Source: Blasia pusilla
Taxonomy: Eukaryota
NCBI GenBank assembly: GCA_050084515.1
Contig: CM114271.1
Coordinates: 26,102,001-26,166,000, forward strand
Reading direction: 5' to 3'
Length of the DNA: 64,000 nucleotides
The translations under genes and the position numbers were made by a program. Below the pieces are notes generated by a model. The model searched no databases and had not been told where the DNA came from. It saw only the letters and a list, made by a program, of their open reading frames with translations. Numbering within the stretch: the stretch's first letter is position 1; the number at the start of each line of letters is the position of its first letter. Below are positions 1 to 64,000 of the stretch, piece by piece.

Positions 1-1980
1 TGAATCTGGAGCAAGTTGTACGTCCGCTTCACCCCAAAGTGACCCAACTCCTCCTAGGCATGTTGCACTAGTTGTGCTCTCTGCAAAGGATGCGGCATTA
101 CGCGTACTCTGCCATCCTCCCAAACCCTCAAAACATGTGTCCCCTCCCAACGGAACTGTCTGGCCCGCTGTAGGATCCGATCCCGCACTCTAGCACTCAC
201 GGTGCTCGCAACGTTGCTAGTACGAAGGTACTCCGAGACTACTCCATCATCATGAATATCTCGGCCACTTGTCATCTCCTCACTTGCCTCGGGATCCAAG
301 GACTCTCCACTAGACCTCGCCATCAAAGTCTCCACACTCTGGCTCTCCATAGCCAACATGCCTAAATAGGCTGATGCGTGCCATCATGACACTAACTCCT
401 CATCACTCTCTCCATGCCATCGAGCTCTAGTTGCATCTCGCTGACTCGGGCATAGGTTAAGACTCAACCCATCTGCATCCTGGTTGAGCGTCCCAGGTCT
501 ATGTACCACGTGAAAATCATACTCCTGCAATAACAGAGCCTATCTCGCAAGCTTCCTTGTAAGCTTTTCGGACTCCATCAACCACTTCAATGGTTGATGA
601 TAAGTGATGATGATAAACGGGTTGCCGAATAAGTAACACCTGAAATGCGCGATAGCCCACACTGCAGCCAAGCACTCACCCTCATACGAATTGTACTTCA
701 CCTCTGTAGCGTTGTTGGAGCGGCTAGCGTAAGCCACCATGAACTCTCTACCCTCATCATCATGCTAGATGAGCATCGCTCCAAGCCCCAACATGCTCCA
801 ATATGTTTCCCAGGTCTATGCACCACATGGAAATCAAACTCCTTCAACAACAGAGCTCACCTCGCAAGCTTCCATATAAGCTTGTCGGACTCCATCAACC
901 ACTTAAGTGGCTCATGATCAGAAATAATGGTAAAGGGGTTGCCAAATAAACAACATCTGAAATACGCGATAGCCCACAATGCAGCCAAGCACTCATCCTC
1001 ATACGAGTTATACTTTGCCTCTGCAGCGTTGTTTGAGCGACTAGCGTAAGCCACTACAAACTCTCTACCCTCATCGTCATGCTGGGTGAGCATGGCTCCA
1101 AGCCCCAACATGCTCCAATCTATATGCAATTGGAAAGGATGACCCTTGATCGGTCTGCTCAATATGGGCGCGAACGTCAATCTATCCTTCAGCAAGTGAA
1201 ATGCTCTCTCCTACTCATCCCCCAATGCCACTCCTGATCTACCTTGGTCAGCAAGGTTAGCGGCTTTGCAATCAAACTAAAATGATCGGTCATCCACGAC
1301 AATGGTAAACCGTGTGGGCCAGCCTAGGATGGCACTACCCACATTTGTGAGTTTTCCCTCATCACATGCCTACAGGGAAGGTGGTCCCGGGCTTGTATGG
1401 GATTCTCATGAGCGACAGTTGGTGGAGCCTAACGCTGATGAGAAAGGACGCCCCCTAATCGGCCTCCTCAAGATGGGCGCGGACGTCAACCTGTCCTTGA
1501 GCAACTGAAATGCTTTCTCTTGCTCATCCCCCCAATGCCACTCGTGATCCACCTTGGTAAGCAAGGTTAGCGGCTTCGCAATCAAATTGAATCCCTTGAT
1601 GTACCGCCGATAGAAGTTCGCCAATCCCATGAATGCCCGAACACGACTCACATCTGTAGGGCGTGGAATGCGTGAGATAGCCTCTACCTTGGTCTGCTAA
1701 ACACCAAGGCCCCTTGGGTATATCGTATGACCCAAGTACTCAATCTGGTCATAGAAGAACTTGCACTTGCCTGGATGTAGCTTCAGCCCATGTAATTGCA
1801 ATCGTTGAAACACCTCCTCTAGATGTCGCTCATGCTCCTCAATCGTGGCGCTAAAGACTACAATGTCATCAATATAATACCTAGCAAAATCCCGACCAGC
1901 CAAGATCCTATCCATGACCCTCTGAAACTCAGCCGGGGCGTTCTTTAATCCAAATGGTAAGAACGACCACTTGGACAAAC
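1..1980 (-). mobile_element. Decayed Ty3/Gypsy pol fragment (RT C-half, RNase H with internal tandem duplications, start of integrase)
   Basis: ORFs give LPFGLKNAPAEFQR...YYIDDIVVF...LHPGKC (RT), LHIDWSMLGLGAML...YEGECLA...HQPLKW (RNase H, repeated) and integrase-proximal WEGTHVLRVWEDGRVR...VQHA. Collinear with the element at 35700-37030. Many stops and frameshifts. Confidence 0.9.
1283..1443 (+). repeat. Inverted ~160-bp filler copied from the methyltransferase C-terminal region of the Gypsy-DNMT family
   Basis: Near-identical by eye to 34612-34761 (VNRVGQPRMALPTFVSFPSSHAYREGG...VEPNADE), in opposite orientation to the surrounding pol. Confidence 0.85.
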
Positions 1981-4900
1981 TCCCCGCATAACCTTCTACT
2001 CACTGATGACTTCTGATGCCTTGGAGAGCAACAACAATGGTACCTGCTCTGAATGATGAGAGACAACAAAAATTGAGCAGAAAGTCACCTGAGTGATGCC
2101 CTTGAGAACCTCATCTTCATTGGTTTCATACTCCTCCAATTCTTTCCCAATCACTTTCTCGATCTCATGAACAAGCTCCACGTCATACTACAAGCAGTGA
2201 GAGTAGTTTTTAGACGTCATTTAAGAAGTTCCACTTTAATTGAGTATCATTCCTTTGCATTGTAATCTTTCCTTTCAGTCTATTTTGCTACCTTTTGTAT
2301 AACTCTCTAACATGCCTCCACTAAAACTCTTCATGGTACATGTAGAACTAAGGCAAGTTTCTTGGGGTCGCACGCATCTAAATGATTGCAAAGTTCAAGC
2401 AGAGACAAAAATTGGCATGAGAGTGTAATTGAGTTTGAGTGCCATAGTAAGATATCTTTTGAAAATGTGCAAAACATGGTGTGGCGGAGACAAAAATTTC
2501 CAGAACTAAGCGTTTGAGTATGATGTTGTTGCAAGGCATTTTTGAAAATGTGCAAAGGGTAATTGAAGTAGAGCAATTGAGTATCATATAAGGTCTATTG
2601 TCACTAGGTAAAAGATAGAGTAAGACTCTATTCTCAATAGTCACATAACATAAATTGAATCTAAGCTAACTACACAGACAACTTTGGACTAGTTTGTATG
2701 TGAGCCCGTCCCTATGGAGTCCGCCGCCAAAGGTCCCACTTGTCATAGGCCCAACGGTCCTATAATTTCATCCACTGTCTCTACCGATATCTGCCGTTTG
2801 GTTGCATTGGGGTTTAAAAAAATGACATGCTGTAGTCCGTCTATTTCCCAAGGATTGTCTCTGATACTTCTGTGCCATAACTTTCAGGTCGCACATGGAC
2901 CAAAGACCCACCTAGGGTCTGTGAAATCATAGCCGGAGATGGTACCTCCGAAGGACCCAACCACCATGGAATTGCTCCATGGGGACCTACCCTTAGAGGA
3001 TATATGTCCTTTGCAAAATCACAATAACGAATTCTTGCCTCGCTTAAAGGCTTTTTGGTGGACTTAATCTCAGTATACGGATCTTGGTATAGCCGATTTT
3101 ACTCTAGTTAAGAATTAAGCAAGTTATTGAGAACTTCTATCTCAATAGATGGATTGAACACTTGCTCCTCAACACTATGAACAACCGATGAATTTTCGTG
3201 ATGTTGACCAACCAAGCCAGATGTTGAGCGATTTGTGTCATCTTGATATGACACATCTACGTCGATGTAGGTAACTCCTAAATTAGCAACAAAACTTGAA
3301 TGGGATGTATCAGCTTGTGTAGTGGAATGGTCCACGTTTTGATGGATGTCGAGCACGTAGATCTATTCTTTGAAAGCACAAACTTTAATTAGCATTATTT
3401 TTGCTATTAAATGTAAATTAATGTAACAATTGTATCAAACTTGGAGCAATAAAACAAGAGTAAATAAAAGTGCCTTAACATTTGAGTCAGAATCAGATTA
3501 TCGTTAGCACGAAGGTGAATAGAAACTTGACTTGTAGTTATTAAGCACGACAAAAACTTGCCCAGAACGTGCATGGATAGATCGCATGTAATAACATAGT
3601 AAATACACTTATTTCTTTCCTATTATAGCTCATAGAGATGTAATGGGAAAGAGAATGTAAGAAATAATGAATACATCATCCAACAAGTGTAGAAGATATG
3701 ATAGAATGCTCAAGGTTCTCCATAGATAAGTAAATAGTGAAAACTATACACTTATTTCAAGTGTATGCATTGCAGTATCATGGTTTAAAAAAAATAGATG
3801 GTATGCCTAAAAATGTATGGAAAGCATATGTCAATAGAAAAAAGCATCATGGTGATATTCACAAGTGGGCGGGTATCTTGTAGAAAACATTGTCAAATTG
3901 TTAGAAGAAATTGGACAATCACTCATTTGAATCATATGAGATGTATGTAGTTCACTCTCTGTACAGAAGCTATATCCATGATCAAACGCTCTCAAGTCGC
4001 TTTACTGAAATCTGCACAAATTATACATTGTGAGCTCTCCAAGACTCCCTCTCAAGCATAAAGCCGCGTGCACCGAATGACCAAGGAAACCTAACATGGC
4101 CTTAACTAAATAGCAACGAATATATGTACCATATCACGGGGACCAATGTATGGACCATAACACAGGGGCCTCGTTTGGTGCAATAGGCATGGTTGGAGCT
4201 TCAGCTAGGCTTTGTGAAGTCTAAGGAAAAGAAGAGGTAGTGACCTATGCATTGGTGGTTCCACAAGTTGATGAGACAATGATAATGTCATCAAAGTCAG
4301 GAAACAAAGTAGGTTGGTGATGATTGTATAAGTCAATTGGAAGTCAAATAAACTCAGGAAACTACCCATCATCACGTGCTACTTTCATATGTTCAAGAAA
4401 ATGAGTTTCTTTGACCAATTATAAGCAACGTTGCATGTGGAAAAAGTTTGTGTTCGTGGACATGTCCATGTCCGTGGACTTATGTCCGTCTTATGGAAGG
4501 ACTTGTTCGTATGGGCCCCATCTTTCCTATCTTTCTCATTCACCTTACTTGCCTTCGTGTTCCATACTCCCCCATTTCTTTCTCCCTCTACCTCCACTCC
4601 CTCCTCATTCATTACTCCTCTCATCCTTGCATTGTCTTCCATCATGGACTGAAAGTGTGGGTCCCACCTCTTGGAACCTATGTCCGTGGACATGTCTAGA
4701 CTTGTCCGTCCATGTCCGTCCTAAGGAAGGACTTGTCCATTTTTGTGCAACCATGATGATAAGTCAAGGAGCATGGCAATTGGCAAATGTATCTCATGTC
4801 TAAGTGTTCAAAGCTGATCCAAACGTATTCTTTCCGAAATAAGGTTGAAGAGCCTTGTGGCATCTTTCTTTCTTAGGGAGGATTCCTTGATATTTCTGAA

Positions 4901-5749
4901 GCGCAAGGCTTCCTTCTAGATTCTTGCAACAAGAATGGATCAAATAGCCGGCCGCTTAGAGTAGGTTATTATTTACATGAAAGTATAAATGGAAGAGAAT
5001 AAAAATTTGAATTTAAAAGAAGATGTTTGCCGACCTGATGCTCCTCCATCTTTGTGAATCGTGCAGAATTTGGAGTCCCACATCTGCCCGTGGCTAATGA
5101 AGTTATGAATGTGACGGCCACTGATACCATGCTCCCAAAAAGCTGGCATCACTCCTAAATTATCTAAATATGTCATCTGATTTTTTGTGGGAGTGATGTA
5201 TCAGGACCTACTCTCTTCCTATAATATATTAATGTTGTGCAAAATCATATTGGCAAAATCCAATGAGTCCACAAGAATATGATGAAAGTATGTTAGTTTA
5301 AAGTATGCAAGTCAATAATTTTTAAAGTAGAAGCAAAGAAATGTAAGACAAAAAGCCTAAGGTGAAGAGAGGCCTTGCTTATTTATTAATGTGGATATTT
5401 AAGCTGCAGGGAAGGAGCATGGGTTTGTCTCATGCTCATGTAGAGGAAGGGCTGCCCCTTTCTAAGAAGCTTGAACTCGAGCATGACTCTAAGATGATGT
5501 CCTTCCTCCTCTTCCTCTTGTTGAGTTGGCGCGAGAGTTCATAGTCACTAACAGGAAAACAAAGTGAATGAACTATTGATTTGCTATAAATTGGAATTAA
5601 ATACATTAAAATCTCGAGGTTCCAAATCGCCAAATACTCTAAGTTGATGCCTAATTTTAATTTGTGATAGCATAATATAAACAAGACCAATGGCAAAAAT
5701 TGACCTAATTACTAACAAGCAATGTTTAGATATAGTTGCACCTAACTCT

Positions 5750-7405
5750 TATGAACAATCATAACATAACCAAGTATAGGTAGATTTTTTTAAAATGTAT
5801 TTCCGGTTGGAGTCATATCTTAGAGTTGCAAACTTTGTCCCAATTATTATGATGGCCTTACCATTGGATAGAATAGTTACTATAATGCTTGCTAGTTCAT
5901 TGCCCTCGAAGATAAGCTCTTTTACCTTTGCTAGGGATCCATTGGCAACTTGTGCCTTTAAATTGATGTTTGATGTTAACATCACAATAGAATGAACAAC
6001 AATGAAAGGAAATTGATTAAATGCGGTCGCGAGGTATTGAATTCAAGTGTTGGAGGTGCATTTGATTTGACACTAACACTCATAAGACTATTTGGGGAAG
6101 CTTTGATTGATCGCCATATGGATGTAGGTAACCTAGAGGCGACATCTCATTTAGATGCTTGGCTATAACCTGAAGTAACTTTGGTGTTAATATAGAGGAT
6201 TCATCTATTACTATCACTTGGGAAGCTTTGAGTCTTAGCTAATTGTTAGATGCAACATGCATGCAAGATAAATCACCTTTAATAGGTATCGGAAATCTAG
6301 ATTGTATTGTTGTTGCATCAGGGTGTAGCCATACAACAACAATACCAATTGTGGCTATTAAAAGTGATGATATTTTTTTTACATCAAATATTCAGACATG
6401 AAGGTTATAAAGTAGGTCTTACCATATCCAAAAGGTCCTTTCAAAAGTACAAGGCCAGATTTTATACTGATCAATTTCTAAAATAGCTCTTGCTGGTCTA
6501 AATTGAGAGTATTGACATCATGCTCATTTGAATCATCCACATGTATCGATCTAAAGTTTCTTCAGTGATATATGTAGTGAACTACCTAAGAAAGATATAT
6601 TACTGCTATTTGCATTGAAGTTAAAGCAACATCAATTGAGGACATAAATTTGTTGAGGACTACACTCAGAATTAGCTTAAGCTTATTCTTATTTAGTCCT
6701 CCAAGTGTTAGACATTTAGTTGTCTTTATATCTATGTCTAGTGCTCATGTTGGCTCTCATTTCAAGGCGTATTTTAGAAAATGAAAGGACCAATCAGTTT
6801 TGGTCACTTGTTGTATGTTCATGTGAGCTCCCCAAAGAAGTAACACAAGTGGATGGTAAGCTATTATGTGTCAATGCTTTATTGATGGTCCATAGTGATT
6901 CCACCTTATAGAGGTGGGATCAATAAATAGAACCGTATTCAACTTGGGAGATGCTTGAAAACCAAGACGGAAATAAGGTTTCAAATTTTTTTCCTTATTA
7001 TATAGAACCCATCTTTGCTTTTTACCCCATCTTATCCCATCTAGTGTAACTATTTTTCAAGACATTGCAATAAGGTGTCAAATAAACTAAATGATTGTCT
7101 TGTAGAACATGTATTTAGATTCTCTTTTATTGTTGATGGAATATGTGTGCAAATATGAGAAGTTATTTGATTTACATTTGAAGGTTCTATCCAAAGTATC
7201 ATGAGGTAATAGAGGCTACCTCTACATTGCAATTCATGGCGAAGTAAATAGTTGTTCACTTGACCAGGTAGACATGGACCAATAAATATAAGTCAAGACA
7301 TAAAGGAATGTATCCTGGAGTGAAATAGTTGAGCGCACTCAGCAAGGGCATCTCGCCATGTGAATGTTTGGTTGAACTTTTGTAGTGGGCAATCAATATC
7401 ATTGA
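5750..7405 (-). mobile_element. Helitron RepHel remnant (PIF1-type helicase and upstream Rep region), heavily degraded
   Basis: Minus-strand motifs read by hand: Walker A-like GPFGYGKTY (~6413-6440), Walker B-like IVIDESSI (~6190-6215), MLTSNINLKAQVANGSLAKV (5749-5985 ORF, PIF1-like), and FTWRDALAECAQLFHSR (~7310-7365). Confidence 0.7.
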
Positions 7406-7988
7406 TGTCATGCGAATCCACATCGTCATACAACATACATCGCTGACATACCATACTCACATACATACATAACATAGACGAGAGCATCCACAAACAGAAG
7501 TGTACCACAACTGAAATCCGTGAAAGACCTACTGTCATAAAACACGTATAGAATCACATACAATCGAGCCAAACCCACTCCACGATGGGAGAATCTAGGT
7601 CAAAGCTTGCGGGAAACACCATAGCCAAGAACTCTACTCACTACCAAGGCTAACTCCCTACGCAACAAGCTCAACTCAAAGAACTGACTGTTGTTTGGGT
7701 GCACTCCACACTATATCCTCCAACCTAAGAGCGGGCCCTAATGGGAAAGTTACCCCCAACTGAGTAACCCCCAACCCTATGTATGAAACCGCATCTCTAC
7801 CTAGCCACTACGGTCCTACATAAGGTATGGCCTCTACTAGCACACTATACTGTACGACATAATCCGTATGGTCATGAGAGTTGTCGTGCAAATCCACATC
7901 GTCATACAACATACATCGTTGACATATCATACTCACATACATACATAACATAGACGAGAGCATCCTTAAACATAAGTGTACCACAACT
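7406..7988 (-). repeat. 3' terminal repeat region of element 1: 107-bp direct repeat A (7406-7512, 7882-7988) flanking segment B (7513-7881)
   Basis: The two A copies align with a few substitutions. On minus, the purine tract AGGGGGGCGAG immediately precedes TGTGGTACAC of the first A. The start of B recurs at 29921-29944 and 38007-38080. Confidence 0.8.
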
Positions 7989-8165
7989 CGCCCCCCTAAC
8001 TGGTGGTTAGGTCCCTCTAACTCCCAAGTAGCCCTATACATCTACTACATGCTATGCTATACACCTTCGTGGGTGCACGAATCAGAAGGCCGGGTGCTAG
8101 GTTGCCCCATCGTTAGTCGCACATCTGTAATCCATATCATGCAAAGATCAAGTCATCTACCTCTC

Positions 8166-8306
8166 CTAAATACATCGAGGACAAACCCACCTTCCAATAG
8201 GAACAACATCCATCCGTGGAGTCAAACACATCATGTGCCAACCCCTAGAACACCGATCACATACCAACATACAGGCTGCGTTACCAACAGACCCACACAA
8301 CATGCA
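8166..8306 (-). other. PHD finger at the C-terminus of the Gypsy integrase (not in ORF track)
   Basis: Manual translation: CMLCGSVGNAACMLVCDRCSRGWHMMCLTPRMDVVPIGRWVCPRCI*, a C4-H-C3 pattern with CDxC, HxxC and WxCxxC spacing. Confidence 0.9.
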
Positions 8307-9362
8307 CCTCAAGCTAGCACGTATTATGGCTCAACAGTACCATCCACATTTGGAAGATGACATGGCGCACAATTACGCACATGGTCCTTCCAAAAAAATC
8401 CATCACGACCCTCCAACATGAGAACTCCAAAAGCTAACACCTCGCGCACTCGTAAAATAGTGCGGCCTGCCGTCACATCCAACGTTGTCGGTGCAATCTG
8501 CTGCAAATAGACATAGTCCCCCACATGGAACCTACGAATCGATGGTCGATAACCTCCACCTCGAATGGTTGCTTCGATTGGAGGTTTGCGTAACCAATCG
8601 CATCAAAGATCTCCTTAGGGGTGGGCATGGCATACCTATCGGACTTTGTCTGCCGATTGATAGGTCAATAATCCCCACACATCCGCCTATCCATCCAATT
8701 CCCATGCACATCCTTCTTGGCGGGCATGACAGTGGCAGATGCATACTCCCCATACGACATCTCCACTAGTCCTACTCTGACCAAGTCCTGACTCCTACTT
8801 TGAATCAGAGCCCTCTCCATATCACTATACCTGTAGGGTTGTCGGAAGATTGGCGTATCACTCGACAACTCAATGCGGATCCCCGGTCCCTTCAACGTAC
8901 CCAGATCCTCCATGCTAAATGCAAAGCAGCTCCTATAACTCTTGAGGAACTGATGTATCCGGCGCCGCTCTCCTCCTATCAACTTAGGGCCCATATTTGG
9001 CTCCCAAGTCTCCATCGTGACTACGGTAGGACTCTCCGGCGCGGGTATCGGTGGTTGCTATGGTGCAACCCTGTCTCGAACAACAACACTCGGCCACTCT
9101 CCTGCAGCCAACTGCAAACTCTGATCTCCTCCACATGCAGTGCTCGGAACCATGCTCGATGCTGTGGCTATCATCTCCTGGCGTACCTGCAAAACATCCC
9201 AAGAAGTCCAAGGGTGTCTCTCCCGATCTCCCCTGGTGGGTAGATCTCCTCGGGTCTTGCCCCCAACCACTTCCTCCACCGTCTTGGTAGGCATAGGGCT
9301 CACCAACGCAACTACTGTGATCTGTTGCGATCTCATACGGCGCTGGTCAGCCACTCCCAAGC

Positions 9363-10305
9363 TGAGGATCCATGTCAAGCAGTTCAGGTCCATCGCTTGA
9401 CCCAAGACATGGCATCGTGATGCCTTTGACACTGACGGTACTGCCGTCACTCATGTGGGAAATCCCATCGTTCACTCTCTCTCGTCGGCATTGGGCTCCA
9501 CCAACCGCTGAACCTGGTCATCCCAAACCAAGCTAGGACCGACCTCCTTGTATGCATAGGAAGCGGGGAAACTCACAAACGTGGGCAAGGGTGCCCGCGG
9601 TATGCCTACCCTGTTGACCATAGTCAATGGTGGTCGATCATCGTGTCTGACTGCCTGTGATCAACGACTTGGATTCAGAATGGAATCCACTAACAAATGG
9701 GAGGGGCGCTCCACTCTCGCATACGCCCTACGTAACACCGCATGGGGCACCAAGTTGGTCCACCATAGACGCGGGCGATGGGCTCTAGAACCTACACTCG
9801 CCGCATCCAAGAACACTTCTGGGTCGACCCAAGCATGCACCTGATGAGCACTTGTCACCACCCGTAACGTGCAGTCTCCTAAGATCAGCACATTCTCCAG
9901 GATATAGGCTGGAGAACGAGACTAGTGCTCCTGAAATTGCCGTAAGATCCTCAAAATCTCCCCAAACAACCTAGACCGAGTGTTAGCCAACCCGTTGCCT
10001 CGTCCAACACTCGATTGGCCCTTACATGGCCAACCGGCAATGACCAAATCAATGGCCCCTACCCGCTCTAAGTCCTGCGCCCCCAACAACGAAATATCCC
10101 TCGGTAGGGAACTCTGGTATCCCTCTACCGCGGACGTAGACAATAAGTCGGGAAAACGTAGGCGTAATTGCGCCACATGTCGTAGTGAGACGCGCCTTGC
10201 AAAATCATCACTCTCCACATACAAGTACTGCTGTACTCGCTCTCTTTCCTGCAAAATAGCAGCTAATCGGGTGCTAATCCCTCCAAAGAGATCTAACACT
10301 CGAAT
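9363..10305 (-). pseudogene. DNMT3-like C5 cytosine methyltransferase domain within Gypsy pol (copy 1)
   Basis: Motif I VLDLFGGI, II YVESD, IV AGWPCKG (PC at 10024-10029), VI YILENV (~9890-9907), VIII AHRPRLWWTN, X VLGQAMD. ORF pieces 9922-10326, 9661-9891, 9058-9450 and the RT piece 8665-9015 share one reading frame, interrupted by stops. Confidence 0.9.
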
Positions 10306-13300
10306 ACCTCCTCTGGGGTACACCACACAATGGGTGTGGTATCCAAGGGTGTCATCGTAGCACTCCCTGCTACCTCGGGTTCCTCATACTTGCCTCGCTC
10401 CACGTGGTCTGCACGTGCTCATCTGCCAATCGTCGAAGCTCCTCAGTCGAGCCCCACAGTGGCACCTCTCCTCCACGGAATAATGCGGCTACCATAACAC
10501 TCCTCTCCATAGAAATGTCAGGTTCGGGAGTATCCTTTGCATTGACATGTCCCTCAATCAAATCACTAGGCCAAGTGATGGCACTGCTAAATGCTATTAA
10601 GGTCGCCATCTCTTCTGGTCGTTGCTCGATCACTTCACCTGTGAATCGAATGGGTAATGAGCTAAGGCGCCCATCACCTGAGTGCCATCCTAGTCTGTAG
10701 GATGCTGAATCCTCCCAATAATCCAGGGCAAACCCCATCGGGTATAACACTGCTCCACCAACCAAGACGTCGTAGGACTGTGCATCAATCACTATCACCT
10801 TGGCTCGCACCACGGACTCATCTGTAGGATGTCCCGGGAAAATCCTCACCACGACAACCTGTCGGGTGATATACTATGTGGTACTCGCTCCACCCAAGGA
10901 TGTCTCTATCTGGAATGGACAACATTCCACATCGGCTCTCGTCAAGCCCAATCCTCTGAATCACGCTTTCCCCAACATCAGGGGTTGCGCTCTTGAATCC
11001 AACAAGACGCGCTGTGGACTAGGAGCTCTACCTCCGAGACTGTGGAAGACCTCTCCTCGATTATCCAACAACACAACACGAGGAGAAGCCATGGCACGCT
11101 CTATCGCGGGTCTAGCGGGCTTCTCCGCAATCCTAGCAGCCGCAGCCTGCCATGAATTTGACATGGACGGTCCGAGCATCCGCTCCAAGGGCAGGTCCAT
11201 CACCTCCTCTGCAATCACCTTTGAACGTGATGCAAGAACTCCAACCCCATGCTCACATAGCGTAGCGGCTAGCCGAAAAGCCTTGGAAGGCGTACCCCCC
11301 AACGTCATAACATCGGAAGGAGAAAATAAAGGAGCGCGGTAGACAATGGTGGCCGCTCCCAACAACATGCTTGACACATGCCTCTCCTGAGCATCAACAA
11401 TAGGAGTCGTTGCACTCGCTTCTCTCATCGCCCTGCGTACCTGCACACCAATAACATCACCAACTCTCCAGGAACTCTGATCAAGATCCATCAATAGGGT
11501 CCTCATTGCCTCGGACAACGTGAAAGACTAAGGAAGCCTAGTCTGTTTCCTGGCTTCGCCTCGCTGTGGATCCAACTCTGCAGCTGCTCCACGCGTCACA
11601 ACTCCGGGTGCCTCCATCTGGGCAATCCTGCACATCCAACCAGGATCCTCCATATCTCTGGCTGCTCCATATGATGTCGATGCCACAGATCCGGAATCGT
11701 GTAATCTCAATGCCATAGCGGCAATCTGCTCATGTGGCTGATGTATCTGAGCAGCCATCCTAGCCTCACGCCCGACATCTCCCTCGACGCGTCTAGGTGG
11801 TGGGACTCTACCTCCTCCACGGGCAGCTCCACCACCATGTCAAGAAACTCCAGCTCCTCGTCCCCCAATGGGACCACCTGGTGCACGATCTCTAGGCCCA
11901 CCTGGACTGGCTACTCGCTCTGGTGCCCTCTCTGACCCTCGGTCCGGACGTAACTTAGGAGGTAAACTGAAATACCTGGTGTGTGTATGACCATACCTCT
12001 GACAATAGTCACACTAATAAAATCCTAGTGCAGCATCATCTCCTCCTCCATGCTGAGGCACACGTCCATGACCTAGACGAGTGCAATCGCGCTGATGATG
12101 GGCTCCACCACATGACCAACAAGTGATAGTAGGCGGCTGCTGCTGAGCCGCATATGAAGGGGCAGGTCTCAGTGGCACGGCCTCCCGGTATCCTCCCTAA
12201 GCTCGTGGTGCCACAGTCGACCTATTTCGGAGTCCACGTTGCTGTATAAGTGGTGCAGACAATCGCAACTGCTCTTGCCCAGAACCCATAGTGGCTACGC
12301 TCTCCTTTGCCATGTTGCGCTCAATATTCTCGGCGGTTCTAAAAACATCTCTCAACGTAGGGGAGGTGTTCATAAGAAGCATCCCCTCCTGCACCCGTGT
12401 CCATAGGGTCCGGTCCAACATCGCGTACCATGACTGGATAGCATGAGCCTCTGTCACCCCCTGAGTGACGTTGATCAACCGGCGCAAGCGAGTGTAAGCC
12501 TCATGCAAACTCTCACGCAGGCGCCTCTGCAAGTCGTGGATGCTCCGCAAATTCTCCCTCCGTACCCCCTGGTAGCTCGCCCTCAACTCAGCAAAGAACT
12601 CAACCACAAGGTTGAACCTGGGACGAACCCGACTACACGGTGCAACTGCTCCCATGCGAGTGACCCCTCCTAAACATCACAAGTGGAAGAGGAAGTAGCC
12701 TCTCCTGACTCCTCCTCCTCATCTGGGAATGGCTCCGTCCATGACACATAATGTGGGTCATAGTAGAGCCTCCACGCCTCGATCTCACGTGCATATCTCT
12801 AACAGAACTCATGGTAATCGTCCATGGGCGCCCCCTCTAAATGCTAGAACATACCGTTCCATGTTGTAAATGGGTTGAACTCTCTAGAGTTCTTGGCCCG
12901 CTGGGAGTCGCACCAAATCCTAAACTCTGCTATGAAATCGTGCAACTCAATCGTACCTATTGCACCTAAAAACCTACGCGGTCCTCTACCTCCGTCGTCC
13001 ATCTCGTACGCTCAACTGGTAGGACCACTCACAATGTGTGGTGATGTGCTCACAAACTCCTCTACACCCTCCCCCTTGTCTGACGATGACACAAAAGGAG
13101 GTCGAGGTGGTCCCTCACGTGGAGATCCTCGGAGCCTCGTGCCACTCCGCGTAAAACCTCTAGAGCTACTCTTGGGTTCACCACCTCGCCTCTCAAAGTC
13201 CCGAACGGACGCCGTGATGACCCTCGTGCCCCTCTCACCCGATCACTCTCGCCTCGAAAGTAATCCCTCAATCACTCATCCCAAACATGTGGCACTCGAT

Positions 13301-15229
13301 CTACACTCTCCCTCCCCGAGACGTGTAACGTGCGGCAAATCGACCAGGCTATCATCTCATCGACAACCTACCCTCAACTCCGGACTTCCCACATAGGTCT
13401 ATGTCCCCTAAACCACATATATAAATGATGCTCTCAGCATCCACACACCCAATATCCCCAAATAAACTACCCAAATCCCAAAATCCCTCACACGTGCACG
13501 GTAAAGGACTAGAATGGGTAACCTAAACACATGTTGATGTCGCTCCTCAACAACTACACCCTAAACGCACGTTACACGTCTCGGAGAGGGAGAGTGTAGA
13601 TCGGTGCGGCGTTGCACGCAGCACGAAACGGCACGGCCCTCGGTGGTGGGATGCGGCACTTGGCGGCATACCCTCTTCAATCAACAATAAACACATACTT
13701 TGCTCCATAATGACGGTGCGGTTTCGAGATTGAGAAAATGCAGTGCAACCACGAGAGGCACAACACGGCAATCGGCGGCACGTTGCGGATACAAGCGTCA
13801 CGGCACGGTACTCGATTGTCGTCGAGTGGCTACCAATCACAACAAAACAACATGAAATCACAACTCAAACAACATAACCGGAGGTCATCTGCCAAGACTG
13901 GTTGATGACAAAACTCTGATGACGGTCGCATCCAAAATAAAGTACGTGGTGGTGATGCAAGTCAGAGAATCAACGAACGTCGTGGAAGACCCTCCACTCT
14001 GTAACGGCGGCAATGGCAACCAAAGGGTGGACAACGGACGGTGGACCGTTGATGGTGACGGTTTACCGGTGATTGTGACGGTTAACCATCGACGGTGATG
14101 GTTGAGTGTTGACGGCGGACCGTTGACGGTGAGTATGACGGTGACGGCCGCCGTCACCGTCGCGGCTGGTTTAGGGTTTGAACAATTTAACCCTAAAAAT
14201 TGATAGCAATGGCAATTTTTCAAGATTGACCATAACTTTTTGGTTGCAACTCCAAATTGCACATTGTTTGTTGCACAACATGCAGAGCTTCACGATCTAC
14301 AACAAAGTCAAAAAATATTTAGAATCAGACATTCTAGTAAAAACTGGCAGGGATTTTTGTAAAGCCCAATGTCTCTTTCTCCTACACAAAATTTGGCAGC
14401 GCTTCCGCGCTGATTTCTCCCAACGAAAATGTAAAACCTGTAAAAATACAAATCAGAAAGCTACATGGTGCTCTCGAGAGCACCGGCATGGGGCAAATTG
14501 CCCCCATACTCAATCCCTATCAAAAATTGGGTAGCGCTTCCGTGCGCTACTCTTCCACACAAAAAATCGGAAAATGCAAAGAACAATCAAAGCAGCCCTT
14601 GCTCCAGTGAGCACTCCCATGAGCCGCTAAATGGGGAATACGGTCCCCAACCTGCACAAACAGCAAGTGACCAGCGAGCTCCCCCATGAAGCTCTCTCAC
14701 TCTCTCATTCTCTCTTTGTAAAGTAAGATCCAATCTCTCTCTACACCATCTCGCACCATAGCTCTCAAAGGTGTGCACTCTCTCTCATGTCAAACCAATC
14801 CCACTCTCCTAATGAGAGGCTTGGGTTACACTCACAAGGCAAGGGACCATAGCTCCGCCGCCTTATGCCAAGAGGTTCAACAAAGAGAGAATGAGCTCTC
14901 AAGTTCTCTCTCCTTGAGGTATACCCCTGCTCTCTCCCAAGCTCTCTCCATGGTAACCTATTCTCCCAAGTCACCTCCTTGGCTCTTGACCTGAAGTAGG
15001 AGGTCAAGGGACACTTCCCAAAGTGGAAAGTCAATAATTCCCAACATGAAAACTTACCCGAATTAGTAAGTTTCTCTATATGGCTCCAAATGAGCCGAAA
15101 CGAAGGGGAAACCTGCTCTCTCAGTTTCCCAGGGCCTCAGCAAGTCATTCTTGACCTCCTAGGCCTATCCTCCACTACTCGTGAAGACGCTCTACTAGAT
15201 CCCACCGATCTATCCTAACAGTCGTGACA

Positions 15230-15560
15230 ATTTGCATATCACTCTAACGTGTATACTTTAGCATTAGTCTATCAAGTCCTTCAAAGGATATATAATATTT
15301 TTGTTCTTATTTCAATAAAATGATGAGTAGTGAATTTCCCTCAAATCTTGTTCTCTTAGAGATAAATTGCAAATAATGAATGATATGTCTTAGTCTTATT
15401 GTTTAAAGAAGTAGATGAAAATGACTCATGGCATTCATACATTGCACAAACAAGTTTTGTGCTATGAATACCATAAGTTATTGTCATGAGCCATGATTTT
15501 TATTCGGGAAAGGGCAATCCAAGATTGAAATGGCAAGCACTTTGGACCCCATCTACTTAG
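15230..15560 (-). mobile_element. Probable continuation of the Helitron remnant on the far side of element 1
   Basis: Removing 7406-15229 juxtaposes ...YTR*SDMQ with NDIDCPLQKFNQTFTW..., which reads plausibly as one Rep region. Weak because the sequence is degraded. Confidence 0.4.
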
Positions 15561-15566
15561 ATTCAC

Positions 15567-15754
<188 letters not shown>

Positions 15755-16007
15755 AAAATTGAAATATCCTACAAATGAATAAAAATTATCTCAATGTAGT
15801 GTAGTTCTTCTCCTTCTAACACAACATCTCTTTTATTCTTGCTTTCTCTAGTTGACTTGATCGTACCCTAGACGCGTGATTCAATCTTCAACTCCTACGA
15901 ATCTCACTGTCTCCATACATGGTAGGGTTTAGTGCAAGTATGACTTCAAAAGCCTACACAAACGCGCAAATACAACCGGCCTTAGGGAATTACTCTCTTT
16001 CCGGAAC

Positions 16008-16817
16008 TAGGAGAAGCATTTTTGCGCCAAGGGAACATCAGATCTTCCAAGCCACTTGTAATATGCCACATCAAATTATACATGCCAAGTCAATGAAGTG
16101 TCACCTAGGCTTTCCTCATTGTTGGAGCATGCTTGTGTAAGCCGAGGGATTTAAGTTGGTTGTTTTTTTGCAAACAACCTTAAATGTTATCGAAACTCCC
16201 CACATATATATGGATATGAACGAATTTTTCATACCCCTCTCTTCCCTACATAGATCTATCCTCATGGGAAACAAAAAATTCAAACTACCGACACAAAAGG
16301 AATAATAAATAGGACACATAAAATATCCACACTCCAATTTGGCTATACCTTCTTTCTCATGCTTGAAACATTCTTGCAAAGAAGACTTGGGACACCTACT
16401 CCTAAAGCGAATTAACATAACATTTTCAGTGCACACTGATTTTGGGATGAGTACATTTGGTAACTTTCATAATACTACCATCAGTAGACTCATAGGGAAT
16501 CTCTTAAATTGTGCCCCTCCCTAATCGAATCGGACTTTTAAAAGGGTGAATAATATTGAGAAAATTGTGCTATTGCAATTTATGGCAAGTTTCGAGGCCC
16601 AAAAAAAACTCTTCCGGTGTATGGGTGGAATTGCCATCCCGTTTGTTGAGCAAGTCCTTAAGGGTGCACTTTCCGTTCTTTGAGATCTTTCTAAGATAAG
16701 CAAGGTTGCATGTGGCACTACACATACCACCTGGGAATAGTTTTACTTTCTGACACCTGTATTGACCGGGAGACACGACTTTAACATTGCTCGTAACAAG
16801 CCCCTCTTCCTTCGATC
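16008..16817. repeat. Dispersed ~0.8 kb non-coding repeat; diverged inverted copy at ~62473-63335
   Basis: Blocks such as GTGTCACCTAGGCTTTCCTCATTGTTGGAGCATGCTTGTGTAAGCC match the reverse complement of ~63190-63236. Many substitutions and indels. Confidence 0.85.
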
Positions 16818-18609
16818 GTCACATATCTCATATTGCAAGTTCTACATTGCTAGTTGTAGAGCAGACTAGAAAGTGCTCCTGCCTTCAAAGTAGACAAGCT
16901 TTTTTGCAAAAGTTGTGACGATGCTTTCTTTGTTCTTACTAGTGAGAATGCCTGTGCGATGCACTGGCATCAAATTTTATACTAAAAAATACTAAGTTGA
17001 AGACGTGGGAAGGAAGGGAGGGTGGCCAGGCACAACATTGGATGGATGGCATCCATGTGGTTATGGTTATATCAGATCAGATGGGATTGAGTCAATGTTG
17101 GCCGAGTCCCCTGGGAAGCAGGGAGTGGGACAAAGAGCTTTGTGCGAGCGCTCTTGCACTTTTTTTTAGCCGCTCGGAAGTGCAAGAGTGAGATCCCACA
17201 AATCCCGAGCTCTTCCTTGTAGACTCATTGCCTTTGTGTAGGTAGAAAAGAACCTGCGAAGAGATGATCTACCTGGCCGGGGATGCCAATTGAGAAGAGT
17301 TCTCTACCTTTAAACGAAGAAGACAAATGGTATGAGGGGCTTGTTACCCGAAGTTGATGGAGGTTCGTCTTGAGGGAAGAATTATTCACTAACACTATCG
17401 CTGTTCGGTTGCCCACTTATTGGATAATCTATGCGCGCGGTTGAGGCGTGGACCTAAAACATGGTCCAAAAGACCCATATATGCAAATAAGGGGTGAAGC
17501 ATAGGGCAATCCTCTTTGATCAACCTTCTTGGAGAGTATCTAAGTCAAATTTTCATTTTTATCGTAGATCCAACTTATGTTATCAAGACTTCATGACACA
17601 AATGTAATAATTTTAGGATGTCATTGACTCATTGTGTGAGGTGTCACTACAAAGTAAGAATTCCTCTATTAGTACTATAGATTTAAAATCATCAAAATTA
17701 TTTTTACATTAATTTGGTCAATCTGTACAAAAAGTCTCCCTCATAAATAAGTATATTTCTCATAAAAAACCCTATATGTTTCTTTTATGATGCTTGGTCT
17801 ACAAGTTTTTTTTATATCTTTCAATACAACGCTTAGTTTGGAGAGAAAATTAGAATGTATTTTCAAATTTGGGAAGAAAATGTTGGATATTAAAAGAAGA
17901 GTAGACATGTAAGTATTACTAAACTATATTGAAGGGATTTTATTTTGGAAAAAAAGTAATTTTGAAGCTTGTTAGGGGGTGATTTTGAATTCCATTTTGG
18001 AAATTAAACATTGGATCTTTAAATGTTAGTTTAATCATAGCATTATGGTCATTAGCTCATTTAAACTCATTTTGTGAAGCTCTCAATAAGTGCAATACAT
18101 TAAGCTTTTTCCTTTTTTTTTCATTTTAAAATAAAAATTTATTTATGAAATTTTCTGAATCTTAATAAATATTATTCAAGCCCCCTCATATATTTGATAT
18201 TTTCCACTTGAAGATATTAAAATTATTTTCTAATACAAGGGGCCTAAGCAAATAAAATTTTCAAGTTTTAACGTTAGTTTGGAGGGGAAATCACATAGTA
18301 TCGGTGTAAGCCCGAAGAATGCACAGGTTTAAATTATCAGCTATAATTAACTCTCAAAGTTCTCAAATGCTATTTAAAACTAATTTTTTGAATGATTGTA
18401 GCTATTCAGAAACCAGACTATCTTATGGGCTAAAAGTGCTAAGTGTAAAAAAGAGAAGTGTTTGCAAAATGAAAGGAAATCTCCTATAATAATATGGATA
18501 AAATTAATTTCGAACAATCCTATTGGTTCAGGAAGCGGACGATCTTATTGACTGAAAGTGCCAAGTGTCAAAAGAAAAAGTGTTTGCAAAATGAAAGGTC
18601 GCTTTTCCA

Positions 18610-18863
18610 CCTCGGCGTATTCATCCTCGGGTTAGTTCACCCCAGATCAAGATCCTGGCGTCTCAGGCTCTATTTTGGGTAACAAATTAAAACATTTATT
18701 AATACCTTATGTATCATGCACGGGACTCTTGTGGAGTGGATGGTGCACTCACTATTAAGGTGTAGCTCTAGGTTCGATTATGCTTAGGATGGTTTGTTTT
18801 GCACGAGCCCTTCGCCCGAGTCTAACCTTGGGTTAGCTAAACAGAGGATGAATAGGCGCCAGG
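18610..18863. mobile_element. MITE-like element, possibly hAT-derived
   Basis: Imperfect ~30-bp terminal inverted repeats (CCTCGGCGTATTCATCCTCGGGTTAG / CTAAACAGAGGATGAATAGGCGCCAGG) and near-duplicated 8-bp flanks CTTTTCCA / CTTTCCCA. Confidence 0.6.
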
Positions 18864-20535
18864 CTTTCCCATAATAATATGGATTTTGTGAAATATAGAA
18901 GGACAATAGTGGAAGAGTGAAAAAAACTTATTCTTCTAAAGGATAAAAAAGACTTTCGGTTCTAAATTCTTTTTCTATTTTCAAGTTTAGTTGGGAGGGA
19001 AGTTTTAACTCTATTTTAGAAAAAGAAAATATTGGAGGAAAATAATTATTTTATTTTCTTTCTTTCTACATGAGGGTTGAAAAAATGAACTTAGTAATAA
19101 GCTTGAGATTATTTATTTTGAAATGATGAAGGGAAAATATTTTTTGAAAAGAAGGAAATAAGGATTCCATAACCATAAAGACATTTATATTTTTTATTTG
19201 GATCTTTCAATCTTTATGGAAATCTCTTAAGTCTCCTTGGTGATAAGTATAGTTACCTATTTAAAGAAGAATACTTTTTTTAGGGTGCTTAGTATGAAAA
19301 TTACTTAGATCTTTCAATTTGAAGCTTAGTTGGAGGGAAATTTTGAATGTATTTTCCAATCTTGGAAAGAAACATTGGTTAGTAATAGAAGAGTGGCTAA
19401 TAAATTATTACTAAAATATATGCAATCGATTTTATTTCAGAAAATATTTGTAATTTTCAAGTGTGGTTGGAAGTAAATTTTCTTGAAAAATTTTGGAAAC
19501 TAAATCCAATAAAATATAATTTTCTATTAAGGTTATAACTCTTAATATGGGATCGGCTCATTTCAAAAGCTCCTAATGAGGGCCATGTGTGAAGCTTTTC
19601 AATTCTCTTGAAGTTTGATTTGATTTTATCCTAGACTAAGCTAGAAAGTGGGTGGAAAGAGATTAAAGTAATAACATCAATTTTCCATTAAACGACGTTC
19701 AACTTTTCTCACTCTTAATGAAAAGAACTTTCAATCTCCCTCAAATTTTTTATATTTTCTCATTTGAAAAATTAAAAATTATCTTTTATATTTAATAAAA
19801 TAATAATTAAAAGCTCAAATTTTAACTTTCATTTCTAAATGCTTTTAGAATTTACAAACTTAGTTCTCGACTTAGTTTGGAGGGAAATTTAAACTATATT
19901 TTGGAAAAGGAAATTTGATCAAAATGGGGAATTAGTTTTTCTTACTTGAGAGATTAGTATGGTTTACGTTGTGCACGGAAAATTTTTTGTTTCTGCAAAC
20001 ATGTTCATGTTGGCGCGGGTATGGACTTCGCGATGCGCCGATCGAGCATTCCGTCCTTGCTAGGATAGCCCGCATCACGTCCATGCAACCTGACGCCCAT
20101 TTTTGTTGCCTAATTTCTAGCTCGCATCCGGCAAGCTAGCTCCCGCATCGCGAACGAGTTGGGCGCGCAGCTCGGACCACGCGGAGCCTGCAAGAGGCTC
20201 GTGTCTAGCCCAGCTACGGGCTCAGGGACTTTACTGTTCATTGGATTACTTGCCCTTGTGAGAGCAAAGATAGGGGAACTTTTCTTAATTTTTTTTCCAA
20301 ATTTTGGAAGTACTCACCGCTAAGATAGGGTGGTTTTTTTTTGCCAAATTTGCAATGGTATGTAAGTAAGGGGTGACACAATCTAAAATCCAAGTAGAAA
20401 AAAAGAAAAGGGTACAAGTTACTAAATGCAGTAAAATATTATATTTTAGGTATACATTTGATAAAAATATATATATCAAAATTCCCATAGAAAAGAAAAT
20501 ACACCTTCCTTAAAAACATTAAAAATAACACAAAT

Positions 20536-20852
20536 AAACTTTGGGTGAGGTCATGTAGACAAACCCTCATCATAAGACCTCCAAAAAATCTGAAACTTTT
20601 TCAAGATATGTATTTCCTTAGAGCGTAAGTGAGAAGGAGAAAACGAGTATGGGTACGTACGAGGCGAGGAGGAATGCAAAGTAGAAAGGGACTAAGAGGA
20701 CCACTTTGGGTCCCATTGTTCTGAAGAGCACGCCGAAAAGAGGACAGCCAGGCGATCGAAGGAAAAATGCGAAACTTTGGGTGAGGTCATGTAGACAAAC
20801 CCTCATCATAAGACCTCCAAAAAATCTGAAACTTTTTCAAGATATGTATTTC
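20536..20852. repeat. 81-bp direct repeat (20536-20616, 20772-20852) flanking a 155-bp insert
   Basis: Both copies read AAACTTTGGGTGAGGTCATG...CAAGATATGTATTTC. The insert matches the reverse complement of 61683-61772 and also 26498-26531. Confidence 0.92.
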
Positions 20853-21933
20853 TATATCTTCATAATGCTGGATATTTTTCAGAGCCAAATGATCTTCCAA
20901 GACTAAGTTAAAATTCCAAACCTAAAACCCTAAGGAAAATTTTGGAGGCTTTTTAAAATCCAGATTTCATGATCTGAACCATTCATATCACCCCTAGTGG
21001 GATGTCACACATCCCTCAAAAGTTTCATTCAAATTCAGTGGTCCAATTGTATGTTCCATCCCCTCCATCATGGGACTTGCGCGTTTGTGAGCCGGAGAGC
21101 ACAAATTTCTCTATACTCATTTTCTAGTCCTAAAAAGTTTCATGGGCATGTGTTGAAGCATGGGAGTGATCTGCAAAGTTTGAGGGTTTTTTAACTTGTG
21201 AGGATGGAATTAAAAACCAAACATGATATGTCTCTTGGGATTTTTATTTTGAAACTGCAACATGAAAATGAAGACCTGAACCGTCCAATTCATGAGAAAC
21301 AAGATGGTTGTTAAAACATAAAAAAAAATGGGGAAGATCTAATGGTGAAAATGAAAGGATTAGGTTGAAAGTACCAAAATTGTCATAAGGGAAGAAAGTT
21401 TGGCTTTTAGAGCTAGATGGCCTCATATCATTCTCCAACCCTCCCTTTGAATTTATGTATTTGGGTTTTCAGAACAATTGGATTAGGAGAATCAAGGGTC
21501 TTTATCAGAGGTGTATGTGAGCCCTAGGATGCTCAGATTTGATCGTGGACTCACGAACAGGGAGAGCCCTAATATCACTCCCAATAGGGACTTTAAGCCA
21601 CTGGATCAAGTAGGGTTGATCAGGGCCGTTGATTTGGAGGGGAGGGGGGAGAAGGGGTAGTCGGACCCTAATGCCATTCTCTCCCTCATATTCCGAGTTG
21701 GAGAGATAGGGAGTTAGAGTCTTTGCTACCAAGGCGAAGCCTGGCCTGTTCAATTTGCTGCTGCTTGTGCTTCAGAGAAGGCTCCATTGCTCTCCCATTC
21801 AGATTTTTTGCTGTTGTTGCAGCTCAAGGAGATCCTGCTGCACCTGGTTTCGTCCGAGGTTGTGGTGCTGTTGGCTTTTGCTCTCGGATACTTGTTGGTG
21901 CTGCACCTGGTTCCATCCGAGGTTTTTACTCTT

Positions 21934-22315
21934 GCTGCTGCAAGAGCTCACTCTCGGACTCTTGCTGCTGCTGTTTAAGATCTCGGCTGGTTGTTGTTGT
22001 CCTTGCTGCTGCAATTGTTGTTGTTATTGGTGGTGGTGGTGGTGCTATTGCTGTTGATGGTGGTGGTGCTGTTGTTGGAAAACAGGTCTTGCCCTTTGCT
22101 CTCTACTGAAGCCCTCACACAGAAGTTCTGGTTTGCTCTCTTCTATGTCCAACACAGAAGTTAGTCACTCCTGCTGCTGCAAACCAGGTCTTGCCCTTTG
22201 CTATATTGCATTGCTCCAACCTCGGACTCACTCACTCCTGCTGTTGTTTTTGCAATAGCTTTTGCTGTTGCAAGTTCCATCTTTGGACTCCACTTCTGAT
22301 GGTGCAGCTCTTGCT
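21934..22315. repeat. Outer extension of the inverted duplication (low-complexity CAG/CAA/CAC-rich); inverted partner 63618-64000 runs off the window
   Basis: Reverse complement of 63618-64000 matches with few differences. Confidence 0.9.
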
Positions 22316-22329
22316 GACCATCAGAAGTG

Positions 22330-25300
22330 ATAGTTGATGGCAGAGAAGAGAAGACCTTGAATATGGATGCTCGAGCCACGAAAGACTTCGAGAAGAGAGA
22401 TCGAAAGGCCCTTGGAATTATGATGATGTCAACGAGAGATTCTCAAATCCCTCATTTGAAACATGCAGAGACCTCCAAGGAAGCTTGGACTACACTTGAA
22501 GCGGTTCATGCTAGCACAAGCATGACCAGAAAACTGGCATTACAGAGGTGAATTTACTCAATGAAGATGAGCTCGACCTCGACTATGTATTCACACCTCA
22601 GCATTATGAAAGAGCTAAGAGATGATCTGGCAGAAGTTAAGGTCTTAATTGATGATGAAACCATGGCAGCCACTATGATGAATAGTGTGGCCCAAGACTC
22701 CTACGGATACTTCATAAACTCTCTAGCCGTGAGAGAAAAGACGCCTACTTTTTCTGAACTATGCACACTCCTACTTGAAGAAGAAAGGAGACGCAACGAC
22801 CTTGCTGCCCAAGAAGGACAAGAATCGGGACCTAGCGCTCTATTCAGCCAGAAGAAGGGAACATTCCCTCGTCAATATGAAGAAAAGCGATCACAAGAGC
22901 GCAACACATCCGGACCAAAGGCCCAAACCTTCCGCACCACCGAGAAAAAGTTCAATGGTAAGACCTATAGCACTACCAGCAAGAAGGAGTGCACAATATG
23001 CGGTAAGATTGGCCATGACTCCAATCAATGTTGGTACAGGAATGATCGCCACAATCGATCAATGAGACCACAAGAAAAGCAACGAAGCTTCCTCGCCGAG
23101 AATGGGAGAACCAATTGAGCACTCACACCAGAAAGTGAAGATGATGCACGAGGACTTATCTCGGCATTGATTACCACAAACCAAGTGGACAAGTGGTTCA
23201 TTGATAGCGGCGCCACCAACCATATGATAAAAAATAAAGGTTGGTTCACATCTTACAAACCTTTGATGAATGGACCTGAAGTATCAATGGGAGACGGCTC
23301 CATTCACTCTGCGATTGGGGAAGGAGATGTGCAAGTGACATTGCCCTCGGGTGAAGATTATACAATCAAGGATGTGTGGCATATTCCAGCTTTAACACAC
23401 AACCTTATCTCCATCGGCCAGATCACCGAAAGAGAGAATATGAAGGTTGTTTTTGATTCCAAAGGATGCGAGTTCTTACGAGAGGCAAAAAATTCTGTCG
23501 CTGCCCAAGGAGTAAGGTATGGACGACTATATAAACTTCTTAGCAAGCCGAGCCCTCAACTATTTGCAAGATCTTCAAACCAACTACAAGTTTGGCATGA
23601 AAGACTTGGGCACTTTAACACGAAGGGCCTCAAGTTGTTAAGCAAAGACAATATGGTTGGAGGGTTACCTAAATTAAGTGGAGAAATATCCACTTGTGAC
23701 ACTTGCTTACGAGGCAAGCAATCAAGGCATACCCTCTCAAGGGCTTCAACTCCCCTCCACCTAGTCCACATCAAACTTGGAGGACCAATTCAAACGGCTT
23801 CACTATCAGGGGCAAGGTACTACATGCTATTAGTTGATGACCATTCAAGATTTATGTGGGTTTATTTCCTACAACACAAATCCAATGCATTAGGTATACT
23901 CAAGAAATTTCTTACATTGATGAGAACTCAATCTACTGCAGCAGTGGGATCCTTGCATCTACACCTTGGCGTGCCGCCCTCAAAGGTGAAGGTGATACGA
24001 ACGGATAGGGGAGGTGAATTCATGGGGAAAGCATTTGAGACCTTTTGTTGCGATCATGGCATCCGTCATCAACTTACTACGGCCTACACCCCACAACAAA
24101 ATGGTATTGTTGAGAGGAGGAATCGAACGGTAGTTGAGATGGCAAGGTGCATGTTGAAGGGGCGAAATCTCGCCAACTATCTTTGGGCAGAGGCCATAAA
24201 CATGGCCATCTACATCCTCAACAAGTGCCCAACAAGGGCTTTGGAGGAGAAAACGCCTGAAGAAGTCTTCACTGGCATCAAACCAAATGTCTCACACCTT
24301 CGAATCTTTGGGTGTGGAGCTTATGCACATATACCAAAAGAATTGAGGAGAAAACTTGATGATAAAAGTGTGAGATGCATATTTATTGGCTATGGCACTA
24401 GAGAGAAAGCTTACAAGCTCTTCTCCTTGGAGCACCACAAGGTGTTTATGAGCCGTGACGTCATATTTGATGAAGACACTCCCCACTCCGAAGAGCATCA
24501 ATCAAACGACCGAGAGTGGCCTCAAACCTCCACGAACGAGGAGTCAGAAAATGAATCTGACAAGGATACACCATCCTCAAGGCCCACAACTTATGTTGAT
24601 CTACCACCAACACTTGGTGAAAGAGGTCAAGGATTGGACAATATGGAGTCCACACTTGCGCTACCACCTCCACGAAGGTCAAGTCGACTACGCCAACTTC
24701 CTTCCAACTTACGAGAGGATTACATTTTACGATGGCTTTCTTTCTAAGTCATACACCATTTCAGCAAGCTCCCATTGAGCCTCAATCATTCCAAGAGGCA
24801 TGCACTAATCCACATTGGCAACATGCAATGACCGAGGAGTACAATGCCATAGTTGCCAACCGAACATGGGACCTGGTCTGTCTCCCATCAGGGAGGACTG
24901 CTTTCCCTACAAAGTGGGTTTATAAGTGTAAGTATAACGCTGATGGATCGTTGTCCAGGTACAAGGCAAGGCTAGTAGCAAAAGGCTATGATGAGACATA
25001 TGCATCAGTTGCAAAAATGACCATGATTCGAGTGATCATATCTCTTGCAGTCATGTTTGATTGGCCCCTATTGCAGATGGATGTTCAAAATGCCTTCTTA
25101 AATGGCACTTTGGAAGAAGAGGTATATCTACAACAACCTCAAGGCTTTACTGCTCCTGGAAATGAAGACCTTGTCTGCAAGATGCGGAAAGCTCTTTATG
25201 GCCTGATGCAAGCAAATCGAATATGGAATCAAGCCTATGACTCGACTATGTTAAACAAACTTGGATTTGCAAAGAGTAAACACGACCCGAACCTTTATCT

Positions 25301-26497
25301 CAAGATCTCTACTTACGGGATTGTCATTGTGATCTTATATGTGGATGGCTTGATCATTACTGGAGATGATGTACAAGGGATACGTGATCTTAAAGAAGGA
25401 CTCTCCTCTTCATTCAAAATGACAGATCTTGGGAGTTTACACTTCTGCCTAGGACTTGAAGTAAAGCGAGGGCCAAAAATGACCTTCTTGACTCAAGAAA
25501 GGCATATAGCTATCTTGCTTCAAACTTTTGGCCTAGAGGACTGCAAATCAACGCCCACTCCGACGAGTACAGAGAGACTTACTTATAATGATCAAGAGGA
25601 GAAGGTGGACTTGAAAGAGTACCAAAAATTGGTGGGGTGACTTATCTATATCACCAACTCCCGACCAGATATTGCATATGCAGTAAGCCAGATCAGCCAA
25701 CATATGGCTGATCCCCGAAAGTCTCACCTTATTGCAGCAAAGAGGGTGGCAAGGTATCTTAAGGGTACAAACACATTTGGGCCGATAGAGGAATCCAACA
25801 AGCTCCGATAATCTTGGGATTCTCAGATGCTGATTATGCAGGTTGTCCAATAACTCGCAAATCAACTTCAGGATATTTCTTCTCCTTTGGAAGTGCGGCT
25901 GCGAGCTTCTCATCAAAGAAGCAAGCCTCAATTTCTCTATCTTCCACGGAGGCAGAATACCGTGGATTGACAAATGCCACAACGGAAGCCATATGGCTTA
26001 GAGGACTATTGGCTGAACTTCGATTTACCCAATCTGATCCTACTGTAATCTTGGGTGATAACATTAGTTCTATTTATTTGTCCAGAAATCCAGTCTTCCA
26101 TTCACGAACCAAACATATCGAAGTGCATCACTTTGTTGGAGAAAAGGTAGTGAGTGGGGACATCAATGTTGTGTGGTGTCCGATGACGAACAGGTTGCTG
26201 AAATCTTCACCAAAGGCCTTCCTATTGCTAAGTTTGAAAGATTTAGATCACTTCTTGGTGTTTTAGATTCTATGTAAAAACATATGTGTTCAAAGAGGAT
26301 GTTCCGTTTAGGGAAGATGTTGGAATGTGTACACTGTTACAAGCCGTAAACAAAGAGGCTTCAACGTTGGGTGCAACGTACATGCTGCATAGACGAGTTA
26401 GGCTCCAATCAAACAAGCACTTAGCTCATGTAAAAAACTCTTCACATGGCTGTGACCAATCAATTTCCGCTCAGCAGAATTGCTGAAATAAACTTCG
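22330..26497 (+). mobile_element. Ty1/Copia retrotransposon, 5'-truncated and inactivated (left copy); 3' LTR 26318-26497
   Basis: gag CCHC CTICGKIGHDSNQC, protease WFIDSGAT, WHERLGH, integrase (RTDRGGEF, QQNGIVER), RT (RYKARLVAKG, YVDG for YVDD), RNase H (SDADYAG, SSTEAEY, RTKHIEV). PPT TAGGGAAGA precedes TGTTGG. In-frame stops present. Confidence 0.95.
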
Positions 26498-27569
26498 TAC
26501 TTCGGGTCCCGATCGAAGGAAAAATGCGAAAGGGCGTTTGGAGGAAAGCCAGACTCGGAGTGCGGGAATAAATAGCAGGCAGTCAAGTCCACTTCACTCG
26601 TCTTCGCAACGCACCACCAGAAGATGTGCAGTTCCGGTGGCCCGAGGCAACGCTTCCACGACATACTCAACGAAGCACTCAATTCGGCATCCGAGCACCG
26701 AACGTCCGATGGCAGGGGTTGCTGCTCCGCTCGCTACACCCTTCGAATCCGAGTTTTCTCTACTTACTGTAGTTCACGTTGCAAGCCGATCATGACCGTC
26801 ACATAATTATGAAGAATCCGCTCACTTATCGCCTAAAATATGGCTGTGGCCGCTTGGTTAGATGCGGTTGTTAGCAATATGATGCCAATTCACCGATGAT
26901 GTCAGCTTTAAACGTGCATGGTTCCAAGCGTAGTCGGACATGGCCGTGTAAACCATGACGGGTCATGTCCATCGGCAACTCCATGTCAAGTCACTGCCCG
27001 TCCGAGTTTTAGGAGTCGACCGTAATTGCGTAAACCGCTGAGACACGGGGAGTCGACTGACCGATTGTCTAAAGTCTTAATTGGTTAGAAGATTCGAAGG
27101 TAATGAAAGATCGATATCGAATCGTGACCGGAGGGACTGGAATGCAGCAGCTTCGCATGGTTAATCAACTCTAGCCAGTTCGAGAAGTTGTACGCGCTCG
27201 TCGTTCCTTCTGAAGACGGTGAAGTTCGACCTCGCTTAAATCACACCCCTTGCTTGACAGGCCATATACACAGCTGGGATTCGAAGGAGCTGAAACCGGA
27301 CGGACTACCGCGTATATTTACAAGAAACTGTACTCGGCGCACTTTATTACACATATGTATGTTTTGATTCTTATTGGAGTGACCATGATCACTTGACCGA
27401 CAGCATTGGCCACACGGCTGGGGATCCCCTCTACACATCTATGGTATCTATCTAACCCCGGCGATCACCGAAACAGTAATCGAGTCCTCGGCGAGCCGAG
27501 ATTGCTCGCCCCACTCGTACTCGTACTCGGGCTCTGTCGAGCTCGGTACCTTATTCGTTCCGGCTATGT

Positions 27570-27929
27570 CTAGCAGCCGGTGACATAATCCATCTTGAAC
27601 TGGCATCCATCATTGTATGTCTTCTTCCCGCACAATCGGCAATTCCGGTCCCTCAACTCGTTAAACGCCACGATCATCTCATTCCCACTCAGATCGCAGT
27701 TGGACCCACCCACAAACAGTCCACAGTGGCCCGAGCACACTCCCGTTTCGCCCGCGCTTCCTCCTGTGTAGTAGCGGTTGTCGGGCTGGATCTGTCGTCG
27801 CGCAGCATCGCACTCGCCCTGACTCAGCGTCCCGCAACGGCTGGAGCCGCTGCAGTCCCAGGATTCTTCGGCTGCCTGGGCGACGGCGATGAGGGCCACG
27901 AGGGCAACTGTTGCAGCAAAAAACTTCAT
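27570..27929 (-). CDS. Secreted cysteine-rich KP4-like (killer toxin KP4 family) protein, 119 aa, intact and intronless
   Basis: Signal peptide MKFFAATVALVALIAVAQA; 10 Cys in the mature part; CSGSSRC, CRLCG and C-terminal MDYVTGC parallel Ustilago maydis virus KP4 (CRGSSQC, CRVCG, VNYVNSC, recalled from memory). TATA-like TATAAG ~155 bp upstream. Confidence 0.85.
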   Translation of the reverse strand: MKFFAATVALVALIAVAQAAEESWDCSGSSRCGTLSQGECDAARRQIQPDNRYYTGGSAGETGVCSGHCGLFVGGSNCDLSGNEMIVAFNELRDRNCRLCGKKTYNDGCQFKMDYVTGC

Positions 27930-30900
27930 GTTCGCGGAAGTCCTTGATCGTGCTGCTGCCGCTGGATAAGTAAGTGACTCCGATTCCGAGGAGGATTCTG
28001 CAAGATTGGCCTCAGTTCAGACAGCTCGCAGACAATTCAGCTGATCGTTTAGAACTTGAACGTCTGTCTGAAGGCTGTCCTCCTTATACTATACCTAGCC
28101 GCTTCGGTTCAAGCTGATCGGATCATCGGACCTAAAGAAGTCTCGTCACTCGTGACTTTCGTCTCCACTCTCAAGACTTGGGCAGCCTTCAAAACGTGGC
28201 TCGTTTCTTGATACTTCTACAAGCATGGACACGTGCCAGTCACTTACATATGAGGAAGGATATTCCGCAAACGAAAGTTACATCCCTCGACACCAAATCG
28301 CGCACCGACACGACCAAAAGCAGTGCTTCCAGTGGAAGATGGCGGAGTCCCGCCAATCATATGGCTCGTCTCTCGGAATGCGGTTACATGTAACAACGAC
28401 AGCTGTCCTTTCGGCACCCGGAAATTGTTGAACATTGAAGAGGTACATTGTTGAACACAGCTGTGCGAGAATAGAACATGTGAAGTGTGCAGAGGAGAAA
28501 TAGAAGAAATGTTTTGTGGAAGATGCAAAAATGCTAGTGATGGAAATGAATGGTTTCTCACAAAAATGCTAGTGATGAAATGAATGGTTTCTCACACTGT
28601 ATATTTGTGTGCGGTAATAGAATATGTGAAGTGTGTAAAGTAGAAATAGAAGAAAATTTGTGGAAGATATAAAAATACTTTTGATGGAAATGAATGGTCT
28701 TCGGGTGAATATATTGAAGAGATATGAGAAGAAATGAAACATATGTGGAAATAGTATCATGTATAACCAAATTCTCATTATGAGCAAATCTGAAAGATTG
28801 GAATATGCATTGAGAGGGTTTGAACTTATGAAATAAATTGATCAAAACTACATATATTGTGAGTGTAAGGAGTAGAGAATCAAGGGAAGAGAGAATGTAG
28901 AGTTGAATAGAAAAACCCAGTGTCTACGCACTCAACAATATACTCAAAGGAAGAAAAAACAATGTGTATTAATAGAGAAGGTGTGTGAAACCTATGATGT
29001 AAGAATGAAACATATCAGCAAAAGTGCAAGAAAAGCCAGAGATCGCAAATGGAAGCATGCATGTTCCTAAATATGGAACTCAAACAGAAATAACTGAATA
29101 CTTTCATTGAAGATGCCAAAATTGTGAAGAACTGAGTTCAAATAATGAAAGTCTGAATCTTAAAGACTTAATAGAGCTCATGATTTATACTTGGACTCTA
29201 TAGTATTCTAAAGTACTTGTGAACATATTTTCTTACTCGTATCACCATCACCTAGTGCTTTGTTTGTGGCACTTGGTAAATCTGTGGGAGTAGCACATGA
29301 TTCACTCTTGTTGATCTAGTAGTCCACGGGTCTTTGTCACAAGTCAAGTATTGTCCAATACTACAACTTGGAGTGGTAATGATATGGAATTATGATAAGC
29401 TAATTATACATGAAACCATATGACTCTTGGTCTTACCTCATAACTCTGTCGTGCACCAAGTTGCCAGACTTGGGGAGGTTGGGTGGTGTCACGGAGTTCT
29501 TTCTCCCCGCCAACAAAAGGATGGCCAAGCCCATCCCCAAGGGCAATGGAGGTATTACTTGCATACATTGAGGAGGCCCCAAATCCACCCAAGCTAGGTC
29601 CACTGCTATGCAACTCGCTGTGAACACTATAAGAGCTTGATTCGTCAAGATCGCCATAGCCATATCCATGATACATGTGACTAGTATATTTTTGAAGGGT
29701 TCCAAAACCATATGGTTGGGGTCTTGAGCATCCATCCCAAGTTCAGGCCATAGGGGACATGCCCACATCACATCTCCACACCATATGGAGATGTGATGGT
29801 CTTATCTCTCCACTCAATGACATCATCCCATTCTCCACCTGAAGGACGTTGACGGAGGGGGGGGGGGACTATAACCATGGTGTCTCGGTGTTGGTTGGTC
29901 ATACGGACTCATACCATACGGACATAATCCGTATGGTCATGACAACTAGCATTTGAGGAGTACTACAACAAGAATATGAGGTGTATGGACAACAAGTTTG
30001 TCTGAATTTTAGCTCGGAGTACAGAGTTTGGTTGTAGCTAATTTTTTGTGGAGAGATAGCTATGGTGGTCAATTGAATTTAGGTCGAAACAGATTCAATT
30101 TTGGTCAAGCATTTGTGGAGTAATTGTTGATCGAAATTTTGCGGACTAGCTCAAGGTCTGGCTATGGTGGACAGCGGATCGGAGGGGCTGGTTGGTTGGT
30201 GACTCGTTCGTTGTTGGAGATGCCTATCCCGTTGGTAGCGCCCTGGTTGGGCCTCTCTCCATGGCAAAGCATGGCGAACGGGGCGATAGGGGCATGTCTC
30301 GAGCATTTCTCGGCGTTTTGAGGCTTCGAGGCAACTCGTGGTAGCTCGGGGCGAGTGGGCGTGTGAGGCAGTTTTTGCAGGATTTGTGATTTGAGTGTTG
30401 CATAACTGGTCACGCATCTTTGGGCTATTCTACCTGGAAGACGCTTAACTGCTGAGTTCTTAACTATGCCAGTGTACACACTGATGTAGCTCATTTGGTG
30501 CTGTTCCGAGATGTGTTAGGCGCTTTAAGCATCTGAATTTTTTGGTTGATGGACCTCTAGTGCATAGTATGGTGTAGCCTCTCCATGCAGGTGATATTTT
30601 CAAGTGCTTCGAGTCCGCATAGCATGTCATCGACCCGCGGCGGAGTAGCTTTTGCGTTAGAATTGTGTGGTGGGTTCTGTGGATTGAGGGGGAGCCTCGT
30701 TTGGTGGATTGTGTTACCTTGATTTCCATTTGCGATTGGAGGATGGTCGTTGGACTTCCTGTGTTTGGATCCCCTCCGTCGTTGCTTCTTGCTTGCGCGC
30801 CCATTGTTAGGGTTGACGCTGATTTCCAGAGTAGTGTTTATCCTGTGTGCTACCGGTAGTGAGGGTGGAGTGATGACAAGTAGACCGTGGGAGGCTTCTT

Positions 30901-31559
30901 GTGGTGCTGACAAGTTAGGTTGCCTACACCCATAGCTAGTAGAGCTAGAATAGTACAGCGACATCGACGTCACTTGATTACTTAGTGGTGGTAATTTGAT
31001 GGTGGTGCGGCATCAGCATTGGTCATCACGGAGCTGTCTAGTGGTCTGGTTTGGGACCGTGGTACGGCCAGTGGTGGTTTCACACGAAGTGGATTGAGGT
31101 ATCGGCTACCTTTTCCACTTCCGACGGTTGATGAAGAGGAGGACGAGGGTGTTCCAAACACCGAGTCTTCTACGTTGTTATCGAGTGTTGCAACTCCATT
31201 GATTTGGGACATGGACGGGATATATGGGGCCATGAAGGGCCCACGACGATACTCGGGTGCAGTGGGCACCATTGAGTTGGAGGACTTCATGCAGGAGTTT
31301 GATACGTGGTGTGACATGCTGATGTTGCGGAACGTCATGTTGTTTACACCCTTCTTGGCTTGGAAGGGGTTTTTTCAGCACTTGGAGGCACCACCCATGG
31401 ATGATTACCATGAGTTTAGGAAGGACCATGTTGCTGAGATTGAGGCGTGGAGACAACATTGCTCTCCACGCTATGTGTCTATCACCCATGGTGGTATTGG
31501 TAGTAGTGCTCCTACTATGCCAGCCAGCCCAACGTTGAGTGGTACGAGTACGAGCCGGA

Positions 31560-31620
31560 GTGGGGGTACCAGTGGAGGTACCTATGGAGGTACCAGTGGG
31601 GGTACTAGTGGAGGTACTAA
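31560..31620 (+). repeat. 12-bp tandem repeat (GGTACCAGTGGA-like, ~5 units) encoding SGGT repeats in gag
   Basis: Translation SGGTSGGTYGGTSGGTSGGT. Confidence 0.85.
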
Positions 31621-33930
31621 TGCCCCACCATTGTTCAGCCCGGTTGCAGAGTTTATCAAGAGGTTGAAGAAGAACTACCAGGGAGTGAAGACAAAGAAGT
31701 TGAGGAGTCTTCAGGAATTTGAGCGAAAGACTGGTGAGAGTCTTCGTGAGGCATACACTCGTATGCGATGCTTGATTTCAGTTACCCAGGGTGTGATTGA
31801 GGCTCAGGCAGTCCAGTTTTGGTATGGGATCTTGGATAGATAGTTGCGCCGCAGGGTACGTGATGCTCCTCTTATGAGTGATGATTCACCCACATTGACC
31901 CATATGTTTGCTCTATCTGAGAAGATTGAGCTTAACATGGTGAAGGAGAGAGTGGTGACATCCGCATTCAGATGGGATACAACTAATACTTCTAGTGTTC
32001 AGCAGCCCACCTCACAGTCTCGTAGTGGTGGTGGTGGTAGTAGTAGTGGGAGTCATGGGGGGTACACACGACCTCAGTCAGGTCCTAGAGGGACACTTGC
32101 GTAGAGACCATTTCCTTCATTTTCTGCCCCACACCAAGAACAGTCATGTTGGACATGTGGAGGTGATCATGTTAGGAAGTTTTGTCCCCAAGAGGATGGG
32201 AGACGGACTTTGGAGGATGGGCCTTACTCGGCCCCAACTTAGTGTGATCATTGTGGGAGACCAGGTCATCCTCGAGAGCGTTGCTTTGATCTTCATCTAG
32301 AGTTGAGATCAGGAGCTCTATCACCTCGGCCTCTTGGAGCTACTCCGTGGTGGAGTAGCTCCAAGAGGCCGAGGTGATAGAGATGGTAGGGGTGGTAGAG
32401 GTGGACCAGTGGTTGGAGAGCCTACGATGGCCACCCCTACCACTACGACAGAGTCAGCTATGGCTGCTAGGATTGAGCAGTTGGAGCAGAAGTAGGCTAT
32501 TATGGCTAGTATCTACCATAGATCAAGTTCGGGAGCAGGGGCTTCCACCTCTTATGGAGGGGATGATCTCTCTTATATGGCGAGTGCAGCACAGGTTGAG
32601 GCATCAGCTGCAGTTACGAGAGGAGCCACTCGAGCATCAGAGCCACGTGGTGCTACTATGGAGTTGGATCCACACAGGGGTGAGGCTGGGAGGCAGGCTA
32701 GGCTTCCCCACTCATTCTTGTTTTCTGAGGTGCTTAGGACTCCATCCATGGTTCCTACACATTCTATTGAGCCGACAGTGGGGATTGAGGCATCTACATT
32801 GCGTGTAGTAGACACGGATGCAGCATCTAGTGCAGTATTGCGGATGGCAACTTCAGTGTTGGGATCCCCATTGTTTTCGGCCACGGAGCTGATGGCTGTA
32901 GGAGTTGACTTAGCTCGTGTATTTCAGCTAGCAGCCACGTTGTGTGAACGTAGGGGTTTTATTGCTACACGTGCTGAGGTGGATGAGGATGTTGCGGTCG
33001 GGCGACCCTCTATGTCAAGTGTAGCATTGAGTACGAGTCCTACTTGGCAGGCAACAGCGGCGAAGATGGATGCATTACCAGCCCGGCCAGTCATTGATCG
33101 TGAGAGGCTTACACCTGGTGTATGTATGTTGGACAACTGGAGTGGGATATTACGATTGGTAAGTCCTACAAGACAGGTGTATAGACCAGATAGAGTCTTG
33201 TTAGACTCTGGTGCCCAACCTTTGATATTGGGAAAGGCGGCATGTATTGGTTTGGATATTCGGAGGTCCGAGCTTGAGCCTTGCCCATTCTAGATTCAAA
33301 CATCACTTGGAGGAGCCAATGATAGTTCTCAATTCATGACACGGGAGAAGTTTTTTGTACAGTTGAGACCTGATCATGCGACTGATAGCTCCCGGTTGGG
33401 AGTACCTGTAGTGGTCACATCAGCCGAGTCGTATGATGTACTAGTTGGAGGAGCAGTATTGTACCCGATGGGTTTTCAGATGGATTACTGTACTGAGACA
33501 ACGTCTTATAGACCTGGTTGGCAGTCCGGGGATGGACATATGAGCCAAGTTCCTGTGAGATTTATTTATGGGGCTCGACCAGGAGGGTCTTCCCCAACAG
33601 TGTTAGCATCTGTGGCTGGTTTTAGTGGAGTAGTCACTTGGCCATGAGACTTTTTGGAGGGTAATGTTTCTGCTATGGATTCTCCTATGTATGAGGAGGT
33701 AGAGGAGGTCCCTAGTTTTGCACAGTGGCATCCTCATCGTTGGATGTGCCACTTTTGAGTTCAGGCGTGCACTACGGCAAGAGGCTGATCGCCTAGTGTA
33801 TGAGGCTTGGTGTGAGGCTGTTATAGCTCACGAGGAAGAGGAGGCCCCACGGCGGACTCCTACTTCTGGTCCAGTTGGGTTATCCCCTTTGGATACTACA
33901 CCCATTGTATGGCAGTATCCGCCGGAGGGC

Positions 33931-34880
33931 ATTTGTGTGTTAGATCTCTTTGGTGGGATTAGTACTGGTTTGGCTGCGGTGTTGCAGGCCGGTATTCTTG
34001 TGCAGAGATACGTGTATGTGGAGCGAGATGAGACGGCCCATAGAGTCTCATCCCGACATATTGGTTAGTTGATGTGGAGATATCGTGAGTTTTTGCCACC
34101 ATCAGCTATTCGTGGGTACCAGCGTGCTTTTCCGTCACACATTGCATTGTTGGGGGCGCAGGACTTTGAGAGGGTTGGTCTTGTGGATTTGGTGATTGCT
34201 AGATGGCCATGTCAAGGTTATACACGTGATGGTCGTGGTGAGGGATTACACGACCTTAGGTCTCGATTGTTTTGGGAGATGTTACGGGTGTTACGACATC
34301 TTCAGGTTCATCAGGCACGTTTTCCAGCTTACATTCTGGAGAATGTTCCATTGTTGGGTGACACTCGGACTCGGATGATGGCGAGTGTTCATGAGGTGCG
34401 GTCTTGGATTGGACCAGCTGTGTTGTTGGATGCAGCGCGAGTTGGCTCGCGTGCACATCATCCACGCTTGTGGTGGACAAACTTGTTGCCTAGGGAGGTT
34501 CTCAAGTGGTGAGGGTTATTGATCATCCACGCTTGTAGTGTAGCGGGATCCTTGCCTTACAGTGGATAGTATCTTGGATACTGGGCGACTTTCTCAAGTG
34601 GTGAGGGTTATTGATCGGTCACCCATGGCAGTGGTGAACCGTGTGGGCCAGCCTAGGATGGCACTACCCACATTTGTGAGTTTTCCCTCGTCACATGCCT
34701 ACAGGGAAGGTGGTCGCGGGATTCTCATGTACGACAGTTGGTGGAGCCTAACGCTGATGAGAGAGAGCGTGCGATGGGATTTGCTACTGGTGTGACAACG
34801 GTTGCTTCCATTTCTGAGGCTTCACGACGTCACGTGTTGGGTCAGGCCATGGACCTGAATTGTTTGACTTGGATTTTGAG
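33931..34880 (+). pseudogene. DNMT3-like C5 cytosine methyltransferase domain within Gypsy pol (copy 2)
   Basis: I VLDLFGGI, II YVERD, IV DLVIARWPCQG (PC 34207-34212), RSRLFWE, VI YILENV (34339-34347), VIII AHHPRLWWTN, IX ERERAMGFATGVT, X RRHVLGQAMD; linear, non-permuted order. Confidence 0.92.
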
Positions 34881-37800
34881 TCTTGGTATGGCTGAGCAGC
34901 GTCGACTCCGGACTATGTCTGTGGATCTTCCACCCTTTGTAATGAGCTCGATGGCTACCGGGACGGTAGAGGCATCGGCTGGGGGCGAGGAGAGTAGTAC
35001 TTTGCATCCTTGGAGTAAATGGGATGTGATGGACGGGCATGTGGAGTTGGTTGCTCATGCTGGCGGAGGAGTTATTTGCTCAGATGATGGTGTAGCTAAG
35101 GGTGTACCATCTTATGAGGGGGTTGCGTAGCAGCCAATGGCATCATCCTCTCCCTCTAGTGTGCCAGTGGAAGAGACTTGGGAGCCATTAATTGGGCCCA
35201 AGCTTATGGGAGGTAAGAAATGACGCTTGACACAATTCCTACGTGCTTATAGGAGTTTTTTTGCCTTTAGCATGAAGGAGTTGGGTGCTTTGGTTGGACC
35301 CTGTATACGGATTGATTTGGCTAGTGATACGCCAATCTTTCGTCGTCCCTACCAATATAGTGATATGGAGACGGACTTGATTCAGAGTAGGACGTTGGAC
35401 CTTTTGGAGGCTGGATTAGTGGAGTTGTCGCATGGAGAGTATGCATCAGCCACTATCATGCCTGCTAAAAAGGATATGCATGGCAACTACACGGATAGGC
35501 GGATGTGTGGAGATTACCGTCCTATCAATCGGCAAACCAAGGCCGATAGGTATGCCATGCCTACACGTGAGGAGATCTTTGATGTGGTGGGACAGGCAAA
35601 TATTTTCAGTACTTTGGATCTTCGGGCATGATACCATCAATTGCCGATTCGGGAGAGTGACAAGGCCAAGACAGCATTTTGGGGTGTCAACTCTCATGGC
35701 AAGGATTGTTTGTACCAGTGGAAATTCTTACCCCTTGGGTTGAAGAATGCACTTGCCGAGTTTTAGAGAGTGATGGACAAGATCCTAGCAGGGTTGGATT
35801 TTGTTTGGTGTTACATTGATGATATCTTGGTGTTTGGTAACACGGTGGAGGAGAATCAGATAGATTTGCAGATTGTGTTTGAGCGGTTGAAAGCTCATGG
35901 TCTACGTTTGCATCCAGGAAAGTGTAAGTTCTTCCATGATGATGTTGAGTACTTGGGTCATGTGATCTATCCAGGTGGTTTGGGAGTTCAGCAAGCAAAG
36001 GTGGAGGCTATTGCACTTATTCCGCGTCTGGTAGATGTGAGTAGAGTTCGGGCATTCATGGGATTGGCGAACTACTATTGGAGGTATGTGAAGGGATTTA
36101 GTGCTATGGCAAAGCCTTTGAACCAATTGCTGAAATCAGATCAAGAGTGGCACTGGGGAGATGATCAGGAGAGAGCTTTTGTGGAGCTCAAGGCCTAGTT
36201 GGTGGCGGCGCCTATCTTGAGGAGACCTATCAGAGGGCGCCCATTTCAGTTACACACTGATTGGAGTAGGTTGGGACTTGGAGCGGTGTTGACACAACAT
36301 GATGATGAGCACATGGAGTTTGTGGTGGCCTATGCAAGTCATTCGAATAACGCACCGGCGTCGCACTATAGTTCATATGAGGGAGAGTGCTTGGCAGTAG
36401 TGTGGGTTGTGGCACACTTTAGGTGTTACTTTTTTGGCATAGAGTTTACCCTTGTTACTGATCAACAGCCGCTCAAGTGGTTGATGGAGTCTGAGAAGCT
36501 TACAGGGAAGCTTGCACGGTGGGCTCTTATCTTACAAGAGTATGACTTCCAGGTGGTACATAGACCTGGAGTTGCCAACCTTGAGTTGGGTTGAGTAGGA
36601 ACCCATGTACTAGCCAAGAGGATGTAAGTGGGGCTAGATGGCATGGCGAGGTTGATGAGGAGATGGTGCCAGGTTAGCATGCATCCGCCTTTTTATGTTG
36701 GTTAGGGGTGGACTCTAGTATGGAGGACCACATGACATCTTATTCTAGTCAAAGGGTAGATGGCCAGCCTTCAAATCCTAAGGTTGGAGATGGTGGTACG
36801 GATCAGCGTGATATTCATGATGATGCGTTGGTGTTGGAGTTCCTACGGACCAGTAGGATGCCAGGCATAGTGATTGCCAAGGAGCGAGACCGTGTTCTTC
36901 AACGTGCTAAGAGGTATTGATTGGAGGGAACACATATTCTCCGTGTGTGGGAGGATGGTAGAGTACTAAATATGGATGAGTAGTCTTTGCATTTGGCTCA
37001 AAGAGAGAGTGCATTGTGCAACATGCCCATGAGGAGTTGGGACATTTTGGGATAAAGCGTACGTATAGCTTACTCCTTGGTCAGTATTGGTGGCATGGCA
37101 TGCATACTCAGGTGCAACACTTGGTGTCATGTTGTATGGTTTGTGATCGGGTGAGGGCATCATTCAATGCCCCTACACCTAGGCTCTTGGCTTTGATTAC
37201 ACCCCTTGCCTATTATGGGGTTGGGTTACCGTTGGAGTGTGGACTTTTCTTGGGACCGTTATCTCCGTTGATGATTTCGACATCATCGATATGTGTTGGT
37301 GATGGTGGAGCACTTCTTCAAGTGGATTGAGTTGGTGGCATTACCTGACAAGGCAAGTGAAGGAACGGCGTATGCGTTTCTTGATAGAGTGCTTAGTCAT
37401 TTTGATGCACCAAGATTGAAGTCTTGACCGACCGACCGAGTGGGAGAGTTTCAGGGTGACTTTCAGGTCTTGTGTGACAAGGCGTTGATTGATCATCGGA
37501 CCACGTCTTGAGATCATCCAGAGGCGGATGGTTTGGCTGAGCGTGTGGTTCAGATGGTAAAGAGGGCATTGCGCAAGTATGGCCTACAGAAGGGGCATCT
37601 TGGAGATTGGGATATTCAGTTACCATGATTAGCCATGGGGTATAGGTTCAGTCGCCAAGCATCCTTGGCTTCCTTCTCACCTTATTTTCTGTTATATGGT
37701 CGGTGTCCAAACTTACTAGCAGCAATTTGTCGGGAGTCTAGTGAGGTGGTGAACCTTGATGACCCAGAGATGTGGATGAGTGTGTTCTCAGCGGGCAGAG

Positions 37801-38006
37801 CTCTTTCGGAGAGTTATGCCAACAACCTTTGAGAACCTTGCCATTGCTCAACACAGGGATACGTTGCGGTGTGCAACCATTCGGGATGGAGGTTATCAAC
37901 CATTGATTCATAGGTTCCATGTGAGGGACTATGTCTATTTGCAGTCAGATTGCACCGACAACGTTGGAAGTGACGGCATGCCGCACTATTTTACGAGTGT
38001 GCGAGA

Positions 38007-38080
38007 CACTACGGCCCCACATAAGGTATCGCCTCTACTAGCACACTATACTCTACGACATAATCCATATGGTCATGACA
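38007..38080 (-). repeat. Tip of the Gypsy-DNMT family terminal repeat (segment B), inverted relative to element 2
   Basis: Matches ~7806-7879; begins TGTCATGACC on minus. Confidence 0.8.
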
Positions 38081-38289
38081 GTTGTTCTACTCTCATAGCA
38101 TGAGAGGAACTCCTTTGGAGTCTAATGTCCCAACCTCATCTTCCTCAAGCTAATCCTTATCTTCCTTTTCACCAACCTATGGCCTCACTCTTATCTTTAT
38201 CTCATGTATCTTGTCTTTTCTCTTTTTGGTTGATTCTTTCACACTTATACGTTTCATGTCATAGATTCTAACTTAACTATGACTAACAA

Positions 38290-39213
38290 AAGATGGTTAC
38301 ACAAACACACGCTTTGCCATAAATTTCATCATATTGGGATGCGTCTTAGAATTGAGGAAGGCGTTCCATGCCATGGTTGCCACCAATGCTTTTAGCTAGG
38401 GAGTATTTCAATGGCAGGGATGCAAGGCACACGAAGAAGGCATGAGAGATTGAGACTACTGTGACCAATCACGATTTTTGGATTGAGAGAGAGTAGTTTT
38501 TTGCTGTAGCTCAACCAACTATAATTCTGTTGAGAGAGTATGATGTTCATAAAGCAATGATGGGGCATATTTATTGCCGTATTTTTGAGATAATGGAAGA
38601 GACTCATTCTTTTCCTATGACTCCATGGTCCAGTGTGGATGGAAGACGTCGCGGTTATTTTATCACAATGTCTAGAGCTACAGAGATGGTCGATGTTGTT
38701 TCTAGGCGGTGGACACTTATCCACAACAAGTTACATGCAATAGGCTACATTCTTGCCCCTTACAATCTTCTTGATTGTGTTCAAGACGTCACTTCAAATG
38801 CTAAGTGCATGAGAGATTTCAAACAATATGTGAAACTTTATGCAAAGGGGATGCATGGCCTCAATATGATCGAGGCTAATTCTTATGTGGATACTTGCTT
38901 GCAAGAGTTGGGCAACATTGTGAACCATCAAGAACTATTTGTGGGTGATTTTGGTAGGAAAGTTGTTGATTCACTTAGCCCCTCTGATTGGTGGAGCATA
39001 CATAGTCAAGATGTACCAACATTGCACTTTATGGCAAAATCCATATTTGCACAAGTGGTTTCATCTTCTTCAACAGAGAGAAATTGGAGTAGTTATGGTT
39101 TCATCCACAACAAGCACAGAAATAAATTGACCAACGAGCGTGTGAGGGATTTGGTGTACATCTACAAAAACTCACAATTTGGAGATAAGGATGTTTCTCG
39201 GAAATCAAGATAA
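38290..39213 (+). pseudogene. hAT-family transposase C-terminal remnant (dimerisation domain)
   Basis: TRFAINF (~38307), LHAIGYILAP, DWWSIH...TLHFMAKSIFAQVVSSSSTERNWSSYGFIHNKHRNKL...DLVYI. Confidence 0.88.
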
Positions 39214-42200
39214 GCGCTCCTGTACGAACAATACTTTTCTGAAAGGGATGGACAAGAACAAGCTAGAAGAGTAGTAGAAGATGGTAGTGAATCTAGCTTG
39301 CATGCAAGAAACCGTGATGATAATCATGAACATAACCTTGACTTGCAAGATGAGGACCTCAAGGAGGTGGATGTGATATGTGGAATTCATGGCATCGAAG
39401 GGAGAGAGGATACTCATATCGGCAACACTAAAATTTTGACTCCGAGGGGCTTGGAAGAGACAAAGATGATGCTGAAATGGAACATTGGATTCGAGAGCAC
39501 GAGGAAGACCAACAACAGAGGACTTTAAGAAAAACCAATCTGCCCCACACTTCTTCTCCTAACACAACCTATGACCCTCAGATTATTGTACCAATAGGAG
39601 TTCAGAATTATTCCAACGAGTCTAGTGAACCTATGCGGGATACTCCTCCAAAATCTTTGAGCGTTGAAATGGTGGACTTAGTTGATGAGCCTAATGATAA
39701 TGATGTTCTCATACCTATCGCTCCAAACTCTCAACCCATCAATCATGTCATGGATAGTTCATACATTTCCTCCGATGATGAAACAACTGCAATAGGAACT
39801 CGTCGCCGATCCACCCGACTTCGAACTATTGAGCAACCAAATTATCGCTTACATCTTAATCCACCGGACCCAACCATAGACCCAAACTAGAAGAGTAATT
39901 AGTGAATTTAGTGAGAAAGATTAGTAGATAGTTGTAGCAAATTTTTTTGTCAAGGTTATAAAGAGGAAGGTCATTTTCATGACATTCCTTTTATAACCTT
40001 CTCACTAATAAAGCATTGATTTTTACATTGAAGGTCAAATTGGTAAGTGTAATTTTTGAATCCGTGGTCACAACTCCATTTTGCTCAAAACTTTGCAAGA
40101 GTGCTACAAAAAGACAACTTGGGAAATTTAGACATGAGGAAAATTAAAAAACCTTCTATTCATTGAAGGTTTAATGGATGGGGGCCAAAATGTACTTACC
40201 TATTTTTGAGGTTTTGGTCATAACTCCATTTTGGATGAAACTTGGCAGGACTACTAGATGCAGCTTGGAGATCATGTAGGCCAAATTTCAGCTCAAGATG
40301 TGAAAGTTGGACAAGATGAAAAATGAGAAAATCTTATTTTGATAGAAGGTCTGATGGTTCAGGTCAAAAAAAGAGTTATTACTTTGTGAGGTTTTGCTCA
40401 CAACTCCATTTTTCTTGAAATTTGGCAAGAGTGGAAAATGCACCTTGGAGACCATGTGGGTCAAATTTTGATTGAAGATGGGAAAGTGGAACAAGATGAA
40501 AAATAAAAAACCCTATTCCGATTCAAGGTTTATGGTTTGGGTCCAAAAAGGAGTTATTAATTTTTTTGAGATTTTGCTCACAACTCCATTTTTCTTGAAA
40601 CTTGGAAAGATTAGAAATGCACGTCTCCCCAAAACCGAAGAGTCCACCATCTCTTCCTCCAACGCTACATTTCTCACAATGTTTTGTGATAGAAATTCTA
40701 GAGAGATAATAATCAAATTGTTGCCTATAGGACTCGCCAATGAATGATAGGATTACGATCTTGCTTGGGCCTCGTGCATGGAACTTGTAGATCTACAAGA
40801 TGGCCTTATGTTTTTGTTCTCTCACCTTTCAAATGGAGGAACATTACTCCTACCGCCTTTGTTTGCCATCCACATATCAACAATGTCTTCAATTGCAACT
40901 TCATCGGATAAGGAAAACTCAAGTATTTGCGAATCTAAGATTCTTATTTCTTTCCATACTTAGGGGTGATAGACATGGGTGGAGAGTTGTACTAGATCCT
41001 CTCCAAGCTTTGTTGATGTCCCCAATGCAAGGAGAGACAAGAGTTGAGATTACTCAAGCTTGGATTCTTCTTCTAACACTAGAAGAAAACTACGGTTTTT
41101 ATGACTTGACTTAGAATGACTTATGTACAAAATAACTGAAAGTATAACTCTATTGGCTCAGTCATTTTATATGACTTGGAAAAGTAAATCAGTCATAACG
41201 TAGTGACTCTAATAGTATTAGGAATAACTCATTCATGTAAAAGTCATATTCCATGACTAGTTTAGTAATCTGAGTCATTTTCTCACACACGTGTATTTGA
41301 AAACATAATTTGGAGAATATTGAATAAAAAAATAAATCTGTATAATACAATAAAACGTGTCTTAGGAAAAATACTGGAAAATGACAAAAAATGAAGAAAT
41401 AAAATAAAAATAATAAAAATTAATTTATTAGTTATCCTCGGATACTCAAAGAATCCACACTATGTTGAAATTTTTCTATCATTTAATATGACAATAATAA
41501 TAATAATAATTTTTAATCTAGTCATAAATTATAATTATTAAACCTTATATAATAATAAACCATTAAATCAAAGCAAATATGAAAGCCTTTGGAGAAGAGA
41601 TCCTCAATTGAATCCAAAAGTGTTTAAAATTAAAAAATCATTCAGGAAAAAAATTGAATTTAAATTATGTTTAAAAAAAAGAGTTGTAAAATAGAAATCT
41701 CAGATATCAAACAATGAATGAAAATGAATATCATGCATACAAAAATTTAATAAAAATTAATCATAATATCCAAAAACTGATAAATTCCATATTTGGGAAA
41801 AAAAATGGTAAACATAACATAAGTAGGCCAAAAGCAATCATTGAAAAGAAAAACAAGAAACTTTTCCAAATGTGAAATTAGGGTTGTAAGCTTGGTGAAT
41901 TAGGGTTTTTAGCTTGGTGAAATTAGGGTTTTAAGCTTGGTGAATTACATGATGAGAGCCAAGATGCTCATGCATCACATTTATGAGAGCCAAGGCCATA
42001 TCTGGCTTAGTGAGGTTTTTCAAGGTGAATGCATCTCCAAGGAGGTAGTTAAAAATGGAAGATGGTGTCGAAGTACGGTATTTATAACTCCAAATTGTAA
42101 ATGGGGAAGCAAGATCGAACCGTTGAAGTGATTTGAAGGGGTGATTTTGACCCGTGCTTGCAAAGTTTTAGCTTCATTGAACAGTTGGAAAAGTTTGAAA

Positions 42201-44267
42201 GCTAGAACCAAAGAAAATATTAATACACCAACAAGAAAAGAAGAATGAAGACCACACTTCTTGGTCACCATACTTCATTTTGGAAAAACTTCTTCTATGG
42301 TCATCCATAAAGCTATAATTTATTTGAGAAGATGGAACACATTGGTGAGAGCCAGGATCATTTTTTCCCCAAGACCTTTGTAGAAGAAGAAAAAAATGTT
42401 GGATAAAAGAGGCAAAGTGAATTTTTATTTCTCTTTTTGTGCCTAACTGAGAAGATCTGAAATGTCCATCCTCTTCAAAGGGATGTTTTACGTCATCCAT
42501 TAAAGTGCTAGGGCCATCCAATAGTGGGAAGTGTAGATCCAATCGAGATGTCGACACAAATGGTTCATGTGACTTAAAAAGGCATAAGTGAAGGGTTGAT
42601 CACTCAGAACTCCTGAAATTTTTCCAAGGCATGTAAAATTAGGGTTTTAGGCTTGGTAAATTGTTTCAAGGTGAATGCATCTTCAAGGAGGGAGTTAAAA
42701 ATGGAAGATGGTGCCAAAGAACGGTATTTTGAACTCCAAACAAGCAATGGAGAAGCAAAATCGGAATCGTTGAAGTGATTTCAAAGGGAGATTTTCTTGT
42801 GCTTGCAAAGTTGTAGCTTCATCCAATGGTTGTAAAATTTTGAAACCTAGAACCAAAGGAAAATATTAACACCACCAACAAGAAAAAAAGTAGGAAGACC
42901 ATAGTTCACTAGAACAAATCATGGTTTTAATAATTGGCTCATATGACTCATTTTAGTCATATATAACCATAAATGACTGGACATGACTGGTGACTCATGG
43001 AGTCACAAAAGCCTAGTCAGGTACCACATCATGACTAGAGTCATTTAGAGATGACACATTGAGTCATTTTGTTATATGACTAACATGTCATCAAGCCATT
43101 GCACGTGTGAAACCATAGTCATATAGTATGATTGCCATGTCATCATATGACATGGCAACTACATAAAGTGAAGGAGGTATGTATGGACACGTGGTTGTGA
43201 AGTTTTATGACTAAGTCATATTCATAAATTGACTTATGTATGTGATTGAGTCATGAAGCATGACTTAGTCATATTGATCATTGTGACTTGATTAAATAAT
43301 TGGATATGATTGAGTCATACCATACAATTCAATCATATTGATCAATTTAAATTGTCAAAATTACTTGAGATTATTGAATTGAAAGATTCTACTAAGTCAT
43401 ATTGATCACCTTAATTTGTCTAAATAACTTGAGATTATTGAATCATAAGTTTATACTGAGTAATATTGATAACCTTAAGTTATCTTAATGACTGGAGATT
43501 CTTGGGGAAAAAGTTTATTCCGAGTCAAAGTGATCACTCTAGTTTGTCTAAATGACTAAATGTGGATGAGTCATGGAGTATGACCAAGTCATATTGATGA
43601 GTTTGGTATGGATAAATGACTGTATATACGAGTCATAAAATATAACCAAGTCATAATGATGAGTTTGCAATACTTAAATGACTGATTGACATTAGTCATA
43701 AAATATAAATGAGTCATATTGATGGAGTTGTTGCATTTAAAGGACTACATTTGCTTTAGCTGATTCTTGTTAATGGTGTTTTGAGCTTTAGTGTCAAAAA
43801 GAATTTTTTTCATAGTATGCTTTCATGACATGAATTTCATAAATGTTAACATAACACTAAATGTTTAGCATTTCATAAACATTGAGAAAATGCTAACATA
43901 ACACTAAAATCTCGAAAATGCATCAGTAAGCTTTTGTTTTCATAGTTTAGCCCTTTGAAAAGGTTAATCATCCCCTTCAAAATTGCTTATGAAACATCAA
44001 TCATGAAGAGAAGTTGCAATAGTAGGAACAAAACCAATAGATTAGATAGAAAGTGGAAGAAAGAAAGTGCAAGCACAATTCAGAGAGAAAGAGCAAGGAC
44101 AAACCAGATAGAAAGTGCAAGCATAAACCATTATCATTATTGTAACCAAGTGATGTAAAGAGTAAAGCACTTTCAAAATTGAATGTCCAGAAAAGAGACA
44201 CACAATAAATATCAACAATAGAAGTTGGGTTTAGAATGAACCAAGATATCTATCGTACAACTTTCTT

Positions 44268-44537
44268 CTAGTTCACTTTAGGCCAAAGCATACTACTCCC
44301 AAGAGCATCACCTAAGGTGTATTGAGGCGGCATGTCTGCCTCATTTGCTTGCCATAGTTTATGATCCAGATAAACCAACTGAAAAAACTTCAAGTCTACT
44401 CGCACCAATCTGGGGGGGATTTCACTCCCATGGAATTTCTCACGTCCACTCAAGCCTGTCACCACACCATTGCCCAAAATGGTTCTGCTGAGGTTAGGTT
44501 TGGTGAGTTGAACCTCATCTCCCACTCGAAGCTGCAA
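44268..44537 (-). pseudogene. CACTA TnpA-like C-terminal exon fragment
   Basis: GDEVQL...GVVTG...FHGSEIP...VRVDL...TLGDALGSSMLWP resembles En/Spm TnpA-associated domains; paralogous to 49089-49364. Confidence 0.6.
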
Positions 44538-45194
44538 ACAACCCCGAAAAGTGAATCATCTTAGCAAAAAAAAGCAAATAGATCATAGATTGATGATTAA
44601 ATACCAACTATTATTTACCTTGGTAAAAGACCAACCCTCGGAAGGCAGAGATCTTGAAAACTTTACATATCCCACGTGACATAGAAAGTCAATTATTGAT
44701 CATTTATAATGCAATATCAGAATACTACACATACCTACAAGTAAGGACCTGATGTTCATGGAAGATCAAAGAGTTCAAAATATATATCAAATGCTTTTTA
44801 CCTTTCCATTGTTCTTCTTGGTGCTCCCAGACTTCACATCGCTCTCTTGTTCACTACTTGCAGTTGGAAGAGTGTCGGTCCATTTTAATTTTTTCTTGAG
44901 TTGAGGGTATGACACGAAACCTTCATCCACTCAATAATAGGCATGGAGACAACATGTCTATTTTAGTCTTCACTAATTGGCATCATTCCCATGAAAATAT
45001 CCAATTTACAAAATCAATGTTTCTGCTTATACAACAAGGGCCTTAGTAATCCTTTGGTATTTCTTTGTTTGATTTTGGACCCAACTTTGTTCTCGAGTGA
45101 TGTGTAGTGACCTTGCTCCCATGTAGGGGGGAGACCTTCATGATTAAAGTATGATTCTTGGGCACATGAGGTCAATCAACACAAGGACCAAAAC

Positions 45195-45640
45195 TTGAAA
45201 GCTCATTGTGAATTGATGCCAAATGGCTTTCCAAAAACAAAGGTACATGCTTATGAGCCATGGCTTAATGATCTGAAAGTGCAAGCACTTCGTTATTTGG
45301 ACTTGTCATGCATCAAAGTTAGTAGACAAGACGTGGTAAGTATGACCATGGTAACCAACTACATGAATGAATCCTACATATATGTTGGTGCACCAATATT
45401 GGATTCTGAATTCTTAAGGAGGAAGATAGGTCAACTCTTGAAGACCGAGAGGTCTTCAATGAAGGCATATTGGATAAAGGAAGGGTCACATCGAGAAGTC
45501 CCTTGCCATCCTGAGGCCAAGGGTCTTGAATGGGAGAGGATGATAGATTATTGAATGTCTGAATCTAGGAAGTTTAAGGCGGAGCAAATGATCAAGGCTC
45601 GATCACACGTTGTGAATTTGAACTATAGCGGATGAGGAGG
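45195..45640 (+). pseudogene. CACTA TnpA-like (Ptta/En/Spm) fragment
   Basis: ERSSMKAYW...CHP...EWERMIDY followed by a stop; lies inside the CACTA element. Confidence 0.5.
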
Positions 45641-48600
45641 TTTAGAGGGGTTTGCTGTAAGCCCTTAACTCGACACCTGAATTCATATTCTAGTAAGAGG
45701 AAATGCATACATCTGAATGTGGTTGCCTATATTTTAATATCCATGTTTTTCCAATCCACCTACCAATAATTAATCTTTGCCTTGTTTGTGGAATGTGATG
45801 ACATTACCTTGTAGGGGAGGGGAATATCTTTAGATGGGGTCTCAAAAGAGGAAATGCTTGTGCCAAAGCCTATAGGCACACAATTCAGCGGGGCTTCAAG
45901 GGTAAGCACAACAAGAACCAGACAAACATCAGACCTCATTTTGTGACATGTATCTTTGACGAGCTTCCATACTTGTCAAAGATACATGACAAGTGTGGAA
46001 GCTCGTCATGTTTCTTTGACATGTATCTTTGATACATGTCAAAGATCTTGTAGAGACACTTGGAAAGTAACATTGCACCTTTGCTCCCTTCCACAAACAT
46101 CCGTCTAACTTTGGATAGTTGTGGCCGGCTAGTATATTATGAAATGGGTAGGAATTTTTAAGTTAGAGGAGCTATTTGGAGGGATGGTGAGCATGTATGT
46201 GGAGGAGCTACACAACCCGTACGAAAACCTGCCAATTTACCGAAGGTGTGCTGATGCGGAAAAGCCTAGACAAAGACCTGCTGAGTTACCAAAGGCGTGC
46301 AAACCTGGGAAGAGCATGGACTAAGTACGTGGGATTTTCTACCAAACCAAACGAAGAGGATATTACTGTCACGCCAATTTACTAGAAGTGGAGGGTCAAG
46401 TAATTGGTGGAGGTTGGATGTCAAGGTAAATTAAAAAAATATTGATCTCTATCATGTTTGTTCGTGTTGTATGTTCATTAATTGATCTTACGGTCGCCCG
46501 GGAACCATTTCTCTGCCACCACAATTAATTGATTTTGATTGGCTCTACTCTATATTTGTGATTGCTCGATCAATTTGCTAGAAAATTTGACAGGGTAGTC
46601 GCGAGGGTACTCGGTTATTACACTGAACACGAATGCTATACATAGATTCCTACTACCATCCTCTTGTGCTCTCTTGCACTCTGTGCTAGATCTTCGAGAA
46701 GACCTTGAGTGAGGAAGAAAAGCCGAATGCAATCCAAGAGTGATCGCATTCGGCTTGAAGTCCTCATATTGTCACACACACATTTCAATTTGTGGAAGAT
46801 TTAGAGTTCCGAGCAGCGCTGCATGGCTGTGGCCCTTTGCATGTTCATGTGCATATTGTGGGAGAACAACGGGATCATCATCTGTACATTGGGGTTTAAA
46901 TCTATCTTCTGATACCAACATGCCTTGAGAAGCCGTGACGAGGTGTATGTTGTAAACCTATCTTCTCATTTGTTTGGGATCATGGGAGTGCCAATATCTC
47001 AATGCTCTATTTTTTTACTGGCAAGGTCTCCGTAAGTCAAGTATTTCCTCATATTAGGCTCTTTAGACTCTGTAACCACCGGATGCAGAGTCCCCCACTC
47101 ATGACTATGGATGAAGATTTGGTGAGTTGGACATTGCTTCCGCACCCGCTTAAAGGTCGCTTGAGCTTACCTTTCATGCAGAAAAGTTGGATGCGTGCAA
47201 GAAACTCCAAATTTTCCGAGAGAAAGTCTTTAGCTCTGGGTACTCCTTCTGAGTTTGTGTGAAGTTGGCCCCTTTGCCAACTTCACAAAAACTCAAAAGT
47301 CGCATTACGTGGAGCAATATAGCCATATGAACCAGCCACAACATACATGGTCAAGTGTGGTTTCGAAGAGTTTTGCAAGTCCAAAATTGGCCACATGCGG
47401 CTCAAACTCTATCTCCAAGAGTGTGTTATTGGACTTGACATCTCAGTGTACAATATGTGGTACGCAGACGTGATGCAAGTAAGAAAAATCCATTCTAGCC
47501 CCTCTCGTGCATGGCACGCGTATCTACTAGTATCAAATATTTACAAGTAACCATCTAGAAATAACGCTTGGTTTTGTTTCTCCTCATCATATGAGCTCAT
47601 ATTATGAACTCTTAAGCCCATAGAGAAAACATGTGAGAGGAGCTCTTGTGATTAAATTCTGGCCGTTATAGAAAAATATTTTTCTTTCCGTTCTAATATT
47701 ATACACTAGTAATTTGTTGCCCATGCCTTGTACTAAGTCAGAGGGATGGAAAAGGAAAATTTCTGAAAAGACTCGTAAATGTGAAATTCTAACTATGGAA
47801 ACAATTCTTATGGTTGGTTAGTTCCAATGAAATATTTCTTGTCACAAAAGTAAAACTATAACGTTTTCTAGACTATGATATTAATATTTCCAATACTGGA
47901 AATTTGGCTAGAAATTGTTTTTAATTGGATGTGTTTGGCAAGTCAAACACTTGAATAACTTCCATGTGAAGGCTTTGAACACATGTTACAATTCAAGAGT
48001 TTACCATGCAAGGAGCTTATATAAATAATAGTATAAAAAAATTTGATTTAATATTTCTCATGAGAAAAGTTTGACTTGAAATCTCGAAGGGAAGGCGTAC
48101 TAAAAGCGACACTCCAGTCAATATTGGAGGAGATAATTTTGCAATTATCTGAGGAGGGTCAAGTTCAAAACTTAGCAGCTTCTTGCACTTGCTTTTTTAT
48201 GGCTTCTCCTTCCCACTTTGATTGGAAGTGTCTATGATGAAATCAATTTTTTATCTTGCAGGTCAAGAAAAGACATATAGTCCACGTTCATATGTTTTGG
48301 ACAAGAATAAAGGCCCATCCTTTCACTTAGCAGAAGGTTAGAACCACTTAAATGTACATCAAGTTGGTGGAAATATATGGAGTTTTGTGTGGTACCTTCT
48401 CTGCCTACATGTCTCAGCAGATCATAAGTGCTTTTCTTTTTGAGCCCTATGGAATATAATGAGACCAAACTATAATTTTTTTGAAATCCCTTTTAATTTA
48501 TAGGTACATAAAATTTGATGACTTTGCATCATGATTTTTATTTGGACCCTAAACAAGAGCAGCTGGCTAATGTAGCTACTCAAGGCGTGGAAAATTGCCA

Positions 48601-49088
48601 TTGTTATTACTCTATCACCTTCAAGCTACTGTATCCTGCCAAGATAAGTTCTGAGTTGTTTTCTTGATGTTGGCCACCCAAAATTAGATATTGAGTCATC
48701 ACCAAGAAAGAAGAAAAATTCCATGCCAACTATCGATTGCATTGGGAGTGTTAGCAGCATGACAGAGGGAGAATTAGGAGGCTCCAATTGCAACAAGAAG
48801 AAGCAAAGGGTAATAATTCACATTTTCTTTTTCAAATGAATATTTTTGTGCTAGATTTGAGTTTCTTTCTAGATTGTAGGAGTATATCAATGGAAAATAT
48901 CTCTTCATGCAAGCCAATTCTTATGTTGGAAACCCAACCACATGGGACTTTTGAATTTCTCCATAAACTTTCCAAGAGTGGGGTGGACCTTCACTGAAGT
49001 AATATATGGAAGAATGTGATTTCCGAGAGAGAAGTGATTATACAACATTCAATCCCTTTCTGACTATTGGTATTTTACTTATTTAGAG

Positions 49089-49364
49089 TTGTGTATGGGG
49101 GATGGGGTTCATCTTACTCACCCAAAGCTCAGTCGGAACATTCTGGGAACTAGAGTAGTCTCAGGTTTGAGTGGAAGGGATAAGTTTCACAAGAAGGACA
49201 TAGCTCTTGGCATGGTGAAAGTGGACCTAAAGGATACTTCCCAACATGAATTTCCATTATGGGAAGCCAATGAAAATGATGATCCTCCCCAGCGAACACT
49301 TGGAGATGCAGTTGGATCCTCGATCATTTGGCCTAAACTAAACTTAAAGAGGCTGATTCACTAG
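49089..49364 (+). pseudogene. CACTA TnpA-like C-terminal exon fragment (second paralogue)
   Basis: GDGVHLTHPKLSRNILG...GLSGRDKFH...VKVDLK...LWEANENDDPPQRTLGDAVGSSIIWPK; preceded by an AG acceptor-like site. Confidence 0.6.
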
Positions 49365-51369
49365 GTAGTATAAGTGATGCTTCTTAGGAGCCAAAGGTAG
49401 ATTAATAATAGTAAGGATAAACTAGGTGTTGGTTTTCTTGATATGAAGATTTTTCTTTATTGCTTTCTTATACATTGTGTATGGGCCATCATGCATTTTG
49501 GTGTCAAAGACTTAAAAGACAATGATCTCATGCAAGAATGATATTCAACAATCACTTGTTGACAAATTCAGAAATTTTCCAACTTCAAATTATTCACCAT
49601 TCATTCACTCTTGCATATAAATGTAGGCTTTGCAGCGCACTATTTTGCATGCATGGATTCACAGAAAATACGTGAGTCCCAGAATCTAGTAATATAAATG
49701 ACTAACTTGTGTTATGCAATGACTAGCATAGTAATGTAGACAACCAGCCGAGTTATGATAGACAACACTACAACTCTTACGTAGAACATACAATGACTAA
49801 AATTGTTTACAAGAATGACTAGGAGAGTAATTTATTATCACTATAGAATCATATGAAGTCATTTCCAGAATTGATTGAGTCATAAACTAAACAATTTACA
49901 AATGGGTAGCAACACCATATGACTACAGTTATTGATAAAAAAAAATACTCCGCCATGCGGCATTGCATGATTCGTCACAATCCATCCCAACAATAATGCG
50001 ACATCCATAACTCAAATAAATGACTCAGTCATTTCATCCACCTCCATCATTTCTATGTTGATGTGGATTTTTTTTCATTCGTTCATATGTCCATAGTCAT
50101 ATGCCACATCAACATATGACACAATCATTAAATACATGTGTCAACATGTGACAGGTGTGGTTAAACAAGGTGGAGCTCTATCATTTGTGATAAGTAATCT
50201 AGTCAACATACCATATCATGTGATGATGTGGAAAAGGTCAATATAACTAAGTTATAATCTTTACATGTCATTCAATAAGGTAGGGTCATGCCACGTCAAA
50301 TTCCTACGTGTCATATTTTATAGCCATGACATAAGTTTTATATATATGACACAAGGTCATACACCATTTCGGTCGTGAGGGGTTGGTTGAGTCATATCTA
50401 GTAAATGACTTGGTTTGTATGACTCCATCGGTAGTGAGTCAGTACGAGTCATATCTATGTAGAAATGACTAAATCCAATCATATATAAGATTCATAAAAT
50501 GCCAATTTTCTTCTAGTGTAATCTACCATATCATTCAACTCGTACAAATAATCTTGGTGATGTCAAACTACATGAGACGGAAGTTGCAATAGCACATGTA
50601 GATGCTACTAGTGTTCTTGTTGTGACTGTTTGGGAGGATGGTGACAATGAAAGTGTGACATCATAAGAAGATTATCTTAACATTTAAGGTCATCTTCTAG
50701 GTCGGTTAATTTTAAGTGGGTAAATAGGTGCATTGTTTTCATTTTTAACATATAACTATGCAAATGAAAATTTTGATATTCCCTTCGTTATAGTTTGTCG
50801 AGGAGGTCCGCTTTTATTCAAAACTAGCATAATGCCCTTGGTATGCACGGGTTGAAAATTACCCGTGAGGAGGCATCTCGTTAATTTATTCATCCTCTAA
50901 ATTTAACTCTTCTATTATGGTAATTTAGCTTTTTTGTTACACGTGTCATAAGAGGAGGACTCTTAAATTTTTTTCTTAAAGCCTAATTTGTTGTACTTGA
51001 ATGGATTTCTATTTGATACAAAACTGAATTTTTTTGAATAAAAAAATGTGCTCCGCGCAAATGCAAGTATTACTTTATAAAAAGTGAAATACTATGATGA
51101 AATATAATTATTAAGTTCTTAAAAAGTTTGCTCACCCTTCCCCACACTAACTTCTCAAGTGCTCAATAGGGGTGTCAAAGATCCGGGGTTCTTGGGCACG
51201 TGGAATTGTCCATCGGGCCCGGCTTCAAAACGAGTAGCTCCTCATCTTCTCCGGAGGTTCCAAATTCCCCGCTCCTCTTTTTCAGCTTCCAATTCCGGAA
51301 GTGGTTCGGGTTTGTCGTCAAGCATCGTTCAAGATTGAACTTTGTCAGAGGCCTCGACTCGTATACCAC

Positions 51370-51900
51370 ATATGAATAATATATCTGAAGTGGAGATTCA
51401 CTCTAATTTTTGGAAAAAGTTATCCAAAGCCACAAAGGAAGATGAAGAAATTTCATTTGCTATTCATGCCAACAAAGTATACAAGGCTCAAGGATTGGTT
51501 TTCCAGAAAGGTAAAGTATGGATCCCACCAGATCCACAATTGCGCATTGAAGTATTGTGTGAAGCTTACGACACAGTCATTACGGGTCATATGGGAGTTG
51601 AAAAAACCTTAGAGGGATTACAATGGGCATACTATTGGCCCAAAATGAGAGAAGATGTTGACCTATACGTAAGGAGTTGTAGGATTTGTCAACAAATCAA
51701 GGCTAGTAACACAAAACCAGTAGGATTGTTGCAGCCCATCCCAATACCTCAAAAACGTTCGAAACAAGTCACTATGGATCTTGTTTGTGAGCTACCATGT
51801 ACAATCACGGGATATGACTCTATTGTGGTCTTTGTGGATAGACTAAGCAAGATGATAACCTTCATCCGACCGACCAAGAAGATTGTGACTATCTATGGAG
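51370..51900 (+). mobile_element. Isolated Ty3/Gypsy (chromovirus/Tf2-type) integrase fragment, unrelated to the DNMT family
   Basis: GHMGVEKT...YYWPKMREDVDLYVRSCRICQ, GLLQPIPIP, VTMDLV, IVVFVDRLSKM; ends just before the (GA)n run. Confidence 0.88.
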
Positions 51901-51909
51901 AAAAAAAAT

Positions 51910-52016
<107 letters not shown>

Positions 52017-53312
52017 AGAGAGGAATGAGATTGTGAGGGTATACAAAAAATGAGTAAGTTTATGTAGGAGAGGATGGAAGATAATGAACTCTTCTAATTT
52101 CCTAAATCACCTACCCCCACTTACAATTGATTACTAAACCATCTCCACTAATTTTCATTTAACAAACCTCCTTTTATTCTCCTATTAGATTCCTTCTTCA
52201 CCTATCCTAACTTCTTTAACTACTCTAAATTTCCAACATACCTATTCTGCAATACAACCACCCTATTCAAATCTATTTGAATATTGTATTTCCTTTCTCC
52301 ACCACTACTATCACAAATTCTTCAATTACTGTCTTTTCTAACTAACCTACCCTCTACTACAACAACCCTACTCCAACCTCTCAATCTTTCAATCACCCAA
52401 CCCCTAGAAAAATTCATTTAATACCCCATTTCATTCACAAGGCCCACCCATAACCCCCACGCCCGCACCGCCCGTAACAAGCCCGCGCGCGGGCTTGAGG
52501 GCCCGCATGCCGCTCGCAGCCTCTATCGCAAGTGTGGCCCACACTTTGGCCCGCACCCTTCATCGGAGCCCGCATGTATTCCCACTAATGAAGCTCGCGC
52601 GCTCGATCTGGGCACTAAAAAAATTCATGCTCGCGACTGGTTTTCCATGTCGGTGGTCATGTCCAGACATGTCCGTCCCAAGGACAGACTTATCCATTTT
52701 CCTGCAACCTTGGAGCTCCCCTTTAGCTCACCACGCCCGCGATAGGCTCTCCCTTATCCCGCAAACCCGTGTGGGAGTTTGCACCAGACCCGCCCCCTAG
52801 CCAGCCAGACCTGCCCTTATCCAACCCCTAGCCCGCCCCCAGCCTACAAGCACGCACCAAGCTCGCCCCCTAGCCCGCTAGGCCCGCACTTAGCCCGCAC
52901 CAAGCTCGCCCCCAGCCCGCGTGGCCCGCCCTTAGCGCTTAGCCCGCGTCTGGCCCGCCCCCAGACCGGACTGAGGCAGCAAGCCCGCTCGCCCATGCCT
53001 GACCTGCCCCTAGCCTGCTAGGCCCACGAGGTAGCCCGCCCTCAACCTGCATTATGCCCGTGGTCTACCTTCAGCCCGCACCCTCCATCAGAGTCCAGAT
53101 CTGTTCCCGCGGGTGGAGCCTGCACGGTCGATCTGGGCACCAAAAAAACCCGGGGTGGCAACCAATTATCCATATCCCTGGACATGTCCATCCCATGAAC
53201 AGACTTGTCCGTTTCCATGCAACCTTGTTCCTTAAACAGTTCATCCCAACGTGCCTATGGCTCTATTAAATGGCAAGGAGAGCTTCAACATTGGACTAGG
53301 CGAGTGGGTGGT

Positions 53313-56300
53313 TGGTATGATTCCGTATGACCAACCAACACCGAGACACCATGGTTATAGTTCCCCCCCCCTCCATCAACGTCCTTCAGGTGGAGAATGG
53401 GATGATGTCATTGAGTGGAGAGATAAGACCATCACATCTCCATATGGTGTGGAGATGTGATGTGGGCATGTCCCCTATGGCCTGAACTTGGGATGGATGC
53501 TCAAGACCCCAACCATATGGTTTTGGAACCCTTCAAAAATATACTAGTCACATGTATCATGGATATGGCTATGGCGATCTTGACGAATCAAGCTCTTATA
53601 GTGTTCACAGCGAGTTGCATAGCAGTGGACCTAGCTTGGGTGGATTTGGGGCCTCCTCAATGTATGCAAGTAATACCTCCATTGCCCTTGGGGATGGGCT
53701 TGGCCATCCTTTTGTTGGCGGGGAGAAAGAACTCCGTGACACCACCCAACCTCCCCAAGTCTGGCAACTTGGTGCATGACAGAGTTATGAGGTAAGACCA
53801 AGAGTCATATGGTTTCATGTATAATTAGCTTATCATAATTCCATATCATTACCACTCCAAGTTGTAGTATTGGACAATACTTGACTTGTGACAAAGACCC
53901 GTGGACTACTAGATCAACAAGAGTGAATCATGTGCTACTCCCACAGATTTACCAAGTGCCACAGACAAAGCACTAGGTGATGGTGATACGAGTAAGAAAA
54001 TATGTTCACAAGTACTTTAGAATACTATAGAGTCCAAGTATAAATCATGAGCTCTATTAAGTCTTTAAGATTCAGACTTTCATTATTTGAACTCAGTTCT
54101 TCACAATTTTGGCATCTTCAATGAAAGTATTCAGTTATTTCTGTTTGAGTTCCATATTTAGGAACATGCATGCTTCCATTTGCGATCTCTGGCTTTTCTT
54201 GCACTTTTGCTGATATGTTTCATTCTTACATCATAGGTTTCACACACCTTCTCTATTAATACACATTGTTTTTTCTTCCTTTGAGTATATTGTTGAGTGC
54301 GTAGACACTGGGTTTTTCTATTCAACTCTACATTCTCTCTTCCCTTGATTCTCTACTCCTTACACTCACAATATATGTAGTTTTGATCAATTTATTTCAT
54401 AAGTTCAAACCCTCTCAATGCATATTCCAATCTTTCAGATTTGCTCATAATGAGAATTTGGTTATACATGATACTATTTCCACATATGTTTCATTTCTTC
54501 TCATATCTCTTCAATATATTCACCCGAAGACCATTCATTTCCATCAAAAGTATTTTTATATCTTCCACAAATTTTCTTCTATTTCTACTTTACACACTTC
54601 ACATATTCTATTACCGCACACAAATATACAGTGTGAGAAACCATTCATTTCCATCACTAGCATTTTTGTGAGAAACCATTCATTTCCATCACTAGCATTT
54701 TTGCATCTTCCACAAAACATTTCTTCTATTTCTCCTCTGCACACTTCACATGTTCTATTCTCGCACAGCTGTGTTCAACAATGTACCTCTTCAATGTTCA
54801 ACAATTTCCGGGTGCCGAAAGGACAGCTGTCGTTGTTACATGTAACCGCATTCCGAGAGACGAGCCATATGATTGGCGGGACTCCGCCATCTTCCACTGG
54901 AAGCACTGCTTTTGGTCGTGTCGGTGCGCGATTTGGTGTCGAGGGATGTAACTTTCGTTTGCGGAATATCCTTCCTCATATGTAAGTGACTGGCACGTGT
55001 CCATGCTTGTAGAAGTATCAAGAAACGAGCCACGTTTTGAAGGCTGCCCAAGTCTTGAGAGTGGAGACGAAAGTCACGAGTGACGAGACTTCTTTAGGTC
55101 CGATGATCCGATCAGCTTGAACCGAAGCGGCTAGGTATAGTATAAGGAGGACAGCCTTCAGACAGACGTTCAAGTTCTAAACGATCAGCTGAATTGTCTG
55201 CGAGCTGTCTGAACTGAGGCCAATCTTGCAGAATCCTCCTCGGAATCGGAGTCACTTACTTATCCAGCGGCAGCAGCACGATCAGGACTTCCGCGAACAT
55301 GAAGTTTTTGCTGCAACAGTTGCCCTCGTGGCCCTCATCGCCGTCGCCCAGGCAGCCGAAGAATCCTGGGACTGCAGCGGCTCCAGCCGTTGCGGGACGC
55401 TGAGTCAGGGCGAGTGCGATGCTGCGCGACGACAGATCCAGCCCGACAACCGCTACTACACAGGAGGAAGCGCGGGCGAAACGGGAGTGTGCTCGGGCCA
55501 CTGTGGACTGTTTGTGGGTGGGTCCAACTGCGATCTGAGTGGGAATGAGATGATCGTGGCGTTTAACGAGTTGAGGGACCGGAATTGCCGATTGTGCGGG
55601 AAGAAGACATACAATGATGGATGCCAGTTCAAGATGGATTATGTCACCGGCTGCTAGACATAGCCGGAACGAATAAGGTACCGAGCTCGACAGAGCCCGA
55701 GTACGAGTACGAGTGGGGCGAGCAATCTCGGCTCGCCGAGGACTCGATTACTGTTTCGGTGATCGCCGGGGTTAGATAGATACCATAGATGTGTAGAGGG
55801 GATCCCCAGCCGTGTGGCCAATGCTGTCGGTCAAGTGATCATGGTCACTCCAATAAGAATCAAAACATACATATGTGTAATAAAGTGCGCCGAGTACAGT
55901 TTCTTGTAAATATACGCGGTAGTCCGTCCGGTTTCAGCTCCTTCGAATCCCAGCTGTGTATATGGCCTGTCAAGCAAGGGGTGTGATTTAAGCGAGGTCG
56001 AACTTCACCGTCTTCAGAAGGAACGACGAGCGCGTACAACTTCTCGAACTGGCTAGAGTTGATTAACCATGCGAAGCTGCTGCATTCCAGTCCCTCCGGT
56101 CACGATTCGATATCGATCTTTCATTACCTTCGAATCTTCTAACCAATTAAGACTTTAGACAATCGGTCAGTCGACTCCCCGTGTCTCAGCGGTTTACGCA
56201 ATTACGGTCGACTCCTAAAACTCGGACGGGCAGTGACTTGACATGGAGTTGCCGATGGACATGACCCGTCATGGTTTACACGGCCATGTCCGACTACGCT

Positions 56301-59300
56301 TGGAACCATGCACGTTTAAAGCTGACATCATCGGTGAATTGGCATCATATTGCTAACAACCGCATCTAACCAAGCGGCCACAGCCATATTTTAGGCGATA
56401 AGTGAGCGGATTCTTCATAATTATGTGACGGTCATGATCGGCTTGCAACGTGAACTACAGTAAGTAGAGAAAACTCGGATTCGAAGGGTGTAGCGAGCGG
56501 AGCAGCAACCCCTGCCATCGGACGTTCGGTGCTCGGATGCCGAATTGAGTGCTTCGTTGAGTATGTCGTGGAAGCGTTGCCTCGGGCCACCGGAACTGCA
56601 CATCTTCTGGTGGTGCGTTGCGAAGACGAGTGAAGTGGACTTGACTGCCTGCTATTTATTCCCGCACTCCGAGTCTGGCTTTCCTCCAAACGCCCTTTCG
56701 CATTTTTCCTTCGATCGGGACCCGAAGTACGATGTTTATTTCAGCAATTCTGCTGAGCGGAAATTGATTGGTCACAGCCATGTGAAGAGTTTTTTACATG
56801 AGCTAAGTGCTTGTTTGATTGGAGCCTAACTCGTCTATGCAGCATGTACGTTGCACCCAACTTGCCTCTTCAGCGGTTACGTTGAAGCCTCTTTGTTTAC
56901 GGCTTGTAACAGTGTACACATTCCAACATCTTCCCTAAACGGAACATCCTCTTTGAACACATATGTTTTTACATAGAATCTAAAACACCAAGAAGTGATC
57001 TAAATCTTTCAAACTTAGCAATAGGAAGGCCTTTGGTGAAGATTTCAGCAAAGGACACCACACAACATTGATGTCCCCACTCACTACCTTTTCTCGAACA
57101 AAGTGATGCACTTCGATATGTTTGGTTCGTGAATGGAAGACTGGATTTCTGGACAAATAAATAGAACTAATGTTATCACCCAAGATTACAGTAGGATCAG
57201 ATTGGGTAAATCGAAGTTCAGCCAATAGTCCTCTAAGCCATATGGCTTCCGTTGTGGCATTTGTCAATCCACGGTATTCTGCCTCCGTGGAAGATAGAGA
57301 AATTGAGGCTTGCTTCTTTGATGAGAAGCTCGCAGCCGCACTTCCAAAGGAGAAGAAATATCCTGAAGTTGATTTGCGAGTTATTGGACAACCTGCATAA
57401 TCAGCATCTGAGAATCCCAAGATTATCGAAGCTTGTTGGATTCCTCTATCGGCCCAAATGTGTTTGTACCCTTAAGATACCTTGCCACCCTCTTTGCTGC
57501 AATAAGGTGAGACTTTCGGGGATCAGCCATATGTTGGCTGATCTGGCTTACTGCATATGCAATATCTGGTCGGGAGTTGGTGATATAGATAAGTCACCCC
57601 ACCAATTTTTGGTACTCTTTCAAGTCCACCTTCTCCTCTTGATCATTATAAGTAAGTCTCTTTGTACTCGTCGGAGTGGGCGTTGATTTGCAGTCCTCTA
57701 GGCCAAAAGTTTGAAGCAAGATAGCTATATGCCTTTCTTGAGTCAAGAAGGTCATTTTTGGCCCTCGCTTTACTTCAAGTCCTAGGCAGAAGTGTAAACT
57801 CCCAAGATCTGTCATTTTGAATGAAGAGGAGAGTCCTTCTTTAAGATCACGTATCCCTTGTACATCATCTCCAGTAATGATCAAGCCATCCACATATAAG
57901 ATCACAATGACAATCCCGTAAGTAGAGATCTTGAGATAAAGGTTCGGGTCGTGTTTACTCTTTGCAAATCCAAGTTTGTTTAACATAGTCGAGTCATAGG
58001 CTTGATTCCATATTCGATTTGCTTGCATCAGGCCATAAAGAGCTTTCCGCATCTTGCAGACAAGGTCTTCATTTCCAGGAGCAGTAAAGCCTTGAGGTTG
58101 TTGTAGATATACCTCTTCTTCCAAAGTGCCATTTAAGAAGGCATTTTGAACATCCATCTGCAATAGGGGCCAATCAAACATGACTGCAAGAGATATGATC
58201 ACTCGAATCATGGTCATTTTTGCAACTGATGCATATGTCTCATCATAGCCTTTTGCTACTAGCCTTGCCTTGTACCTGGACAACGATCCATCAGCGTTAT
58301 ACTTACACTTATAAACCCACTTTGTAGGAAAGCGGTCCTCCCTGATGGGAGACAGACCAAGTCCCATGTTCGGTTGGCAACTATGGCATTGTACTCCTCG
58401 GTCATTGCATGTTGCCAATGTGGATTAGTGCATGCCTCTTGGAATGATTGAGGCTCAATGGGAGCTTGCTGAAATGGTGTATGACTTAGAAAGAAAGCCA
58501 TCGTAAAATGTAATCCTCTCGTAAGTTGGAAGGAAGTTGGCGTAGTCGACTTGACCTTCGTGGAGGTGGTAGCGCAAGTGTGGACTCCATATTGTCCAAT
58601 CCTTGACCTCTTTCACCAAGTGTTGGTGGTAGATCAACATAAGTTTTGGGCCTTGAGGATGGTGTATCCTTGTCGATTCATTTTCGACTCTGGTTCGTGG
58701 AGGTTTGAGGCCACTCTCGCGTTTGATTGATGCTCTTCGGAGTGGGGAGTGTCTTCATCAAATATGACGTCACGGCTCATAAACACCTTGTGGTGCTCCA
58801 AGGAGAAGAGCTTGTAAGCTTTCTCTCTAGTGCCATAGCCAATAAATATGCATCTCACACTTTTATCATCAAGTTTTCTCCTCAATTCTTTTGGTATATG
58901 TGCATAAGCTCCACACCCAAAGATTCGAAGGTGTGAGACATTTGGTTTGATGCCAGTGAAGACTTCTTCAGGCGTTTTCTCCTCCAAAGCCCTTGTTGGG
59001 CACTTGTTGAGGATGTAGATGGCCATGTTTATGGCCTCTGCCCAAAGATAGTTGGGGAGATTTCGCCCCTTCAACATGCACCTTGCCATCTCAACTACCA
59101 TTCGATTCCTCCTCTCAACAATACCATTTTGTTGTGGGGTGTAGGCCGTAGTAAGTTGATGACGGATGCCATGATGGCAACAAAAGGTCTCAAATGCTTT
59201 CCCCATGAATTCACCTCCCCTATCCGTTCGTATCACCTTCACCTTTGAGGGCGGCACGCCAAGGTGTAGATGCAAGGATCCCACTGCTGCAGTAGATTGA

Positions 59301-60897
59301 GTTCTCATCAATGTAAGAAATTTCTTGAGTATACCTAATGCATTGGATTTGTGTTGTAGGAAATAAACCCACATAAATCTTGAATGGTCATCAACTAATA
59401 GCATGTAGTACCTTGCCCCTGATAGTGAAGCCGTTTGAATTGGTCCTCCAAGTTTGATGTGGACTAGGTGGAGGGGAGTTGAAGCCCTTGAGAGGGTATG
59501 CCTTGATTGCTTGCCTCGTAAGCAAGTGTCACAAGTGGATATTTCTCCACTTAATTTAGGTAACCCTCCAACCATATTGTCTTTGCTTAACAACTTGAGG
59601 CCCTTCGTGTTAAAGTGCCCAAGTCTTTCATGCCAAACTTGTAGTTGGTTTGAAGATCTTGCAAATAGTTGAGGGCTCGGCTTGCTAAGAAGTTTATATA
59701 GTCGTCCATACCTTACTCCTTGGGCAGCGACAGAATTTTTGCCTCTCGTAAGAACTCGCATCCTTTGGAATCAAAAACAACCTTCATATTCTCTCTTTCG
59801 GTGATATGGCCGATGGAGATAAGGTTTTGTGTTAAAGCTGGAATATGCCACACATCCTTGATTGTATAATCTTCACCCGAGGGCAATGTCACTTGCACAT
59901 CTCCTTCCCCAATCGCAGAGTGAATGGAGCCGTCTCCCATTGATACTTCAGGTCCATTCATCAAAGGTTTGTAAGATGTGAACCAACCTTTATTTTTTAT
60001 CATATGGTTGGTGGCGCCGCTATCAATGAACCACTTGTCCACTTGGTTTGTGGTAATCAATGCCGAGATAAGTCCTCGTGCATCATCTTCTCTTTTTGGT
60101 GTGAGTGCTCAATTGGTTCTCCCATTCTCGGCGAGGAAGCTTCGTTGCTTTTCTTGTGGTCTCATTGATCGATTGTGGCGATCATTCCTGTACCAACATT
60201 GATTGGAGTCATGGCCAATCTTACCGCATATTGTGCACTCCTTCTTGCTGGTAGTGCTATAGGTCTTACCATTGAACTTTTTCTCGGTGGTGCGGAAGGT
60301 TTGGGCCTTTGGTCCGGATGTGTTGCGCTCTTGTGATCGCTTTTCTTCATATTGACGAGGGAATGTTCCCTTCTTCTGGCTGAATAGAGCGCTAGGTCCC
60401 GATTCTTGTCCTTCTTGGGCAGCAAGGTCGTTGTGTCTCCTTTCTTCTTCAAGTAGGATTGTGCATAGTTCAGAAAAAGTAGGCGTCTTTTCTCTCACGG
60501 CTAGAGAGTTTATGAAGTATCCGTAGGAGTCTTGGGCCACACTATTCATCATAGTGGCTGCCATGGTTTCATCATCAATTAAGACCTTAACTTCTGCCAG
60601 ATCATCTCTTAGCTCTTTCATAATGCTGAGGTGTGAATACATAGTCGAGGTCGAGCTCATCTTCATTGAGTAAATTCACCTCTGTAATGCCAGTTTTCTG
60701 GTCATGCTTGTGCTAGCATGAACCGCTTCAAGTGTAGTCCAAGCTTCCTTGGAGGTCTCTGCATGTTTCAAATGAGGGATTTGAGAATCTCTCGTTGACA
60801 TCATCATAATTCCAAGGGCCTTTCGATCTCTCTTCTCGAAGTCTTTCGTGGCTCGAGCATCCATATTCAAGGTCTTCTCTTCTCTGCCATCAACTAT
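53313..60897. repeat. Right arm of ~7.6 kb inverted duplication (partner 22330-29916)
   Basis: Reverse complement of the left arm with scattered substitutions and small indels. Confidence 0.97.
55299..55657 (+). pseudogene. Second KP4-like copy with a 1-bp deletion in the T run after the ATG (frameshift or assembly error)
   Basis: ATGAAGTTTTTGCT (5 T) versus ATGAAGTTTTTTGCT (6 T) in copy 1; 359 versus 360 bp; downstream protein identical. Confidence 0.8.
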
Positions 60898-61682
60898 ATC
60901 GTAAAGATCAGATGCCATCAGAAAGGCCTTCATCCTGTATCGGCAAGTGCCGTAATTGCTCTCATCGAGCTTGTGGCTCTCACTCAATATGTTGTCGGTA
61001 AGGCTCGTCATCTTTGATCTTGATAGGTGCTCACTTCGATCTTGCTGGTCTTCCTTGCCTGCATATGATCGACTTCTGATTGCTAGTCTTCTTCCTCTTC
61101 TTTCAGCTTGATATTTGTCCCTGTGAAATAAGAAAAAAGAAAAATAAGGTACAAACAGGATACACACTTCTCTTCACTTGCATGCTCCTGTTTTCTATCC
61201 AGTTCTGTCCTATTTTCACTGTATATGAGTACCTCTATTGGGAGTATGCTTACTGTCCCTGTCAAAAGGGTACAGAGTTCTGCCTGTCCTATTCTCTCTG
61301 TATATGAGTACTAATCTCACTCGGAGTAGGAAGTAGCTCTCGTAAACTGCTCAAGTGCAGTTTCAGCTTGTGAGAAATTGCTAGAGATCTCACGTGTAAT
61401 ATGCACGAGTTTCAGTTTGTAAGAAATTGTTAGAAATCTCACATGAAACCTGCTTTGATACCATGAAGTTTATTTCAGCAATTCTGCTGAGCGGAAATTG
61501 ATTGGTCACAGCCATGTGAAGAATTTTATACATGAGCTAAGTGCTCGTTGCATGCTGTTTGATTGGAGCCTAACTCGTCTATGCAGCGTTTACGTTGCAG
61601 CCAACTTGCCTCTGCAGCGGTTACGTTGAAGCCTCTTTGTTTACGGTGCAGCGCAGCTTGTTGCCGTTTACACATTCCAACA
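56730..61682 (-). mobile_element. Full-length inactivated Ty1/Copia: 5' LTR 61464-61682, PBS 61452-61463, gag ATG 61011, PPT ~56929-56937, 3' LTR 56730-56928
   Basis: TG...CA 5' LTR; PBS TGGTATCAAAGC (tRNA-iMet type); near-TSD AAGTA (56725-56729) / AAGTG (61683-61687); same domains and lesions as the left copy. Confidence 0.95.
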
Positions 61683-62472
61683 AAGTGGTCCTCTTAGTCC
61701 CTTTCTACTTTGCGTTCCTCCTCGCCTCGTACGTACCCATACTCGTTTTCTCCTTCTCACTTACGCTCTGAGGACCCGTGACACTACGGATCGTATTATC
61801 GATGATCGGGAGATCAGAAAGTTCCGTTTCAAATGGCCGGGAAGAACTGGCTGGAAATGGAAAGTTTCTTAGAGGGTATTCCGGTTCGAAATTCGGTTTT
61901 ACCGTTCCCGGTTACGAAATAACTGCAAAACCTCTCCGCACCCTGAATACGATGTTCATGCACGCGTGAAAAGGAAACTGGCCAAGTTTTCAAAGACGAA
62001 ACCTCCTCCGCTGCTTGACCTAGTTAGCATTTCGGTGCACAAAAATGATTTTTTTAATAACTAATTTTTTCAATGAGGATAAATTTTCATTTTATATAAT
62101 TTTAAACAAATAACAACACTCCACTCTCCTAAATAACTTCACTTTTTAATTAGAAATCTAAATAATATTCCATTCTCCTGCAAAATTTTAAACAATACCT
62201 CCTTTTCCACTTCTCCCACGAAAATAAAGCCCATCAATTAAATTAGTAATTACTTTTAATGGATAAAATCACTTTCCTCGTTCGTTCAAATTGATTTTCT
62301 TTCCCAATATATGATTTAAGGGACAAAACTGAATATAGGGTATTTAGATAGATTTTGAAGATAGATCCATCATCGGGCAATTATCTTACCACTCTAATGA
62401 AAAGATAATAATATCCACTTTATTATAAAAACAAAGAAAGGATCATCACAAATATTGCAAGAAAACTTGACA

Positions 62473-63335
62473 ATGTCGAAGGAAGAAGTGGGCCTTGTTA
62501 GGAGCAATGTTTAATTAGTGTCTCCCGGTCAATACACGTGTCAGAAAGTAAAAATATTCCCAAGTGGCATGTATAATGCCATAGGCTAGCTTGCTTATCG
62601 TAGAAAGATCTCAAAGAAAGGAAATTGCACCCTTAAGGACTTGCTCGACAAATGGGATGGCAACCCCACCCATACAAGGGAAGAGTTTTATTTTGTACCC
62701 AAGTTCAAACGGGGTTAATTGATTTACCCTCCAAACTTGCCATAAATTGCAACAGTGCAATTTTCTCAATGTTATTACTCTTTTCAAAGTCCGATTCGAT
62801 TAGGGAGGGGCACAATTTAAAAAATTCCATACGATTCTACTGATGGTCTTATGAAAGTTGCCAAATGTACTCATCCCAAGAATCAATATGCATTGAAAAT
62901 GTTATGTTAATTCCTTTAGGAGTAGGTGTTCCAAGTCTTCTTTGCAAGAATGTTTCAAGCATGAGGAAGAAAGAAGGTATAGCCAAATTGGAATGAGGAT
63001 ATTTTATGTGTTGTATTTATTATTCCTTTTGTGTGTGGGCATTTTGAATTTTTTGTTTTCCATGAGGATGCACGGTCTATCTAGGGAAGAGAGGGGGTGA
63101 GAAAAATTGGTTCATATCCATATTTATGTGGGGAGTTTCGATAACATTTAAGGCTATTTGCAAAAAAAAACCAACTTAATTCCCGTGGCTTACACAAGCA
63201 TGCTCCAACAATGAGGAAAGCCTAGGTGACACTTCGTTGATGCGGCATAAAAAACCTGATGTGGCATATTACATGTGGCTTGGAAGGTGGCTTCGAAGGT
63301 CGGATGTTGCCTTGGCGCAAAAATGCTTCTCCTCG
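62473..63335. repeat. Diverged inverted copy of the 16008-16817 repeat
   Basis: Reverse-complement match with many substitutions and indels. Confidence 0.85.
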
Positions 63336-63550
63336 TTCTCGAAACAATAGGCCCCCTCCTCTACATAGGCAACATGATCCATCAAGGTAGGTGTATCTCC
63401 TTGGAGAAACCTTGAAGCCATAATCGGCGGTACCAACACCCAACTTCCCAAAAAGGCTGCGGGAGCAGATGCAACTGTGGAGGAAAGTCCCACCCCTCCA
63501 AAAGAAATAGGCAAGATAGCTTGTCATGAAAGGTAGTCCGAGGTTGGCTG
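63335..63550 (-). mobile_element. Short non-LTR retrotransposon fragment (post-RT region, CRE-like)
   Basis: QAILPISFGGVGLSSTVASAPAAFLGSW matches the QxxLPxxxGGLGL...APAAFLxS pattern seen C-terminal to RT in CRE-type LINEs. Confidence 0.55.
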
Positions 63551-64000
63551 CCCTACCTCAAAAAAATGTAGCAGTAGCAACACAGGTTAGTGAAGTAGCA
63601 ACAGCAAGAAGAGGGGGAGCAGGAGCTGCACCAGCAGAAGTGGAGTCCAAAGATGGAACTTGCAGCAGCAAAAGCTATTGCAAAAACAACAGCAGGAGTG
63701 AGTGAGTCCGAGGTTGGAGCAATTGCAATATAGCAAAGGGCAAGACCTGGTTTGCAGCAGCAGGAGTGACTAACTTGTGTGTTGGACATAGAAGAGAGCA
63801 AACCAGAACTTCTGTGTGAGGGCTTCAGTAGAGAGCAAAGGGCAAGACCTGTTTTCCAACAACAGCACCACCACCATCAACAGCAATAGCACCACCACCA
63901 CCACCAATAACAACAACAATTGCAGCAGCAAGGACAACAACAACCAGCCGAGATCCTAAACAGCAGCAGCAAGAGTCCGAGAGTGAGCTCTTGCAGCAGC

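Follow-up and report, generated by a model that had tools for sequence, protein, structure and literature searches.

The window, a stretch of 64,000 nucleotides of Blasia pusilla DNA, contains a broken retrotransposon with a cytosine methyltransferase between its protease and its reverse transcriptase, and the question arises whether this enzyme belongs to the element. The original prediction had read the order protease (PR), C5 DNA methyltransferase (DNMT), reverse transcriptase (RT) and RNase H (RH) on one strand of a dead copy. Motifs and Pfam matches (above Pfam's own cut-offs), all on the + strand, bore this out for positions 33195-36600, which form the PR-DNMT-RT-RH core of a Ty3/Gypsy-type copy, decayed and cut short at its 3' end, termed element 2. 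Its parts are:

31211..32314, + strand: gag and CCHC knuckle region, decayed (tblastn against Marchantia ORF1 P0005 residues 1-357; 62% identity, frame 2, 3 premature stops)
32451..33722, + strand: linker and aspartic protease (tblastn against P0005 residues 395-810; 67%, frame 3, stops at 32493, 33291 and 33645)
33198-33218, + strand: protease active site LLDSGAQ
33769..35127, + strand: DNMT3-like C5 methyltransferase and tail (Pfam DNA_methylase on 34069-34512, E 2.6e-7; tblastn against P0005, 65-75%, frames 1/2/1, single premature stop at 34066)
33940-33969, + strand: DNMT motif I
34198-34218, + strand: DNMT motif IV (PCQ)
34333-34350, + strand: DNMT motif VI (ENV)
34444-34485, + strand: DNMT motif VIII
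34759-34782, + strand: DNMT motif IX
34825-34854, + strand: DNMT motif X
35128..35136, + strand: family-conserved in-frame stop and context TAG CAG CCA, DNMT/RT junction (sequence read)
35179..36585, + strand: reverse transcriptase and RNase H, decayed (Pfam RVT_1 on 35767-36198 and RT_RNaseH on 36199-36594, RT_RNaseH_2 also matched; tblastn against ORF2 of locus L026, residues 24-492, 62%, frame 1, stops at 35221, 35629, 35764 and 36196)
35812-35829, + strand: RT motif YIDD
~36199, + strand: RNase H start
36588..38005, + strand: integrase, heavily decayed (Pfam Integrase_H2C2 on 36980-37330; tblastn, 11 stops)

The copy is dead, as had been stated: within 33195-36600, seven premature in-frame stops (33291, 33645, 34066, 35221, 35629, 35764 and 36196) and four frame changes (near 33722-33769, 34506-34544, 34720-34738 and 36585-36588) were counted. 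Element 2 ends at ~38005 without a PHD finger or 3' repeats of its own. The homology of other copies to it stops at 37999-38011, and RNA reads of relatives diverge from the window sequence beyond 37999/38005.

A second, diverged copy with the same domain order, element 1, is 65-77% identical to element 2 at the DNA level and lies on the - strand, as does a further fragment, element 3:

10385..12987, - strand: element 1 gag and protease, decayed (tblastn against P0005 residues 9-845)
9193..10320, - strand: element 1 DNMT domain (ORFs; tblastn 60% to P0005, 4 stops)
10296-10267, - strand: element 1 DNMT motif I
10038-10018, - strand: element 1 DNMT motif IV
9903-9886, - strand: element 1 DNMT motif VI
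9792-9751, - strand: element 1 DNMT motif VIII
9420-9388, - strand: element 1 DNMT motif X
9052..9060, - strand: element 1 in-frame stop and context TAG CAA CCA, DNMT/RT junction (sequence read)
8575..9057, - strand: element 1 RT N-terminal part (DNA match to element 2; tblastn)
8166..8602, - strand: element 1 integrase C-terminal end and PHD finger (tblastn against L026 ORF2 residues 899-1034)
8166-8306, - strand: element 1 PHD finger (translation; Pfam PHD E 5e-10)
7406..7988, - strand: element 1 3' terminal repeats (B1 7988-7882, A2 7881-7513, B2 7512-7406)
8..1980, - strand: element 3, RT-RH-INT fragment of a family member with duplicated RNase H

The PHD finger predicted at 8166-8306 is real, its owner being element 1 and not element 2 itself. 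The ORFs 9058-9450 and 8665-9057, which flank the stop of element 1, are one frame. An internal deletion of ~2.3 kb follows the RT N-terminal part; positions 35173-35600 of element 2 map to 9012-8585 and 37873-38005 to 8572-8441. The B repeat of element 1 occurs twice in direct orientation (107 nt, 93% identical, spacing 476), and the 3' repeats have a polypurine tract ahead, end in ...GACA and match the layout of the loci L020 and L012. Nested and rearranged repeats fill the window; within element 3, positions 1283-1446 are a 164-nt piece of the DNMT region that runs in the opposite direction.

The order gag-PR-DNMT-RT-RH-INT-PHD is a family feature and not a chimera. Colinear subsets of it were present in 80 of 82 copies examined (80 loci and the two window copies), 24 of which reached the PHD, and 13 metagenome loci aligned colinearly with 33195-36600 over at least 3.37 kb with 75.5-79.0% identity. 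Intact copies, sought as the original prediction had suggested, were found. L026 is uninterrupted, with an ORF1 of 1369 aa (Pfam Asp protease and DNA_methylase), a TAG and a same-frame ORF2 of 1047 aa (Pfam RVT_1, RNaseH, Integrase_H2C2, rve and PHD); Marchantia P0005 is an uninterrupted gag-CCHC-PR-DNMT protein of 1278 aa. In this branch of the family, ORF1 is gag-CCHC-PR-DNMT and ORF2 is RT-RNaseH-DDE integrase-PHD finger. The same architecture was observed as a single ORF without the stop in P0273, P0276, P0281, P0282, P0284 and P0101. One reading frame joins gag-PR, DNMT and RT, either as a single ORF or across one conserved UAG, and the predicted family architecture holds. Uninterrupted ORFs with this order come from several named plants and algae. 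The hosts of the family seen here are land plants and one zygnematophyte, namely, Marchantia, Calypogeia, Sphagnum, Closterium and the plant from which the window comes. Motif IV reads ECQ instead of PCQ, and motif VI is a variable ENx, in many members of a sister architecture with the order RH-DNMT-INT.

Concerning the methyltransferase, motifs I, IV, VI, VIII, IX and X of element 2 are in linear order and the enzyme is therefore not DRM-like; between motifs I and IV, there is no insert beyond the family's own 87 residues, in agreement with the predicted lack of a CMT chromodomain insert. With a profile of 16 family members against solved sequences, the best 29 matches were DNMT3A/B/C (E 2.2e-15 to 3.7e-12), followed by HaeIII (9.5e-7) and a DRM (1.1e-5), and the tRNA enzyme DNMT2 scored far below the DNMT3 enzymes. 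The AlphaFold model had a pLDDT of 95.4, and among the Foldseek matches listed all were DNMT3A/B/C (best E 3.3e-20, TM 0.72/0.83). The enzyme can thus be considered DNMT3-like by sequence and by modelled fold, as proposed. The catalytic domains of mammalian DNMT3A/3B/3C, its best match in both respects, have the same motif order and align in the motifs PCx, ENV, RxR and GF; still, identity is only 21-23%, and the starts of motifs VIII and IX are 99 residues apart in P0005 compared to ~60 in the aligned DNMT3A chain. The family enzyme has no PWWP or ADD in cis and is flanked by retrotransposon protease and RT.

AGWPCQG (motif IV), ENV and ERERAMGF were invariant in 16/16 aligned ORF1 sequences, each 33-82% identical to the first one, and were the best-conserved stretch of ORF1. 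The dN/dS of the DNMT was 0.10-0.17, with 0.13 for L026/L040 (dS 0.26), 0.17 for element 2/L001 (dS 0.82) and 0.12 for element 1/element 2 (dS saturated), next to 0.11-0.18 for the protease and 0.04-0.17 for RT-RH. Over all pairs, with copies mostly dead and dS saturated for several pairs, the DNMT median was 0.45. The ratios indicate purifying selection on the DNMT, and its catalytic motifs are constrained.

The DNMT/RT junction was compared in 32 copies (30 loci, mostly ~90% alike, and the two window copies). An in-frame stop was found at the same codon in 31 of them (22 TAG, 9 TAA and, in the remaining copy, TAC), which reflects shared ancestry and not independent events because the loci are mostly ~90% alike. 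CAA or CAG and then CCN follow the junction codon across these copies, and L026 and L040 have TAG CAG TTA. Past motif X, the 16 aligned ORF1 proteins each extend for another 78-163 residues, and those of Marchantia and Calypogeia end at that same junction. The tobamovirus readthrough consensus is UAG-CAR-YYA (PMC3159437). Both window copies and L026 fit CAR-YYA after UAG, and the main metagenome subfamily, with CAA CCC after the stop, misses its last A. The stop is not universal, as it is missing from at least six representatives of 50% clusters with this architecture. The conserved UAG thus sits in a tobamovirus-like leaky context that suggests readthrough.

Termini with the layout A-internal-B-A-B were found in L020, L012 and L035 and likewise in element 1; in L020 and L012 the ends are TG..CA and the target duplications are 4 bp long. 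The best solved relative of ORF2 was Ty3 Gag-Pol (E 4.4e-98). Relatives of the window copy are transcribed. Three RNA runs of one study with the same species label gave 3048-3579 reads each with all 30 bins covered; the reads were 90-99% alike, with the first mate on the - strand for nearly all, and only 5 to 17 per run were at least 99% alike, so that they come from relatives.

A DNMT3-carrying Gypsy element is already published, as it was first described in 2018 in the green alga Klebsormidium nitens by de Mendoza et al., and an element-borne enzyme that would be freed by the protease, packaged and act on new cDNA is a published hypothesis for this Gypsy-DNMT3 kind (PMC5890265). By published description, not by sequence, KnitGypsy-Dnmt3 and the window family share a linear DNMT3-type domain within a polyprotein with Gypsy-type domains, conserved catalytic residues (KnitGypsy Ka/Ks below 0.2) and the DIRS-like repeats A-coding-B-A-B, which L020, L012, L035 and element 1 match (PMC5890265). 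The available text of that paper does not name Marchantia, Calypogeia, Sphagnum, Closterium or the window host. SymbioDIRS-Dnmt3 and SymbioLINE-Dnmt of Symbiodinium are also retrotransposons with a cytosine methyltransferase, there in Pol, and with two domain orders within one lineage, and SymbioDIRS-Dnmt3 enzymes showed de novo CG methylation in yeast; they depend on a tyrosine recombinase or on the endonuclease of a LINE (PMC5890265). The window family, in contrast, has TG..CA ends, target duplications of 4 bp and an integrase of the DDE type. In murine leukaemia virus gag-pol and tobacco mosaic virus replicase, an in-frame UAG also precedes the polymerase and the upstream product is abundant (PMC3159437); in the window family readthrough is predicted, and the stop sits further on than gag, behind the protease and the methyltransferase. 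New here are the DNMT in the first reading frame, the conserved UAG in leaky context, the termini with target duplications and the transcription of relatives. In chromoviruses, which belong to Ty3/Gypsy, the integrase carries a chromodomain at its C-terminus; the window family likewise has a chromatin-reader module at the very end of its integrase, but it is a PHD finger (Pfam). The terms 'PHD', 'methyltransferase' and 'Marchantia' are absent from the main text of a plant LTR-retrotransposon survey (PMC6317226).

That the methyltransferase is a piece of a host gene which this one dead copy picked up by accident, or the product of a chimeric assembly, and has no role in the element would fit the many breaks of element 2 and the crowded window. 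This is hardly conceivable given the same order in element 1 and in 80/82 copies, the uninterrupted ORFs of several plants and algae and the selection on the DNMT, and it was rejected on motif invariance, the 13 colinear loci, dN/dS and colinearity. A fold kept without catalysis, for instance to bind DNA or chromatin or to divert the partners of host DNMT3 as a decoy, would agree with the only Gypsy-DNMT3 enzyme tested, that of Klebsormidium, which gave no detectable methylation in yeast, a result that its authors do not take as decisive because human DNMT3B failed there too (PMC5890265), and with the ECQ and ENx variants of the sister architecture. It is improbable, since the PR-DNMT-RT branch keeps the catalytic Cys and Pro, the ENV Glu, the motif VIII arginines and motifs I, IX and X (nearly) invariant across sequences 33-82% identical to the first one aligned, which is hard to explain without catalysis.

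RT-RH-INT might also be made without readthrough, the stop being decay of a dead master or being bypassed by reinitiation or a separate transcript. The single-ORF subfamilies, the off-consensus CAA CCC and TAA variants and the close kinship of most counted copies speak for this. It is nevertheless unlikely. Four lineages that were sampled separately, namely, elements 1 and 2 of the window, the main metagenome subfamily and the L026/L040 subfamily, which is distant and intact, have the stop at the same codon and RT in an unchanged frame behind it; the Marchantia and Calypogeia proteins end there too, and the uninterrupted L026 ORFs do not resemble a decay remnant. Somewhat more conceivable, if still on the unlikely side, is an enzyme active on host chromatin, integrated family copies or RNA instead of its own new cDNA; made from ORF1, it would be abundant and not necessarily particle-bound, and RNA was raised for another TE-borne DNMT in published discussion (PMC5890265). 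Against this, fold and sequence are nearest to DNA-acting DNMT3, with DNMT2 far lower, and the Gag-PR fusion would favour co-assembly with the replication complex.

The preferred reading, to which we give a probability of roughly 85%, is that element 2 is a decayed copy of a family whose intact members encode a selected DNMT3-like enzyme in their polyprotein, with probable UAG readthrough and cDNA as the likeliest substrate. We infer readthrough, cleavage, packaging, catalytic activity and substrate as follows. Most ribosomes would halt at the UAG and yield the bulk of Gag-PR-DNMT, while a minority would read through to the full fusion with RT and integrase; both forms would co-assemble via Gag. 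The methyltransferase would be freed by the element's own protease inside or near the particle and would methylate cytosines, most plausibly of the element's new cDNA, and the PHD finger may guide the integrase during DNA insertion. Across mosses, liverworts and the algae related to them, Gypsy elements with a DNMT3-like enzyme are common.

Element 2 is a decayed retrotransposon on the plus strand at about 31211-38005, as delimited by stop-to-stop reading frames and by tblastn against intact relatives. Both approaches gave the following parts.

Parts of element 2 (frames and tblastn)
31211-32314, + strand, gag
32451-33722, + strand, linker and aspartic protease (PR) with the active site at 33198-33218
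33769-35127, + strand, C5 DNA methyltransferase (DNMT)
35128-35130, + strand, TAG
35179-36585, + strand, reverse transcriptase (RT) and RNase H (RH)
36588 to about 38005, + strand, integrase (INT)

Above curated cut-offs, Pfam recognised DNA_methylase (E 2.6e-7), RVT_1, RT_RNaseH and Integrase_H2C2. The motifs of the methyltransferase follow each other linearly as I, IV, VI, VIII, IX and X. The original prediction had read PR-DNMT-RT-RH on one strand at 33195-36600, in a dead copy. The domain order was confirmed by Pfam, tblastn and motif coordinates, and seven premature stops and four frame changes within this range bear out the dead state. Element 2 is also truncated: its similarity with other copies ceases at 37999-38011, and beyond this point RNA reads from relatives carry other sequence than the window. 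No LTR pair flanking it was found within the window and, being truncated, the insertion cannot be dated. Just past the truncation lies a hAT transposase fragment (38497-39213, + strand; Pfam Dimer_Tnp_hAT, E 1.4e-12). The region of element 2 is enclosed by a near-perfect (99-100%) inverted duplication with arms of about 8-10 kb (21934-29916 and 53313-64000); it reflects a recent inverted segmental duplication or else an artefact of the assembly.

The same domain order was found in other copies. Element 1, a diverged copy on the minus strand (7406-12987), shares 65-77% DNA identity with element 2 and the order gag-PR-DNMT-RT; beyond the RT, 2.3 kb are deleted internally, and the copy continues with the end of the integrase and a PHD finger (8166-8306). 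JGI metagenome contigs were scanned with two conserved peptides, which gave at least 600 pattern matches; among the matches listed, 312 were confirmed as relatives and 80 loci were kept. Thirteen loci among these matches aligned end to end with 33195-36600 at 75.5-79.0% identity. Copies were compared as found. Taking the 80 loci among the matches listed and the two window copies together, 80 of 82 copies keep the order GAG-PR-DNMT-RT-RH-INT-PHD, in whole or in part, and 24 extend as far as the PHD finger; the two non-colinear exceptions (L043 and L055) look like neighbouring copies. A further metagenome subfamily among the matches listed is strongly decayed and has 29-34% identity to P0005, the first-frame protein of Marchantia. 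The metagenome locus L026 is uninterrupted. Its ORF1 of 1369 aa contains protease and DNA_methylase (Pfam) and is followed by a TAG and, in the same frame, by an ORF2 of 1047 aa with RVT_1, RNase H, Integrase_H2C2, rve and PHD in this order. The methyltransferase is thus a family trait of the element.

The sense strand is G+T-rich, as seen in a comparison of the window copies and the loci L001, L020 and L026. GC skew was +0.19 to +0.25 in the window (30001-38000, 8001-14000 and 1-2000) and +0.11 in L026. Since the asymmetry is also present in this intact copy, it belongs to the family and is not a product of decay. CpG observed/expected was 0.53-0.72 in the same copies and loci. A stretch at 52001-53313 has a strong negative GC skew and in this resembles a minus-strand family copy; neither the family nor the metagenome loci showed detectable DNA similarity to it. 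Element 3, an RT-RH-INT fragment at 8-1980 on the minus strand, has its RNase H region duplicated in tandem (491-1107; 300 nt, 86% identical) and contains, in opposite orientation, a 164-nt piece of DNMT sequence (1283-1446) that is 88% identical to 34612-34765. The window also contains an Integrase_H2C2 match at 51342-51866 (+ strand, E 7.4e-20), the integrase zinc-binding domain of another, unrelated retroelement, and long (CT)n/(GA)n microsatellites at 15507-15796 and 51847-52062.

The kind of methyltransferase (METHYLTRANSFERASE) was judged with a 16-member family profile. Its 29 best solved sequences were all DNMT3A, 3C or 3B (E 2.2e-15 to 3.7e-12), followed by HaeIII (9.5e-7), tobacco DRM (1.1e-5) and HhaI (4.7e-5). 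DRM chains scored between 1e-5 and 9e-3, and no DNMT1 or CMT chain among the solved sequences scored 0.01 or below. The L026 domain was modelled with AlphaFold at a pLDDT of 95.4 and a pTM of 0.92, and with this model Foldseek returned DNMT3A/B/C catalytic domains throughout among the matches listed, the best with E 3.3e-20 and a TM of 0.72/0.83, at 21-23% identity. Judged against solved structures alone, profile and model thus class the family enzyme as DNMT3-like. The motif pairings with DNMT3 that had been proposed from the sequence held residue by residue in an alignment to DNMT3A, and the distances between motifs do not vary within the family. Their linear order differs from the permuted one of DRM; unlike CMT, which has a chromodomain within the catalytic domain, the family gave no Chromo match in Pfam. 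DNMT3 enzymes carry N-terminal PWWP and ADD reader domains. Neither was found in ORF1, where Pfam gives gag, protease and DNA_methylase alone, and the family has instead a PHD finger at the integrase end, in ORF2. The best 150 representatives in a HMMER search with the L026 domain were all element-borne relatives or fragments, and an ESM Atlas look-up gave generic DNA_methylase clusters alone.

Constraint on the enzyme was studied in an alignment of 16 sequences headed by P0005, to which the others are 33-82% identical. All 16 share AGWPCQG, ENV and ERERAMGF without change, motifs I, VIII and X each contain core residues that do not vary, and the DNMT domain is the best-conserved part of ORF1. 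Codons were compared by NG86, skipping broken ones, in five pairs that include the intact copies L026, L037 and L040.

Codon comparison of the DNMT domain
L026 and L040: dN/dS 0.13, dS 0.26
L026 and L037: dN/dS 0.12, dS about 1.4
L037 and L040: dN/dS 0.10, dS about 1.4
element 2 and L001 (metagenome locus): dN/dS 0.17, dS 0.82
element 1 and element 2: dN/dS 0.12, dS saturated

The other domains gave 0.11-0.18 (protease) and 0.04-0.17 (RT-RH). Over all pairs, of which the copies are mostly dead and close kin, the median dN/dS was 0.45 for DNMT, 0.45 for gag, 0.55 for PR and 0.40 for RT-RH; these higher values are expected from neutral decay mixed in.

In all 16 ORF1 proteins aligned, those of Marchantia and Calypogeia included, the frame ends 78-163 residues past motif X. 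Among the matches listed and the window copies, an in-frame stop stands at one homologous codon in 31 of 32 junctions (22 TAG, 9 TAA and one TAC), the counted copies being mostly close kin. In these 32 junctions the codon is followed by CAA or CAG and then CCN, and the RT continues in that frame. The sequence is TAG CAG CCA and TAG CAA CCA in the window copies and TAG CAG TTA in L026 and L040, and the main metagenome subfamily has CCC instead of YYA after CAA. UAG-CAR-YYA is the efficient readthrough consensus in tobacco mosaic virus (PMC3159437). From the junctions we infer that RT-RH-INT-PHD would be made by stop-codon readthrough, with Gag-PR-DNMT as the abundant product. Candidates for programmed readthrough would be rare among plant retrotransposons, and the conserved UAG-CAR-YYA junction would be one of them. 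In at least six representatives, this architecture is encoded by a single ORF of 2188-2374 aa without the stop (P0101, P0273, P0276, P0281, P0282 and P0284). The DNMT is therefore fused in frame with or without a stop, in one-ORF copies as well as across the UAG, and the in-frame fusion on which the original prediction depended stands.

The element was assigned to a class by its domains and its ends. L026 shows the Ty3/Gypsy order of PR, RT, RNase H and DDE integrase across ORF1 and ORF2 (Pfam), and the best solved relative of ORF2 is Ty3 Gag-Pol (E 4.4e-98), followed by the Ty3 RT (8.2e-75). The loci L020 and L012 have TG..CA ends and 4-bp target duplications, but their repeats are arranged A-internal-B-A-B, unlike a simple LTR pair. 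In both (L020, 7506-16715; L012, 1679-10805), A of about 342 nt is followed by the internal region, a polypurine tract, B of about 113 nt, A and B.

Repeats of L020 (positions in that locus)
7506-7844, repeat A
16147-16261, repeat B
16259-16601, repeat A
16601-16715, repeat B

The 3' B-A-B was also seen in L035 and in element 1 of the window (7988-7406); no repeat pair was found in the 975 and 1091 bases of flank on the L026 contig. On either side of element 2 (29932-29942 and 38068-38078), the start of repeat A is found in minus orientation, to the right as part of an 82-nt fragment that is 91% identical to 7803-7884. DIRS/Ngaro elements have a tyrosine recombinase, whereas ORF2 of L026 has Integrase_H2C2 and rve and the insertions have 4-bp duplications; no Phage_integrase match was found by Pfam in ORF1 or ORF2 of L026. 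The A-coding-B-A-B arrangement of L020 and L012, with DIRS-like repeats and Gypsy-like domains, is also described for KnitGypsy-Dnmt3 of Klebsormidium (PMC5890265). That element has a linear DNMT3-type domain in a Gypsy-type polyprotein, as Pfam, profile and copy survey found here, and conserved catalytic residues with Ka/Ks <0.2, comparable to the invariant motifs and the dN/dS of 0.10-0.17 for five pairs. The nearest solved relatives of the PHD finger are those of CHD4, PHF12, KAT6A, PHF21A, ATXR5, DPF3, KDM5A/B, UHRF1 and AIRE. These mostly bind the unmodified H3 tail and not H3K4me3, and the PHD type may serve as a lead for integration targeting.

RNA-seq reads covered 30/30 bins of 30900-38100 in three runs of one study (3280, 3048 and 3579 reads), which carry the species label of the best DNA source; no RNA data listed with the exact stretch of element 2 were found. 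The first mate lay on the minus strand in nearly all reads, which means sense RNA in most stranded libraries. As few as 5, 8 and 17 reads per run were at least 99% alike to element 2, so that the transcripts come from 90-99% identical relatives and not from element 2. These relatives differ from it at two or more of the premature stops and at two frame breaks. Reads joining 36771 to 37817 with nine other letters between (16, 30 and 44 in the three runs) indicate that internally deleted relatives, with about 1 kb of integrase missing, are transcribed. Matching DNA contigs of the same species amounted to 145,244 pieces, and the family is thus a high-copy one.

An exhaustive HMMER search with the L026 domain against 1.84 billion representatives gave 2935, 846 and 273 clusters at E ≤1e-3, 1e-10 and 1e-30. 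In 236 DNMT-bearing proteins, the domain lies between PR and RT in 58 and between RNase H and integrase in 109, and 69 show the DNMT only. Named records with the order PR-DNMT-RT are from Marchantia, Calypogeia, Sphagnum and Closterium, those with RH-DNMT-INT from Scenedesmus, Monoraphidium and Cymbomonas; as few records carry names, this division by host is no more than a lead. In many RH-DNMT-INT proteins (P0048-P0082), motif IV reads ECQ and not PCQ, with the cysteine kept, and ENT, ENA or ENS replaces ENV in motif VI. This unusual catalytic loop may change or abolish activity. Homology searches and cluster look-ups gave no Klebsormidium protein, which does not imply absence as they were word-based with few named records.

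De Mendoza et al. (2018) reported a DNMT3 in a Klebsormidium Gypsy element and proposed self-methylation of its cDNA; Marchantia does not occur in that text (PMC5890265). In their accessible parts, PMC12344493 and the preprint 10.64898/2026.05.21.726589 refer to retrotransposon DNMT3 in 'streptophytes (Gypsy-DNMT3)' solely by citing the 2018 paper, and a survey of plant LTR retrotransposons (PMC6317226) mentions neither methyltransferase nor PHD in its main text. In the literature, no paper was found that names a Gypsy-DNMT3 family of bryophytes, the UAG or the placement in ORF1, although supplements may hold bryophyte copies, and none was found on five Marchantia gene identifiers. The kind of element is thus already known, and the present family adds a member to it, together with the ORF1 placement, the candidate readthrough, the PHD finger, the two domain orders and tractable bryophyte hosts.

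The original prediction of a self-methylating retrotransposon is therefore partly supported: the in-frame DNMT3-like domain as a family trait and the dead copy stand, and methylation of the element's own cDNA is the hypothesis already published for this kind of element. It also enters a wider reading, to which we give a probability of roughly one in four. Here, one ancient green-lineage Ty3/Gypsy clade would combine a DNMT3-like writer with a PHD reader of the type for unmodified H3 tails. In streptophytes (Closterium, liverworts and mosses), the writer would have shifted to the Gag-level frame, ahead of a UAG with programmed readthrough, and hence be a stoichiometric particle component that marks its own cDNA before chromatin-guided integration; in chlorophytes, it would lie between RNase H and integrase.

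Hosts fight transposons mainly by cytosine methylation, and an element with its own de novo methyltransferase is therefore a paradox. The published cases are from a dinoflagellate and an alga not easily manipulated, whereas the present family occurs in the genetically tractable Marchantia, with at least one uninterrupted first reading frame (P0005), as well as in Sphagnum, Closterium and Blasia pusilla, where relatives are transcribed. Methylation of the cDNA, the reason for placing the enzyme in the abundant ORF1 product and steering of integration by the PHD finger thus become directly testable. If the wider reading is true, acquisition of the DNMT would predate land plants and not be an event of the Klebsormidium lineage, and such elements could have fed de novo methylation in early plants.
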